NCBI GenBank assembly: GCA_014905635.1
Contig: JABVCE010000012.1
Coordinates: 992,001-1,056,000, forward strand
Source: Scenedesmus sp. PABB004
Taxonomy: Eukaryota
Length of the DNA: 64,000 nt
Direction of reading: 5' to 3'
The notes under the pieces were generated by a model, which was given only the letters and a program-made list of their open reading frames with translations, made no database searches and had not been told where the DNA came from. Both the position numbers and the translations under genes were made by a program. Positions 1 to 64,000 of the stretch are shown piece after piece (the stretch's first letter is position 1; the number at the start of each line of letters is the position of its first letter).

Positions 1-98
1 GCTGTCAATAAATGAGTGTCGCACGAGCCGCGTGTGCACCGACAGCAATGTGCACTTGCTGTCAATAAATGAGTGTCGCACGAGCCGCGTGTGCACCG
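1..98 (+). repeat. 57-bp period direct repeat (41-nt identical core)
   Basis: gctgtcaataaatgagtgtcgcacgagccgcgtgtgcaccg occurs at 1-41 and 58-98, in frame. Confidence 0.95.
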
Positions 99-354
99 CG
101 TGCTGGCGCCACCCGCCGCCCAAGGGCATGCCCGCGTTCGGCATGCGCGTGCCAGGCACGTGCACGAGGGTCAGCAGCACCTGCTGGCGGCGGCGTTCCA
201 GCAGCAGCAGCAGCAGTAACGCGCGCTGCTGTACGGCCGCCGCCGTGGCGCAGCCGCAGCGCCGACGACGCCCCGCCTCCTCGCCCAAAGCCGCTTGCTT
301 CCAAAGTCACACCCCCGGCCACACACCGGCCGCACAGTCTCTCGTGACCTTTTG
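1..354 (+). mobile_element. Probable degenerate Fanzor/TnpB-like nuclease 3' fragment (truncated at window start)
   Basis: Frame 2 reads LSINECRTSRVCT-DSNVHL-LSINECRTSRVCTACW. This matches the (V/I)(D/N)E-x-(R/Y)TS-x-x-CxxC motif that precedes the zinc finger of TnpB/Fanzor proteins. The expected second CxxC and RDxN motifs are absent and a frame switch follows (ARHVHEGQQHLLAAAFQQQQQQ*, stop 217-219). A hairpin lies at 302-354. Confidence 0.5.
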
Positions 355-695
355 ACGCCGCTCCCGGCAACGCGGGGCCACGATGCTGCAGCCCACCAGC
401 GGCCCGCCGCACCTGGAGCGTAGCGCTCCGCGAAGGGGTGTGGCGTGGTGCGGGAGTGCCGCCACCGCGGCGCCGGCGCGCGGCGAGGAGCCGCGGGCGC
501 GCCGCGCCGCCGCCGCGCGGCGCGCTCGCCGAGCCGCCTGGCCGCCCGGGGGCCCCGCCAGGCCGCGCTCCTCCCACCGGGGGTGAACGCTCCTCCTTGC
601 CCTCCGTCCGCAGGCGAGCCGGCGCTCGCCGGGGACTGGGGCGCGCGGTGCGCGCCGCAGCAGCAGGCGGCGCCCGCCGACGCGGCGCGGCTCAC

Positions 696-2147
696 TCAGC
701 GCACGTGCTCGTGGGGCTGCAATCCCTGCTGTTGTTGCTCCAGCGGCTGCTGCTGCTGCTGCTCCTGCTGCGCTCCCGGCGGCGCGGGCAGCGCCGCCAC
801 CGGCTGCCGCCGCGCCGCGAGCGCGGCCGCGAGGCGGCGCCGCGCCGCAGCGCCGCGCGCGAGCACGGCACGCACCGCGACCGCGAGCAGGCGGTAACCC
901 CGCGCCGAGCACGCCTCCGCGGCGAACAGGCGCCACGCGCAGCGCCGCAGCAGCGCGGCGCAGTGCGCCGCCGCCGCGAGCCGGCCCGCGCCGAGCAGCG
1001 GCAGGAACACGGCCTGCGCGGCGGCCGCGGCAGGCGGCGGCGGCGCTCGCGCGTCAGAGCGCGCGCAGCAGCAGCGGCGCGCAGCAGCAGCGCGCCGCCC
1101 GCCCGCCGCGGCCCGCGCCGTCCCGTGCCTGCGCAATCACGCCGCCGACCGTCGCGCCGAGGGCCATGCCCGCAAACGCGTCCGCGTTGGGCGGCGCGGG
1201 CGTGAGGGCCATGAGGCTCGTGTACCACCACACCTGCACCATCGTCGCGCTGTCAAAGCGCTCGCGAATGGCGGCGAGGACCTCGGGGCTGGGCGGCTGC
1301 GCGCGGGGGGTGCGGTCGGCGGCCGGTGGGTCGCGGCGCGCCGCAGAGCGCGCAGAGCACGCGCGCGCCGCGCCCACCTGCCGCGCGCCGCCCAGCGGCA
1401 GCGTCACCGACAGGTGCCGCAGCGACTGCGCCGCCGGCGGGCGCTGCGGCGCGGCCGGCGGCGCCGGCGGCCGGCGCTGCGGCGGCGCCAGCAGCCGCGG
1501 CGGCGGCGCCAGCAGCCGCGGCGGCGGCGGCGGCGGCGCGGCGCTCTGTACCGCAGCTATGCTGCGGTACGTCGCCAGCGCCCTCAGCAGGCCGCTGGCC
1601 GCCACGTAGGCCCGCCACGCGCCGTGCAGGAGCGCAGCGATGGTGTACGGGTCGGCGAGCAGCGCCGGGACGAGCACCAGCGCGCCGCCCTCGCCCGGGC
1701 CGCCGCCGCCGGACGCGGCGAGGCCGGCCGTGTCGTAGCGCGCCTGGCAGACCTCGCAGCGAATCGCGCGCCGCGGGCGGCCCTGCTCGCGCGTGACCTG
1801 CAGCCAGTGCTGCGCGGGCGCGGCGGCCGCGGCGGGCGCGTCGGCGGGCCGTCAGTGTCCCATGCGTGCGGGCCGCTGCGCCGCCGCCGCTGTCGCCGCG
1901 CGGGCTGGCAGCGCGCCGGTGGTGGGCGCCGGGCAGCCTGGTGGCGGCGCCGGACCTGCAGGCACGCGACATGGATGTACGCCATGCTCCCCTTGCACTT
2001 GCACGGGCTGACCAGCGTGGCCGTGTCGTCGCCCCCCCAGCAGAGCCGGCAGCGGCGCCCGTCGCCGGCCTCGCTGGCGCTGCCCGGGGCCGCGCCGCCG
2101 CTGCCCGCCGCGCCGCCGGCGCCGACGCCGGCGACCGGGGCCGCCAT
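696..2147 (-). CDS. RING-CH (RINGv/MARCH-type) E3 ubiquitin ligase, 3 exons
   Basis: Spliced translation CRLCWGGDDTATLVSPCKCKGSMAYIHVACLQ|HWLQVTREQGRPRRAIRCEVCQARY gives a C4HC3 pattern. Hydrophobic segments follow. The second intron has a GC donor (CAG|gcacgg) and the stop TGA is at 696-698. Confidence 0.85.
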
Positions 2148-2149
2148 AG

Positions 2150-6278
<4,129 letters not shown>

Positions 6279-6656
6279 GCCGCCACTGCTGAGCGGGCGG
6301 TCTGTGCCGCCGGCGCCGCGCGGGGCGGGCGGCGGCCAGGGCAATCGGCGCGCGCGCATGCCGAGTCGCGCGGCGGCAGCGGCAGCAGAGCGCCCGCGCG
6401 GCGGGCGGCAGCGCAGGGCTCAGCGCGCTCGCGGGCCGAGCCGGCGTCACCCGCCGGCGCATGCCCACACCGCCCAGCCCGCACACGCGCCCGGGCAGCG
6501 ACCGCGGCGGCAGCAGCGGCCGTCGATCGAGCGCGCCCCTCGCGCAGCGGCGCCGGCCCTGCAAGGCCGCAGCCGGCGCGGCCCTCGGCCCCGTTCGTCC
6601 CCCTCGCCCGCGCACGCCGGCGCGGCGCCGCGGCGCGCCACCGCTCACCCGCAGCG

Positions 6657-9600
6657 ATGCCCGGCGCCCTCGCCGCGGGCCTGCTGGCCCTGGCGCGCGC
6701 CCCGGCAGGTGCGGCGGCCTGGGGCGCTCCAGCGAGCAGCAATGGGCGCCGCGGGCGCGCCTGATTGGGCCCGGCCGCGCCCTGGGGGCGTCCGGGCGAG
6801 GCGCCTGCTGCTGCTGCCCCCGATCCCGCGCCCCCGCGCGCCGCCGCAGCCGGCGCAGGCCTGCTCCCGGCGGCCGGCCACGCCCTGAGCGTGCTGGGCG
6901 AGGCCCAGAAGCGCTGCCTGCACAGGTGCGGCGCGGCGCGTGCGCAGCAGCGGCGACGCCGGCGCGGCCACACGGCGGCGGCGCGGCAGCAGCGCCGGCA
7001 GCGGCGCTCGCTCACCGCCGCGCGCCCGCCCCGCAGCGGCCTGGCCGCGCCCCAGCATGGCCCCAGCAGCAGCGGCGGCCTGTCGGCGCTCGGCGGCGCG
7101 CCGAGCAGCAGCAGCGCCCCGTTCGTGCCCTTTGGCGCGCGCAGCGCGACCACGCAGCCGCTCGCGCCCCACAAGGTGCGTGGCGCCGGTGCTCGTCGCC
7201 GCTGCGCGGGGGGAGCGGGGCCGCACGCCCGCCCGCCCGCCACGCGCCGGCCCGAGCGCCGCCGCGCTGCCGCCGCGCCCTCCTCCCTGGTGGCCGCCCA
7301 CAGGTGAACAACTTCACGATCAACTTTGGGCCGCAGCACCCCGCGGCGCACGGCGTGCTGCGCCTCGTGCTGGAGATGAAGGGTGCGCGGCGCGGCGCGG
7401 GGAGGAGGAGGGGGGCCGGGCGGCCCGGCGGGGCGTGCGACGGCAGCGGCGGCGAGCCGCGGCGGCGGCGGCGGCGGCGGCAGCGAGCTGCGGCGGCCGC
7501 GCCGCCCACCGTGCCGCGCCGCGGGGCCGCAGGCGAGCTGGTGGAGCGCGCCGACCCGCACATCGGGCTGCTGCACCGCGGCACCGAGAAGCTCATCGAG
7601 TACAAGACCTACCTCCAGGTGCGAGCCAGGCGGCGAGCCGCGGCGCGGGCGGCGCGCAGGCTGCAGGACCCAGGCGGCACCTCCGCACGCCACGTGCCCC
7701 CCTCCTGCCCCTCCTCCCCCCTCCTGCCCCTGCCGCGCTCCCGACCGCCGTAATGCTGCCGTCATCACGCTGTCATAACGCAGGGCCTGCCCTACTTTGA
7801 CCGCCTCGACTACGTGAGCATGATGTGCATGGAGCACAGCTACGTCCTCGCGATCGAACAGCTGCTCAACGTCACCGTCCCCGCGCGCGCGCAGTACATC
7901 CGTGTGCTCTTCAGCGAGGTGCGGCGCCGCGGCGGCAGCGGCGCGGCGGCGCCCGCGGCGGGGGCGACAGGGGCTGCGCTGACGATGATGCGCGCGGCGC
8001 CCCTGCCGCTCTCTCCTTCCACGCGCTCCCTGCTTCCCGCACGCGCCCGCACCCACGCACACACCCACGCTCCGTCACACCCGCACACTCACACCCACAC
8101 CCCCTCCCTCACCCAGATCACGCGCATCATGAACCACCTGCTCGCCGTCACCTGCCACGCCATGGACGTCGGCGCGCTCACGCCCTTCCTCTGGGCCTTT
8201 GAGGCGCGCGCGCCCGCCGCACGCCGCCGCACGCACGCGCGCGCGCCCGCGCGCGCGCCCCCGCCCGCCCGCGCGCTGCTCACGCGCCGCCGATCGCCCC
8301 GCCTCCCTCCCGCCACGCACACACACGCGCTCGCGCGCGCGCGCAGGAGCGCGAGAAGCTGATGGAGTTTTACGAGCGCGTGAGCGGCGCGCGCATGCAC
8401 GCGGCGTACTTCCGCCCCGGCGGCGTGAGCCAGGACCTGCCGATCGGGCTGCTCAAGGACATCCACGACTTTGCGCGCCAGGTGCGCGCGGGCGTCGTGT
8501 GGGTGTTTGTGGTTTGTGTTTTTGTGGGTGTGTTTTTGTGGGTGGGTGGGTGGGTGGGTGCTGCAGGGCTGCAGGGCTCGGTCGAGGGCGTGGCGCGGAG
8601 CGCGCCCGCGCGCACGCGCGCGTGCGGCCGCGCGGCCGGGCGGCGTGGCCTTGGTGATGGGGGCCGTGCGGCGCCGGCGCCGGGGCCACGCCGCCCAGCC
8701 GCGCCGCGGCACGCGCGGCGCGCGCGCGCGCGCGCGCGCCGTGCTCGGGCCCCCTCCTCTGCGCCGCGCCTCGCTGCGCCGAGGGCGTGGCGCGGAGCGC
8801 GCCCGCGCGCACGCGCGCGTGCGGCCGCGCGGCCGGGCGGCGTGGCCTCCTGCTGTCCGGGCGTGCCGCGCCGGCGCCGGGGCCACGCCGCCCAGCCGCG
8901 CTGCCGCGCGCGCGCCGCGCTCGGCCCCTCCTCCTCCGCGCCGCGCCGCGCCGTGCCGCGGTGCGCCGCGCCGGCCCGCGCTGAGCCCCCGCCCGCCGCT
9001 GCCGCCGCCGCCCCAGTTTTCGTCGCGCCTGGACGAGCTGGAGGAGCTGCTGAGCGACAACCGGGTGTGGAAGGAGCGCACGGTCGGCATCGGGCTCATC
9101 ACCGCGCAGCAGGTGGGTGGCGGCGGCCTTTGCGCGGGGCGTAGGGTTGAGGGTTGTGTGGTCGCGGCCCGGGGTCGGGAGGCGGGCAGAGCGCGGGCGC
9201 GCACGGCCGCACGCCGCGCGCCCACGCGCGTCCACGCGTCTCCGCACGCGTCACCGCCCGCTCCGCCGCCAGGCGTGGGACTGGGGCTGCTCGGGGCCGC
9301 TGCTGCGCGCGAGCGGCATCGACTGGGACCTGCGCAAGGCGCAGCCGTACGACGCGTACGCCAAGATGGACTTCAATGTCCCCATCGCCGGCCACGGCGA
9401 CTGCTTCGACCGCTACCTGGTGCGACGGCGGCCCGGCGCACCCCGCGCGCGGCCGCGGCGGCGGCGGGGCGCACACGGGGCGGCGGGGCGGGGCGGGGCA
9501 CAGGCGGCGGCGCCGCCTCGCGCGCGGGGAGAGGTCGCGCGGGCGCCCCACGCGCCCGCGCGCCTGCCTGCCCGCGGGCAAGCACGCCGACCCCCGCCGC

Positions 9601-10597
9601 ACCCCAGCAACAACCCCGCGCCGCTGCCCTGCCGCCCTGCCGCCGGCAGGTGCGCATGCACGAGATGCGTGAGAGCCTGCGCATCGTGTTCCAGTGCCTC
9701 AACGAGATGCCCGAGGGGCCCTACAAGTCCATCGACGGCAAGGTGACGACGCCGCGCGGCACCGGCCACGGCCTGGGGCATGCGCCGCGGCGCAGCTGCT
9801 GCTGCGTCTGCGGCCGCGGCGTCGCGTGCGGCCCGCCGGCGCGCGCCGCGCTTCCTGCCCACGCCCGCCCACACTCGCCGCCGCCGCCCGCCCACCCGCG
9901 CTCGCCGCGCGCGCCGCGCGTGCCCAGGTCGCGCCGCCGAGCCGCGCGACGATGAAGCAGAGTATGGAGGCGCTGATCCACCACTTCAAGCTCTACACAG
10001 AGGGCTTCCACGTGCCCCCGGGCGAGACCTACAAGGCCGTCGAGGCGCCCAAGGGCGAGTTCGGCGTCTACCTCGTCTCGCGCGGCGGCAACAGGCCCTA
10101 CCGGTGCGGCGACGCTGGGCTCGCGCGGCGCGGCGCGGGGCTGCGCGGCGCGGCTCCGCGCGGGGCCGGCGGCGTGCGCGCGGCGCCGCCCGCCCGCGAC
10201 AGCACCCTCTGCGCGCTCGCCGACCTCGCCGCCGACCTCGCCGCCGACCTCGCCGCCGCGCGCGTGCGCGCGCAGGTGCAAGATCCGCTCGCCCGGGTTT
10301 GCGCACCTGCAGACGACCGACTTTATGTGCAAGCGCTTCATGCTCGCCGACGTGGTGCGCCGCGCGGAGGGGGGCAGCGGCGCGGACGGCAGCGCGCGGA
10401 CCGCAGCGCGCACGCGCGCGCGCGCGCGCGCGCGCGCGCGCTGGGGCCCCGCAGAGGCGGCGGCGCGCGCGTGCGGGGAGGGCCCGCAGGCTGCCTGTCA
10501 GCAGCTGCTGACCGCCGCCACGCGCCGCCGCGCCACCGGCACGCAGGTGACGGTCATCGGCACGCTGGACGTGGTGTTCGGTGAGATCGACCGGTGA
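6657..10597 (+). CDS. nad7: NADH:ubiquinone oxidoreductase 49-kDa subunit (NAD7/NDUFS2), nucleus-encoded, multi-exon; start codon tentative
   Basis: Exons encode [93 protein letters not shown] and [13 protein letters not shown]. Upstream exons encode a presequence-like region. Confidence 0.97.
8584..8900 (+). repeat. Direct duplication (about 197-bp period) inside a NAD7 intron
   Basis: gagggcgtggcgcggagcgcgcccgcgcgcacgcgcgcgtgcggccgcgcggccgggcggcgtggcct starts at 8584 and 8781. Each copy is followed by cgccggcgccggggccacgccgcccagccgcgc. Confidence 0.9.
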
Positions 10598-10704
10598 GGG
10601 GCCGCCCGGCGGCACGGCGGCGGGCGGCAGGGGGCGTTGGGGGGCAGGGCGGGGCGTGCGCGGGGGCACGCAAGGCTTATACTATCGCGGCGCGGGCAGT
10701 CCAG

Positions 10705-10709
10705 TGTAA
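10705..10709 (+). terminator. Putative chlorophyte poly(A) signal TGTAA for NAD7
   Basis: TGTAA lies about 108 nt after the NAD7 stop, and TGTAA is the established chlorophycean poly(A) signal. Confidence 0.6.
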
Positions 10710-10854
10710 AGCGGCGCCAGGTTTGGTATCGCTAGACCGGTTGACCGCCGACCCTATGTTGACTCGTCAGCTGCAGCGCGCGCGGTCCTGCCAGGCTGCA
10801 CGCACCCGGCTGCAGCCGCTCGCTGCGCAGCTCCCACAGGCGGTGCGGCGCTGG

Positions 10855-10859
10855 TTACA
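10855..10859 (-). terminator. Putative poly(A) signal TGTAA for GH31 copy A
   Basis: ttaca on the plus strand about 690 nt downstream of the copy A stop. Confidence 0.4.
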
Positions 10860-11545
10860 CGCGCGTGGCTCCGGCGCCGCCCGCGCGCAGCGCAGCAGCC
10901 GGCACGCGGCTAGTGTACAGCACAGCCACAGCCACACGGGCGTCGGCTGGTCCGGCAAAAACACAGAGCCTGTCGCCAGAGCCGCGTGTGTGGTGGGAGG
11001 GGGGTCGTAGGGGTGCGCCGCGTGTGCCGGGGGGACGCCCCTGGAGACCACGCGCGCCCTGCGGGCTTGGTTGAGTTCTCTAGCTCCTGCTCCTGCGCCG
11101 CCAGCCAGGTGGGGTTCGGGTCGCACGCTGAACACAGACCGCCGCGCCTTCGGCCGGGCCCGGGCGCTCGCGCGCCCGGCGGCAGCCGCGCGGCGGCTGT
11201 GCAATCAATTCTGATCGTCAGAACCAACACACCAGAGCGGGCGCCTGCATGTCCCTCCGCAGCCGCCCGACGGCGGCTGCGATCAACGCCACACCACCAC
11301 GAGGCGCGCCCGGCAGCGAGCGCGCCAGGCGCCGCCGCCAGGGCGAAAAACGAACTCTCCCGGCCGCCGCGTGACTCTCTAGCTGGTACGGCCGCCGCGA
11401 TCACTGCGGCGGCCGCCGGGCGCCCGGCGGGCGCGCGCGTTGCTGCGCGGCGCCCACCGCCCGCCGGCCGGGTGGAGCGCCCGCACGAGGGGGCGGGCAG
11501 GCTCGCAGCGCGCGCCGATAGCTGCGGCTGCGCGCTCCGCCCGCC

Positions 11546-14500
11546 TCACACGCTCCACTCCAGCGCGAGCGGCTCGCCCGCGCGCGCGTCGAGGCCGCTG
11601 ATGCGCAGCGCGCCGGCCGCGGCGTCGTACTCGGCCGGCACCTCGCGCCCGCCGACGCGCGCCGTCGGCGCCGCGCCGGCCGCGGGCGCCGCCACGCCGA
11701 GCACGTGCACCGCCTCCACGCGCAGCGTGCGCGCCGCCTCGCCGCCGGCGGCCTTGACCGTGCTGGTCACGCTGCCACGCGTCGCGTCGGGCGCCGCCGC
11801 GGCGGTGAACCACACCTGCGCGCGGGGCGCGACAGCGCGGCACGCGGCGCCAGGTCGGCGGCGCGGCGCCCCCGCGACGCGGCGCGACGCGGCGTGGCGC
11901 GCGGCCAGCAGGGCGCGCTGCGCGCGCTGCGCGTGCTGTGCCGGCGCCGGCGCGCGCGCCTCACCTCGACGCTGTTGTCGGGCGTGACCTGGATGTTGTC
12001 ACCCTGGTCCATGTACAGAAGGCCGCAGGACACCAGGCTGCCCGCGTTCTTGGCGTGCGCCGCCGCGCAGCTCTCCTCGGCCGCGTACGGCGGCAGCGGC
12101 GCGCCCGCCGCGCGCGCGCCGCGCGACGGCTCGGCCGGCAGCGCCACGACGAGCGTGACGGGCGCGAGGCGGATGTCGCGCGTCACCGGCGCGTAGCCCT
12201 GCATCGGCAGCACCGCGCCGCCGCGGAAGTGTACCGGGATCTCACCCAGCGGCGCGTCGAGCGGCACGGCGCGGCCCGCCGGCGCCGAGAGGCGCGAGTA
12301 GTCCCACGCCGAGTACCTGGCGGCGCGCGGGGGTCGGCGCGCGGGGGGTCAGTGCCGTGCAGCTGTGCGCGCGCGTGCGGGCGCGGGCGTGAGCCGCATG
12401 TGTTCAACCCCCGCACCATGCGCCGGCGGTGAAGTAGGGGGTGACGGTCGTGGCGCCTGGCGCGACCACTGGGCTGATCAGCAGGCCCTCGCCCATCATC
12501 CACTGCGCCGACGCGTTGCTGCGAGCAGAGGCCACACGCGGCGGCGACGGCGGGACGCGGCGGCGGCCGCGCGTCAGCGCACCAGCGCGTGGCCACCGCC
12601 GCCGCGCGCGCGCATGCAGCCGCGCGCGCGCCGCCGCCGCACCGCGCGCCGGCGTCGCTCGGGTCGGTGAAGAGCAGCGGGCGCGCGACGGTGCCGCCCT
12701 TGGCGCTGGCGAGGTAGAAGGCGCCATAGATGTAGGTCAGCAGGCGGTAGCGCAGCCCGTACGCCTTCTTGGCCGACGCGGCGACGTCGTCCCAGCTGCG
12801 GGCGCGGCGGGCGGGGGCACAGGCGCCGGCGCGCGCGTTTTGTCAGCGCGAAGGGGGGCACGGGCGGCGGCCCCTCTCCCTCGTTCCCTCCCTCCCGCCC
12901 TCTCCCGCTCTCTGTCGCTCTCTCCCTCCCTCTCAACCCAGAGCCCTAAACCCCGAGCAAGCTCACAGGTAAAACTCGTGGCTGCGCGTGTTGTAGGCGT
13001 AGTGGTTGCGGCTAAAGGGGTAGAACGCGCCGAGCGAGGCCCAGCGGTTGCAGAGCTCCTGCAGCTCCGCGTCGCTCAGCGGCGGCGCGCCGGGCGCAAA
13101 GCCGGTGTCCATGAAGCCGCAGATGTCGGCGCCCGCCATCGGCATGCCCCACATGTTGGTGTTCACGATGCCTGCGGCGCAGGACGCGGGGCGGGGGCGA
13201 CGCGCCGCGTCAGGACGCGCGGCGGCGGGGGGCGCTGCGTGAGGGGGGCGCTCGCGGCGGCGGCTGCGCGCCGCGCGCGGTGCGTAGCCAGCCGGCAGCA
13301 TTTGCGCACGGCCCGCGCCGGAAACGCCCCCGCGTCGCCCCCGCGCCGCCGCCGCCGCCGCCGCACCCGCGATGGACATGTAGAGGTTCTCCCAGTTGAC
13401 GCCGTTGTCGCCCGTCCAGTGCGCCGTCCACTTGCCCGCGCCGGGGAAGGTCGACCTGCGCGGTCGTGCGACGCGCGGCGCGGCGCGGCGGCGTCCGAGG
13501 CTGCGCGCGGCGCGCGCGGCAGCGGCTGCGGCGGCGGGGCGCTCGCGCGTGCGGGGTGTGCGCCACCCCTGCGGAGCGCCGCCGCCGCGCACCGCGTGAG
13601 CAGGAAGGGCCGCTTGCCGGTGACCTCGGCGACGCTGTTGTAGTGCGCCCAGGCCATGGAGGTGCCATAGAGGTTGTGCGCGTCGTACTCGCGCGCGCCG
13701 TTGGCGTGCTCTGCGGCGGCCGGCCGCGGCAACACACGGTCGTGTCGTGCGCGCGCCATCAGCGCGGCGCACGGGGCGTGCGAGTCGCCACCGCCGCCGC
13801 CGCCTGCCCCCTCCCGTCCCCTCCTTCCGCTCGCACGCCCGCGCGCCCCCGCGCGCGCGCGGAGGCTCACTCGCGGAGGGCGAGATCGTCTTCCAGCCGA
13901 GCGCCGCGCCGCGGTCCTCCGGCTGCCCGCTCTGCCCAAAGTTGGCGATCGCGTACGGCGGGTGCTCGAGCGTGTTGTCCGCCGGCGGCGCCTCGCAGCG
14001 CATCTGGCAGCTCGTGCGGAAGGGTATGAGCTCGCTGATGTTGTAGTCGCGCGGCGTCTCCACCTGCAGCCCTGCGCGACACAGGGGCGCGCGCGCGCGC
14101 GGGCGGCGGCGGCGGCGGTTCAAACCTTTGTCCGAGGGACGCCGCGCGGCGCGGGGCCGGCCCCCGAGCGCCCGCGCCGGCGCGCCGGCGCGGCAGCGCG
14201 CGCGCCGCCGCGCGCGAGCCCAGCCCCGCCCCCGCTCCCGCTCCCTCGCCGGCGCGGCGCGGCGCGGCGCGGCGCGCTCACAGTGCATCGCGGTGATGTT
14301 GCGCGTGTCGGGCACGCAGTTGAGGCCGCTGCAGAAGCTGCTTGCCTCGTTCATGTCCAGCCACAGCCCGTCATACGGCACCTGCCGCAGCGGACGGCGC
14401 GGGCGGCGGGCGGCGGCGCGCGCGCGCGTCGTCGGCCGGGGCTCCACGCCGTGGCCCGCGCGCGCGCGCGCGCGCGTGCGCGAGGGCGCGCGCGCCGGCG

Positions 14501-16408
14501 AGCGCGCGGCGGCGCGTGCGGCGGCGCGCCTGCTCGTGCATGTGGCGCAGCTCGCGCGTGAGCCAGGCGCTGGTGCGGGGGTTGTCGAGGTAGTCGGGGT
14601 AGACCGTCTTGCCTGCGGGCGGGTTTGAAGCGCGCGAACAGTGACAGACTGCATTTGAACCGGCCCTGACACCTCACTCTCACTGTCCCTCTTTCTCTCC
14701 GCCTCTTTCTTTTCGTTGACGACCCTGCTGCCTGTGAGCCGCGGCCCGCCGCCGCCGCGGCCCGCCGCCGCCGCGTCCGCGTCCGCCGCACCTGGCCAGA
14801 CCTGGCCCATGTAGTCGACGCCGCTCTCGTCCGTGATCCACACGCGGTCGCGGCTGCCCTCCTCAAACGCGCGGTAGCCCTTGTCCGCGGCGATGCCGGC
14901 GTCCTGGATGGCGACCCAGTGCTGCCCCCGCGCGTGGAGGCGGTCCACGAGGTGCCGCATGCCGTCGGCGGGGTACCGGACTGCGCGCGGGGTTACGGGG
15001 GCGGCGGCCGCGGGCGGTGGGCGGGTGCGGACCCGCTGACGTCACGCTGGCGAGCGCCGGCTCGCCAACGCCGCGGGCCCGCAACACTGAGCGCGGGCAG
15101 CGCGGCGCCTCAACACTCACACTCGTCAAACTCCATCGTCCAGAAGCGCGTGGGCATGTACTCGATGTCCGACCACACCGTCTCGAGCGGCAGCCCGGTC
15201 GCGGTGTAGTTGTCAACCACACTCTCCAGCACGGTCATATTGGAGTAGCCCCACCTGGCCCGCCAGACAGCAGCAGGGCGGGCGGCGGCGGCCGGGCGAG
15301 TGGCGGCCCAGCGCGCGCGGCGCGGGGGGCGCCGCCGGCCGCTGCGCGGAGTGCTCCCCGCTCCAAGCGCGCGCGCGCGCGCCGGCGCGGCCTGCCCGCG
15401 GCCTTGCGCGCACCGCGTCTGGTGGAAGCCGAGGGACCAGTAGGGCGGCAGCGCCGGCGCGCCAATGACGGCGTGGTACTGCCGGATGACCTCCTCGGGC
15501 GAGGGCCCCGTGAAGAAGTAGAGGTCCACCAGGCCCCCGATCACCCTGGTTGCGAGCGCAGCGCAGGGGAGGGGCGGGAGCGCAGGTGAGATGGCCGCGG
15601 CAGCGGGCGGCGCGGGCCGGCAGCCGACCGCGCCGCGCCAAGGGGGGGTACGGTCCCCGCTCGCAGCTTGCGCGCCTGTAGGTGAGGCTCGTCGCGTTGA
15701 GCAGCACGTCCATGCCGTTGGAGTTGAGGAACAGCACGCCGTGGGTGCTGCCGTCTGGGCGGGGGCGGCGCGCCGCGCGCGCGGCGTCAGCGCAGCCCAC
15801 GCCACCGCGCCGGCGCCCGCCGCGGCCGCCGCTGCGGCCTCCCCCGCCGCTCCCCGCCGCCTCTCCCGCCGCCGCTCTCCCGCGCTCTGGAGAGGCCCTC
15901 CCGCTCCCTCGCTCACCCTTGGCAACCTGCAGGTAAAAGGGGTGGCTGCCATAGAGGTTGGCATAGGGCAGCGCCGACGCGAGGTCGCGCGCCCAGAGCG
16001 TGAGCACGCTGCCGTCGCGCGGCAGCAGCATGCCCGTGGGCAGCGAGACCTCGCCCAGGCCGTACAGGTCGGCGTCGGCCGGCACGGTGGTCGTGAGCTC
16101 GATGAACTGGTCCTTGAAAACAAAGCTGCAAGTGGCGGCGCGCGAGCAGCCGTGATGGCCGGCGGCGGGCGCGCGCGCGGCGGCCGCAGGTGCGGCGCCG
16201 GCGCCGGCGGGTGCGGCGGCGGCGCCGGCGGCGCGGCGCACCGGTGGCCGCGCGTGTCAAAGATCGGCTCGCCCGTGGAGGCGCGCGTCACGGTGAGCGC
16301 AAACGGCTCGCCCGGCGCGCCGGTGCTGACGTCATAGGTCAGAGCCTTGGCGCTGAGCCCCGCCTGCGCGCCGGGCCTGCGGGCCGGGTGCGGCGCGTTG
16401 GGCGCAGT

Positions 16409-16451
<43 letters not shown>

Positions 16452-17326
16452 CCACCGCAAGGGCCGCCGCAGCAGGAGCGCGGGCAGCGCCCGCGGCGCT
16501 GCGCGCGCCGCCCCCGGCGGTGCCGCTGGGCGCCGCCGCGCGTGCCTCGCGCGAGCGGCGCTGCACACGGAGCTCACCGCTGCACGATGAACTCCGGCAC
16601 CTCCCAGCGCGTGCTGCCGTCGTTGGGCTGCACCTTCACGTGCAGCCGCGTCGCCGTCTCGGGTGTCACCTCCACCCGCAGCTCCTCGAACGGCGTGCCA
16701 TACTCTGGCACGGGGTCGCTGGCTACCCGCACGGTCGCCACGCGCGCTCCCGCGGCGTCTGCACGCGCGGGCGCGGGGCGCGGCGGCCGCGCCGGCGCGC
16801 GTTGGTCCAGCTGGGCGCTGCAGCTGCGCCCGGGCGGCCCGGGGCTGCCTCTGGCGGCCGGATGTGGGCGGGGCGGCGCCCGGGCGAACGATCGGCGGCG
16901 CCGCCGCGGCGCGCCGCGCGCAGCCAGGCCCGCCGGCGCCCACCTGCCGCGGCGTCAACTGCTGTCGTGGTGTAGGTGGCTTGCCGGGGCGCGCCTGCGG
17001 GTCGGGGGGCCTCAGTGAGCTCGCGCGCTGCCCCTGAGCCGCGCGTGGCGGGGCGCCGGGCCGGGGGCGCGCCGGGCTGCCGACTCGCGCCATCGCCTCC
17101 CACGCCCCCGGCTGGCAACGACGCCTGTGCCCGATCGCAGCGCGCCGCCGGCCGCGGGGAGCTGCCACGATCATTTCCAGCACCCCTACGTGCTCGCGCC
17201 GCGCCCGCGCGCGCCGCACGCCAGTGGGCGCCACGCCAGCAGCAGCACACCTGCTGCGGCGCCGAGGCAGCATGCCAAAAAAACAGCGAGCCCTGGCACG
17301 CGGGCGCGACACCGGCTGCGGCCCAT
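11546..17326 (-). CDS. GH31 alpha-glucosidase, copy A (inverted, divergent paralog), multi-exon
   Basis: N-terminal hydrophobic MGRSRCRARVPGLAVFLACCLGAAAGVLLLAW. Motifs RLHVKV...[42 protein letters not shown], catalytic [48 protein letters not shown]. Ends LALEWSV*. Confidence 0.93.
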
Positions 17327-18240
17327 GATCGGCGCCAGCGATGCGCGGGCCGGAGTGATGGCGGGCGGCGCCTGCGCGTGGCCGCTGGGCCTGGGCAAGC
17401 CTGGCAGCTTGCGCGTGTGCCTCCTGGGTCTCCGGTCAATCTCACGAGCACGGCAGAACGGGCGGGGCCGCGAGCGGCGAGCTGGCTGTCTGGTGGGCGG
17501 CCTCGCGTCCAGCCGCCTGCCCGGAGGACGCCCGATGGCGGCCAACCGCTACGTCGTAGCCTTGGCGAGAGTGACTCCCGGAAAAGCGTCACGGCGCTGT
17601 GAACGCGACTGGGCTCGGCGCGCGAGGAGCAGCGAAGAAATCGACATGGCGGGCGCGCGCGGGGCGCAAACGAGCTTCCGAAAGGTCGTGCTGTGTCAAA
17701 TGCGTATTCATTTGATCGGGGGCCAACCACGCGAGGCTAACGTCAGGCCAGCATCATTTTTTTCCAGTGCTCGCGCTCGTCTCTGACGCCCGACGCCGCT
17801 CGTTCCGGGCCCACAAGCTCGCCCCGGCTCTTGCTCTGCATCCCCCACGTCGCGACAGGCCTGGCAGGCGATGCGCGCGCTCGCTCAGACTGCCGCGCCG
17901 CCGCCAGCGCGGCCGCCGCGCCGCCGCCGGCTTGGCCCGCCCGGCCGGCCAGCCGCTCAGCTGGCTCTGGTGCCGAAGCTGCAGGTCAGAAACGGCTTCG
18001 CTGCTTTTTCACGCATCCGCGACTGGGTGGAGGTCACGGCGGCCTGGCCAGGCCAAAACAGCTGCTGCAGCGGTTGGCCGGGCACGGGCACGATGACCCG
18101 ATACGATGCAAAAGCTCCCGCCGCAGCCCGCATAGACGCTTTTAGTCGCAAAAGAACTGGTGGCCTACTACGCTCGCAGCCACGGGCAGCGCACGCCCCA
18201 CGCCACACGGCTGCCGCCTCGCCGCCCCTCCTCCGCTGCC

Positions 18241-21200
18241 ATGGCGCGGCTGCGCGCCGCGCTGGCGCTGGCGGTGGCGCTCGCGTTCGTCGCATCTGCT
18301 GCCGGCGAGGCGCGGGAGCCTGCGGGTGCGCCGCCGGCGCGCGGCCGCCGCAACCGCTGGCGGCGGGACGGACCCACGAGAGCGGCCGGCCGCGCCGCCG
18401 CCCGACCCCTCGCGCAGGTGCAGGTGGCAGCAGCAGCGGCAGCGGCGCTCCGGCCGCTGACTGGCGCACATACCGCGTGCAGCGCACCGCACCGCGGCGC
18501 GGGGTCAGCGGCGCCTCCGCGCTCGGCGCGGCCTCGCAGCTGCGCCTCGCGACGGAGCAGCTGCCGGCGTACGGGCCGTCGTTCAAGGACCTCACCGTGG
18601 AGGTCATGCCGGAGAGCGCGGCGCGGCTGCACGTGAAGATCGCGCCCACGGGGCAGCGGCGCTGGGAGGTGCCCGAGAGCATCATCAAGCGGTGCGCGCG
18701 ACGGGACGGGGCGCGGCGGCGGCCGCGCATCGCCGACCCAGACCGCCGCCTCGCCGCGCGCCGCGCCGCGCCGCACCACCCGCCACCCGCCCTGTCGCCG
18801 CCGCGCAGGCCGGGCGTGCAGGCGGGGCTGGCCGGCGCCGACCTGGCGTACGACGTTGCGCTGTCGCAGCCGGCGCGCCGCAGCCAGGGCCAGGGCCAGG
18901 GCAGCGGCGAGCCCTTTGCGCTGACCGTCACGCGCCGTGGGAGCGGCGCGCCGATCTTTGACACGCGCGGCCACCGGTGCGCGGCGCCGCCGCCGCCTCT
19001 CTCCAGCAGCCCCTCTCTCCAGCGCGCACGGCTCACGTGCCGCCACTCGCCGCGCCGCAGCTTTGTGTTCAAGGACCAGTTCATCGAGCTCACCACGGCG
19101 TTGCCGGCCGACACTCACATCTACGGCCTCGGAGAGGTCACGCTCCCGGGCGGGCTGCTGCTGCCGCGCGACGGCAGCGTGATCACTCTGTGGAACCGTG
19201 ACCTGCCAGCCGCCGAGCCGCACGCCAACCTCTACTCCAGCCACGCCTTTTACCTCGCCGTCGCCGCCGACGGCAGCGCGCACGGCGTGTACTTCCTCAA
19301 CTCCAACGGCATGGACGTGCTGCTCAACGCGACCAGCCTCACCTACAGGCGCGCAAGCTGCAAGGGGGGACCGCACCACCCCTTGGCGCGGCGCGGCCGG
19401 CTGCCGGCCCGCGCCGCCAGCCGCCGCGGCCCCCTCACCTGCGCTCCCGCCCCTCCCCTGCGCTGCGCTCGCAACAACCAGGGTGATCGGGGGCCTGGTG
19501 GACCTCTACTTCTTCACGGGACCCTCGCCCGAGGAGGTCATCCGGCAGTACCACGAGGCGCGCGCCGCGGCCGCGGTGGCAGCCTCGGACGGGCGCGCGC
19601 GCGCGCAGCCCGCAGTGCAGCCGACCCGCCCCGCCCCGCTGCGCTCGTGGCCGTGCCCAGGTGATTGGCTTCCCGGGGCTGCCGCCGTTCTGGGCGCTCG
19701 GCGCACACCAGGCGAAGTGGGGCTACTCCACCGTCGGCGTGGTCGAGGCTGTCGTGGCCAACTACAGCGCCGCGGGCATTCCCCTCGAGGGCGTGTGGGT
19801 GGACATTGAATACATGAATAGGTGAGCGCCTAGGCCTTGCCAGCAGCATGCTTGTGCGTCGTCATGCCTGCTGCACGAGCTCGGCTCGGCGGCAGACTCA
19901 ATGAGCAGGGCGCCTGCGCCGCGGCGGCGTGCCGCGCGCCCCGCACGTCACCAACGCCACCGCTCCGCCCCGCCCCGCCGCGCCGCGCCGCCAGCCGCTT
20001 CCAGACGCTGACGCTCGACCCCGTGCGCTTCCCGCGCGACCGCATGGCCGCGTTCGCGGGCCGCTTGCACGCCGCGGGGCAGAAGTGGGTGCCCATCCAT
20101 GACGCCGGCATCGCTGTGGCGCGTGGCTACGCCGCGTACGAGAGTGGCAGCGCCGCGGACGTGTGGATCAAAGACCACACCGGGCGGCGGGACTACCTCG
20201 GCCAGGCGCGGCGGCGCCGCCGCCGCCGCCGCCGCCACCGCCCGCGCCATGTGCCCCGCGTCGCCGTGTGCCCCACCAGCCCCGCGTCGCCGTGCAGCCT
20301 TGAGCGCTGCACCCCGCTCCCTCTCACACACCCGCCCACGCACCCATGCACACGCAGGTGTGGCCAGGGCCCACCGTGTACCCAGACTATCTCTCCCACC
20401 CCAACGTCACCGCCTGGCTGACGCGCGTACTCGCAGACTTCCATGCCCAGGTGCGGGGCGGCACCCCGCAGGGGCCTCGCGCAGCACCGTGCCCCGCGCC
20501 CCGCGTGAGGCCGTGCGCTCACGCCGCCGCGCGGCGGTGCGGGGCGCAGGTGCCGTTTGACGGCCTGTGGCTGGACATGTCCGAGGCCTCCAACTTTTGC
20601 AGCGGCATGACGTGCGTGCCCGACACGGCCAACGCGGTCGCCATGAAGTGTGAGCGACGCCGCAAGCGCGCCGGCAGCGCGCGCCCGCCCGCCCGCACTC
20701 AGCTGCTTGTCGGCTGGCCGCCGACGCCTCGCCCCCGCCGCGGCCGCCCGCGCGCAGGGCTGGAGCTGCCGACGCCTGCTGACTACAATATCTCTACCCT
20801 CATCCAGCCGCGCACAACGTGCCAGCTCAAGTGCGAGCCCGCGCCACCGGGCAACACGCTCGGCCACCCGCCGTACGCGATCCACAATTTCGAGCCCGCG
20901 ACCAAGACGCGCGACGCACCCATCAGCAGCGAGGTCATCCATCCGACCGCCAGTGAGCGGCGCGCGGACGGGCCAGCGCCCGCTGGACAAGCGCCAGCGC
21001 TGGCTTGCGCAGGCGCCTGACGTGCGGCCCGCCCCGTCGGCGCACGCCACTCGCAGAGCACGCCGACGGCGCGCTCGAGTATGATGCACACAGCCTCTTC
21101 GGCACGGCCATGGCCAAGGCGCACTTTGAGGCGTTCGCCAAGGTCACCGGCAAGCGGCCGTTCCAAATCCTGCGGTGCGGTGCACGCCGCCGCAGCCGCG

Positions 21201-23251
21201 CTGCACACGTGCGGCCGGCCGGCGGCCGCGCCTGACTCGCGGGGGCCACGTCCGCGGCGCGCAGGTCCACCTTCCCGGGCGCCGGCAAGTGGACGGGCCA
21301 CTGGTGCGCGCGGCTCGCGGCGCACAGGGCGCGGCGGCCGCGTCCGGCGGGCCGGCGTTGACGCGGCCGTTCCGCGCGCCTGCTTGCAGGACGGGCGACA
21401 ACCGCGCGACGTGGCAGGGGCTGTTCGAAAGCATCGCGAGTACGCTCAACCCGAGTCTCTGGGGCATCCCAATGTGCGCTGCGCCGCCCGCGGGCCTGGC
21501 CAGCCCGCGCCCGCCCGCCGGGCGCTCACCCATGCTTGCCCGCGCGCCGCCGCCGCGCGCTCCAGGGTTGGGCCGGACGTGTGTGGCTTCATCGACACCG
21601 CAAAGGCCAGCCCGGAGCAGATGGGCTTCAACGGCATGGGCGGCGGCGTTGCGGGCGTCGCCTCGGCGAGCGGCGCGCTGCCGGACAGCGAATACGAGGA
21701 GCTCTGCAACCGGTGCGCGCGCTGGAGAGACGTGGGCCGGGCCGGGGCGCTCTGGGCCGCCGCTGCCGGGCCACCGCGGCCCGCGCCCGCTGACCGGCCG
21801 CTGCGCCCGCGCACGCACGGGGGCCAGGTGGACGAGCGCCGGCGCCTTTTACCCATTCCTGCGCAACCACATGGGCTACTTTGCGCGCCACCACGAGCCC
21901 TACCGGTGCGCCGCTCAAGCGCAGTGCGCAGCTCAGCACGCACGGCGCACCGCCCGGGCGGCGGCCGAGTGCCGCGCCACGCCCCGCCCCGCGCCGCCGC
22001 CCCGCCCCGCGCCGCGCAGCTGGCCGGCCGTCGCGGCGGCGGCGCGCAAGGCGTACGGGCTGCGCTACCGCCTGCTGACTCACTTCTACGGCGAGCTCGC
22101 ACTTGTCGCGGCCAAGGGCGGCACGCTCGCGCGCCCGCTGCTCTTTGCAGACTCCAGCGACGCCGGCGCGCGGTGCGGCGCGCGGCAGCGCTGGCCCGCT
22201 CGCGCGTGCCGCGGTGCAGGCGCACGGCCGCCCAGCACGCGGGCGCGGGCTCAAGCGACAAGCGGCGGCCGCCGTTGCCGCGCCGCCTGGTCGCAGGAAC
22301 GCCACGAAGCAGTGGATGATGGGCGAGGTGGTGCTGGTCAGCCCCGTGATCACGCCCAACACCACCACCGTCAGCGCCCACTTCACCGCCGGCGCATGGT
22401 GCGGCCCGCGCGCGCCGGCCCGCACGCGCGTGCACACCTGCACCGCGCCCACCCCCCGCCGCCCCGTGCGCCGACCCGCGCGCCGCCAGGTACTCGGCGT
22501 GGGACTACTCGCGCCTCTCGGTGCCGGCGGGCCGCGTCGTGCAGCTCGCCGCGCCGCTGGGCGAGGTCCCCGTGCACTTCCGTGGCGGCGCGGTGCTGGC
22601 GACGCAGCCCGCGCGCGCGCTCGTCACGCGCGACGTGCGCTTTACCCCCGTCACACTCGTCGTGACGCTGCCGGCCGCGCCGAGCGGTCCGCGCGGCGCG
22701 GCGGCCGGGCGCGGGGCGGCGCCGCGCCGCCGGGCGCTCGCGCCGTACGAGCTCGAGCCCGAGTGCGCCGCCGCACACGCGGCCAACCCGGGGCACCTGG
22801 TGTCCTGCGGTTTGCTGTATCAGGACGACGACGCGCTGGCGGTCACGCCCGACAACAGCCTGCTGGTGCGCGCCGCGGCGCGGCGCGGCGCTCGCGCTCG
22901 CGCCCGCGCCTTTTCGCCGGCCTCGGCGCGGCACGGCCTCCCTCACGCGCGTCTGGCCGCGCTGTCGCACCCCGCGCGCAGGTGTGGATCACCGCCGCGG
23001 CGGCGCCCGACGCGACGCGCGGCAGCGTGAACAGCACGGTCAAGGCCGCCGGCGGCGAGGCGGCGCGCAAGCTGCGCGTGCAGGCGGTGCACGTGCTCGG
23101 CGTGGCGGCGCCCGCGGCCGGCGCGGCGCCGACCGCGCGCGTCGGCGGGCGCGAGGTGCCGGCCGAGTACGACGCCGCGGCCGGCGCGCTGCGCATCAGC
23201 GGCCTCGACGCGCGCGCGGGCGAGCCGCTCGCGCTGGAGTGGCGGCTGTGA
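18241..23251 (+). CDS. GH31 alpha-glucosidase-like, copy B, multi-exon
   Basis: Signal peptide [22 protein letters not shown]. Motifs [54 protein letters not shown]. Ends LALEWRL*. Confidence 0.93.
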
Positions 23252-24014
23252 ACTGCTGCGGTGATCGTCACAGGGGGTGGGCATTGGCCGCTGTAGAGAG
23301 TGAGTTGATTTTTGTATCACGCGCGTAGAACAAGGAGCTCACCGGCGTGGCCTCACGCCAGCGCGCTCGCCCGCCGCCCGTTGTCCTGCGTGCCGCGCGC
23401 CGCGTGCCGCGGCGGCCTGCACAGCCAGCAGCTGGCTGCAGCACAGCCAAGCACGCGGCCCGGCAGCGACGGGCTGCCCGTCGCAGCGTTCGGGAACGCC
23501 GTGGGTGCGGTGTCGGCGACTGCAGGCGGCGGTGCCGACCCGCAGGGTCAACCAGCTCCAGCGTCTGCGGCGCCGTGCCAGGGCGCAAGCGCAAGCGCCG
23601 TGCACGCCGCCACGAGCCGCGGACGTCACCGACCGCCCCTCAGAGGCACTTTTCTGCTCCGGCTGCCCTGCCTGCGATGGAGCGGCCCCTGATGAGTCAC
23701 GGAAGCGCAAATCAGGCTTCTGCGAGCATGATCGGCCAAGTGGACGCAGCAGCGCGCGAGGTGGTCGGCAATGTTCGTCGTGCGCCTGCATGCGGAAGTG
23801 TGAAACCGCTCGCCGTACCTTCCTGAGACGTGCTACGCGCAGCTACTCAGCTTGCCCACACGCGCTCGAGCCTCTGTAGCCGCGCCACTGCACACACGAC
23901 GCATAGGGTTTGACGACTGTTTCGGGCGAACGCGCGCCTCGCGCGCTCGCAGCCGCGGGCAGCACACGCCCCACGCCACGCGGCGCTCCGACGCCGCCCT
24001 CCTCCGCGGCTGCC

Positions 24015-27000
24015 ATGGCGCGGCTGCGCGCCGCGCTGGCGCTGGCGGTGGCGCTCGCGTTCGTCGCATCTGCTGCCGGCGAGGCGCGGGAGCCTGCGGG
24101 TGCGCCGCCGGCTCGCGGCCGCCGCAACCGCTGGCGGCGGGACGGACCCACGAGACCAGCCGGCCGCGCCGCCGCCCGGCCCCTCGCGCAGGTGCAGGTG
24201 GCAGCAGCGGCGGCAGCGGCAGCGCCGCTCCGGCCGCTGACTGGCGCACATACCGCGTGCAGCGCACCGCGCCACGGCGCGGGGTCAGCGGCGCCGCCGC
24301 GCTCGGCGCGGTCTCGCAGCTGCGCCTCGCGACGGAGCAGCTGCCGGCGTACGGGCCGTCGTTCAAGGACCTCACCGTGGAGGTCACGCCGGAGAGCGCG
24401 GCGCGGCTGCACGTGAAGATCGCGCCCACGGGGCAGCGGCGCTGGGAGGTGCCCGAGAGCATCATCAAGCGGTGCGCGCGACGGGACGGGGGCGCGGCAG
24501 CGGCCGCGCATCGCCGACCCAGACCGCCACCGGCTCGCGCCGCGCCGCGCCGCACCACCCGCCACCCGCCCTGCCGCCGCCGCGCAGGCCGGGCGTGCAG
24601 GCGGGGCTGGCCGGCGCCGACCTGGCGTACAACGTTGCGCTGTCGCAGCCGGCCCGCCGCGGCCAGGGCCAGGGCGGCGGCGAGCCCTTTGCGCTGACCG
24701 TCACGCGCCGTGGGAGCGGCGCGCCGATCTTTGACACGCGCGGCCACCGGTGTGTGGCGCCGCCGCCGCCTCTCTCCAGCGCGCACGGCTCACGTGCCGC
24801 CACTCGCCGCACCGCAGCTTTGTGTTCAAGGACCAGTTCATCGAGCTCACGACGGCGTTGCCGGCTGACACTCACATCTACGGCCTTGGCGAGGTCACGC
24901 TCCCGGGCGGGCTGCTGCTGCCGCGCGACGGCAACGTGCTCACTCTATGGAACCGCGACCTTTCCACCTCCGAGCCGCACGCCAACCTCTACTCCAGCCA
25001 CGCCTTTTACCTTGCCGTCGCCGCCGACGGCAGCGCGCACGGCGTGTACTTCCTCAACTCCAACGGCATGGACGTGCTGCTCAACGCGACCAGCCTCACC
25101 TACAGGCGCGCAAGCTGCAAGGGGGGACCGCACCACCCCTTGGCGCGGCGCGGCCGGCTGCCGGCCCGCGCCGCCAGCCGCCGCGGCCCCCTCACCTGCG
25201 CTCCCGCCCCTCCCCTGCGCTGCTGCCCGCGACCAGGGTGATCGGGGGCCTGGTGGACCTCTACTTCTTCACGGGACCCTCGCCCGAGGAGGTCATCCGG
25301 CAGTACCACGAGGCGCGCGCCGCGGCCGCGGCCACAGCCTCGGACGGGCGCGCGCGCGCGTGCAGCCCGCAGTGCAGCCGACCCGCCCCGCCCCGCTGCG
25401 CTCGTGGCCGTGCCCAGGTGATTGGCTTCCCGGGGCTGCCGCCATTCTGGGCGCTCGGCGCACACCAGGCGAAGTGGGGCTACTCCACCGTCGGCGTGGT
25501 CGAGGCTGTTGTGGCCAACTACAGCGCCGCGGGCATTCCCCTCGAGGGCGTGTGGGTGGACATCGACTACATGAACAGGTGAGCGCCTAGGCCTTGCCAG
25601 CAGCATGCTTGTGTCTCGTCATACCTGCTGCACGAGCTCGGCTGGGCAGCAGGCACGAGGCTCCGCGCGCCCGCGCCGCGGGGGATTGCACCACGACCCG
25701 CACGTCACCAACGCCACCGCCCCACCGCGCCCCGCCGCGCCGCGCCGCCAGCCGCTTCCAGACGCTGACGCTCGACCCCGTGCGCTTCCCGCGGGACCGC
25801 ATGGCCGCGTTCGCGGGCCGCCTGCACACCGCGGGGCAGAAGTGGGTGCCCATCCATGACGCCGGCATTGCTGTGGCGCGTGGCTACGCCCCGTATGAGA
25901 GTGGCAGCGCCGCGGACGTGTGGATCAAGGACCACACCGGGCGGCGGGACTACCTCGGCCAGGCGCGGCGCCGCCGCCCGTTGCCGCCGCTGGCCGTGCA
26001 GCTCTGCGCCCTGAACCCTCTCCCTCCCACACACCCGCACACACGCGCACCCACTCACACCCAGGTGTGGCCGGGGCCCGCCGTGTACCCAGACTACCTC
26101 TCCCACCCCAACGTCACCGCCTGGGTGACGCGCGTACTTGCAGACTTCCAGGCCCAGGTGCGGAGGCGCCAGCTGGCCGGGGCCTCGGACAGCACCGAGC
26201 CCCGCGCCCCGCGCCCCGCGTGAGGCCGCATGCTGACGCCGCCGCGCGGCGGCGCGGGGCGCAGGTGCCGTTTGACGGCCTGTGGATTGACATGTCCGAG
26301 GCCTCCAACTTTTGCAGTGGCATGACCTGCGCGCCTGACAGGGGCAACGAGGCTGCCATGAAGTGTGAGCGACGCCGCAAGCGCGCCGGCAGCGCGCGCC
26401 CGCCCGCCCGCACTCAGCTGCCTGTCGGCTGGCCGCCGACGCCTCGCCCCCGCCGCGGCCGCCCGCGCGCAGGGCTTGATCTGCCAACACCGGCCAACGA
26501 CAACATCTCTGCCCTCATTGAGCCGCGCACGACGTGCCAGCTCAAGTGTGAGCCCTCGCCGCCGAACAACACGCTCGGCCACCCGCCGTATGCGATCCAT
26601 AACTTTGACGCTACGACCAACAAGCGCGACGCACCCATCACCCGCAAGGTCATCCATCCGACCGCCAGTGAGCGGCGCGCGGACGGGCCAGCGCCCGCTG
26701 GACAAGCGCCAGCGCTGGCTTGCGCAGGCGGCCGACGCGTGGCCCGCCCTGCACGCGGCGCGCAGAGCACGCCGACGGCACGCTCGAGTACGATGCACAC
26801 AGCCTCTACGGCACCGCCATGGCAAAGGTGTACTTCGAGGCGTTCGCCCAGGTCACCGGCAAGCGGCCGTTCCAAATCCTGCGGTGCGGCACGCGCCGCC
26901 GCAGCCGCGCTGCGCACGTGCGGCCGGCCGGCGACCGCGCCTGACTCGCGCGGGCCACGTCCGTGGCGCGCAGGTCCACCTTCCCGGGCGCCGGCAAGTG

Positions 27001-28938
27001 GACGGGCCACTGGTGCGCGCGGCACGCAGCGCACAGGGCGCGGCGGCCGCGTCCGGCGGGCCAGCGTTTGACGCGGCTGCCCCACGCGGCCGCTCGCAGG
27101 ACGGGCGACGACCGCGCGACGTGGCAGGGGCTGTTCGAAAGCATCGCGAGTACGCTCAACCCGAGTCTCTGGGGCATCCCAATGTGCGCTGCGCCGCCCG
27201 CGGGCTTGGCCAGCCCGCGCCCGCCCGCCGGGCGCTCACCCATGCTTGCCCGCGCGCCGCCGCCGCGCGCTCCAGGGTTGGGCCGGACGTGTGTGGCTTC
27301 ATCGACACCGCGCTGGCAAGCCCGGCGCAGATGGGCTTCGTCGGCATGACAGGCAGGGTCGAGGGCGTCGAGTCCGCGAGCGGCGCGCTGTCGGACAGCG
27401 AATACGAGGAGCTCTGCAACCGGTGCGCGCGCTGGAGAGACGTGGACCGGGCCGGGCGCTCTGGGCCGCCGCTGCCGGGCCACCGCGGCCCGCGCCCGCT
27501 GACCGGCCGCTGCGCCCGCGCGCGCACGCACGGGGGCCAGGTGGACGAGCGCCGGCGCTTTTTACCCATTCCTGCGCAACCACATGGGCTACTTTTCTCG
27601 CAACCACGAGCCCTACCGGTGCGCCGCTCAAGCGCAGCGCGCAGCTCAGCACGCGCGGCACACCGCCCGGGCGGCGGCTGAGCGCCGCGCCACGCCCCGC
27701 CCCGCGCCGCGCAGCTGGCCGGCTGTCGCGGCGGCGGCGCGCAAGGCGTACGGGCTGCGCTACCGCCTGCTGACTCACTTCTACGGCGAGCTCGCGCTCG
27801 TTGCGGCCAAGGGCGGCACGCTCGCGCGCCCGCTGTTCTTTGCAGACTCCAGCGACGCCGGCGCGCGGTGCGGCGCATGGCCACGCAGCGCCTCCACGTG
27901 CCGCGGTGCAGGCGCACGGCCGCCCAGTGCTTGGGCGCAGGCTCAAGCGACGAGCGGCGGCCGCTGTTGCCGCGCCGCCTGGTCGCAGGAACGCCACGAA
28001 GCAGTGGATGATGGGCGAGGTGGTGCTGGTCAGCCCCGTGATCACGCCCAACACCACCATCGTCAGCGCCCACTTCACCGCCGGCGCATGGTGCGGCCCG
28101 CGCGCGCCGGCCCGCACGCGCGTGCACACCTGCACCGCGCCCACCCCCGCCGCCCCGTGCGCCGACCCGCGCGCCGCCAGGTACTCGGCGTGGGACTACT
28201 CGCGCCTCTCGGTGCCGGCGGGCCGCGTCGTGCAGCTCGCCGCGCCGCTGGGCGAGGTCCCCGTGCACTTCCGTGGCGGCGCGGTGCTGGCGACGCAGCC
28301 CGCGCGCGCGCTCGTCACGCGCGACGTGCGCTTCACCCCCGTCACGCTCGTCGTGACGCTGCCGGCCGTGCCGAGCGGTCCGCGCGGCGCGGCGGCCGGG
28401 CGCGGGGCGGCGCCGCGCCGCCGGGCGCTCGCGCCGTACGAGCTCGAGCCCGAGTGCGCCGCCGCGCACGCGGCCAACCCGGGGCGCCTGGTGTCCTGCG
28501 GTTTGCTGTACCAGGACGACGACGCGCTGGCGGTCACGCCCGACAACAGCCTGCTGGTGCGCCGCAGCCCTCGCGCTCGCGCTCGCGCGCCGCCGCTGGA
28601 ATCGGCGCGGCACGGCCTCCCTCACGCGCGTCTGGCCGTGCTGCCGCGCTGTCGCGCCCCGCGCGCAGGTGTGGATCACCGCCGCGGCGGCGCCCGACGC
28701 GACGCGCGGCAGCGTGAACAGCACGGTCAAGGCCGCCGGCGGCGAGGCGGCGCGCAAGCTGCGCGTGCAGGCGGTGCACGTGCTCGGCGTGGCGGCGCCC
28801 GCGGCCGGCGCGGCGCCGACCGCGCGCGTCGGCGGGCGCGAGGTGCCGGCCGAGTACGACGCCGCGGCCGGCGCGCTGCGCATCAGCGGCCTCGACGCGC
28901 GCGCCGGCGAGCCGCTCGCGCTGGAGTGGCGGCTGTGA
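24015..28938 (+). CDS. GH31 alpha-glucosidase-like, copy C, multi-exon
   Basis: Tandem paralog of copy B with the same exon structure. Carries GLWIDMSE and the variant HW|TGDD. Confidence 0.92.
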
Positions 28939-29741
28939 ACTGTTGATCGCCGCAGGGGGTTGGGCATTCGTCGCTGTCATCTCTTGAAGACAAAGACAAA
29001 GATAGTTACACCACAGGCTCGCGCCCATTGGTCCCGCGCCTTCACTTGTGTTGTTTTGCCGCGCAGGACTGACATTTAACCATGGCCTCACGCCAGCGCG
29101 CTCGCCCGGCGCAGGTCGTGCCGTGTTCCGCGCCGCGTGCCGCGCCGGCCTGCACAGCCAGCTGGCTGCAGCCGAGCACGCGGCCTGCACAGCCAGCAGC
29201 TGGCTGCAGCGCAGCCAAGCACGCGGCCCGGCAGCGACGCGTGCGGCAGCGCCGTGGGTGCGGTGTCGGCGACGGCACCGGCGGCGGTGGCGGTGGCGGT
29301 CCGGGCACCCCTCGCAGGGCCCACCTCGCCGCCAGCGAGTGCCGGCCGCGCGCAAGCGCCGCGCACGCCGCCGCGCGGCATCGTGTGTCACTCGCCGAGA
29401 GGCACTCACTGCTGCGCGCCTGTGTTGGAGCAGCCGCGCAGAGCGGCGGGCGGTCATTCCGGCTCAATCAAGCGTGACCGGGGACGCCGGAGCGAGGTTG
29501 GTCGGCGAATCATCGGCGAACTGAAGTGTGAGCGCGCGGACACCCGACGCCGTACCCTCCCAGACGTTTGCAAACGCGAATTCCATGCTTGTGTGCACGT
29601 GATCGGTCTTTTGAGCCCGCGCGAGCGCTAACGCAAGCTTAGGGTTTCCTCGCGTTCGGCAGCAGAGATCGCACGCAGCCACGGGGGCCGCACGACCGAT
29701 CACAACACTCGCATATGACTTGTGGGCCTCCAGCAGCTGCC

Positions 29742-32700
29742 ATGGCGCGGCTGCGCGCCGCGCTGGCGCTGGCGGTGGCGCTCGCGTTCGCATCTGCTGC
29801 CGGCGAGGCGCGGGAGCCTGCGGGTGCGCCGCCGGCGCGCGGCCGCCGCAACCGCTGGCGGCGGGACGGCCCCACGAGAGCGGCCGGCCGCGCCGCCGCC
29901 CGACCCCTCGCGCAGGTGCAGGTGGCAGCAGCAGCGGCAGCGGCGCTCCGGCCGCCGACTGGCGCACATACCGCGTGCAGCGCACCGCACCGCGGCGCGG
30001 GGTCAGCGGCGCCTCCGCGCTCGGCGCGGTCTCGCAGCTGCGCCTCGCGACGGAGCAGCTGCCGGCGTACGGGCCGTCGTTCAAGGACCTCACCGTGGAG
30101 GTCATGCCGGAGAGCGCGGCGCGGCTGCACGTGAAGATCGCGCCCACGGGGCAGCGGCGCTGGGAAGTGCCCGAGAGCATCATCAAGCGGTGCGCGCGAC
30201 GGGACGGGGCGCGGCGGCGGCCGCGCATCGCCGACCCAGACCGCCGCCTCGCCGCGCGCCGCGCCGCGCCGCACCACCCGCCAACCGCCCTGCCGCCGCC
30301 GCGCAGGCCGGGCGTGCAGGCGGGGCTGGCCGGCGCCGACCTGGCGTACAACGTTGCGCTGTCGCAGCCGGCCCGCCGCGGCCAGGGCCAGGGCGGCGGC
30401 GAGCCCTTTGCGCTGACCGTCACGCGCCGTGGGAGCGGCGCGCCGATCTTTGACACGCGCGGCCACCGGTGTGTGGCGCCGCCGCCGCCTCTCTCCAGCG
30501 CGCACGGCTCACGTGCCGCCACTCGCCGCACCGCAGCTTTGTGTTCAAGGACCAGTTCATCGAGCTCACCACGGCGTTGCCGGCCGACACTCACATCTAC
30601 GGCCTCGGCGAGGTCACGCTCCCGGGCGGGCTGCTGCTGCCGCGCGATGGCACCGTGATCACGCTGTGGAACCGCGACCTTTCTACCGCCGAGCCACACG
30701 CCAACCTCTACTCTAGCCACGCCTTTTACCTTGCCGTCGCCGCCGACGGCAGCGCGCACGGCGTGTACTTCCTCAACTCCAACGGCATGGACGTGCTGCT
30801 CAACGCGACCAGCCTCACCTACAGGCGCGCGAGCTGCAAGCGGGGCCCGGATACCCTTGGCGCGGCGCGGCGGGCTGCTGGCCCGCGCCGCCCGCCGCCG
30901 CGGCCCCCTCACCTGCGCTCCCGCCCCTCCCCTGCGCTGCGCTCGCAACAACCAGGGTGATCGGGGGCCTGGTGGACCTCTACTTCTTCACGGGACCCTC
31001 GCCCGAGGAGGTCATCCGGCAGTACCACGAGGCGCGCGCCGCGGCCGCGGTGGCAGCCTCGGACGGGCGCGCGCGCGCGCAGCCCGCAGTGCAGCCGACC
31101 CGCCCCGCCCCGCTGCGCTCGTGGCCGTGCCCAGGTGATTGGCTTCCCGGGGCTGCCGCCGTTCTGGGCGCTCGGCGCACACCAGGCGAAGTGGGGCTAC
31201 TCCACCGTCGGCGTGGTCGAGGCTGTCGTGGCCAACTACAGCGCCGCGGGCATTCCCCTCGAGTGCGTGTGGGTGGACATCGACTACATGCATAGGTTAG
31301 CGCCTAGGCCTTGCCAGCAGCATGCTTGTGCCTCGTCATGCCTGCTGCACGAGCTCGGCTGGGCAGCAGCAGCAGGCACAAGGCTCCGCGCGCCCGCGCC
31401 GCGGGGGATTGCACCGCGACCCGCACGCCACTAACCACCGCCCCACCGCGCCCCGCTGCGCCGCGCCGCGCCGCCAGCCGCTTCCAGACGCTGACGCTCG
31501 ACCCCGTGCGCTTCCCGCGCGACCGCATGGCCGCGTTCGCGGGCCGCCTGCACGCCGCGGGGCAGAAGTGGGTGCCCATCCATGACGCCGGCATTGCTGT
31601 GGCGCGTGGCTACGCCGCGTACGAGAGTGGCAGCGCCGCAGGCGTCTATATCAAAGACCACACCGGGCGGCGGGACTACCTCGGCCAGGCGCGGCGCCAC
31701 CGCCGCCGCCCGCGCCTCGTGCCCCGCCGCTGGCCGGCCGCCGCCCGTTGCCGCCGCTGGCCGTGCAGCCCTGAGCCCTGCACCCCGCTCCCTCCCACAT
31801 ACCCGCCTACGCACGCACCCATGCACACCCAGGTGTGGCCGGGGCCCGCCGTGTTCCCAGACTATCTCTCCCACCCCAACGTCACCGCCTGGGTGACGCG
31901 CGTACTTGCAGACTTCCAGGCCCAGGTGCGGAGGCGCCAGCTGGCCGGGGCCTCGGACAGCACCGAGCCCCGCGCCCCGCGCCCCGCGTGAGGCCGCATG
32001 CTGACGCCGCCGCGCGGCGGCGCGGGGCGCAGGTGCCGTTTGACGGCCTGTGGATTGACATGTCCGAGGCCTCCAACTTTTGCAGTGGCATGACCTGCGC
32101 GCCTGACAGGGGCAACGAGGCTGCCATGAAGTGTGAGCGACGCCGCGAGCGCGCCGGCAGCGCGCGCCCGCCCGCCCCCACTCAGCTGCCTGTCGGCTGG
32201 CCGCCGACGCCTCGCCCCCGCCGCGGCCGCCCGCGCGCAGGGCTGGAGCTGCCGACGCCTGCTGACTACAATATCTCTGCCCTCATCCAGCCGCGCACGA
32301 CGTGCCAGCTCAGGTGCAAGCCCTCGCCGCCAAACGACACGCTCGGCCACCCGCCGTACGCGATCCATAACTTTGACGCTTCGACCAACAAGCGCGATGC
32401 ACCCATTACCCGCAACGTCATCCATCCGACCGCCAGTGAGCGGCGCGCCGACAGGCGCTGGAGCAGCGCCGGCGCCGGCGCCGGCGTGCGCAGGCGGCCG
32501 ACGTGCTGCCTGCCCCCACGCGCGACACAGAACATGCCGACGGCACGCTCGAGTACAACGCGCATAACCTCTATGGCATCGCCATGGCCAAGGTGCACTT
32601 TGAGGCGTTCGCCAAGGTCACCGGCAAGCGGCCATTCCTGCTCGCGCGGTGCGGCGCCCGCCGCACGGCTGCGCTGCTCCCGTGAGGCCGGCCGGCGGCC

Positions 32701-34731
32701 GCGCCTGACTTGCGCGGGCCACGTCCGCGGCGCGTAGGTCCACCTTCCCGGGCGCCGGCAAGTGGACGGGCCACTGGTGCGCGGCGCGCCGGGCGCAGGG
32801 CGCGGCGCACGGGGCACGGCGGGCCGGCGCTGACGCGGCCGTTCCGCGCGCCTGCTTACAGGACGGGCGACAACCGCGCGTCCTGGCTGGGGCTGCTCCA
32901 AAGCATTGCGAGCACGCTCAATCCAAGTCTCTGGGGCATCCCAATGTGCGCTGCGCCGCCCGCGGGCCTGGCCAGCCCGCGCCCGCCTGCCGGGCGCTCA
33001 CCCATGCGCCCGCGCGCCGCGCGCCGCCGCCGCGCGCTCCAGGGTTGGGCCGGACGTTTGTGGCTTCATCGACACCGCAAAGGCCAGCCCGGAGCAGATG
33101 GGCTTCGTCGGCTTGCCCGGCGGCGCCGGGGGCGTCGAGTCCGCGAGCGGCGCGCTGTCGGACAGCGAATACGAGGAGCTCTGCAACCGGTGCGCGCGCT
33201 GGAGAGACGTGGGCCGGGCCGGGCGCGCTGGGCCGCCGCCGCCGGGCCACCGCGGCCCGCGCCCGCTGATCGGCCGCCGCGCCCGCGCGCGGGCCATATG
33301 CGTGTGCCAGGTGGACGAGCGCCGGCGCCTTTTACCCATTCCTGCGGAACCACATGCACTTCTTTGCGCGCGACCACGAGCCCTACCGGTGCGCCGCTCA
33401 AGCGCAGTGCGCAGCTCAGCACGCGCGGCACACCGCCCGGGCGGCGGCTGAGCGCCGCGCCACGCCCCGCCCCGCGCCGCCCGCCCCGCCCCGCGCCGCG
33501 CAGCTGGCCGGCTGTCGCGGCGGCGGCGCGCAAGGCGTACGGGCTGCGCTACCGCCTGCTGACTCACTTCTACGGCGAGCTCGCGCTCGTTGCGGCCAAG
33601 GGCGGCACGCTCGCGCGCCCGCTGTTCTTTGCAGACTCCAGCGACGCCGGCGCGCGGTGCGGCGCGCGGCAGCGCTGGCCCGCTCGCGCGTGCCGCGGTG
33701 CAGGCGCACGGCCGCCCAGCACGCGGGCGCGGGCTCAAGCGACAAGCGGCGGCCGCCGTTGCCGCGCCGCCTGGTCGCAGGAACGCCACGAAGCAGTGGA
33801 TGATGGGCGAGGCGGTGCTGGTCAGTCCCGTGATCACGCCCAACACCACCACCGTCAGCGCCCACTTCACCGCCGGCGCATGGTGCGGCTCGCGCGCGCC
33901 GGCCCGCACGCGTGTGCGCACCTGCACCGCGCCCACCCCCCGCTGACCCGCGCGCCGACCCGCACGCCGCCAGGTACTCGGCGTGGGACTACTCGCGCCT
34001 CTCGGTGCCGGCGGGCCGCGTCGTGCAGCTCGCTGCGCCGCTGGGCGAGGTCCCCGTGCACTTCCGTGGCGGCGCGGTGCTGGCGACGCAGCCCGCGCGC
34101 GCGCTCGTCACGCGCGACGTGCGCTTCACCCCCGTCACACTCGTCGTGACGCTGCCGGCCGTGCCGAGCGGTCCGCGCGGCGCGGCGGCCGGGCGCGGGG
34201 CGGCGCCGCGCCGCCGGGCGCTCGCGCCGTACGAGCTCGAGCCCGAGTGCGCCGCCGCGCACGCGGCCAACCCGGGGCGCCTGGTGTCCTGCGGTTTGCT
34301 GTACCAGGACGACGACGCGCTGGCGGTCACGCCCGACAACAGCCTGCTGGTGCGCCGCAGCCCTCGCGCTCGCGCTCGCGCGCCGCCGCTGGAATCGGCG
34401 CGGCACGGCCTCCCTCACGCGCGTCTGGCCGTGCTGCCGCGCTGTCGCGCCCCGCGCGCAGGTGTGGATCACCGCCGCGGCGGCGCCCGACGCGACGCGC
34501 GGCAGCGTGAACAGCACGGTCAAGGCCGCCGGCGGCGAGGCGGCGCGCAAGCTGCGCGTGCAGGCGGTGCACGTGCTCGGCGTGGCGGCGCCCGCGGCCG
34601 GCGCGGCGCCGACCGCGCGCGTCGGCGGGCGCGAGGTGCCGGCCGAGTACAACGCTGCGGCCGGCGCGCTGCGCATCAGCGGCCTCGACGCGCGCGCCGG
34701 CGAGCCGCTCGCGCTGGAGTGGCGGCTGTGA
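29742..34731 (+). CDS. GH31 alpha-glucosidase-like, copy D, multi-exon
   Basis: Tandem paralog of copies B and C. Carries [21 protein letters not shown] and HW|TGDN. Confidence 0.92.
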
Positions 34732-35379
34732 ACTGCTGATCGCCGCAGGGGGTTCGTCGCTGTCATCACTTGTGTTGTTTTGCTGCGCAGGAGGGAGTCG
34801 ACTGACATTTAACCATGGCCTCACGCCGGGGCGCTCGCCCGGGGCCGGTCGTGCCGCGTTCCGCGCGCCGCGTGCCGCGGCGGCCTGGACAGCCAGCTGG
34901 CTGCAGCCGAGCACGCGGCCCGGCAGCGACGGCCTGCGTGGGGCAGCGCAGTGGGTGCGGTGTCGGCGACGGCACCGGCGGCGGTGGCGGTCCGGGCACC
35001 CCTCGCAGGGCCCACCAGCTGCAGCGTGTCACGGCCACGCGCCAGGGCGCAAGCGCCGCGCACGCCGCCGCGCGCCGCAACCGCCGAGCCCGCGCCGCGC
35101 CATCGTCAGTCACGGACACACGCGCACTCGCCGAGAGGCACGCCGCCTGCGATCACACCACACGAGCGCCCGCCGCTGCAGCGCACGCCCTCGCGCCGCG
35201 CCGCGGGACCGTCAATTCGAGGTCGTGAGGTCCACGAGCCGCACCGACGCGTCCCGTCTGGGGGGCGGCCTGTCGCGGCCCCGCGCCGCGCCGGGAGGAG
35301 CGTGAGAGCAGCAGCAGATGCCCGCCCCCTGCCGCTAGCGGGCTCGCCAGGCCGCTAGGGGGCTCGCCAGGCCGCCGTG

Positions 35380-38300
35380 ATGGGTCTCCAGTCACATCCC
35401 AGTGCGGAGCTGCCGCTGCTCGGCGCGTATGAGGTGCGCGAGCCGCTCGCGTTGCTGCCGCCGCTGCTGCTCGGCCGGCCGCCTGCGCCCGCGCGTGCTG
35501 CGCGCACACACGAGCAGCGGCACGTGGAGCTGTGGCAGAGCGCCGTGACACGCCCGCCGGCGCGGCGGGCTCCCGGCGGCCGCCGACGCTGCCGCGGCGC
35601 TTGCGCGCGCGCCGCGGCGCGGCCAGGTCTCGTTCTCCGTCAACCGCTTCGTCAAGTTCATCGGCCCCGGGCTGCTCATGTCCATCGCCTACGTGGTGCG
35701 GTGCACACGCACGCGCACGCGCGCGCGCGCGTACGCGGCGGCGGCCGCGCCAGCGGCGCTCGCCCGTCACGCCAGCGCCGCCTCGGCGCGCTGACTGTGG
35801 CGCGGCCGCGCCTCGCGCCGCGACCCCATAGGACCCGGGCAACCTCGAGAGCGACCTGCAGGTCGGCGCAAACGCGGGATACGCCCTGCTGTGGGTGCTG
35901 CTCTACTCGACCGTGCTGGTGCGCGCGCCGCGGCGGCGTACGCAGAGGGCGCGCGCGCTGCGCCGCGTGGCGCCAGCGGCGGCAAGCAGCGACGGCGTGC
36001 CCGCGGCGACGCGCCCCCCCCCCCTGCGCGCCCCTGCGCGCCAACCGCCGGCGCGCGCCGCCGCCCGGCAGGGGTACATCATCCAGATGCAGGCGGCCAA
36101 GCTCGGCGTCGTCACGCGCAAGCACCTCGCGGAGCACTGCAGGGAGCAGTTTTCCCCGGCGCTGCGCTACTTCCTGTGGGTCATGGCCGAGGTGGCCATC
36201 ATCGGCAGCGACATACAAGAGGTGGGCCCAGGGCTCAGCCCAACGCCGCCGCGGCGGCAGCGCGCGGCCGCGGCGACGGCCGCGGCGGCGGCCGCGGCGG
36301 TCGCGGCGGCGGCGGACGCAGCGGACGCGACGGGGCGGGGCGAACCGCCGCCCCCGGGCGCGCAGGTGATCGGCTCCGCCATCGCGCTGCTGCTGCTGAG
36401 CCGCGGCGCGATCCCGCTCTGGGCGGGCGTGCTGCTGAGCGTGGCGGGGTCGTTCTCGCTGCTGCTCGTCGAGCGCTGCGGCGTCGCGCCGCTCGAGGCG
36501 CTCTTTGGCGGCCTCATCAGCGTCATGGTCGGCGCGTTTGCGGTGCGCCGCGCCGCGCCGCGCCGCCGGGTGGCCTCGGCCGCGCCGCGCCGCGCCGCCG
36601 GGTGGCCCGCCGCCGCCGGCGCGCAGCCGAGGCGCGCCGCCGCCGGCGCGCAGCCGAGGCGCGCTGCCGCCGAGCGCCGCCGCCACGCGCGCGCGCGCCG
36701 CCGCCGCCGCCGCAGGTCATGTTTTACCGCGCGCGCGTGCCGCTGTCCGCCGTCGCGCGCGGCTTTGCGGTGCCGTCGCTGCCGCGGCCCGCGGTCGGGC
36801 AGGCGGTCGCGCTGGTGGGGTCGCTCATTATGCCACACAACGTCTTCCTCCACAGCGCGCTCGTGTGCACGCGGCCGCTGTGCTCAAACGGCGACGGCCA
36901 CAAGCGCGAGGCGCTTGTGTACTACGGAATCGAGTCGGCGCTCTCCCTGCTGGTGCGCCGCGCCGCGTCCAGATCAAGGCGCGCGCGGCGCGGCCTGGCG
37001 CGGCGGCGGGCCCGGCTGACGCGCGCGCGCCGCGCGCGCGCCCCGCCGCCCCGCTGCGCTGCGACCAGCTGTCGGTTTTCATCAACACCGCAATAACAGG
37101 CGTGTTCGCGGCCGGGTTCTACGGCCAGGCGCTGCAGGCGCGGCGCGCCCCGCGCGCGCGTGGCGCCGCGCGCGGCACTCCGCGTGGCGCCCCGCGCGGC
37201 GCCCCCGCGCGGCGCCCCACGCGCCCTGCCACGGCCGCCGGCCGGCCAGCGCAAGACGCCCCGCCCCTCGCTGCGCCCCTTCTGCCCCGCCCCTCGCCCC
37301 GCAGGACATCGGCCTCGAGAACGCCGGCATGTACCTCGGCCGGGTGAGCGCTGCCGCCGCGCGCGTGGGCCCCGCACCGCACCGCCGCGCCGCTGCGCCG
37401 CGCCGCCGCGCCGCGCCGCCGCCGGCCCGCCCACGCCGCGCCCGCCGCGCCGCCCGGCGCCGCGCGCCCACGCCGGCCAGACGTACGGCCAGGCCATGGT
37501 CTACATCTGGGCGCTGGGCCTGCTCGCGGCGGGGCAGGCGAGCACGATGACGGGCGCCTACACCGGCCAGTTTGTGATGACCGCGTTCCTTGACATCAAG
37601 GCACGGGAGCGGCGCAGGGAGGGCGCCGGGCGGGCGCCGCGCCCGCAGCAGCGCCTCGCAGCAGCGCCCTGCAGCGCGGGGCGTCGGCCGCCGCGCGGCG
37701 GCGCGTGCGGCGCGCACGCCCGCCGACGCGCCGCGCCGCGCGTGGGCCGGCCGCAGGTGAGCTCCTGGCTGCGCGTGCTCATCACGCGCAGCGTCGCGCT
37801 CGTGCCCGCGCTCGCGGTCGCGCTGCTCGTGCGCGGCGGCGCGGCCGGCTCGACCGCGCTCGACACGCTCAACCAGGTGCGCGGCGCGCCCGCGCCCCCG
37901 CCGCGCGCCGCGCGCCGCCGCGCGCCGCCCGCCGCGCCGCGCGCCGCCGCGCGCCGCCCGCGACGCCGCGCGCGACGCGCGCCCGCCGCACGCGCGCCCG
38001 CAGTGGCTCAACCTGCTGCAGAGCGTGCAGCTGCCGTTTGCGCTCATCCCGGTCCTCGCCTTCAACGCGAGCGAGGCGCTCATGGGGCCGTTTGCCAACG
38101 GCCGCCGCACGGTCGCGCTGACGGTCGGCATCGCGCTCGGCGTGATGCTCATCAACGTCTCGGGCGTGCTCGCGTTTGCGCAGGCCGCGCTCACGGGCGC
38201 GGGCGCCGCCGCGTGGGCGGGCGTCGCGGGCGGCATGGCGCTGTACCTCTGCGTCGTGCTCTGCCTCTTTGCGCACGCGACGTCCGCGGCGGGGCTGCTG

Positions 38301-38543
38301 CCGCAGCGCCTCGGCGGCGGCGCCGCCGCTGGCGCCGGCGGCGGCCGCTTCGTGCGCGTGCCGACGTGCCCCGAGTCGGCGCTGCCCGGCGCCGGCGGCG
38401 GCGGCGAGGACGCAGACGCGGACGCGGCGCTGGAGGAGGGCGGCGCGCAGCGGCAGCAGCAGCAGCAGCAGCAGCAGCGGCAGCGGGCGGGCGGCGACGG
38501 CGAGCTGTCGGCGCCGCTGCTGAACGGCGGCGGCAGCGAATGA
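35380..38543 (+). CDS. NRAMP: NRAMP divalent metal (Mn/Fe) transporter, multi-exon
   Basis: Exons encode [84 protein letters not shown] and [14 protein letters not shown]. Confidence 0.96.
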
Positions 38544-38804
38544 GGGCAGAGCGATCGCGAGTTGGCGGTGGGTGGCGTTGAACGAGCGGTCAATGGGTCG
38601 TCAAAGCGCGCGCCCCGATCGCGCCGGTGGGCCGTCAGCGCCGGGGCCGAACTCTGCCGGCCCGCGGGAGCGCCGGGCGGTCGGCCGTGGCCCGAGCGGT
38701 TCCGGCTGCTGCGCGTGAGGTGCGTCAGCTGCCCGCCCGCGCCGCCGCAGCCGCAAGCGCCGTCCCCCTGCCCGCCGCCCCCACACTGCTGCCGCGACTG
38801 CACC

Positions 38805-40075
38805 ATGCTTGCGTCCGCGTCTCGTGCGGTTGCCCGCAGCTCCCGCGTCGTCGTCGCTCGCGCCAGCCGCGCCAGGTGCGTGGGGGCCGCGGGCGCTCTC
38901 GCAACAGCTGGCCAGCGCCGCGATCAGGCCGCCCGCGGCGCGGGAGGGCCTCCTCGGCGCGCCTGGGCGATCGCGGCCGCGTAGATCGTCGCCGGCAGCA
39001 GCCCGCGCCGCGCCGCGCCCGGGCCGCGCCGCGGCGCAGCGGCCCGGCCGCAAGGCTGGGGCTGGGGTCCCCCGGCGCAACGCGCCACCGGCTGAACCCG
39101 GCGGTGGCGGCGCGGCGGCGGCCGGCAGCAGCGGCCGGTGCCGGCGGCAGCGGCCGACGGCGCCGCCGCGCCGCCGCACGCAGCTTCCGCCGCTTCAACG
39201 CGACCATCAAGATGGGCGTGACCAAGGAGACGGTCAAGGCCGGTGCGCGGCCGCCGCGGGGCCGCGCCGGCGGGGCCGCGCCGGCGGGGCCGCGCGCGGA
39301 TCGCAGGCGCGCGGCGCTGGCGGGCGCGCCCCCGCCGACGCGGCCCCGCCGCCGCCGTCGCGGCGCGCGCGCCCGTGCGGTCCCCAGGTGACGGCGTGAC
39401 GTTCCCCAAGACCGGCCAGAAGGTCACGGTCCACTACACCGGCACCCTCACCGACGGTGTGCGCCGCGGCGGTCGCGCGCCAATGGCCGACCTCCGCCCG
39501 CGCCCGCGCCCGCGCCCGTGGCTGACGCCGCGCCGCCGCGCCGCCGCCGCGCCGCGCAGGCAAGAAGTTTGACTCGTCCCGCGACCGCGGCTCGCCGTTC
39601 GTGTTCCAGATCGGCGTCGGCCAGGTGGGTGGGCGCGCGGCCGGCGCGCCGCGAAGCGCCGGGCGCGGCGCGCGGCCGCGGATCCGCCCGGATCCGCGCC
39701 GAGCCCGCCCGCCTGCGCGCGCTGCCGCCGCCGCGCCGAGCGCGCCCGCCTGCCTGCACGCACGCTCGCGCGGCGCGGCGCGCAGGTCATCAAGGGCTGG
39801 GACGAGGGCGTCGCGCAGATGAGCGTCGGCGAGCGCGCCAACCTCACGTGCAGCCCCGACTACGCGTACGGCAGCCGCGGCGCCGGCGGCGTCATCCCGC
39901 CCAACGCCACGCTCGTCTTTGACGTCGGTGCGCGCCCCCGCGCCGCGCCGCGGCGGCCGCGGCCGCGGGCAGACACAGCGCGCGACGCCGCGCCGCGCGC
40001 ACCCCAGCGCACGCGCGCCGCCGCCGACACCCCCCCCCGCCGCCGCGCCGCGCAGAGCTGATCTCCATTTCGTGA
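38805..40075 (+). CDS. FKBP12: FKBP12-type peptidyl-prolyl isomerase with an upstream presequence exon (second in-frame ATG at 39212)
   Basis: [108 protein letters not shown]. Exon 38805-38875 splices in frame to 39184. Confidence 0.93.
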
Positions 40076-40350
40076 GAACGCCGGCGGCGTCGGGGCGGCC
40101 CGCCTGCACTGGCACGGCTGCGCGGGGGCAGCGGGCACCGCCCACTCTCGACGCCGGCGCGGTCTGAACGCGCGCCGCCTGAAACGCCGAGCCCTGTGTG
40201 AGCGCAGCGCACTCCCGTCGACGTCACGCCCGCCGCACACCACGTGCGCCACGAGCCTCCTCCCTGCCACGAGCTAGCAGCGCCTGCATCTCGCGCCGCT
40301 TTCGCCGCAGCGCCGCGTCCCGCCGAGCGCGCGTTCACTCGCAAAGCGAG

Positions 40351-41681
40351 ATGCAGGCGCTGCAGCAGAGTGCTGCCAGCGCGACGCGCTGCCGGCGCAC
40401 CTTCCAGGCAGGCGTGGCGCCCGGGGAGGCCGGCCATCAACGCACCGCATGCCGCGCCCACGCCTACGCAGCCGTGAGCGCGCATTGCTGGCTGCCGCGG
40501 CCCTGCGTGCTGCTGCCAGGTCTGACCAACCCACCGCCGCTCGCAGGCCGCGTCGGCGCCTCACGGCCAGGCCAGCCGGCGGGCGCTGCTGCTGGGCGGC
40601 GGCTCGGCGCTGCTCGGCGGCGCGCTGGCGGCCCCGGCGCCCGCGCTGGCGGTGAGAACACCAGCACCGCGGCCTGGCCGAGCCGCAGGGCTGCCAGCAG
40701 CCGCGCTGGGGGACACGCCAGCGCGCCGCGGCCTGGCTGGCGGCGCTGGCCGCGCGCCACCACCACAACACGCGCACCCGCCGCCCCTGCCCGCGTGGCC
40801 GCGGCGCGCAGGGCATGGATCGCTACGTGAAGCGCAAGAAGCTGGACCCGCTGGACACGTACGTGCCGCTGGTGCTGGAGGCGCGCGAGCGCCTCGCCTC
40901 GCTCGACACCATCATGGGTGCGCGCCCCGCGCGGCGGCAGCCGGCCCCGCCGGCGCGGCGCCGGCAGCCGACCCGCGCCGCGCCCGCGCCCGCGCCGCGC
41001 AGTCGCCGACCCGAGCGTCGCGCGGCAGCTCATGCGCTCGGGGCCGTTTGCGGGCCTGCGCGACAACATCCGCGCGCTCGGGCAGTACGCCGCCACGCCC
41101 GTGGGTGCGCGGCGCCGCCGCCGCGCCTGGCGCCGCGTCTGGCGCTGCCGCGCGCCCGCGCGCGCCGCCCACGACCCCAACCCGCGACCCGCGACGCTCG
41201 CGCGCCGCGCCCGCGCGCCGCGCGCGCCAGCCGAGGGCGGCTCGGGCCTGCCCGAGCGCGAGGCCGACGCGCTCGTGGGCAGGTTCTTCCGGTCGCTCGA
41301 GGACTACGACCTGCTGCTCTACAACGCGGGTGCGGCGGCGCAGCGGCGCGGCGGCGCGGCGCGGCGGCGCGGCGGAGGGCGGGCGCGCGAGGCGCGGCCG
41401 GCGGCGGCGCTGCGAGCCTGGCCGCGCGCGCCGCCCGCGCCGCCCGCGCAGTGCGCGAGGCCAAGGCCGCGGCGGCGAAGCAGGCGCGCAGCAAGGACGA
41501 CGACGCGGTGGTCGCGGTCGACCCCGCGGTCGGGCTCGACGCGCCGGCGGCGGGCAAGAAGCTCGCGGCCGCGGTGGCCGCACTCGACGCGCTCGTCGCG
41601 ACGCTGCCGGCCGCCGAGCTCGAGCGCGGCCGCGCGGTGCTGGAGCGCGTGGCCGCCAAGGCGAGCGCGGCGGGGCTGTGA
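40351..41681 (+). CDS. Thylakoid-lumen (Tat-targeted) conserved green-lineage protein of unknown function
   Basis: Transit peptide, then SRRALLLGGGSALLGGALAAPAPALA (twin-Arg plus AxA site). The mature part DRYVKRKKLDPLDTYVPLVL...RSGPFAGLRDNIRALGQYA resembles, from memory, an uncharacterised plant plastid protein. Confidence 0.8.
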
Positions 41682-42621
41682 GCTGCCGGCGAGCTGCGCT
41701 GCTGCTGCTAAGTGCTTGCTAGCTGGTAAGCGCACGGACGGCGGCACGCTCATCGGTCACCTCGGTCGCAATCAATCAATCCCCCGCCCCGCCCGCCTGC
41801 GACGTCGTCGTTGACCGAAACGTGCGGTGCGGTCATTGGCCGTGCCCGCGCGCGGCGCAGCCTGCGCGGCCGGCCGCGTCTCTAGGGAGGCCGCCGGGGA
41901 CAGATCAAGCACGGCCCGCACAAGCGCAGGGCCTCTAGGCGCGCCGCCGCATGGGCGCGCGCGTGCCACGCCCGGCGCCGCCGAGGGCAGCCGGCGGCGG
42001 GGGCGCCCCCGCTCGCTCGCTTCATACCCGCCGGTCAGGGTCTGCATCGTCAGCCGGTCAACGTCTCACCACAGACAGACAGACAGATGCACGCCGGAGC
42101 GTTGTAAGAGGGGAGAGAGACAGGGGCGCGCGCGGTCGCGCGCGACCGCCGCGCGGCGGTGCATTTAGGGCCGTCCGAACCCCACGAGCTGTGCACGCAA
42201 CAGGGGGATCCACCAGCAGTGCGGGAACCGTCGTTTATGGGGCTGGCGCGTGCACGTTGTTGTTCAGGCCCGAGGCCGCAGTGAGCGCGCGGCGCGCCGC
42301 CGCGGGGCGGGGCGGCATGCGCCGCCGCGCCGCGCGGCGCCGCGCCAGACGGCCTGGCGCGGCGCGGCGGCGATGCGCGCCCCTGTCAGCCCCTGCGCGC
42401 ACGCGCCCGGCGCGCGCAGGCGCCAGGGCCAGCTCGTGCCCGGCGCCGGAGCTCTCGCGGCGCCAGCCTGGCCGCCGGGCCGCCGCGGCGCTTCCGGGGC
42501 CGCCTCAGGCACGCAAGTTGCGCCGTCCCGCGGCGCCGCGGGGCCGGGGGACGGCTGCCGCGTCGGGGCGGGGCGCTGGGCGCGGAAGCTGCTGCCGCCC
42601 GTGGCCCCTCCCTCGCGGCGT

Positions 42622-42888
42622 TCACCAGTCGACGTCTGGCAGGCTGCTGGTGGAGAACCGGGCCTTGCGGCGCGTCTGGTCCTTGTTGCCGACGAGGTCG
42701 CAGTCCTCGACCTCGTGCGGCGCCTCCGGGCTGGGGAAGGGCCGCCAGTGCGGGCTGGCCTGGTCCAGGACGCGGGGGCTGATGAGCATGTCCATCGTCA
42801 GCGCGGTGGGCTGCTGCAGCGCGGCCGGGGCGGGCCGGTGCAGGCGCCGAGGATGGGGCAGCGGGGGCTGCGCGCCGGGGCTGTCCAT
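42622..42888 (-). CDS. Small hypothetical protein (about 88 aa; 5' end uncertain)
   Basis: MDSPGAQPPLPHP...DMLISPRVLDQASPHWRPFPSPEAPHEVEDCDLVGNKDQTRRKARFSTSSLPDVDW*. Third-position G/C bias resembles neighbouring exons. No family recognised. Confidence 0.5.
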   Translation of the reverse strand: MDSPGAQPPLPHPRRLHRPAPAALQQPTALTMDMLISPRVLDQASPHWRPFPSPEAPHEVEDCDLVGNKDQTRRKARFSTSSLPDVDW

Positions 42889-43551
42889 GGCGAGGGCGTG
42901 CGCGCTCGACTCGACGGCGGAGCTCGCGGCGCTGCGAGGGCGCGGTGCTCCAGGGGCTGGGGCGCGGGCAGCGCGCCGGGCGGGGCCGGGGCGGGCGCGA
43001 CAGGCGCTGAGTCGGGCTGGGGGGCTGCGGGCCGCTGACTGGGCGCGGAGGTGGTGCGCGAGAGTCTTGCGCGGGGCGGGGGCGCCGGCGCGGAAGGTGG
43101 GGAGCAGAAATGGGCGAGCGGGTTCGAGCTTTCGAAACATGTTGACCCGCCAACCCTGCGCCGCCTGCGTCCGGGCGCGGGTGCCGCAGCGTCAATTGCC
43201 CCAGCGCGGTTACCTTTGCCCATGGCCGGCGGCCGCGGCCGGGGGGCGCACCGCGGCCGGGCGCCGTTTCTGGCGATGCGCACGCCCGAGCTCAACAATG
43301 CGCGGCCTGCCACCCGGCCCCCTGGCGCCGCGGTAGCCCGCGATCGATCCCTGGGGGCTGTCCAGCTGCGCGCGGCGTCGGGCCTGCCGGCGCGCCGCGC
43401 TGCGCGGCGCCGCGCTGCGCGGCGGCGCAGCCGCGGCAGCCCGGTCCCCCGGCAGCTCGCCGCAGGCGGCGCGGCCGCTGCTGCTCCGATTTCCGGCGAG
43501 CTCGGGCAGGCTGGCGGGCAGCGCTGTTGCCTGAGCTGCGCGCGCTGCAGA

Positions 43552-44466
43552 TTAAGTGCGCTGCGCGCTCTCGCCGCCGCCGACCCCTGCTGCCCCCCCG
43601 CCGGTTGCCGCCGCCGCCACCGCCGGCGCCTCCTCAGCAGCGACGGCCGAGCCCGTGATGCCGCGCGCGACCGCCAGCAGGCCCGCGGCCGGCCGCCAGC
43701 GCGGCGCGGCCTCGGCCGCCGCGCGCGCCGCGTCGGTGAGCCACCGAACGCCGGGCTTGCTCGGGTCGGCCCAGACCATGTCAAAGGGGCCGTCGAACCG
43801 GATGTAGAACACGGTGTCCGCGTGGTACGTCGCAGAGTGCACCTGCCCGGCTGCAGCGGCGCGGGCCGCGGCGCGCGCGCGGTCGCGCGGCGCGGACCGC
43901 GCGCCGGCGCGCGGCGGCGGCGGCACAGGCGGCCGGCCGGGCGCGGCCCAGCTGGCTGCAGCTGGGGCGCGCACCGGGCGTGTAGGTGTAGCCCCACGGC
44001 CCCATCCGCACCGACCGCCCCGTGGTGAGGTTGGCGAAGGTCTTGTCGCCGCTCAGCACGAGCAGCGCCTGGCCGTGGCTGCGGCGGCGGCGCGGCCGGC
44101 GGCAGTGGGCGCGGCTGCCGCAGCGGCGCGGGGGGAGCCAGCTGCGAGCAGCCGCACCTGTGGTGATGCGGCGGCTCCATGCAGCCCGCGGGGAAGCGCG
44201 CGAGCGCGCACGTCTGCGGGGCGCCCGCCGCACAGCGCACGCTGGGCGGCGCGCGCGGCGCGCGGCATGCCCCGGCACTGCCGCCGCGCCCGGCGCCGCG
44301 CTCTGCGCACCGGGCCGCCCTCCGCCGCCGCGCCGGCGGCGGCATGCAGGTTGCACCACACGCAGCTGTCGTGTCCCATGGCCGCGAGCGGCTCCCACGC
44401 CAGCGGCGACTGGCCGTCCGTGATCACCGCGACCGCGGGCCCCGCCGTCGACGCCAGGGCTGCCAT
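43552..44466 (-). CDS. RmlC-like cupin protein (DUF4437/ChrR-like), 4 exons
   Basis: Spliced: ...TCALARFPAGCMEPPHHHS|HGQALLVLSGDKTFANLTTGRSVRMGPWGYTYTPA|GQVHSATYHADTVFYIRFDGPFDMVW. The cupin motifs PxHxH and PAGxxH are present and exon phases are consistent. Confidence 0.82.
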
Positions 44467-44885
44467 CGGCACGGCTCTAGGGCGACACAAGCGACACGAG
44501 CTGCTGCCGAGCTCTCGGGCAGCTGCCGTCGAGCCCGCGGCGTCGCCAGGAGGCGTGGCGGCGGCGTGGCGGCGGGGCGAGCGATTCTGTGAACGAGCTG
44601 CTGCGTCACAGCGCCAGCGTGCGTAAGTGGCCGTCCTTGAGTGTGCGGTCGCCTGGCAGCGGCGCCGGTGCGCAACCGCCGCGACTGGCGGTTGAGCGCT
44701 CCAACCGCAGCCGGCGCTGCCCGCCGGCCTGCCCCGAGTTGCCCCGAGCTCCGCCGGCCGTCGAGACAGCGCTCGCGCCACCTGCCGCGAGCTGCTGGGG
44801 TCCGGGCCGCGGCTGCGCCCCCGACCAGGCGCGGTGCGCGCTGCCGGCCCCGGCGGCGCCGAACGACAGCACGCGCTGCGGCCGG

Positions 44886-44890
44886 TTACA
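44886..44890 (-). terminator. Putative poly(A) signal TGTAA for CCT5
   Basis: ttaca on the plus strand about 220 nt downstream of the CCT5 stop. Confidence 0.55.
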
Positions 44891-45109
44891 GCCCCCGACC
44901 GGCGCGCGCTGCCATGTACAGCTCTGCACAGTCTCTGGACACGCGCGCCGCGAGCGCACCGCCCGCAGCACGCGCGGCGCCCGCGCGCCCGCCGGCCCGC
45001 CCGCGCCGCGCGCGCGGCTGCCGTCGCGGCAGCCCCGGCGGCGGCGTGGCCCCGGGGGCGGGGCGCGCGCGCGTGCGGCCGGCCGAGCCCCTGCGCCTGC
45101 TCGTCCGGC

Positions 45110-46836
45110 TCAGTCGTACTGGCTGGGCTGGATGATGTCATCCACCTTGAGTATCATCTTGCACACCTGCGCGCAGCGCGCGCAGCGCGCCGCGGGGCGA
45201 GGGGCGGCGCGCAGGGGCCGGCGAGCGCAGGTCAGCCGCGGGCCGTGCGGCGTCCGCTGCCGCCGCCGCCCGTCCGCCGCGCGCCGCCGCCGCGGGCTGC
45301 GCGCGCCCGCGCCCGGGCGCGTCCCAGCGCGCCTGCGTGGCGAGGAAGAGCTGCTGCTTCTTGCCGATGAGGGTCTCGAAGACGTTCTGCGTGCGCATGT
45401 CGTTGGTGCCGACGTCATTGCAGTCGATGCCGAGGTGGGGGTTGGACTCGGCGAGCTGCCGCGCCTTGACCGCGGTGAGGCTCTCGATGCTCGGCAGCCC
45501 GCTGTTCTCCGCGAGCGCGAGCGGCACCGCCTCGAGCGCGTCTGCGGGCGCGCGCGGCGGCGCGGCGGCGCACGGCGCGGCGGCAGGCGGCGTCGGCGGT
45601 GGCGCGAGGTGCGCGGCAGCGCGGCGCGCGCCCGGCGTGGGCGGCAGCGCAGCGCGCGTGCGCACCCGCAAAGGCGCGCATCGCGTACTGCTCCACGCCG
45701 ACGACCTTGTCGGCCGCCGCCTCGACCGCGAGGCTGCACGCGATCTCGGCGGAGCCGCCGCCGTACACGATGCTGTTGTCGCGCACCTGGGAGAGGGCGT
45801 GGGGCGGGGCGAAGCGGGGCCGGCGGCGGCGTGACGCGGCGCGGAGCCGCGGGCGCCAGCGTGCCGCCGCGCGGCCGTGAAGCACCCCTGCCCCGCGCCG
45901 CGTTCCCCGCCGCGCCGCGCGGGCCGGCGTCGCCGCGCACCAGGTTGCGCGCAACGCAGAGCGCGTCGTGCAGGGAGCGGCGGACCTCGTCGAGGACCAT
46001 TTTGTTGCCGCCGCGCACCCAGATGGTCACGGCGGAGAGGTTGGGGCAGCCCTCGATCACGATCGAGCGGTCCTTGGTCGTGCCGTAGCCGACCTCGCGC
46101 ACCGACTTGGCAAAGCCGAGCTTGTCGGGCGTGAGCTCCTGGGGAGGAGGCAAGATGTGTGTGTGTGTGGGGGGGGGGCAGGCGCGGGTCGGCGCGCGCG
46201 GGCAGGGCCCGAGGGCGCGCGGGCGCGCTGCGCGGCGGCCGCGCCGCACGGGCCGGCGGCGGCGCCCGGCTGCGTGGCGGCGCGTGGCGGCTTGCAGCTG
46301 CCGCGCGCTGGGCGACCGACGTGCAGACCGCCACGTGCCGCCGCGCAGCGAGGCGCCGCGCGGCGCCGCCGCGGCCGCCGCCGCGGCCGCCGCCGCCGCA
46401 CCTCGAAGCGCGGCACGATGCGCGCGCCGGTGGCCATGGCGAGGAGCTCGATCTCGACGCCGCCGACCCAGCGGATCGCGGGCAGGCCGTGGTGCATGAG
46501 CAGGTGGTTGGCCTCGTCCTCAAAGCCCCACTGGCAGATGATGAGCCCCGCACCTGGCGCGTGTGCGGCGCCGCGGCGGCAGCGGCGGCGGTGCGTCGGC
46601 GGGCGCGCACGCCGAGCCGCGGCACGGCCGGGCGGGCGAGCACGTGCGGCGCGCTGCGCCGGCCGAGCCGCGGCGCGGCCGAGCCGCGGCGCGCACCCGC
46701 GGCCTTGCACTTCTGGACCATGTCCACAAAGTACTGCTGCTCCGCGGCGCGCAGCGACTCAAACTTCTCGACCGTGTCGATGTCCACCTGCGCCGCAGCG
46801 CGCGCGTGCAGCGCAGCGCGCGTGGGCCGCCGCCCC

Positions 46837-46872
<36 letters not shown>

Positions 46873-48461
46873 TGGCGCTGGGGCTGGTCGTGCCGGCGCC
46901 GCGCCGGCCAAGCAGCGCGCGCGCCTTGTGCTTGGTCTTGGGCTTGGGCGCCTCGAAGGGGCAGGTGAGGATCGCGATCTTGACGTCGTGCAGCTCCTTG
47001 GGCATCTGCGGGTGGCTGAAGTCCTTGTCGATGACGATCCCCTCCACCAGGCGCGTGTCCTCCATCGCGCCGCCGACCTTGCCCTCCACCTGCGCGGCGG
47101 CGCGCGGCGGCGCGGCGCGGCGGGCGCCGCGCTCAACAACGGCAGGCGGCAGCGGCAGCAGGAGCAGCGGCGGCAGCAGGCGTGCTGGCGGCAGCAGGCG
47201 TGCTGGCAGCAGCGGCAGTGGCGGCGGCAGCGCCAGGCGGGCGCGCCTTGATGAGCTCCAGGTTGACGTCGCGGCGCGGCAGGTCGGCGACCGCGAGCAC
47301 CGCCTTGACGCAGATCTCGGCCATCTGGCGCTTCAGCCGGCCCACGCTGCGCGGCACGGCCGGCGACCGGCGGGCGCGCGCGCGTCGGGCGCTGCCCGGG
47401 CGGCGCTGGCGGCGCGCGCGGCGCGGCGCTGCACACGCACACTTTGCTGGAGAGCGTGGTCATGCAGGTCTGCACGAGCGGCTCGACGTCGGCGGGGTCA
47501 AAGTCCCACTTGGTCGCGATCGCGTCGAGGTGCGCCGTCGCGACCTTGCAGGCCATCTCGTAGCCCTCGGCGACGCGCAGCGGGTGGATGCCCATGTCCA
47601 GCAGCGACTCGGCCTGCTCCAGCAGCGAGCCTGCGGCGCGCGGCGGCGGCGCGTGGGCGGGGGCGCCGCGCCGACGCGTCCAGGGCGGCGTCGCGGCCGC
47701 GGGCGCGGCGCCGCGCCGGCGCCGCACCCGCGAGCACGACGACGCCGGTGGTGCCGTCGCCGATCTCGTGGTCCTGGCTCTTGGAGAGCTCCACCAGCAG
47801 CTTGCCGATCTGGTTCTGCACCTCCATCTGCTCCAGGATGGTCGCGCCGTCGTTGGCTGCGCGGCGGCGGGCGGCGGCGGCGGCACGCATGAGCGGGCAG
47901 CGCGGGGCGGCGCACGCGGGGCGGCGGCGCTGCACACGACGGTGGCAGCGCGCCGCGACAGCAGCGCGCCGGGCCCGGCCGCGCGCCGCGGCAGCGGTCG
48001 GTTGCCGCGGTTGCGCGCGCAGCAGCGGCGGCGCCGCCGCCTCAAGCCGCCGCTGCGCGCGCGCCCGCGCGCCCGCCGGGGCGCTCACTGATGGTGACGT
48101 CGCCGTCGGGACTCTGCAGCATCTTGTCCATGCCCTTGGGCCCCAGCGACGAGCGCAGCGTGCGGGCGACGCTCTTGGCAGCCAGGATGTTGGCCTTCAC
48201 CGCGTCTATGCCGCGCAGCCGGCTCTTGCTGGCTTGCTCCTGGGGCGCGGAGGCGCGCACGCGGCCCGATCAGCACGCACGGGCCGCCGCCCGCCGGCGT
48301 GCGCGCCGGGGCGCGGCGCCGCGAGCTCCGGCGCGCGCGCCCCTGATGCGCGCCCGCCGCGCGGCGCCCGCGCCCCGACGCCTCGCCGCCGCTCGCGAGG
48401 GCCACAAACGCACCCGCAGGATGATGAAGGGCCGGCCATACTCGTCAAAGGCGAGCGACAT
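45110..48461 (-). CDS. CCT5: T-complex protein 1 subunit epsilon (cytosolic chaperonin CCT5), multi-exon
   Basis: [82 protein letters not shown], and the C-terminus [16 protein letters not shown]. Confidence 0.98.
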
Positions 48462-48942
48462 GGCGCGGCCGGGCCGATGCTTCGGCGCGCCGGGCGCAGG
48501 GGCGCCGGGTGCGGCTCAAACGCGCGCCACGAGCGCCTGGCCGCGATCTGCGCGGACACGGCTCGCGCGAGGCCGCTGGGAGGCCGGCAGCGCGCGCGCG
48601 CGCTTGGCGCCAAAAGGCCCCGCGTCGTCACGGAACGCGCGCTGCGGGGAGGCGCGGGGCGGCTGCTGACCGGCGGTGAGCGGCTGGGCGTGGGAAGATC
48701 GGCGCGCGGGCCTTTCCGGCGTGCTCGCCCGGGGAGGCGGGCGGCCAATCAATCTGGAGCCGCAAACCCCACCTGACAGGCTTGCCGGACCGCTTCCCGC
48801 CCGCCAGAGCGCCGCCCACGCGTCACTGTGCATCACCGGCCCGGGCACCGAGGCCGCCAGGGCAGCAGCAGGCCGCAGGCCCGCGCCGGCTCTCGCGCAG
48901 CAGCAGCCCGCCCACCACCGCCCGCGCGGGCTCGGCATTGCC

Positions 48943-49746
48943 ATGCTCGCCGCGCACCGCGCCCCGACGGGCGCGCCGGCCGCGGCGGGCCGCGGATCCG
49001 GGGCGGCAGCAGCGCGGCGCGGCCCCGGCGCCGCAGCAGCAGCAGCAGCAGCAGCGGCGGCGGCGCGGCGGGGCGGCACCGCGGCAGCGGCCGCGGCGCT
49101 GACGCCCGCTGCGGCGGCGTCCACCCCCCAGCAGCGGCTGGGGCGCGCCGCCGCCGCTGGCGCGCCGCGCGGCCGCGGCGCGCTGCTCGCCGCGCCGCGC
49201 GCGGCGGCGCCCGCGGCGGCGTCGATCGACGCCGACGAGCTCGCCGGCCCGGACGCGCTCACGCCCGAGGTTTTTGAGGTGATCACGTACGCGCTCAAGC
49301 TCGCGTGGACGGCGGAGACGTACCACGTGCACTCGTGGATGGTGCTGCTCGGCCTGCTCAAGAAGGAGACGTACACGGCGTGCGCCGTCCTGCAAGACCT
49401 GGGGCTCGACGACCTCTACGGCGCGTGGAACGAGGTGCTCTGGGCGCTCAACGTCGCCGACGGCCTGCGCCCGCGCGCGTTCACGCCGCGCGTGACGTGG
49501 GGCGACCGCGCGGCGGGCATCGTGCAGGGCGCGGTGCGCTTTGCGGGCTGGGCGGGCCGCGAGCGCGTCGCGACGGAGGACCTGCTCATGGCCTTTGCCG
49601 CGAGCGGCGTGCTGGCGGCGCTATTCCCCGACCTCGACCTCAGCTTTGACCGCGTCAAGCGCGCCGTCGAGCGCGTGGGCGGCGTGACGTACGCGCTGCC
49701 CGGCTACGAGGGCGCCGCGCTCGACAGCACCGACATGTTCCTCTGA
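48943..49746 (+). CDS. Double Clp-N motif protein (plastid ClpT-like), intronless
   Basis: An Ala/Arg-rich transit peptide precedes two Clp-N-like repeats: LTPEVFEVITYALKLA...VHSWMVLLGLL and AAGIVQGAVRFA...VATEDLLMAF. TGTAA at 49843-49847. Confidence 0.75.
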   Translation: MLAAHRAPTGAPAAAGRGSGAAAARRGPGAAAAAAAAAAAARRGGTAAAAAALTPAAAASTPQQRLGRAAAAGAPRGRGALLAAPRAAAPAAASIDADELAGPDALTPEVFEVITYALKLAWTAETYHVHSWMVLLGLLKKETYTACAVLQDLGLDDLYGAWNEVLWALNVADGLRPRAFTPRVTWGDRAAGIVQGAVRFAGWAGRERVATEDLLMAFAASGVLAALFPDLDLSFDRVKRAVERVGGVTYALPGYEGAALDSTDMFL

Positions 49747-50161
49747 CCACCGGGCTGCTGCGCGTGGGCAGCCCGCGGGCCGGGCGGGGCGCGGCGGCGC
49801 ATGGGGGGCGCGTTGCGGCCGCGGCAGCAGCGGCTGCCGGCGTGTAAAGTGAGGCCGCGACGACGACCTGCCGGCCCGACGCGACGCGGCGGCGCGGCAC
49901 CGCGAGCCGTTGCCGCCCGGCCCCCGCAGCCCAGCCCACCCCCGACGCCCCCGCCACTCGCTCGTGGCACAGCGCCGCGCGCGTGCCGCGCCCCAGCCCC
50001 CCCCCCCCCCCCCGATCGCTCGCTCGCTCGCCAGCAGCCGCCTCTCCGCGCGCCACGCGCGGCCGCCGCGCGTGGCGGGCGCCGGCGCCGCGGCCGCCGC
50101 TGCGGCCGCGCGCGCCGCCCCCCCCCGCGCCGCGCGCCCTCGCGCGCCGCCGCCGCCGCGC

Positions 50162-53099
50162 TCAGCCGTGCTTGCCCAGCTCGATCTTCCGGCGCGCGCT
50201 GAGCGTGGTGTGCAGCATGGCGTCGAGGATGCCCGCGACGGTGAACACGCCGCCCACGACGGCGCACGTGGTCGTCGCAAACTTGTAAAACGGCCTGCGC
50301 ACCTCGCGCACGACGACCTGGATCGGCGACAGGTCGTACGTGAACCTGCGGGGGCGGGCGGCGGCGGCGGCCGCGGGCGCAGAGTCGGGGGCGGGCGCGG
50401 AGGCAAAAGGCGGCGCGCTGGCGGCGCGGCGGCGGCGCGGCTGGCGCGGGGCCGCGTGTTGGGCGCACTTTGCGGTCGGCTGGTTGTCGCTGTGGTACGT
50501 GTGGCTGTGCGCGTTGTACTCGTACGCGTCGTAGCCGCCCCCGCGCCCGCCGCCGCGCGGCACGATCGTCGTACGCACGACCTGCGCGGCGGTGGGCGGG
50601 CCGGCGCGGACCGCGCGGGCGCTTCGGAACGGCGCCGCCGCCGCGCGGCGCCGCGCCCAGCGCCCCGGGCGGCTGCGCGCGCGCGCGCGCCTGCATGTAG
50701 TGTTCGTGCGTTGACTGCGGGCTGTCGCTGACGAAGGACTGGCCCGCGAGCTTGTCGAGCCAGTCGGCGCTGAGGCCGAGCGGGTGGAGCTTCTTGAGCT
50801 CGTACAGCTTGTGCGGCGTCGGCTTGGCGCCTGCGAGCGCGCGCGGGCGCACGCGCGTGCGCGGCCGCGGCGGCGGCGCGGACGTCAGCGCGGGCGCAGG
50901 GTGGGCGCGGGCGCGGAGTGCAGCGGCTGCGGAAGCGCGGGCGGGCGCAGGTGCAGCGGCGGGTGCGGGCGCGCACCAAAGTAGAGCTCGTGCACGGCGT
51001 GCGTCATGTTCATCCAGTCGTGGTCAAAGCTGTGCCCCTCGCTGCGCGCGGTGAAGTGCAGCGTGCCGGGGACCTTCTTGACCAGCACAAAGCCTGGCGC
51101 GGCACGGGCGCGGGGCAGGCGCGGCGCAGTGAGCGCGCAGCGGCGGTGGGCGGCGGTGGGCGGCAGGCGGCCGGCGGCCTGCGGCGCCGCGGCGCACCCG
51201 CGACCTGGCAGCCCGACACGTGCGGCGCGCCCTCGAGCTGCGAGTGCCGCACAAAGGGCTGGCCCGCGCTGGGGACGAGCGAGTCGGCGAACGCCACGAG
51301 CGCCTCCTTGGTGCGGTCGCCGGTATAGGCCTCGTGCTCGTGCCGGCCCTGCAGCGGCGCGGCCGCGGGCGCGGTCGCGGCCCGCCGGCGCCGCACGCGC
51401 GCTGCGACGCCGCGCACGCCCAACCACCACCCGCGCGCGGGCCGCCGCGCCCACACCCGCGGCCGCACCTCGATGTAGATGTCGTCGTGCGAGCGCCGGA
51501 AGACGCGCAGCGAGGGGAAGCCGGTGATGAAGTGGCTCTGGCACAGGTCGACCTCCGCCGTGCAGTCGACCTGCGGGCCGGCCCGCCCCACGCGCCGCGG
51601 GCTCAGCGGGCGGCGCCGGCGGCGCGGGCGGCGCGGGCAGGCGAGCAGGCAGAGCGGGCGGGCGGGCCCGGGCGCGCCTTTGCGAAGCGGATGCGGCGGT
51701 CCGTGGTGTCGGGGTACTTCTCATGCACCTCCTTGGTCGCCGCCTCCCACGCGGGCTCGAGCCGCTGGCACCAGTGGCACCACGGCTGCCGGCGGCGGCG
51801 GCGGCGGCGCGTCGGCGGCGGCGCGCCCGGGGTGCGCGCACGCGCGGCGCGCTGGGCCGCTGCGCTCGGGCGCTGCGCTCGGGCGGGGGACAGCCCGCTC
51901 TCACCGCGTAGAAGTTAACGACCACGATGGGATAGTGCGCCAGGGTGGTCTTGAAGTTCTCGTGGTTGATCGGCTGGCTATAGTCCAGGTGCTCCCACCA
52001 CTGCGCGGCGGCGCCGGCGCGCGGGGCCCCCGCCCGCTCGGCCGCGCCGCGCCGCGCCGCGCCGCGCCGCGCCGCGCCGCGCCGCGCCGCGCTGCGAGGC
52101 CGCTGCGGGGCGCACCATGTCCTCGTCGTCGTAGCGCGGCGCCGTGGTGGTCGTCGGCTGCAGCTGCGTGGGGCCCTGGACCTGCAGCGCCACGTCGACG
52201 GGCGTCTTGCTGATGGTCCGGCTCAGGTTCATTCGCTTCTTGCCGAGCGCGTCGCTGACGTCAATGGTTGCAAACTCGCAGGACAGCGCCGGAAAGCTGC
52301 GCGCGCGGGGCGGGCGGCGGCGGCGGCGCGGCGGCGGCGGCGAGTGGGCTGCCGCCGGGGACTGCGCGGCGCCGCGCCCGCGGCGCGCGCGCGCCCACAG
52401 CGCCCGCGGCGGCGCCGCGCCCGCCCGCGCGCCTGATGTTGAACGTGACTTTGAGCAGCTCGTTCTGTGGGCTCTTGTCGATCACCATCTCTGTCGTGGT
52501 TTGTAGCCGCAGGAAGCTCGCCAGCTCCTGCGACCCCGCGTGGCGCGGCGCGGGCGTCGGCGCAGGCCCCGCCTCGCCCGCGCCGCTGGTCGCCGCCGCC
52601 GCCCAGCACTGCCGCCGCCCGCCCGCCTGCTGGCCGCGGGCCCGCACCAGGATCAGCAGCAGCACCATGATCACCGCGGCGGCGAGCGAGACCACCGACC
52701 CCGTGAGCGTGGCCTCGGTGAGGTCGCTGCGCACGAGCGTGCGTCAGAGCATGGGGGCCGCGGCGGCGCGGCGCGGCGCGGCAGCGGCGGCACGGCAGCA
52801 GCGGCAGCAGCAGCTTCGGCGGCGGCGGCGCCCGGTTGCGCGTGCCGCCTGGCGCGTGGCTGCGGTGCGTGGCTGCGGTGCCCGTGAGCTGTGGCTTGCG
52901 GGCAAGGGGCTGACCAGGCTATGCCGCTGGCCCTGGGCGCGCTGGGCCGCGCAGCAGGACAGCGATGCTGGTGATTTCCGGGCCTCCCGGCTCGCCCGCG
53001 CCCGTTCGTGCCGGGCTGGCGCCGGGACGGGCCTGCCACTCACGCGGGGATCTTCTTGTAGAAGTCCACCGCCTTAAATCGTTGCTTCAGAGACCCCAT
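50162..53099 (-). CDS. PDI-C class protein (Erv41/Erv46-ERGIC domains plus thioredoxin domain; PDIL5-like), multi-exon
   Basis: N-terminal FKAVDFYKKIPADLTEATLTG, FPALSCEFATIDVSD, thioredoxin VNFYA|PWCHWCQRLEPAW, VKKVPGTLHF, FTYDLSPIQV, CAVVGGVFTVAGILD, and the C-terminus KIELGKHG*. Confidence 0.93.
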
Positions 53100-53309
53100 C
53101 TCTGCTGCTGCTCCGGGCGCGGGCTGCCGCCCTGTGCGCGCTGTCGTGCCGCCGCCGGGGGCGCGCGCTCACATCCCGGGGTTGTGACAGCGCCGCCCAG
53201 CGCGCACGCCGCACGCCGCAGCCGCCGAACCGCCGCTCAACCGCCTCGCGCGCCGCGCTGCCCGCCGGCTGCCGCCCGCGTCGCCGCCGCGCGCCGCCGC
53301 CGGCTGGCG

Positions 53310-55067
53310 TCACCCGGCGGCCTCGAGCAGCGTCGGCCCGTGTGCGGCGATGACGCTCGCGCCGAGGCACACCTCGCCCGCGTACGCCACGAACGCCTGC
53401 CCCGGCGTGAGCCCCCGCATCGGCGCGGCCAGCTCGGCGACCCAGAGCTGCTCGCCGGCGGGCGGCGCGTCGCGCGCGCCGCCGCAGAAGCGGCTCGCCG
53501 CGAAGGCCTCGCCCGCCGCGAGCGGCCGCAGCGTGCAGCCCGCGCTCGCCTGGCGGTAGCGCGCCCGAAACTGGCACGCGACCGCGCCGCCGGCGCCGGC
53601 GCCGGCCGGCGGCACGCCGGAGACCCAGCTCGGCGCGCGCAGCAGCGCGGCGCCGCTCGCGAGCGCGGGGTGGCCGTGCCCCGCCGCGACGTGCACGACG
53701 CCGGCGACGAGGTCCTTGCCCGCGACGTACACGCGCCCCGCCTGGCCGCCGAGCCCCGCCGCGCGCTGCCCGACCGTGAGCGCAAGCATGTTGGCGCATC
53801 GCCCGAGCGCCCGCCCCGAGTCCACGTCCACGTACGTGCCCGGCGCCGGCGGCAGGTACGCCTCGACAAAGCGCCCGAAGCTGCGCCGCCCGATGAAGCA
53901 GATGCCGGCGCTGCTGCGCCGGCCCGCGCTCGGCAGGCCCGCCGCCGCCGCGAGGCGGCGCACCACGGGCTTGGTCAGGTGGCCTGCGGCCGCGCGCGCG
54001 CGCGCGGCGCGGGTGGTGGCGCGGCGCGCGTGGCGCAGCACGCAGCGCTGCAGACGCGGCGGGCGCGGCCAGCGGCGGCGCACCGACGGGGAAGACTGCG
54101 TGTGCGAGCTGCTCGTGGCTGAGCGAGGCGAGGAAGTAGGTCTGGTCCTTCTCGGCGTCGCCGCCCGTCAGCAGCAGCGGCCGCGGCGCGCCTGCGCCGC
54201 CGCCGCCGGGGCCGCCGCCGGGGCCGCCGGGGCCGCCGGGGGCGGCGCCGCCGGCGGGGCCGGGGGGGCGGGCCAGGCGAGCCGGGCGTAGTGCCCCGTA
54301 GCGAGCGCGTCGGCGCCGCGCGCGCGCGCAAACTGCAGCAGCGCGCCGAACTTGATCGCCGCGTTGCACGCGAGGTCGGGGTTGGGCGTGAGCCCGCGCT
54401 CGAGGCCGGCCAGGAAGCCCTCAAACACCGACGTCCAGTACGGCGCGACAAAGTCGGCCTCGTGCAGCTCGATGCCGAGCGCGGCCGCGACGGCTGCCGC
54501 GTCGGCGGCGTCGGCGGCGCCGCTGCACGCCGGCGCGCCGCGGCCCGCCTCGTCGGCGGCGTCCCAGTTGCGCATGAACACACCAAAGATCTCGAAGCCC
54601 GCGCGGCGCAGCAGCAGCGCCGCGACGGCGCTGTCGACGCCGCCCGAGAGCGCGACCGCCACGACGCGGCGGCGGCCGCCGGCGGGGCTCGCGGCCGCGG
54701 CCGACGCCGCCGCCGCGTCGCCCGGGGCGGCGCCGGTGAGGGCGTGGACGGGGTCAAGGCGATACGGGCCGACGCTCACGGTGGTGGTGAACTGCCGGCC
54801 GCAGCCGGCCCGCCCGGTCGCCCACGGCGGCGGCGGCGGCGAGCCGGCGCTGACTCCACGTGGCCGGCGGCGCTGCCCTGGCCGCTGCTGCCACGGCCAC
54901 GGCGCCCACTGCTGCAGCTCGTGCGCAGGCCACTGCTGCTGCTGCTGCTGCTGCTCCGGCTGCGTGCCGTGCGCCGCCCTGCTGCAGGCCGCCAGCGCCC
55001 GCAGCGCGCACGGCAGGTGCCGTGCCAGCAGTGCCGGCGCCTCGCGCGCGGCCGGCGGCGCCGCCAT
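53310..55067 (-). CDS. mnmA: tRNA-specific 2-thiouridylase MnmA/TRMU (organellar); one intron and one apparent frameshift near 54262-54268
   Basis: VAVALSGGVDSAVA, VFMRNWD, TPNPDLACNAAIKFG and ATGHYAR, then in another frame KDQTYFL, SAGICFIG, TVGQR and TPGQAFVAY. Confidence 0.92.
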
Positions 55068-55077
55068 GGCCGGGCGC

Positions 55078-55461
55078 TCAGTCGCGCTTCTTGGCGCCCG
55101 GCTTTTGCTGCTCCTCCGGCTGCTCTTGCTGCGGCTGCTCCAGCGCCTGGTCCGGCGGCTGCTGCTGCGGCTGCTGCGGCGGCGGCGGCGCGTCTGATGC
55201 GAGCGACCCCACCACGAAGATGGACGCGGCCCAGAGGCCCAGCGTGAGCCCCAACAGCACCAGCACGTGCGGAACCAGATCGGTGCGACCGCTCGTCGCG
55301 ACCGCTGCCAAGAGAAGGACCAAGCTCAGCAGCACGCCAAAGAGCACGGCGTTCAGCGCCGCAAACGTGGCCCAGTTCACCACGCCAGGCGTGACCGCGC
55401 CCACCGCGATCTGCTCCAGGAACGAGCCGTCGCGGACCTCGCCGGCGGCGCTGCTGCTCAT
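55078..55461 (-). CDS. Small two-TM ER membrane protein, Pkr1-like (V-ATPase assembly factor family), intronless
   Basis: 127 aa. FLEQIAVGAVTPGVVN...LNAVLFGVLLSLVLLL...PHVLVLLGLTLGLWAASIFVVGSL follows, from memory, the Pkr1 pattern (F..TPG..TM1..H..LW..TM2). It has a charged tail ending in KKRD (KKxx ER-retrieval motif). Confidence 0.75.
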   Translation of the reverse strand: MSSSAAGEVRDGSFLEQIAVGAVTPGVVNWATFAALNAVLFGVLLSLVLLLAAVATSGRTDLVPHVLVLLGLTLGLWAASIFVVGSLASDAPPPPQQPQQQPPDQALEQPQQEQPEEQQKPGAKKRD

Positions 55462-55890
55462 CGGGCCGCGGCGGCGGGCGTGGCGGCGGAGCGGGTAGCT
55501 AGCCGGCCCGGGTGTGCGACCACATGACGCAGGCGCGGGCGGCGTAGCAGGGGCGACGCGCCCGCTCCGCGCCGCGGCGGCGCAGGGCGCAGCGCTCGTA
55601 ACAGCGCCGTGCGTGCCGTGCCAGCGGCTGCCACGCGCGCGCCCGGGCTCTCCCGCCCGTAGCGACTAGGGCAGTAGTTTGTCCACATCGGTCCAGATAT
55701 TTTCCGCTACAGCCGGCAGTCTCGGCCTCGGCGGCCCACCCACGCCCGCCAGGCAGCCCAGGCGCCGCGCCCACAGCCGTTCCGCGTAATCTGTGACAGC
55801 GGCCGAGCCACAGCCGAGCCGCTCCGGCTCGACCGGCGCGACCGCGCGCAGCAGCGGCGGCGGCGCGCCGCACGTCACCCCGCCTGCGCG

Positions 55891-58800
55891 ATGCTCGACA
55901 GCCGGCGCAGGGGCTCGGGCGAGCTGAAGCGCCCGGGCGCGTCCTCCAGGCAGCTGGGCCAGCCGCAGGGCGCCGGCGCGCAGGACCGCGCGGCGCGCGC
56001 GCTGACTGCAAAGCAGCAGAGCGCGAGCAGCCTCGCCGCGTCGCTGGTCTCCAGCCTCTCCTGCGGCGGCGGCGGCGGCGGGCACACGGCGCCGCCCAAG
56101 CCCGACGCCAGCCTCAGCTTCAGCTGGCAGGGCGGCTGTGGCGTCGGCAGCGGCGGCAGCGGCGGCACCGGCCTCGCCGACCTGGGTGCGGCGCCGGTGC
56201 CGCGCTGCGCCCAGGCCGGGCCGCGCGCGGGCGCCGCGCGCCCGCGCGCGCCCCTGCTGACCGCCGCCTGGCCGCGCGGCAGGCACGGCGCTCGGCGCGG
56301 GTCGGTCGATGTCGTGCAGGCTGCCCGAGCCGCTGCGCGCCGCCACGGGCGGCGACGGCGGCGACCACGACGCGCTCACGAGCGGCAGCGACGACGGGCT
56401 CGGCAACGCGCTCTGCCGCACCGGCGCGGGCAGCCTCAGCGGCCGCCAGCTCGGCGCAGCCGCCGCAGCCCTCGGGAGCCCCGGCAGCATGAGCGGCCCA
56501 CGGTGAGGCGCGGCGCCGCGCCGGCGGGCTGGCAGACCAGCCGGCAGACGCCGGCGCCGCGCGGCTCGACCCCGCGGCCGCGCTGCGCTGCGCGCAGGCA
56601 GAAGGCCGCGCGCGTGAGCTTCCTGCCCGGCGGCAGGCTGGAGGCGGACGCTCCGGTGAGCGCGCCTGGCCTCTGTGCCGGGGGCGCCCGCCGCGGGCGC
56701 AAGCGCCTGCGCACGCCGCCGACCGCGGCCCCGCGCCCGCGCAGGCGCCGCGGCGGCCGGCGCGCCACCCGCCGACCTTCAAGCGCAGCCACACCGCGGC
56801 CTGGGGCGAGTCGCTGCAGTTCTTTGCCACGCCCGGCGCGTCGCCGCCGCCTGCGCCGCGCCCGGCCGCGGCGCCAGCGCCGCCGTCGCCGGCGCCGGCA
56901 GGCGGCCTCAAGAGCAGCATCGCAGCTGCGTTTGCCAAGCTGGCGGTCGCGATCGACGGCGGCCGCGCCGCGCGCGGCGGCGGCGGCGCGGCGGCGGCGG
57001 GGCAGGCGCCCGCGTACAAGCACGACACCGGCTACCTCGCCTTGTCGCCTGCCACGTCGCCCGCGGGCTCGCGGTCGGCCGTGGGCGCGGGAGGCGGTGC
57101 GGGAGGCGGTGTGGGAGGTGGCGCGGGCGGTGGCGCCAAGAGCGGGCTCTCGCGCGCGGGCAGCGCCGTGGCGCTTCCGCGGCCAGGGGAGGCGGAGGCG
57201 GGCGGCGAGAGCGACGTGAGCGGCGAGAGCGACGAGAGCGACGACGCGAGCGACGACGGCGACCTGCTGGGCCTGCCGGCGCTGCCGCCCGGCGTCATTC
57301 CCCTGTTCGCCGGCGGGGGCGCGTCGCCGGCCGCGCCCAGCTCTGCTGCGGCCGCCGGCGCCGCGCCGCGGGCGCCGCCCGAGGCGCGGCCCGGCCCCGC
57401 GGCGCCGCCCGGCGCCGCCGGCGCGCCGCCTGCGGCGGCGGCGCGTGCGCTGGCGCTCGCGCCGCCGGGCGACCCGGCGCCGCTGCTGCTCGCGGTGTCG
57501 CCGCGGCTCCCGCCCGCGATGCAGCGCGCGTCGTGGAGCCTCGCCGACTTCGTGGTGCAGCGCAAGCTCTACGATGGCTACGCCTCCACCATCTGCAAGG
57601 CGCGCACGCAGCGGCTCGGCGCGCGGACGCAGAGCGCCGCGCATCCTGCAAGCTGCGCGCCGACGGCCGCCGCCGCGCGCGGCGCCGCAGGCCGTCGACC
57701 GCGTGTCAGGCGCGACCGTGGCGTTGAAGCTCTACCACATGGCCAAGCTCAACGCCATCAGCAGCCACCAGGCGCGTGCGCGCCGCAGCGTTGCGCCCGG
57801 GCGGGGCGGCGGCGGGGCGCCCGCGCGCCCCGCGCGGCGGGGTGCCGCGCCCACGCGCGCGCGCGCTCTCACATGTGTGGCCGTGTACACGGCCGCGCAG
57901 GTTGCGCGCGAGGCGCGGCTGCACGCGAGCCTGGACCACGAGCACATCATCGGGATGCACGCCGCGTTCCAGGAGGCCGGCAAGGTGGTCATGGTCCAGG
58001 TGCGCCGGCGCCGCGCGGCGCGGCACGGCGAAGCCGCCGCACGCCCCTGCTGCACGCGCGCGGCCCGGCCGGGGGCGGGGCGCCACGTCGCCGCCGCGCT
58101 TGCAAGTTTTGCCTCCGCGTCGCGCACGCGATGCGGGCAGGAGTATGCGTCCGGCGGCGACCTGTGGGCCTACATCAACGCCAACGCGGGCCGCCTCAAC
58201 GAGCGCGTGGCCGTGTCGCTCGTGCTGCAGCCCTTCCTGCGCGCGCTGCAGCACCTGCACGCCGCCGGCATCGCGCACAGGCGCGGCGGCGGGGGAGGGG
58301 CGCGGGCGCCGCCCGCCGCCGCCGGCGGCCGCGGATGCGACCGTCGCCGGCGCGGTGCGGCCACGCCGCGCAGGGACATCAAGCCCGAGAACGTGCTCTT
58401 CTCTGGCGGCATGGCGCTCAAGGTCGCCGACTTTGGCCTGGCCGTCAGCCTGCGCGAGGAGCGCGCCGTCACGCGCGTCGGTGCGCGCCCGCGCCCGCGC
58501 CCGCGCACGCCCCTGCTGCGGCGGCCGGCGCGCCGGCAGGCAGCCCACGCGCCGCGGCCGCGCGCCCGCCGCGCGCGGCTGCCGCCCAGGCACGCTCGAC
58601 TACATGGCGCCCGAGGTGCTGCGCTGCCCGCTCAAGCGACAGCCGGGCGACAACAAGGAGCGCGCAGACCTGCACTACTCCCAGGCGCGCCGCGCGCTCG
58701 CAGGAGGGGCGCAGCGCCGCGCGGCGCGCGCTCGCAGGACGGGCGCGCGCGCGCGCCACGCGACGCGAGCCGTGCTGTCAGCTCTCCGCAGCGCGGCGGC

Positions 58801-59399
58801 GCCGCGCGCAGGCGGTGGACGCGTGGGCAGTCGGCGTGCTGGCCTATGAGCTGCTCACCGGCAGGCGCGCCGCTGGCCTGCTGCGCCGCGCGCCGGCGGC
58901 GGGGCGGCGCTGGCGCCCCGGTCGCCGCTGCCGCCCGCCGCCGGCCAGGCGCGCGCCGCGCGCGCGCCCACGCGCCGCCGCGCCGCTGCGCCGCCGCCGC
59001 AGGGCGCCCTTCTCGGCGGTCGGCGCGACCGACGTGGCGGTCGAGGCGGCGATCCAGGCGAGCAGCCCCGTCTTTCCCAGCCGCATGTCGGAGCCCGCCG
59101 CGGCGTTCATCGCCGCGGCGCTGCAAAAGGCGCCCGAGCGGCGGCCGACCATCCTGGCGATGCTGCAGCACCCCTGGATCCGCAGCTTCACGCGCTCCAG
59201 CTCCAACGGCCGCGCCGAGCGCCGCCGCTCGCGCGAGGGCGGCGGCGGCGACGCGCGGCCGTCGCCCGCGCCCGCGGCCACGCCGGGGCCGGGCCCGCGG
59301 CCGGCGCCGCCCGCGCCCGTCGGCGCGGGCCTGCCGCACCTCGCCGCCAAGTCCCAGGACGACAGCGCCCTGACCGGCTACGCGAGCGCAGGGCGCTGA
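55891..59399 (+). CDS. Aurora-like Ser/Thr protein kinase (algal ALK-type) with long N-terminal extension, multi-exon
   Basis: WSLADFVVQRKLYDGYASTICK, VALKLY, VAREARLHASLDHEHI, HRDIKPENVL, KVADFGLA, GTLDYMAPEV, VDAWAVGVLAYELLTGRAPF and MLQHPWI. Four upstream exons are phase-consistent. Confidence 0.92.
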
Positions 59400-60015
59400 C
59401 GCGTCGCGGCGGGCCGGCCGGCGCTGCGGCGCTGGCGGCGGCGATCAGGTTGCTCCTGTGTGTGAACTCGCACTCGTGGCGGCGCTGGGGCTGTGCAGTT
59501 GGGCAGGCGGGCGGCGCGGTCTTGGCCGAGCAGGTGAATGTTGAGGCGGCGGCGGCGCGGCGGCACTGCGCAGGAGGACAAGTCAACCAGGGGCGCCGCC
59601 TGGCGCACGGCGGCGGCGGCTGTGGCGGTGCACGCAAGCAAGCTACGAAACGCGTAAGGGGGCGGGGGAGGGCGGCATTGCGGCCGCCGCGCAAAGCAGG
59701 TCAACGCGCGGGCGTCGAGAAGTTGGTACGGCGCGCGAAACGCTTAAACCCCGCGCCGCCGACAGCTGTGACTTCACGCCGCCCCAGCCCGCGAATCACC
59801 GCAATCGCGCGCGCCCCCGTTCAGGTGGTCCAGCGTCGGACTCAGCCGCGCCTGCGGCGCCCGCCCACGCGCGCTCAACGGCGGCCGCGCGCGACGCGCT
59901 GCGGCGGCGCGCCCACGGCCCCCCGCGCCACCCTTCCGGGAACGCCTGCCACTCCTGCCTCTGCTGTAGCGTGGGAGGGCCGGCACGCCCGCGCTGCAGA
60001 GCGTCGGCGGCGAAG

Positions 60016-62749
60016 ATGGCGGACACGGACGACCTGCACCCCCTCCTCGCCCAGCTGCGGCGCGCTCAGGCGCTGCCGTGCGCTGAGGCGCCGGCGTTCA
60101 CTGACCGCGAGCCTGTGACGACGCCCTGGGACGCGGCGCTGGCCGGCGGCCGCGGCGGCGGCGGCGGCGCAGCGGATCGCGCGCCGCCCGCCGGCGCGGT
60201 CGCGGCTCGCTCCGGGCCCGCGCCCTGGGCCGACCAGCACGCGTCCTGCCACCCCTTCACGACCACGCGCCCCGGGCCCCTTGCGACGGGCGCGGCGGCA
60301 CGCCAGCCGGCCCCGCGCGCGGCCGGCCGCGCCGCGCTCGGCGGCGGCAAGGAGAACGGCGCCGCCGCCGCGCCGGCCGCCTGGCTTGCCAAGCCGGCGG
60401 CGGCGCCGCTGAAGCAGGCGGCGGCGCCGCTGAAGCAGGCGGCGGCGCCGCTGAAGCCGGCGGCGGCGCCGCTGAAGCCGGCCGCGTCGCTGGGCGTGCC
60501 AGGCGGCGCGCCCGGGCGGCCGCCGCTGGCCGCGCTCTCGGCCAACCGCCAGGCGGTCGCGCCGCCGCCGCCGACCAGCCCCGCGTGTGCGCACGCCGCG
60601 CCGGAGCGCCCCGAGGGCGCCAGCCCGCTGCCGGACCGCCCCGGCGCCAGCGGCGCAGCGCACGAGGGCCGGCTCTGGCTGCAGGACGGCGTCGCCGCCG
60701 CGCGCGGCGCGCCCGGCGCGGTGCCTGCGCCCCCGAACATGGCGTCGCGCGCGGCGGACTTCCTGAAGCGGCTCCACGTCGTCACGTGGCGCGTCCAGGC
60801 GCAGCAGCACAGCTCCCGCGCGCCGGTGGCGCACGTGCGGGGCCTGCCGCCGCCTCCCGCCAGCGGCGGCAGCGAGCCGCGCGCGGCGGCGACCCCGAGC
60901 AGCCGCAGCGCCAGCATGTTCCAGCCGCTCACCAACAAGCGGCAGGAGCTGGCGGCAGCCGCCGCGGCGCCGGCACACAGCGGCGCGCAGGGCAGCTGCT
61001 GGAGCGCCCACAGCGGCGCCAGCACGGGCGCCGTCGGCGCGGAGCAGCTCCTGCAAGCCTGCGGCGCGCCCTGCGAGCTGCGCGACGGCGGCGGTGGCCC
61101 CGCGCGCACCGCCTGCAGCAGCGTGGCCAGCGGGGGTGCCCCGCCGAGCACTGCGTGCTCCCTGCAAGGCCGCGGCGCGTCCTGCGAGCCGCGCGGCGCC
61201 GCGGCCGCGGCGCCCGGGAGCGCGGAGGAGTTCCTGCAAGTCCTGGAGGCGTTCAAGGCGCGCGTCGCCGGCGCCACGGCGCGCCACGCGCCCGCCGAGC
61301 CGGCTCCCGGCCCGGCACACGTCGGCGACGCGCGCCCTCCCCGCGCCGGCGCGCCGCCCGCCGCGGCGCACGCTGGCTACGCTGTGCGCACGGCCGCGCC
61401 CGCCAGCGCGGCGAGCGGCGCGCCGCCGCAGCCGCGCGGCGAGGCGCTCGCGGGGTTGCCGGGCGGCGCCCCGCGCCTCGACGCGCCTGGCCGCGCGCCG
61501 CCGCGCGCCGCCCCCGCCGGCGTGCACTGCCCAGGTGGCGCGGCCGCGCCGTGGGCGGGCGACGCGGCCGGCTGCGGCGGCGGCCACGGCGGCGCCGCCA
61601 CGGCGTACGGCCTGCTGTGGCAGCTCAGCCGCCAGCAGCGCCTGCGCGCGGCGACCGCGGGGGCGTCCAGCGGCGGCAGCAGCATCCTGGAGACCGCCAC
61701 CTCTGCACCACCCCAGCACGGCCAGCCAGGCGGCGGCGCCAGCCGCACGCAGCGCGCCACGCCCGGCAGCGACGCCAGCAGCTGCGGCTCTGCAGCTGCG
61801 GCTGCACCAGCACCGCCGTCGCCGGGCAGCGCCGGCGCGTCGGCGGCGGCCTACCCTGCCTCTGCGCGCCTCGGGCGCCCGCCTGCCACATCCGGCCTGA
61901 CGAGCGGCGGCGCCGGCGCCGCCTGCGCGCCCCACGCCGCGGCGCTTTGCGGCGGCCGCGGCGCGGAGGTCGCCTCCGCGCTGGCCGCGCGCGCGTCGGC
62001 AGCCGCCGCCCTGGCAGCCAGCGCGGCCGCCGCGCGCGCGGGCGCCCCGCCGGCGGCGGGCAGCAGCGCCTCCAGCATCGAGCAGTGGGCGGGCTGGCGC
62101 GCCACCGCGGCGGAGCTGGCCGCCTCGGCCGCGGGCGGCTCCGATTGCGCGTCGGCCAGCGACGTTGCTGCCGCGCCGGCGGCGCTGCGGCGGCGCGTGG
62201 GCGCGGGCGCTGCCGCGGTCGCGCGGGGGCTGCGCCGGCGGCCGCGGCCGGGAGCCCCGGGCCGGCAGCTGCCAGTCGCGCGCGGGCGCGTGCGCCGAGG
62301 CGCCCCGCCCCGCGCTGCCGCGCCAGCAGGCGCTGGCGGACCTGGCCAGCCTGCTCGGCGCCGGCTGGCTGCCGCACGGCCGCCCCGGCGCCGGAGCGGT
62401 CACCAGCAGCAGCGACACCAGCGTCGGCAGCCCCCGCAGCGCCGCCGCGGGTGCGGGGAGCCCCGCGAGCCAGCCGCGCTCCTCGCCCGCCACGACGCGC
62501 GGCAGCAGCGCCGGCAGCAGCCTGCGCGACACCGCAGCGTCGGCGCGCGCGCACCCGGTGCTACCCTGCACGCCGTGGGTGGGGCTTGGCGGCGGCGCCG
62601 GCGACGCCGCGGGCAACTACGTGGCCGCCGCGGTCGAGCACCTGCTGGGCGGCGCGGCGTCGGTCGACGAGCGCTGGGTGCGCCAGCAGCGCGCGCGCGC
62701 CGCGCGCGCCAAGCTCGGCGCACGCCGCCGCCTGGACTGGGGCGCGTGA
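60016..62749 (+). CDS. Hypothetical low-complexity protein with KEN box and D-box-like motifs (probable intron at about 62198-62329)
   Basis: A long open frame from MADTDDLHPLL with coding-like codon bias contains GKENG and RPPLAALSAN. The last exon reads ALADLASLLGAGW...ARRRLDWGA*. Confidence 0.65.
60391..60492 (+). repeat. 21-bp coding minisatellite (about 4.8 copies, KPAAAPL/KQAAAPL)
   Basis: aagc(c/a)ggcggcggcgccgctg is repeated in tandem. Confidence 0.95.
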
Positions 62750-62936
62750 CGACGGGTCTGGGGTCGAGCATCGTCGTTGTTTTTTAACAGCGCGTCGGAT
62801 GCGTGTTGACGCTCAGAACCTAGGGCTGGTCGCCGCCGCGCAGTCCCACACACTCACCGCCGCCGCCAACACGCCGCCGCCAACACGCCGCACTCGCCGC
62901 CAGCAGCCGCCGCCGCATTCGCTCCTCGCAGCGCCG

Positions 62937-64000
62937 ATGGCGCACGACGGCTGCCGCGAGGTCGAATGGAAGGGCCAGCCATTCAGCTACCTCATGCACC
63001 ACCCGGGCTTCAACCGGACGGAGAACTACGGCTCCGCAAAGGCGGAGGGCGGCGGTGCGTGGTCGCGAAGTGTGGAGCAGCAGCGGCCAGCGCCCCCGCG
63101 CGCCTGCGCCGCGGCGAGCCGCCAGCGCGGCTCATTGGCGTCGCGGGCCTCTGACGCGCCCTCCGCGCCGCCCCGCGCCGCCCCGCGCGGCCCCAGGCGG
63201 CCACGGCGGGCCGGCAGCAGCGCGTGGCAGCAGCGACGTCCACCAGCCGGTGAGGCCCCCGCGGCGCGACCGGGCATGCGCAGGCCGCGTGTCGAGGAGC
63301 AGCAGCGCGGTGGCGGCAGCGGCGGCAGCGGCGGCGACGGCGGCGGCGGCTGCCGCAGCGGCCGGCGCGCGTCCCAGCCGCGCGACCGCGCCGCCCTCCC
63401 CTGCCGCCCTCCCGTGCACGCAGGCCGGCACGGGCACCTGGAACGGCCCCGCGCCGCGCGGCGCGGGCGCGGCGGGCGCGGCGGGCGCGGCGGGCGCGGC
63501 GGCCGTCGCGGAGCCGCGCACCGTGCTGCTCAGCAGCGGCGCGCGCATGCCGATGATCGGCCTCGGCACGTACAAGCTCGAGTCGCCGGACGTCATCAAG
63601 ACCGCGCTGGAGCTCGGCTACCGCCACTTTGACTGTGCGCGCCGCGCGGCGCAGCACGGGCCGCGGCGGCCCGCGCAGCGCCGCCGCCTCGCCGCGCCCC
63701 TGCACCCCGCAACCCCGCCGCCGCGCCGTGCGTAGGCGCCGCGTTTTACGGCAACGAGGCCGTCGTGGGTGCGGGGCTCGCCGACTTCATTGCCGCGGGG
63801 CGGCGCGGCGAGCTGTTCGTCACGTCCAAGGTCTGGAATACCCACCACCGCCCCGCCGACGCGAGGTGTGCGCGCGCGCGCGTGGCGCGGCGGCCGCGCC
63901 GCTCACGCGGCCTGCGCGGCGCCTCGCCCCGTGAGCGTCCGCCGCGCCGCGCCGCGCCGCAGGGCGTCCGTGGTGCAGAGCCTGAAGGACCTGGGCCTGT
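62937..64000 (+). CDS. Aldo-keto reductase, 5' part (runs off the window), with N-terminal extension
   Basis: LSSGARMPMIGLGTY, ALELGYRHFDC|AAFYGNEAVVG, RGELFVTSKVWNTHH and SLKDLGL. Two upstream exons splice in phase. Confidence 0.92.

Follow-up and report, generated by a model that had tools for sequence, protein, structure and literature searches.

The first 106 nucleotides of the window, by which is meant the whole 64,000-nucleotide stretch of DNA analysed here, probably represent a Fanzor1 gene fragment that is degenerate and no longer functional and that has undergone a recent 57-bp in-frame tandem duplication. The source would have been a Fanzor1 gene of the green-algal-transposon type, its nearest published relatives being CRe-4 and CRe-5 as given in Additional file 3 of PMC3627910. 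The remnant would comprise the final RuvC-fold strand with the relocated RuvC-II glutamate, followed by a T-S pair and the first cysteine pair of the zinc finger, the second cysteine pair and the RuvC-III aspartate (W-x-R-D) having been lost. A recent slippage-type event may have copied the Glu/T-S/first-Cys stretch as a unit of 57 bp (19 codons, in frame, 100% identical). The fragment presumably descends from a Fanzor1-bearing mobile element, and the remainder of the gene, or its breakpoint, would lie upstream of the window edge.

Repeat structure and reading frame

The start of the window contains the following features:

1..41, plus strand: repeat copy 1; LSINECRTSRVCT in frame 2, with D following at the junction; Glu codon at 14-16
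42..57, plus strand: rest of the 57-nt duplicated unit; frame 2 reads ..DSNVHL
50..106, plus strand: Fanzor1-like peptide VHLLSINECRTSRVCTACW, made up of a hydrophobic strand, the alternative RuvC-II Glu (71-73), T-S (80-85) and the first CxxC (92-103)
58..98, plus strand: repeat copy 2, with 100% identity to 1-41; continues into ...CTACW
107..355, plus strand: open tail of frame 2 (RHPPPKGMPAFGMRVPGTCTRVSSTCWRRRSSSSSSSN...), with a stop at 353-355
199..216, no strand assigned: (CAG)6 microsatellite in the tail

Positions 1-41 recur on the plus strand at 58-98 with 100% identity and a start-to-start spacing of 57 nt, which bears out the claim of the earlier note that the motif stretch is duplicated at this period. 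A 27-nt probe with up to three mismatches allowed detects exactly two sites in 64 kb, where 100 shuffles gave an expectation of 0, and no further copy of the repeat DNA or of its peptide is present elsewhere in the 64-kb window. The 57-nt repeat is not in the TRF listing because fewer than two full copies are visible. From the window edge, frame 2 (LSINECRTSRVCTDSNVHLLSINECRTSRVCTACWRHPPPKGMPAFGMRVPGTCTRVSSTCWRRRSSSSSSSN...) runs without interruption up to the stop at 353-355, and across the repeat region it reads ...LSINECRTSRVCTDSNVHLLSINECRTSRVCTACW....

The geometry of the repeat fits a simple tandem duplication with a 57-nt unit starting 16 nt upstream of the window edge, from which it follows that 42-57 would be a copy of the 16 nt just upstream of that edge. 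The earlier note had also described the Glu/zinc-finger motif as duplicated, which is true only in part for the CxxC: copy 2 carries a complete pair (CTAC), and copy 1 reads CTDS, without a CxxC, because the duplication junction falls at 41/42. The tail at 107..355 may be Fanzor-derived and decayed, or it may be unrelated to Fanzor.

Independently of where the motif came from, the 57-nt duplication might have been created by misassembly at the edge of a contig or of the window. The two copies match with 100% identity and the repeat begins at base 1 of the window, both of which favour such an artefact, and repeats are often located at assembly breaks. There is, however, no sign that the window edge coincides with a contig end, and misassembly is considered quite unlikely.

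Catalytic and zinc-finger motifs

In the description of Fanzors in PMC10711439, RuvC-II is reorganised such that its glutamate ('Ealt') precedes the zinc finger by six residues, and RuvC-I is represented by D-P-G 120-160 residues upstream of this glutamate. The shared motif set out by Bao and Jurka (2013) in PMC3627910, in which Fanzor1 is listed from Chlamydomonas, Volvox and Chlorella, is D-X(125,275)-[TS]-[TS]-X-X-[C4 zinc finger]-X(5,50)-RD. In the window peptide, the glutamate stands six residues ahead of the first CxxC (E(71-73)-CRTSRV-C(92-94)TAC), and T-S-R-V-C-T-A-C provides the [TS]-[TS]-X-X that precedes the C4 zinc finger. The earlier note was therefore correct in its claim of a relocated-Glu Fanzor motif, which is in register with the definitions given in these two sources.

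Translated in six frames, the window has a single match to the pattern E..[TS][TS]..C..C, compared with ~0.03 occurrences expected per 64 kb of Markov-simulated sequence, which is unusual for a single window but not for a whole genome. At the composition of the window, the core motif would arise by chance about once in every 2 Mb, which amounts to many occurrences in a genome and to a very large number over a large scan. These frequencies favour an accidental resemblance, in which 1-220 would be ordinary sequence without coding function, from an intergenic region or from a 3' UTR where two genes converge, with a short tandem duplication and, by chance, a Fanzor-like 19-mer; this origin is judged rather unlikely, given the residues that flank the core (see below).

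The second CxxC and the RDxN, which the earlier note had listed as lacking, are indeed missing from the frame-2 reading and from a window-wide motif search. No second CxxC was found 12-35 residues past the first, where there are single cysteines only, at +23 and +30 after CTAC, and RD.N[AGS] has 0 matches across the whole window. No RuvC-III W-x-RD is present near the locus, W-R-R-R occupying the expected place, and the 10 matches to W.RD in the window comprise 4 in GH31 genes and 6 in Arg-rich frames. The RuvC-I pattern [GL][VIL]DPG, whose expected place is upstream of base 1, has 0 matches in six frames within the window, the second half of the Fanzor1 profile has none in any frame near the locus, and no transposase, Helitron or recombinase signature adjoining the locus was seen inside the window.

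Two candidate continuations of the gene were rejected. Resumption of the Fanzor frame past a frameshift or intron was discarded on the grounds that the second-half profile, W.RD and RD.N are all without a match near the locus. Downstream of the peptide, CTRVSSTCWRRR was aligned by eye to the green-algal C-N-x-C-x-T-x-W-x-R-D block with the Trp as anchor, giving an ungapped fit of 4 of 15 columns, and this correspondence is not claimed.

With the second cysteine pair and the RuvC-III Asp (W-x-R-D) gone, the fragment would be unable to bind zinc properly or to cut DNA and, as judged from its sequence, cannot be a working Fanzor protein. The missing 3' motifs are compatible with internal deletion, as proposed in the earlier note, and also with truncation or simple decay.

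Comparison with green-algal Fanzor1 proteins

At the corresponding place in Additional file 3 of PMC3627910, the Chlamydomonas reinhardtii proteins CRe-4 and CRe-5 read RHVIMINEYRTSMVCANC and AHVVIVNEFRTSRVCFEC, respectively. The window sequence VHLLSINECRTSRVCTAC is identical to CRe-4 at 10 of 18 positions and to CRe-5 at 10 of 18, as counted by eye. The window and both proteins, as printed in that supplement, have the succession H-hydrophobic strand-N-E-x-R-T-S-x-V-C-x-x-C, including an Asn ahead of the Glu, where Asp is commoner, and the next Cys lies 19 residues on in the window and 21 residues on in CRe-4 and CRe-5. Unlike these two proteins, the window peptide has Cys in place of an aromatic residue after the E and Trp in place of Gly after the CxxC, is without a second CxxC and W-[NDG]-R-D-x-N, and contains 19 duplicated codons, with ~19 recognisable residues. 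The N-terminal 600-800 residues of the CRe-4/CRe-5 type are off the window or absent here.

A position matrix was assembled from the residue sets at 16 constrained columns in six proteins (CRe-1 to CRe-5 and CVu-1), taken from the supplement without an aligner. The peptide matches 12 of these 16 columns, scoring 26-33 bits, the four mismatches being V to L, hydrophobic to S, Y/F to C and G/E to W; the second-best real site in the window scores 5.8 bits. By exact convolution of the full 19-column score, 2e-4 chance matches are expected per 100 Mb with the amino-acid background of the window, and 0.04-0.05 with a local or 50%-GC background.

The core E..TS..C..C had been preselected by the first reading, so the fair test is confined to the 11 remaining columns. 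Conditional on the core, 7 of the 11 flanking columns match, with P=3e-6 for the window background, 3.5e-5 to 6.9e-5 for a local background and 1.4e-4 to 1.8e-4 for uniform codons, a result that is stable over three pseudocount settings. These values come from a column-set test that was formalised after the match was seen and that draws on only six sequences from one supplement; the worst-case P becomes ~4e-3 if corrected for the ~20 taxon groups in Additional file 3. Within these bounds the resemblance to Fanzor proposed in the earlier note is upheld, the flanks matching the green-algal CRe-4 and CRe-5 sequences of the supplement far above chance. The conditional flank probabilities, the full 19-column score (no more than 0.05 chance matches in 100 Mb, a 50%-GC background included) and the 10/18 identity to two published Chlamydomonas Fanzor1 proteins all argue against an accidental origin. 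A point against descent from Fanzor1 is that the recognisable similarity spans only ~19 residues.

The alternative Glu position of the window is also common to the PF07282 TNB zinc-ribbon and to the Fanzor1 structures 9cf0 (Parasitella), 8gkh (Spizellomyces) and 9cer (Guillardia), and the T-S-x-x-CxxC that starts a PF07282-type TNB domain is present. The window peptide has no significant match to PF07282, however, and lacks the RuvC-III Asp and one half of the C4 finger. The green-algal, Helitron-type Fanzor1 elements CRe-1, CRe-2 and CRe-3, as described in PMC3627910, exist mostly as broken copies that are 5'-truncated or internally deleted, and short Fanzor relics are accordingly to be expected in genomes of this kind. 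The 3' ends of those copies are intact, whereas it is the 3' part of the gene that is missing from the window relic, and the window yielded neither element termini or hairpins nor further copies like those of CRe-1, CRe-2 and CRe-3.

Generic Fanzor1 profile

Loci from giant viruses and metagenomes were used to derive a broader Fanzor1 profile. With a degenerate DNA pattern for [VI]DE[FY]xT[ST]xxCxxCG, 27 loci of giant-virus or viral origin were retrieved, the full CxxC...CxxC...RD-x-N tail being present in nearly all of them, and an HMM was built from 22 distinct C-terminal segments (19 locus segments and the proteins P0084, P0094 and P0095). The locus is the best site in the window for this HMM, with 6.3 bits compared with 2.3 bits for the next site. 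The same score is reached 7 times per 3 Mb of order-2 Markov sequence, or ~0.15 times per 64 kb, a rate that favours chance, and 94 times in 3 Mb simulated under local composition.

An alignment of 15 of the 19 locus segments (A1) was also prepared, with L013, L017, L018 and L023 dropped as near-duplicates of L009, L016, L006 and L010, respectively. All 15 members match PF07282, and the best PDB matches of the A1 profile are the Parasitella, Spizellomyces and Guillardia Fanzor1 structures and mimivirus L79. Aligned to the window peptide with hhalign, this profile covers 20 columns with P=0.002 and a probability of 14%. The generic profiles are suggestive of Fanzor1 and insufficient alone.

Among the giant-virus-associated Fanzor1 sequences, those of two IMG/VR MAG contigs (L019 and L022) and P0094 have the C-terminus …TWDRD.N…LLL.HLLLG, which is nearer to the tail of Chlamydomonas CRe-4 and CRe-5, as given in the supplement, than are the other viral Fanzor1s. 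This similarity of sequence hints at a link between viruses and algae for the L019/L022/P0094 lineage. The L019 copy has an N-terminal SVEP repeat.

Library and database searches

Similarity to TnpB/Fanzor HMMs, which the earlier note had proposed as a check, was not found in the standard libraries: the frame-2 peptide matches 0 Pfam and NCBIfam families at E up to 10, PF07282 and the TnpB models included, and only the self-built Fanzor1 profile is weakly positive. In the PDB sequences, phmmer returned a sole match, to Cas7 (E=1.3), which is irrelevant. An exhaustive phmmer search of 1.84 billion representative proteins gave 5 matches, all to tandem-repeat proteins with 3-8 short stretches each; these were rejected as artefacts, the 4 that were fetched of the 5 being clearly unrelated to TnpB/Fanzor. 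A word-index protein search with the peptide yielded 1 candidate and 0 scored matches, and the protein atlas gave no usable match (recognition 1159).

Searches of viral and metagenomic DNA gave similar results. A peptide-based pattern had 38 matches in viral contigs, with 0 confirmed relatives, and the viral scan for NE[FY]RTSxVCxxC returned 1 locus, a chance match. Back-translated INECRTSRVC had 0 matches in the metagenome scan. The pattern [DN]E[FY]RTSxVCxxCG identified 5 metagenome loci, namely one full Fanzor1 (L029), two partial ones (L030 and L031) and two chance matches (L028 and L032), with 0 GC-rich members among the 5. The whole L019 protein as query gave 88 matches, 87 of them from its Ser/Val/Glu/Pro repeat and one (P0084) a true Fanzor/TnpB relative; its C-terminal 151 residues gave 2 matches, and P0094 as a single sequence gave 0 matches in the PDB. 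No green-algal Fanzor1 was among the proteins retrieved by these searches.

That the peptide goes unrecognised by every library and database search is a further point in favour of an accidental resemblance. It also illustrates a limit of the method, a 19-residue relic being invisible to standard HMM libraries and to phmmer against 1.8 billion proteins, and recognisable solely against lineage-specific relatives.

Neighbouring genes

Host genes identified elsewhere in the window include the following:

696..2147, minus strand: RING-variant (RINGv, MARCH-type) zinc-finger host gene (PF12906, E=3.8e-8)
8429-9952, plus strand: housekeeping exon pieces
35795-38578, plus strand: housekeeping exon pieces
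45113-48084, minus strand: housekeeping exon pieces
53077-54420, minus strand: housekeeping exon pieces
56493-59396, plus strand: housekeeping exon pieces

The last open frame of the RINGv gene ends at ~696, which places the locus ~480-690 nt beyond its 3' end; a position just past the 3' end of a host gene is compatible with the ordinary non-coding DNA of an accidental resemblance. In the RINGv gene itself, the RINGv domain is followed by hydrophobic, membrane-like stretches in other open frames.

The housekeeping pieces encode the Complex I 49-kDa subunit (Complex1_49kDa), an Nramp metal transporter, TCP-1/cpn60, a tRNA methyltransferase HUP domain and a protein kinase, and they confirm that the DNA is that of an intron-bearing eukaryote with a GC3 of ~0.92. 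Intron-split gene pieces that match Pfam are those of Complex1_49kDa, GH31, Nramp, TCP-1/cpn60, protein kinase and RINGv. The window also contains three tandem copies of a GH31 (alpha-glucosidase-like) gene on the plus strand at 17800-35000, with a period of ~5.7-5.8 kb and most segments 90-99% identical. An inverted GH31 copy lies just upstream, at 12600-16600 on the minus strand, and is more diverged, with 77-93% identity over 166-207-nt arms. From its sequence, the GH31 array looks like a recent local gene amplification.

Composition and coding status

The GC content of the window is ~78% throughout (mean 0.779). The earlier note had described the DNA of the locus as less GC-rich than host exons, which holds for 1-99 (0.566, or 56.6%, within the lowest 0.4% of 99-nt windows, versus 0.679 in Pfam-verified exon pieces); in 98-220, GC is 0.72. 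Islands with GC of at most 0.60 number 27 in the window. Low GC was therefore rejected as a sign of foreign origin, and the presence of 27 comparable AT-richer islands favours an accidental resemblance.

The length of the open frame is no guide to coding status: stop-free frames of at least 150 codons number 295 over the six frames of the whole window at ~78% GC, and ORF length is therefore worthless as coding evidence here. The 48 longest frames, all of at least 401 aa, were scanned, and 14 have any Pfam match. Codon usage was assessed with a model trained on 771 codons of Pfam-verified exon pieces, with leave-one-out tests. The log-likelihood per codon ranges from 0.45 to 1.16 in all 14 of the 14 verified exon pieces, from -0.79 to 0.55 in their antisense wobble-sharing frames and from -2.09 to -0.26 in their other frames. 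Without the (CAG)6 run, the per-codon score of the locus is 0.06 for plus frame 2 and 0.14 for the minus frame.

These values bear on the proposal that the locus is a host exon unrelated to Fanzor, likeliest in the wobble-sharing minus-strand frame (...GTRMPNAGMPLGGGWRQHAVHTRLVRHSFIDSKCTLLSVHTRLVRHSFIDS, running off the window edge), in which case the Fanzor-like reading would be its antisense. GC periodicity is strong in 98-220, with values by codon position of 0.44/0.80/0.93 in frame 2 and 0.80/0.44/0.93 in the wobble-sharing minus frame, the latter being the more exon-like (verified exons, 0.64/0.47/0.92), and the codon score of the minus frame is slightly the higher of the two. Both codon scores, however, are under those of all 14 verified exon pieces and within the antisense range, the apparent codon periodicity is inflated by the (CAG)6 run in the tail, and the minus-frame peptide has no Pfam match at E up to 10. 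A host exon would also leave the lineage-specific Fanzor1 match unexplained, and this proposal is regarded as very improbable. The locus is exon-like on neither strand, and its low codon score is as expected of a decayed foreign fragment, not of a host exon.

Implications for green-algal Fanzors

A degenerate Fanzor1 fragment at the start of the window would most likely be an ordinary, inactive new example of known Fanzor1 relics. The relic alone matters little, as broken green-algal Fanzor copies have already been described in PMC3627910. Its value is that of a pointer, suggesting this genome as a past host of a Fanzor1 element of the CRe-4/CRe-5 type.

It is possible, though doubtful, that the relic is the trace of a Fanzor1 family, with CRe-4 and CRe-5 as relatives, in this ~78% GC, intron-bearing eukaryote; intact, perhaps even active, copies of that family might then be present elsewhere in the genome or directly upstream of the window edge. 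If true, this Fanzor would be adapted to a genome of unusual composition and would be one more case of the sporadic, probably laterally acquired, Fanzors of algae; a sporadic distribution of Fanzors across green-algal genomes is reported in PMC12633428. Intact copies, if any, could extend the known set of eukaryotic RNA-guided nucleases by a GC-extreme Fanzor.

Follow-up and report, generated by a model that had tools for sequence, protein, structure and literature searches.

Can a single nuclear mRNA of a green alga specify both a small membrane protein of the endoplasmic reticulum (ER) and a tRNA-modifying enzyme of the organelles? The question is posed by a locus on the minus strand of the window, the stretch of 64,000 nucleotides from Scenedesmus sp. 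PABB004 that was analysed here, in which a short open reading frame (ORF1) with a likeness to the Pkr1 family ends immediately before the start codon of a gene (ORF2) that resembles mnmA. The original prediction was that an ER Pkr1-like protein and an organellar MnmA are translated from one mRNA, and it finds support in the conservation of the pair on a metagenome contig and at a locus of Auxenochlorella curated from Iso-Seq, whilst the single mRNA in Scenedesmus sp. PABB004 itself is what we infer from that conservation.

Anatomy of the locus

The letters confirm the geometry originally proposed, with both ORFs on the minus strand (Table 1). ORF1 begins with an ATG at 55461-55459 and ends with a TGA at 55080-55078, a length of 127 codons or 384 nt, and the ORF2 start codon at 55067-55065, in a frame +1 relative to ORF1, has the context ggccATGg, in agreement with the gccATGG given earlier. 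The list of open reading frames contains both, as 55078..55461 (127 aa) and 54168..55067 (299 aa), ORF1 being shorter than ORF2, whose coding blocks cover 55067-53310. The description of ORF1 as short and intronless also holds, because its product aligns with homologues from end to end without an intron-like gap and so no intron is called for. An algal bicistron is characterised by two complete ORFs that share a strand, lie a short distance apart and have separate start and stop codons, as is seen here. In the upstream flank, 55658-55724 is an AT-richer island and ATGs occur at 55688 and 55525, the latter opening an 8-codon uORF; both would act as uAUGs if the transcription start site (TSS) lies beyond them. 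On the other side, 210 nt separate the MnmA stop from the ATG (53099) of the next gene on the same strand, and the minus strand has no TGTAA from 55900 to 53000.

Table 1. Features of the ORF1-MnmA locus, in window coordinates
Feature	Position	Strand	Remarks
Upstream flank	55462..55724	-	must hold TSS and 5' UTR of the unit; TSS position presumptive
ORF1 CDS including TGA	55078..55461	-	predicted 127-aa Pkr1-family small ER membrane protein; two hydrophobic segments, C-terminal KKRD
Inter-ORF spacer	55068..55077	-	gcgcccggcc, 10 nt
MnmA first coding block	54276..55067	-	ATG 55067, N-terminal extension, PP-loop HUP domain through GHYARLAW
Low-complexity insert in MnmA	54177..54275	-	Pro/Ala/Gly-rich; frame shifts by one base here
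MnmA continuation	54084..54176	-	LLLTGGDAEKDQTYFL...FPVG; closes at phase-1 GT donor
MnmA intron	53984..54083	-	100 nt, GT-AG; GT at 54083, AG ending 53984
MnmA last exon	53310..53983	-	GICFIG motif, PRC-barrel, C-terminal beta-barrel; TGA 53312-53310

The two proteins

Comparison with other proteins shows that ORF1 is a real, conserved gene of Pkr1-like type. A word-indexed protein search with ORF1 alone produced 555 candidates, none of them at E<=1e-3, and the family emerged in a full HMMER scan of 1.84 billion representatives, which returned 26 matches at that threshold (best E 7.6e-11). All but two of these are proteins of 83-211 aa with a single matched stretch, so that the proposed upstream gene does have homologues, 24 of them small; P0005 (344 aa, 5 stretches) and P0024 (1763 aa, 7 stretches) were excluded as probable low-complexity matches. 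The expected match of the 127-aa protein to the Pkr1 profile was obtained (PF08636, E 2.7e-4, profile positions 2-69 of 73), but its score of 21.5 bits is below the curated gathering cut-off of 27.7 bits. PF08636 is matched by 18 of the 22 aligned family members (best E 2.8e-12), it was precomputed on 17 of 21 profile matches, for which the named sources are Chlamydomonas species and MMETSP transcripts, and Pkr1 is carried by 11-45% of the members of the Atlas clusters nearest to the homologue P0003. The family alignment has invariant residues at G21, G26, N29, T32, L62, P64, H65, L76 and W77, and the hydropathy profile of ORF1 has two peaks (window starts 26-42 and 61-71). KKXX is an ER retrieval signal, and it forms the C-terminus of 23 of 43 family members, the Scenedesmus protein (KKRD) among them, whilst internal Met is absent in 24 of the 43; these counts include P0011, P0023 and P0025, which lie outside the 22-member alignment (A1). 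The conserved protein sequence rules out ORF1 as a merely regulatory uORF. A profile search for fused forms of the family found none among 8000 scored candidates of 294-2000 aa, which is weak evidence.

We know of no bicistron that includes yeast PKR1. The yeast protein, reportedly described by Davis-Kaplan et al. in 2006 as an ER membrane V-ATPase assembly factor, is like the ORF1 product in being small, in having two hydrophobic segments and in matching PF08636 / IPR013945, but the Scenedesmus protein scores under the Pfam cut-off and the role in V-ATPase assembly is a yeast annotation. A review of plant V-ATPases describes that role of Pkr1 as unconfirmed.

The domain content of ORF2, a HUP/PP-loop domain followed by a PRC-barrel and a C-terminal barrel, identifies it as an MnmA-type tRNA 2-thiouridylase, the eukaryotic organellar counterparts of which are MTU1/TRMU. 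The MnmA HUP domain (PF03054) is found in the ORF2 frame at aa 136-264 (E 3.3e-42), aa 134-264 match E. coli MnmA (2DER) with an E of 1.3e-36, and the last exon matches PF20259 (E 6.6e-10) and PF20258 (E 3.7e-11). With the bacterial enzyme ORF2 shares the SGGVDS PP-loop, the HUP domain and both barrels, but it differs in having a low-complexity extension of 133 aa at the N-terminus, a single intron, and an insert rich in Pro and Ala where the frame breaks. The extension (133-135 aa, rich in Ala, Arg, Pro and Gln) is a putative organellar presequence and its first 40 residues comprise 4 R, 0 K, 0 D, 2 E and 13 A. There is no in-frame ATG from 55067 to the SGGVDS PP-loop and 55067 is therefore the only AUG start for that exon. 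An ER location for the ORF1 protein and an organellar one for MnmA are predicted.

Recurrence of the pair

The question of whether the pair occurs elsewhere was approached with a 7-sequence alignment of the ORF1 family, which gave 115 pattern matches in metagenome contigs and from these a single related locus, L001; a pattern scan of viral contigs gave 150 matches and no relative. L001 lies on an unrelated contig of 60% GC and has, at 262-669, a Pkr1-like ORF (PF08636, E 8.1e-6, 26.3 bits) with 42% identity to the Scenedesmus ORF1 over 77 aa, followed by a 56-nt spacer and an ORF that begins with the ATG at 726, is in the +2 frame relative to ORF1 and encodes the MnmA PP-loop (PF03054). The second exon of this MnmA is 54% identical to the Scenedesmus protein.

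A counterpart has also been recorded in Auxenochlorella protothecoides UTEX 250-A, where UTEX250_A02.02855 and UTEX250_A02.02850 (MnmA) are listed as a bicistron in Dataset S1B of Duenas et al. 2025 PNAS (PMC11892635), among loci that Iso-Seq curation had classed as exclusively bicistronic. The supplementary datasets give a length of 291 nt and a DeepLoc ER value of 0.84 for the first gene, IPR004506 and a DeepLoc mitochondrion value of 0.91 for the second, a 5' UTR of 71 nt, an inter-ORF distance of 42 nt and 0 ATGs ahead of ORF2, and they score the pair as colinear in Prototheca cutis, one of six species compared, the cells for the other five being empty (PMC11892635). They also report medians of 40 nt and 183 nt for the inter-ORF distance in Auxenochlorella and Chlamydomonas respectively, and of 291-357 nt for ORF1. 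UTEX250_A02.02855 stands in Dataset S5 without InterPro annotation, and it has introns, because its 291-nt ORF spans 599 bp of genome. Its homology to the Scenedesmus ORF1 is based on two observations, namely that its first codons, ATG TGG CT, conform to the family N-terminus and that the Auxenochlorella genome paper places it in one orthogroup (OG0008107) with Cre03.g152505, a gene annotated as IPR013945 Pkr1 in the supplements to PMC11892635. The Auxenochlorella and Scenedesmus loci are alike in having a small, ER-predicted ORF1 directly upstream of MnmA on the same strand with no ATG before ORF2, but the one has an intron-containing ORF1 of 291 nt, an inter-ORF distance of 42 nt and Iso-Seq transcripts, whereas the other has an intronless ORF1 of 384 nt and 10 nt between the ORFs and is read from the DNA sequence.

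In the original prediction the pairing was not known to have been described, and this has to be corrected, since Duenas et al. 2025 already list it in their supplementary datasets (PMC11892635); their main text has no mention of MnmA, thiouridylase or Pkr1. The pair is thus known from supplements only and the Scenedesmus locus is a further instance of a known green-algal bicistron. The synteny that had been suggested as a check is found on L001, in A. protothecoides and in Prototheca cutis. Recurrence on the independent contig of L001 and at the Auxenochlorella locus, set against a gap of 210 nt to the next same-strand gene, indicates that the tight ORF1-MnmA pairing is more than chance.

A different partner is found in Chlamydomonas reinhardtii, where the Pkr1-like Cre03.g152505 is the first cistron of a bicistron with Cre03.g152500, which encodes a SET-MYND methyltransferase and not MnmA (Gallaher et al. 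2021, PMC7896298; PMC11892635). According to these sources Cre03.g152505 is 357-375 nt long with a DeepLoc ER value of 0.93, the inter-ORF distance is 70 nt, the transcript is obligatorily polycistronic with 89 and 58 Ribo-seq reads on the two ORFs, and the pair is colinear in Volvox (PMC7896298; PMC11892635). C. reinhardtii is scored as lacking the MnmA orthogroup (OG0004898, category IV). Hence the partner is MnmA in Auxenochlorella, Prototheca, Scenedesmus sp. PABB004 and L001, and the SET-MYND protein in Chlamydomonas and Volvox, two algae for which no MnmA orthogroup is scored, and it may tentatively be suggested, though this is somewhat less likely than not, that throughout the core green algae the Pkr1-like gene persists as a first-cistron rider, its position conserved and its downstream partner exchangeable. 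A literature search found no paper on Pkr1 bicistrons or algal thiouridylase bicistrons, and partner exchange is not discussed in the main texts that could be searched.

One transcript or two

An important consideration is whether the depletion of ATGs ahead of ORF2, a further mark of algal bicistrons, can be detected, and it is seen both in the window and on L001. The 391 nt between the two Scenedesmus starts contain 0 ATGs, but dinucleotide shuffles contain a mean of 1.82 and 8% of them have none, so that the depletion is weak when the window is taken alone. On L001 the count is likewise 0, over the 461 nt up to the MnmA start, compared to a mean of 3.84 in shuffles, 0.46% of which have none. 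When synonymous codons were permuted with the protein held fixed, 59% (window) and 71% (L001) of the permutations lacked ATG, so that it is the amino-acid content, and not the choice of codons, that accounts for the depletion.

These figures bear on an unlikely alternative, that the locus, in a compact genome, produces two overlapping monocistronic transcripts, with the MnmA TSS inside ORF1 and the ORF1 mRNA polyadenylated within the MnmA coding region. Internal promoters are compatible with the locus as it is read from DNA, same-strand spacing is also tight elsewhere in the window (the 210 nt between the MnmA stop and 53099) and the ATG depletion of the window on its own is not significant. 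However, the order has remained tight at 42% ORF1 identity with spacers of 10, 56 and 42 nt, the minus strand has no TGTAA in the interval given above, the orthologous Auxenochlorella locus was curated as exclusively bicistronic in the Iso-Seq set (PMC11892635), and separate transcripts would not select for the depletion seen on L001. A single transcript in Scenedesmus sp. PABB004 is thus the reading that we adopt.

Integrity of ORF2

Strand and start of MnmA stand as originally predicted, but its frame is not clean from 55067 to 53310, being interrupted by a 1-nt break at about 54275-54177 and by the intron at 54083-53984, across which codon G+GC is joined to give Gly, followed by GHLTKP. The break is evident from PF03054, positions 3-131 of which match in one frame and 139-171 in another (E 1.6e-6). 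An intron bridging it was sought and rejected, there being no GT donor in 54330-54097 and no in-phase XGC codon for a GC-AG intron ending at 54192. The region is a degenerate 3/9-nt tandem repeat (54180-54273) in 80%-GC DNA. Assembly indels are likely in tandem repeats of GC-rich DNA, and the break may be one of these or may be a genuine frameshift. In the latter case ORF2 is cut to 299 aa, the first frame closing at TGA 54170-54168, and the locus could then be a decaying relic in which ORF2 is a pseudogene, ORF1 alone is functional and the arrangement is inherited, not used. That stop, and the failure to find a donor that would bridge the frames, are in favour of such decay, but it is decidedly improbable given that the break sits in repetitive, GC-rich DNA and that the sequence beyond it still matches PF03054, PF20259 and PF20258 and retains the KDQTYFL and GICFIG motifs and a clean GT-AG intron.

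Translation of the second ORF

It is probable, from the sequence comparisons and from analogy with Auxenochlorella, that the locus is the orthologue of a conserved green-algal bicistron in which one mRNA encodes a Pkr1-like ORF1 and an organellar MnmA and ORF2 is reached by leaky scanning. Start contexts were judged by the general -3/+4 Kozak rule, the consensus of which is not species-specific. On that rule ORF1 would have a weak start in the window (cccgATGa, -3 C, +4 A) and on L001 (cagcATGc, -3 A, +4 C), and ORF2 a strong one in both (ggccATGg and gagccATGg, each with -3 G and +4 G), and a weak first start and a strong second with no ATG between them would fit leaky scanning. One capped, polyadenylated nuclear mRNA would carry ORF1 and, 10 nt later, ORF2; a fraction of the scanning 43S complexes would start at the ORF1 AUG, in its poor context, and produce a two-helix ER membrane protein of the Pkr1 family that bears the KKXX retrieval signal. 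Complexes that leaked past would meet no AUG for 391 nt and then initiate at the ORF2 AUG, yielding an organelle-targeted MnmA/MTU1-type tRNA U34 2-thiouridylase. [quoted passage not shown]

The least probable of the alternatives is a bicistronic mRNA whose ORF2 depends chiefly on termination-reinitiation, a post-termination 40S subunit restarting 10 nt past the ORF1 stop: the spacer does put the ORF2 AUG within reach, and Duenas et al. cannot fully discount some reinitiation and note that AUG depletion near the ORF1 stop is compatible with it too, but efficiency drops with uORF length (cited in PMC11892635) and ORF1 has 127 codons, spacer length is not conserved (10, 42 and 56 nt), the apparent contrast between weak and strong contexts is found in window and L001 alike, and reinitiation is at odds with the Auxenochlorella result just described. 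Fusion of ORF1 to MnmA through readthrough or frameshifting was rejected, since the frame relation differs across the three loci, being +1 in the window, +2 on L001 and in frame in Auxenochlorella (42 nt). A tricistron with the next gene was likewise rejected, because MnmA contains internal ATGs (e.g. at about 54575), so that a third ORF would be out of reach of leaky scanning.

Significance of the locus

The Scenedesmus locus is a further, independent example of one particular green-algal bicistron, and its 10-nt inter-ORF distance is the shortest of the four read for this family, the other three spacers being 42, 56 and 70 nt. The unannotated ORF1 of Auxenochlorella gains a name, as a member of a Pkr1-like family with a KKXX tail. 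There is also a practical aspect, in that gene callers tend to miss ORF1 or to mis-start MnmA at such loci. That the pair has been kept across ORF1 proteins with only 42% identity supports the maintenance of such loci by selection, and the change of partner in Chlamydomonas provides a natural test of whether it is first-cistron position or the specific pairing that is under selection. If the Pkr1-like gene is indeed a rider, selection would be acting on the expression of ORF1, as a low dose coupled to leaky scanning, and not on a functional link between the two proteins.

Organisation of the locus

Both ORFs lie on the minus strand, and the original prediction that the upstream ORF (ORF1, Pkr1-like, 127 aa) ends 10 nt ahead of the start codon of the tRNA 2-thiouridylase gene mnmA (ORF2, 299 aa) is confirmed by the coordinates 55078 and 55067. 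The GC content of the whole window is 77.9%, so that the length of an ORF is by itself weak evidence and the argument rests on homology.

Features of the Pkr1-like/mnmA locus and its surroundings (window positions)
Feature	Position	Strand
ORF1 start ATG	55461	minus
ORF1 stop TGA	55080-55078	minus
Inter-ORF spacer gcgcccggcc, 10 nt	55077-55068	minus
ORF2 start ATG, context ggccATGg	55067	minus
MnmA first coding block, ending GHYARLAW	55067 to ~54276	minus
Pro/Ala/Gly-rich stretch, 1-base frame change	54275-54177	minus
MnmA coding continuation	to 54084	minus
GT-AG intron	54083-53984	minus
MnmA last exon	53983 to stop 53312-53310	minus
Upstream ATG of 76-codon out-of-frame ORF overlapping ORF1 start	55688	minus
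Upstream ATG of 8-codon uORF, TAG-terminated	55525	minus
ATG-TGA minimal uORF, 75 nt before next gene's ATG	53174	minus
GCTGTCACA, two copies	55800-55792; 53191-53183	minus
Next minus-strand gene	53099 to ~50165	minus
TCP-1/cpn60 chaperonin gene, multi-exon	45100-48200	minus
Protein kinase gene	57200-59400	plus

Identity of the upstream ORF

A word-indexed protein search with ORF1 found no relative. Homologs of the upstream ORF do exist: residues 1-95, run with HMMER against a full set of 1.84 billion representatives, returned 26 proteins at E<=1e-3, 24 of them small (83-211 aa), each with one matched stretch at 38-56% identity. The 127-aa protein itself matches the Pfam Pkr1 profile, as had been anticipated (E 2.7e-4, profile positions 2-69 of 73), but at 21.5 bits it falls below the cut-off of 27.7. 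Ten columns are invariant when ORF1 is aligned with 21 relatives (among them G21, G26, N29, T32, P64, H65 and W77), and 18 of these 22 family members match PF08636, with a best E of 2.8e-12. A profile search yielded 21 more-or-less distinct further relatives. PF08636 is precomputed for 17 of them, and those with a named source are from Chlamydomonas species and MMETSP transcriptomes. By transitive homology, through relatives that themselves match PF08636, ORF1 is a conserved small protein of the Pkr1 family, predicted to lie in the ER membrane. It has two hydrophobic segments and the C-terminus KKRD; a KKXX C-terminus, which is an ER retrieval signal, is found in 23 of the 43 family members. 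The role of Pkr1 in V-ATPase assembly is a result from yeast, and is called unconfirmed in a review of the plant V-ATPase.

Conservation of the pair

The pairing had been thought undescribed, which is not so, since it is catalogued for Auxenochlorella, though in supplementary tables only. Dataset S1B of Duenas et al. 2025, a study of algal bicistrons (PMC11892635), pairs A. protothecoides UTEX250_A02.02855 (ORF1, 291 nt) with UTEX250_A02.02850 in a bicistron that has a 5' UTR of 71 nt, an inter-ORF distance of 42 nt and 0 ATGs ahead of ORF2; the Auxenochlorella bicistrons there are Iso-Seq-curated, with both ORFs exclusively on one transcript. In Dataset S5 of that study UTEX250_A02.02850 is tRNA-specific 2-thiouridylase MnmA (DeepLoc mitochondrion 0.91) and UTEX250_A02.02855 is without an InterPro match (DeepLoc ER 0.84). 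The latter is placed in orthogroup OG0008107 together with C. reinhardtii Cre03.g152505 (Dataset S9 of the Auxenochlorella genome paper, PMC12636532), which is annotated as IPR013945 / PF08636 Pkr1. MnmA, thiouridylase and Pkr1 have no mention in the PNAS main text (PMC11892635), and a full-text literature search returned nothing on Pkr1 with bicistronic, or on thiouridylase with bicistronic algal loci. Loci of this kind are known, and for one alga this exact pair was on record already.

Synteny of the pair extends, in the published data, from Auxenochlorella to Prototheca cutis, the only species entered for it in Dataset S2B (PMC11892635), where the cells of the other five are blank. The pair also recurs in a metagenome contig, L001 (2106 bp, 60% GC), the one confirmed relative from 115 pattern matches in a metagenome scan. 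Its Pkr1-like ORF at 262-669 (PF08636, E 8.1e-6; 42% identity to ORF1 of the window over 77 aa) is followed after 56 nt by an ATG at 726 that starts the ORF containing the MnmA PP-loop, with a Ser-rich N-terminal extension of ~258 aa ahead of that loop. The second MnmA exon of L001 and that of the window share 54% identity. The intron before that exon lies within the HUP domain, where the window gene, in contrast, has none, so that the two genomes are well diverged.

That ORF1 and mnmA form one bicistronic mRNA is thus a reading supported by conservation of the pair and by the literature, from which we infer it for Scenedesmus sp. PABB004. Overlapping separate transcripts would accord with the next same-strand gap in the window being just 210 nt, but are unlikely given that the tight ORF1-MnmA order is conserved, that the Auxenochlorella orthologue is Iso-Seq-curated as a bicistron and that L001 has an ATG desert between the two starts.

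The MnmA reading frame

ORF2 matches PF03054 at aa 136-264 (Pfam, E 3.3e-42) and E. coli MnmA (PDB 2DER) at aa 134-264 (E 1.3e-36), and the rest of PF03054, with PF20259 and PF20258, is found in the later coding blocks. The start predicted at 55067 is borne out, as the ORF2 translation has no in-frame ATG between it and the SGGVDS PP-loop, making this the AUG start barring a spliced-in upstream exon, of which no sign was seen. The 133 residues ahead of the MnmA domain are rich in Ala, Arg, Pro and Gln, the first 40 aa containing 4 R and 2 E but neither K nor D, and this extension is a putative organellar presequence.

The frame changes within a degenerate 3/9-nt tandem repeat, at which neither a GT donor nor an in-phase GC donor is present. 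If the break were real MnmA might be decaying, which is unlikely; an assembly indel is judged more likely than a pseudogene because all sequence past the break still matches MnmA profiles.

Proposed translation of the second cistron

The published model for algal bicistrons is leaky scanning, with a weak Kozak-like context at ORF1, depletion of AUGs before ORF2 and short 5' UTRs as features of the model, and a stronger ORF1 context was reported to lower ORF2 output in vivo (PMC11892635).

Start contexts, ATG content and frame of the pair in the window and in contig L001
Property	Window	L001
ORF1 start context	cccgATGa (C at -3, A at +4)	cagcATGc
ORF2 start context	ggccATGg (G at -3, G at +4)	gagccATGg
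ATGs from ORF1 start to ORF2 start	0 in 391 nt	0 in 461 nt
ATGs per dinucleotide shuffle (mean) and fraction of shuffles free of ATGs	1.82, 8%	3.84, 0.46%
Fraction of synonymous-codon permutations free of ATGs	59%	71%
Frame of ORF2 relative to ORF1	+1	+2

Past the ORF2 start of L001 the ATG density is 2.2 per 100 nt. Most synonymous permutations are also free of ATGs, so the depletion is due to the amino-acid sequence, with no internal Met, and not to codon choice. Internal Met is absent from 24 of the 43 family members, and low Met would be expected if many are first cistrons under leaky scanning. Termination-reinitiation over the 10-nt spacer may have a share in the window. Readthrough or a fusion protein is countered by three differing frame relations, the Auxenochlorella ORF2 being in frame with ORF1 across its 42 nt (PMC11892635).

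Neighbouring sequences

The next minus-strand gene begins 210 nt past the MnmA stop. Its start is ERGIC_N-like (PF13850, E 1.2e-4, sub-threshold), its C-terminus is of the COPIIcoated_ERV type (PF07970, E 3.6e-11), and in the translation of one exon a thioredoxin-like WCHWC motif can be read; the product resembles ER-Golgi proteins of the PDI-C / Erv41-46 type. The kinase gene is divergent from ORF1, so that the two may share a bidirectional promoter region. Transcription of the three upstream ATGs in the table would depend on TSS positions. The 9-mer GCTGTCACA has just two copies in the 64-kb window, its 8-mer core having no occurrence on the plus strand, and these bracket the proposed unit, one ~340 nt ahead of the ORF1 ATG and the other ~120 nt past the MnmA stop. 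Similarity continues to some extent upstream of both, and the 9-mer could be a 3'-end element, a promoter element or chance.

A possible first-cistron pattern across green algae

The published tables for C. reinhardtii (Gallaher et al. 2021, PMC7896298; Duenas et al. 2025) give the Pkr1-like gene as ORF1 of a high-confidence, obligatory bicistron, colinear in Volvox, with an inter-ORF distance of 70 nt and Ribo-seq reads of 89 and 58; its ORF2, however, is a SET-MYND methyltransferase (Cre03.g152500), where the window has MnmA. In Dataset S9 (PMC12636532) the MnmA orthogroup is scored as present for every trebouxiophyte analysed and as missing from C. reinhardtii (category IV). No published discussion of a first-cistron position with a changing partner was found. 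Taken together, the C. reinhardtii SET-MYND bicistron and the absence of the MnmA orthogroup there suggest that the Pkr1-like gene keeps its position as first cistron and that its downstream partner differs.
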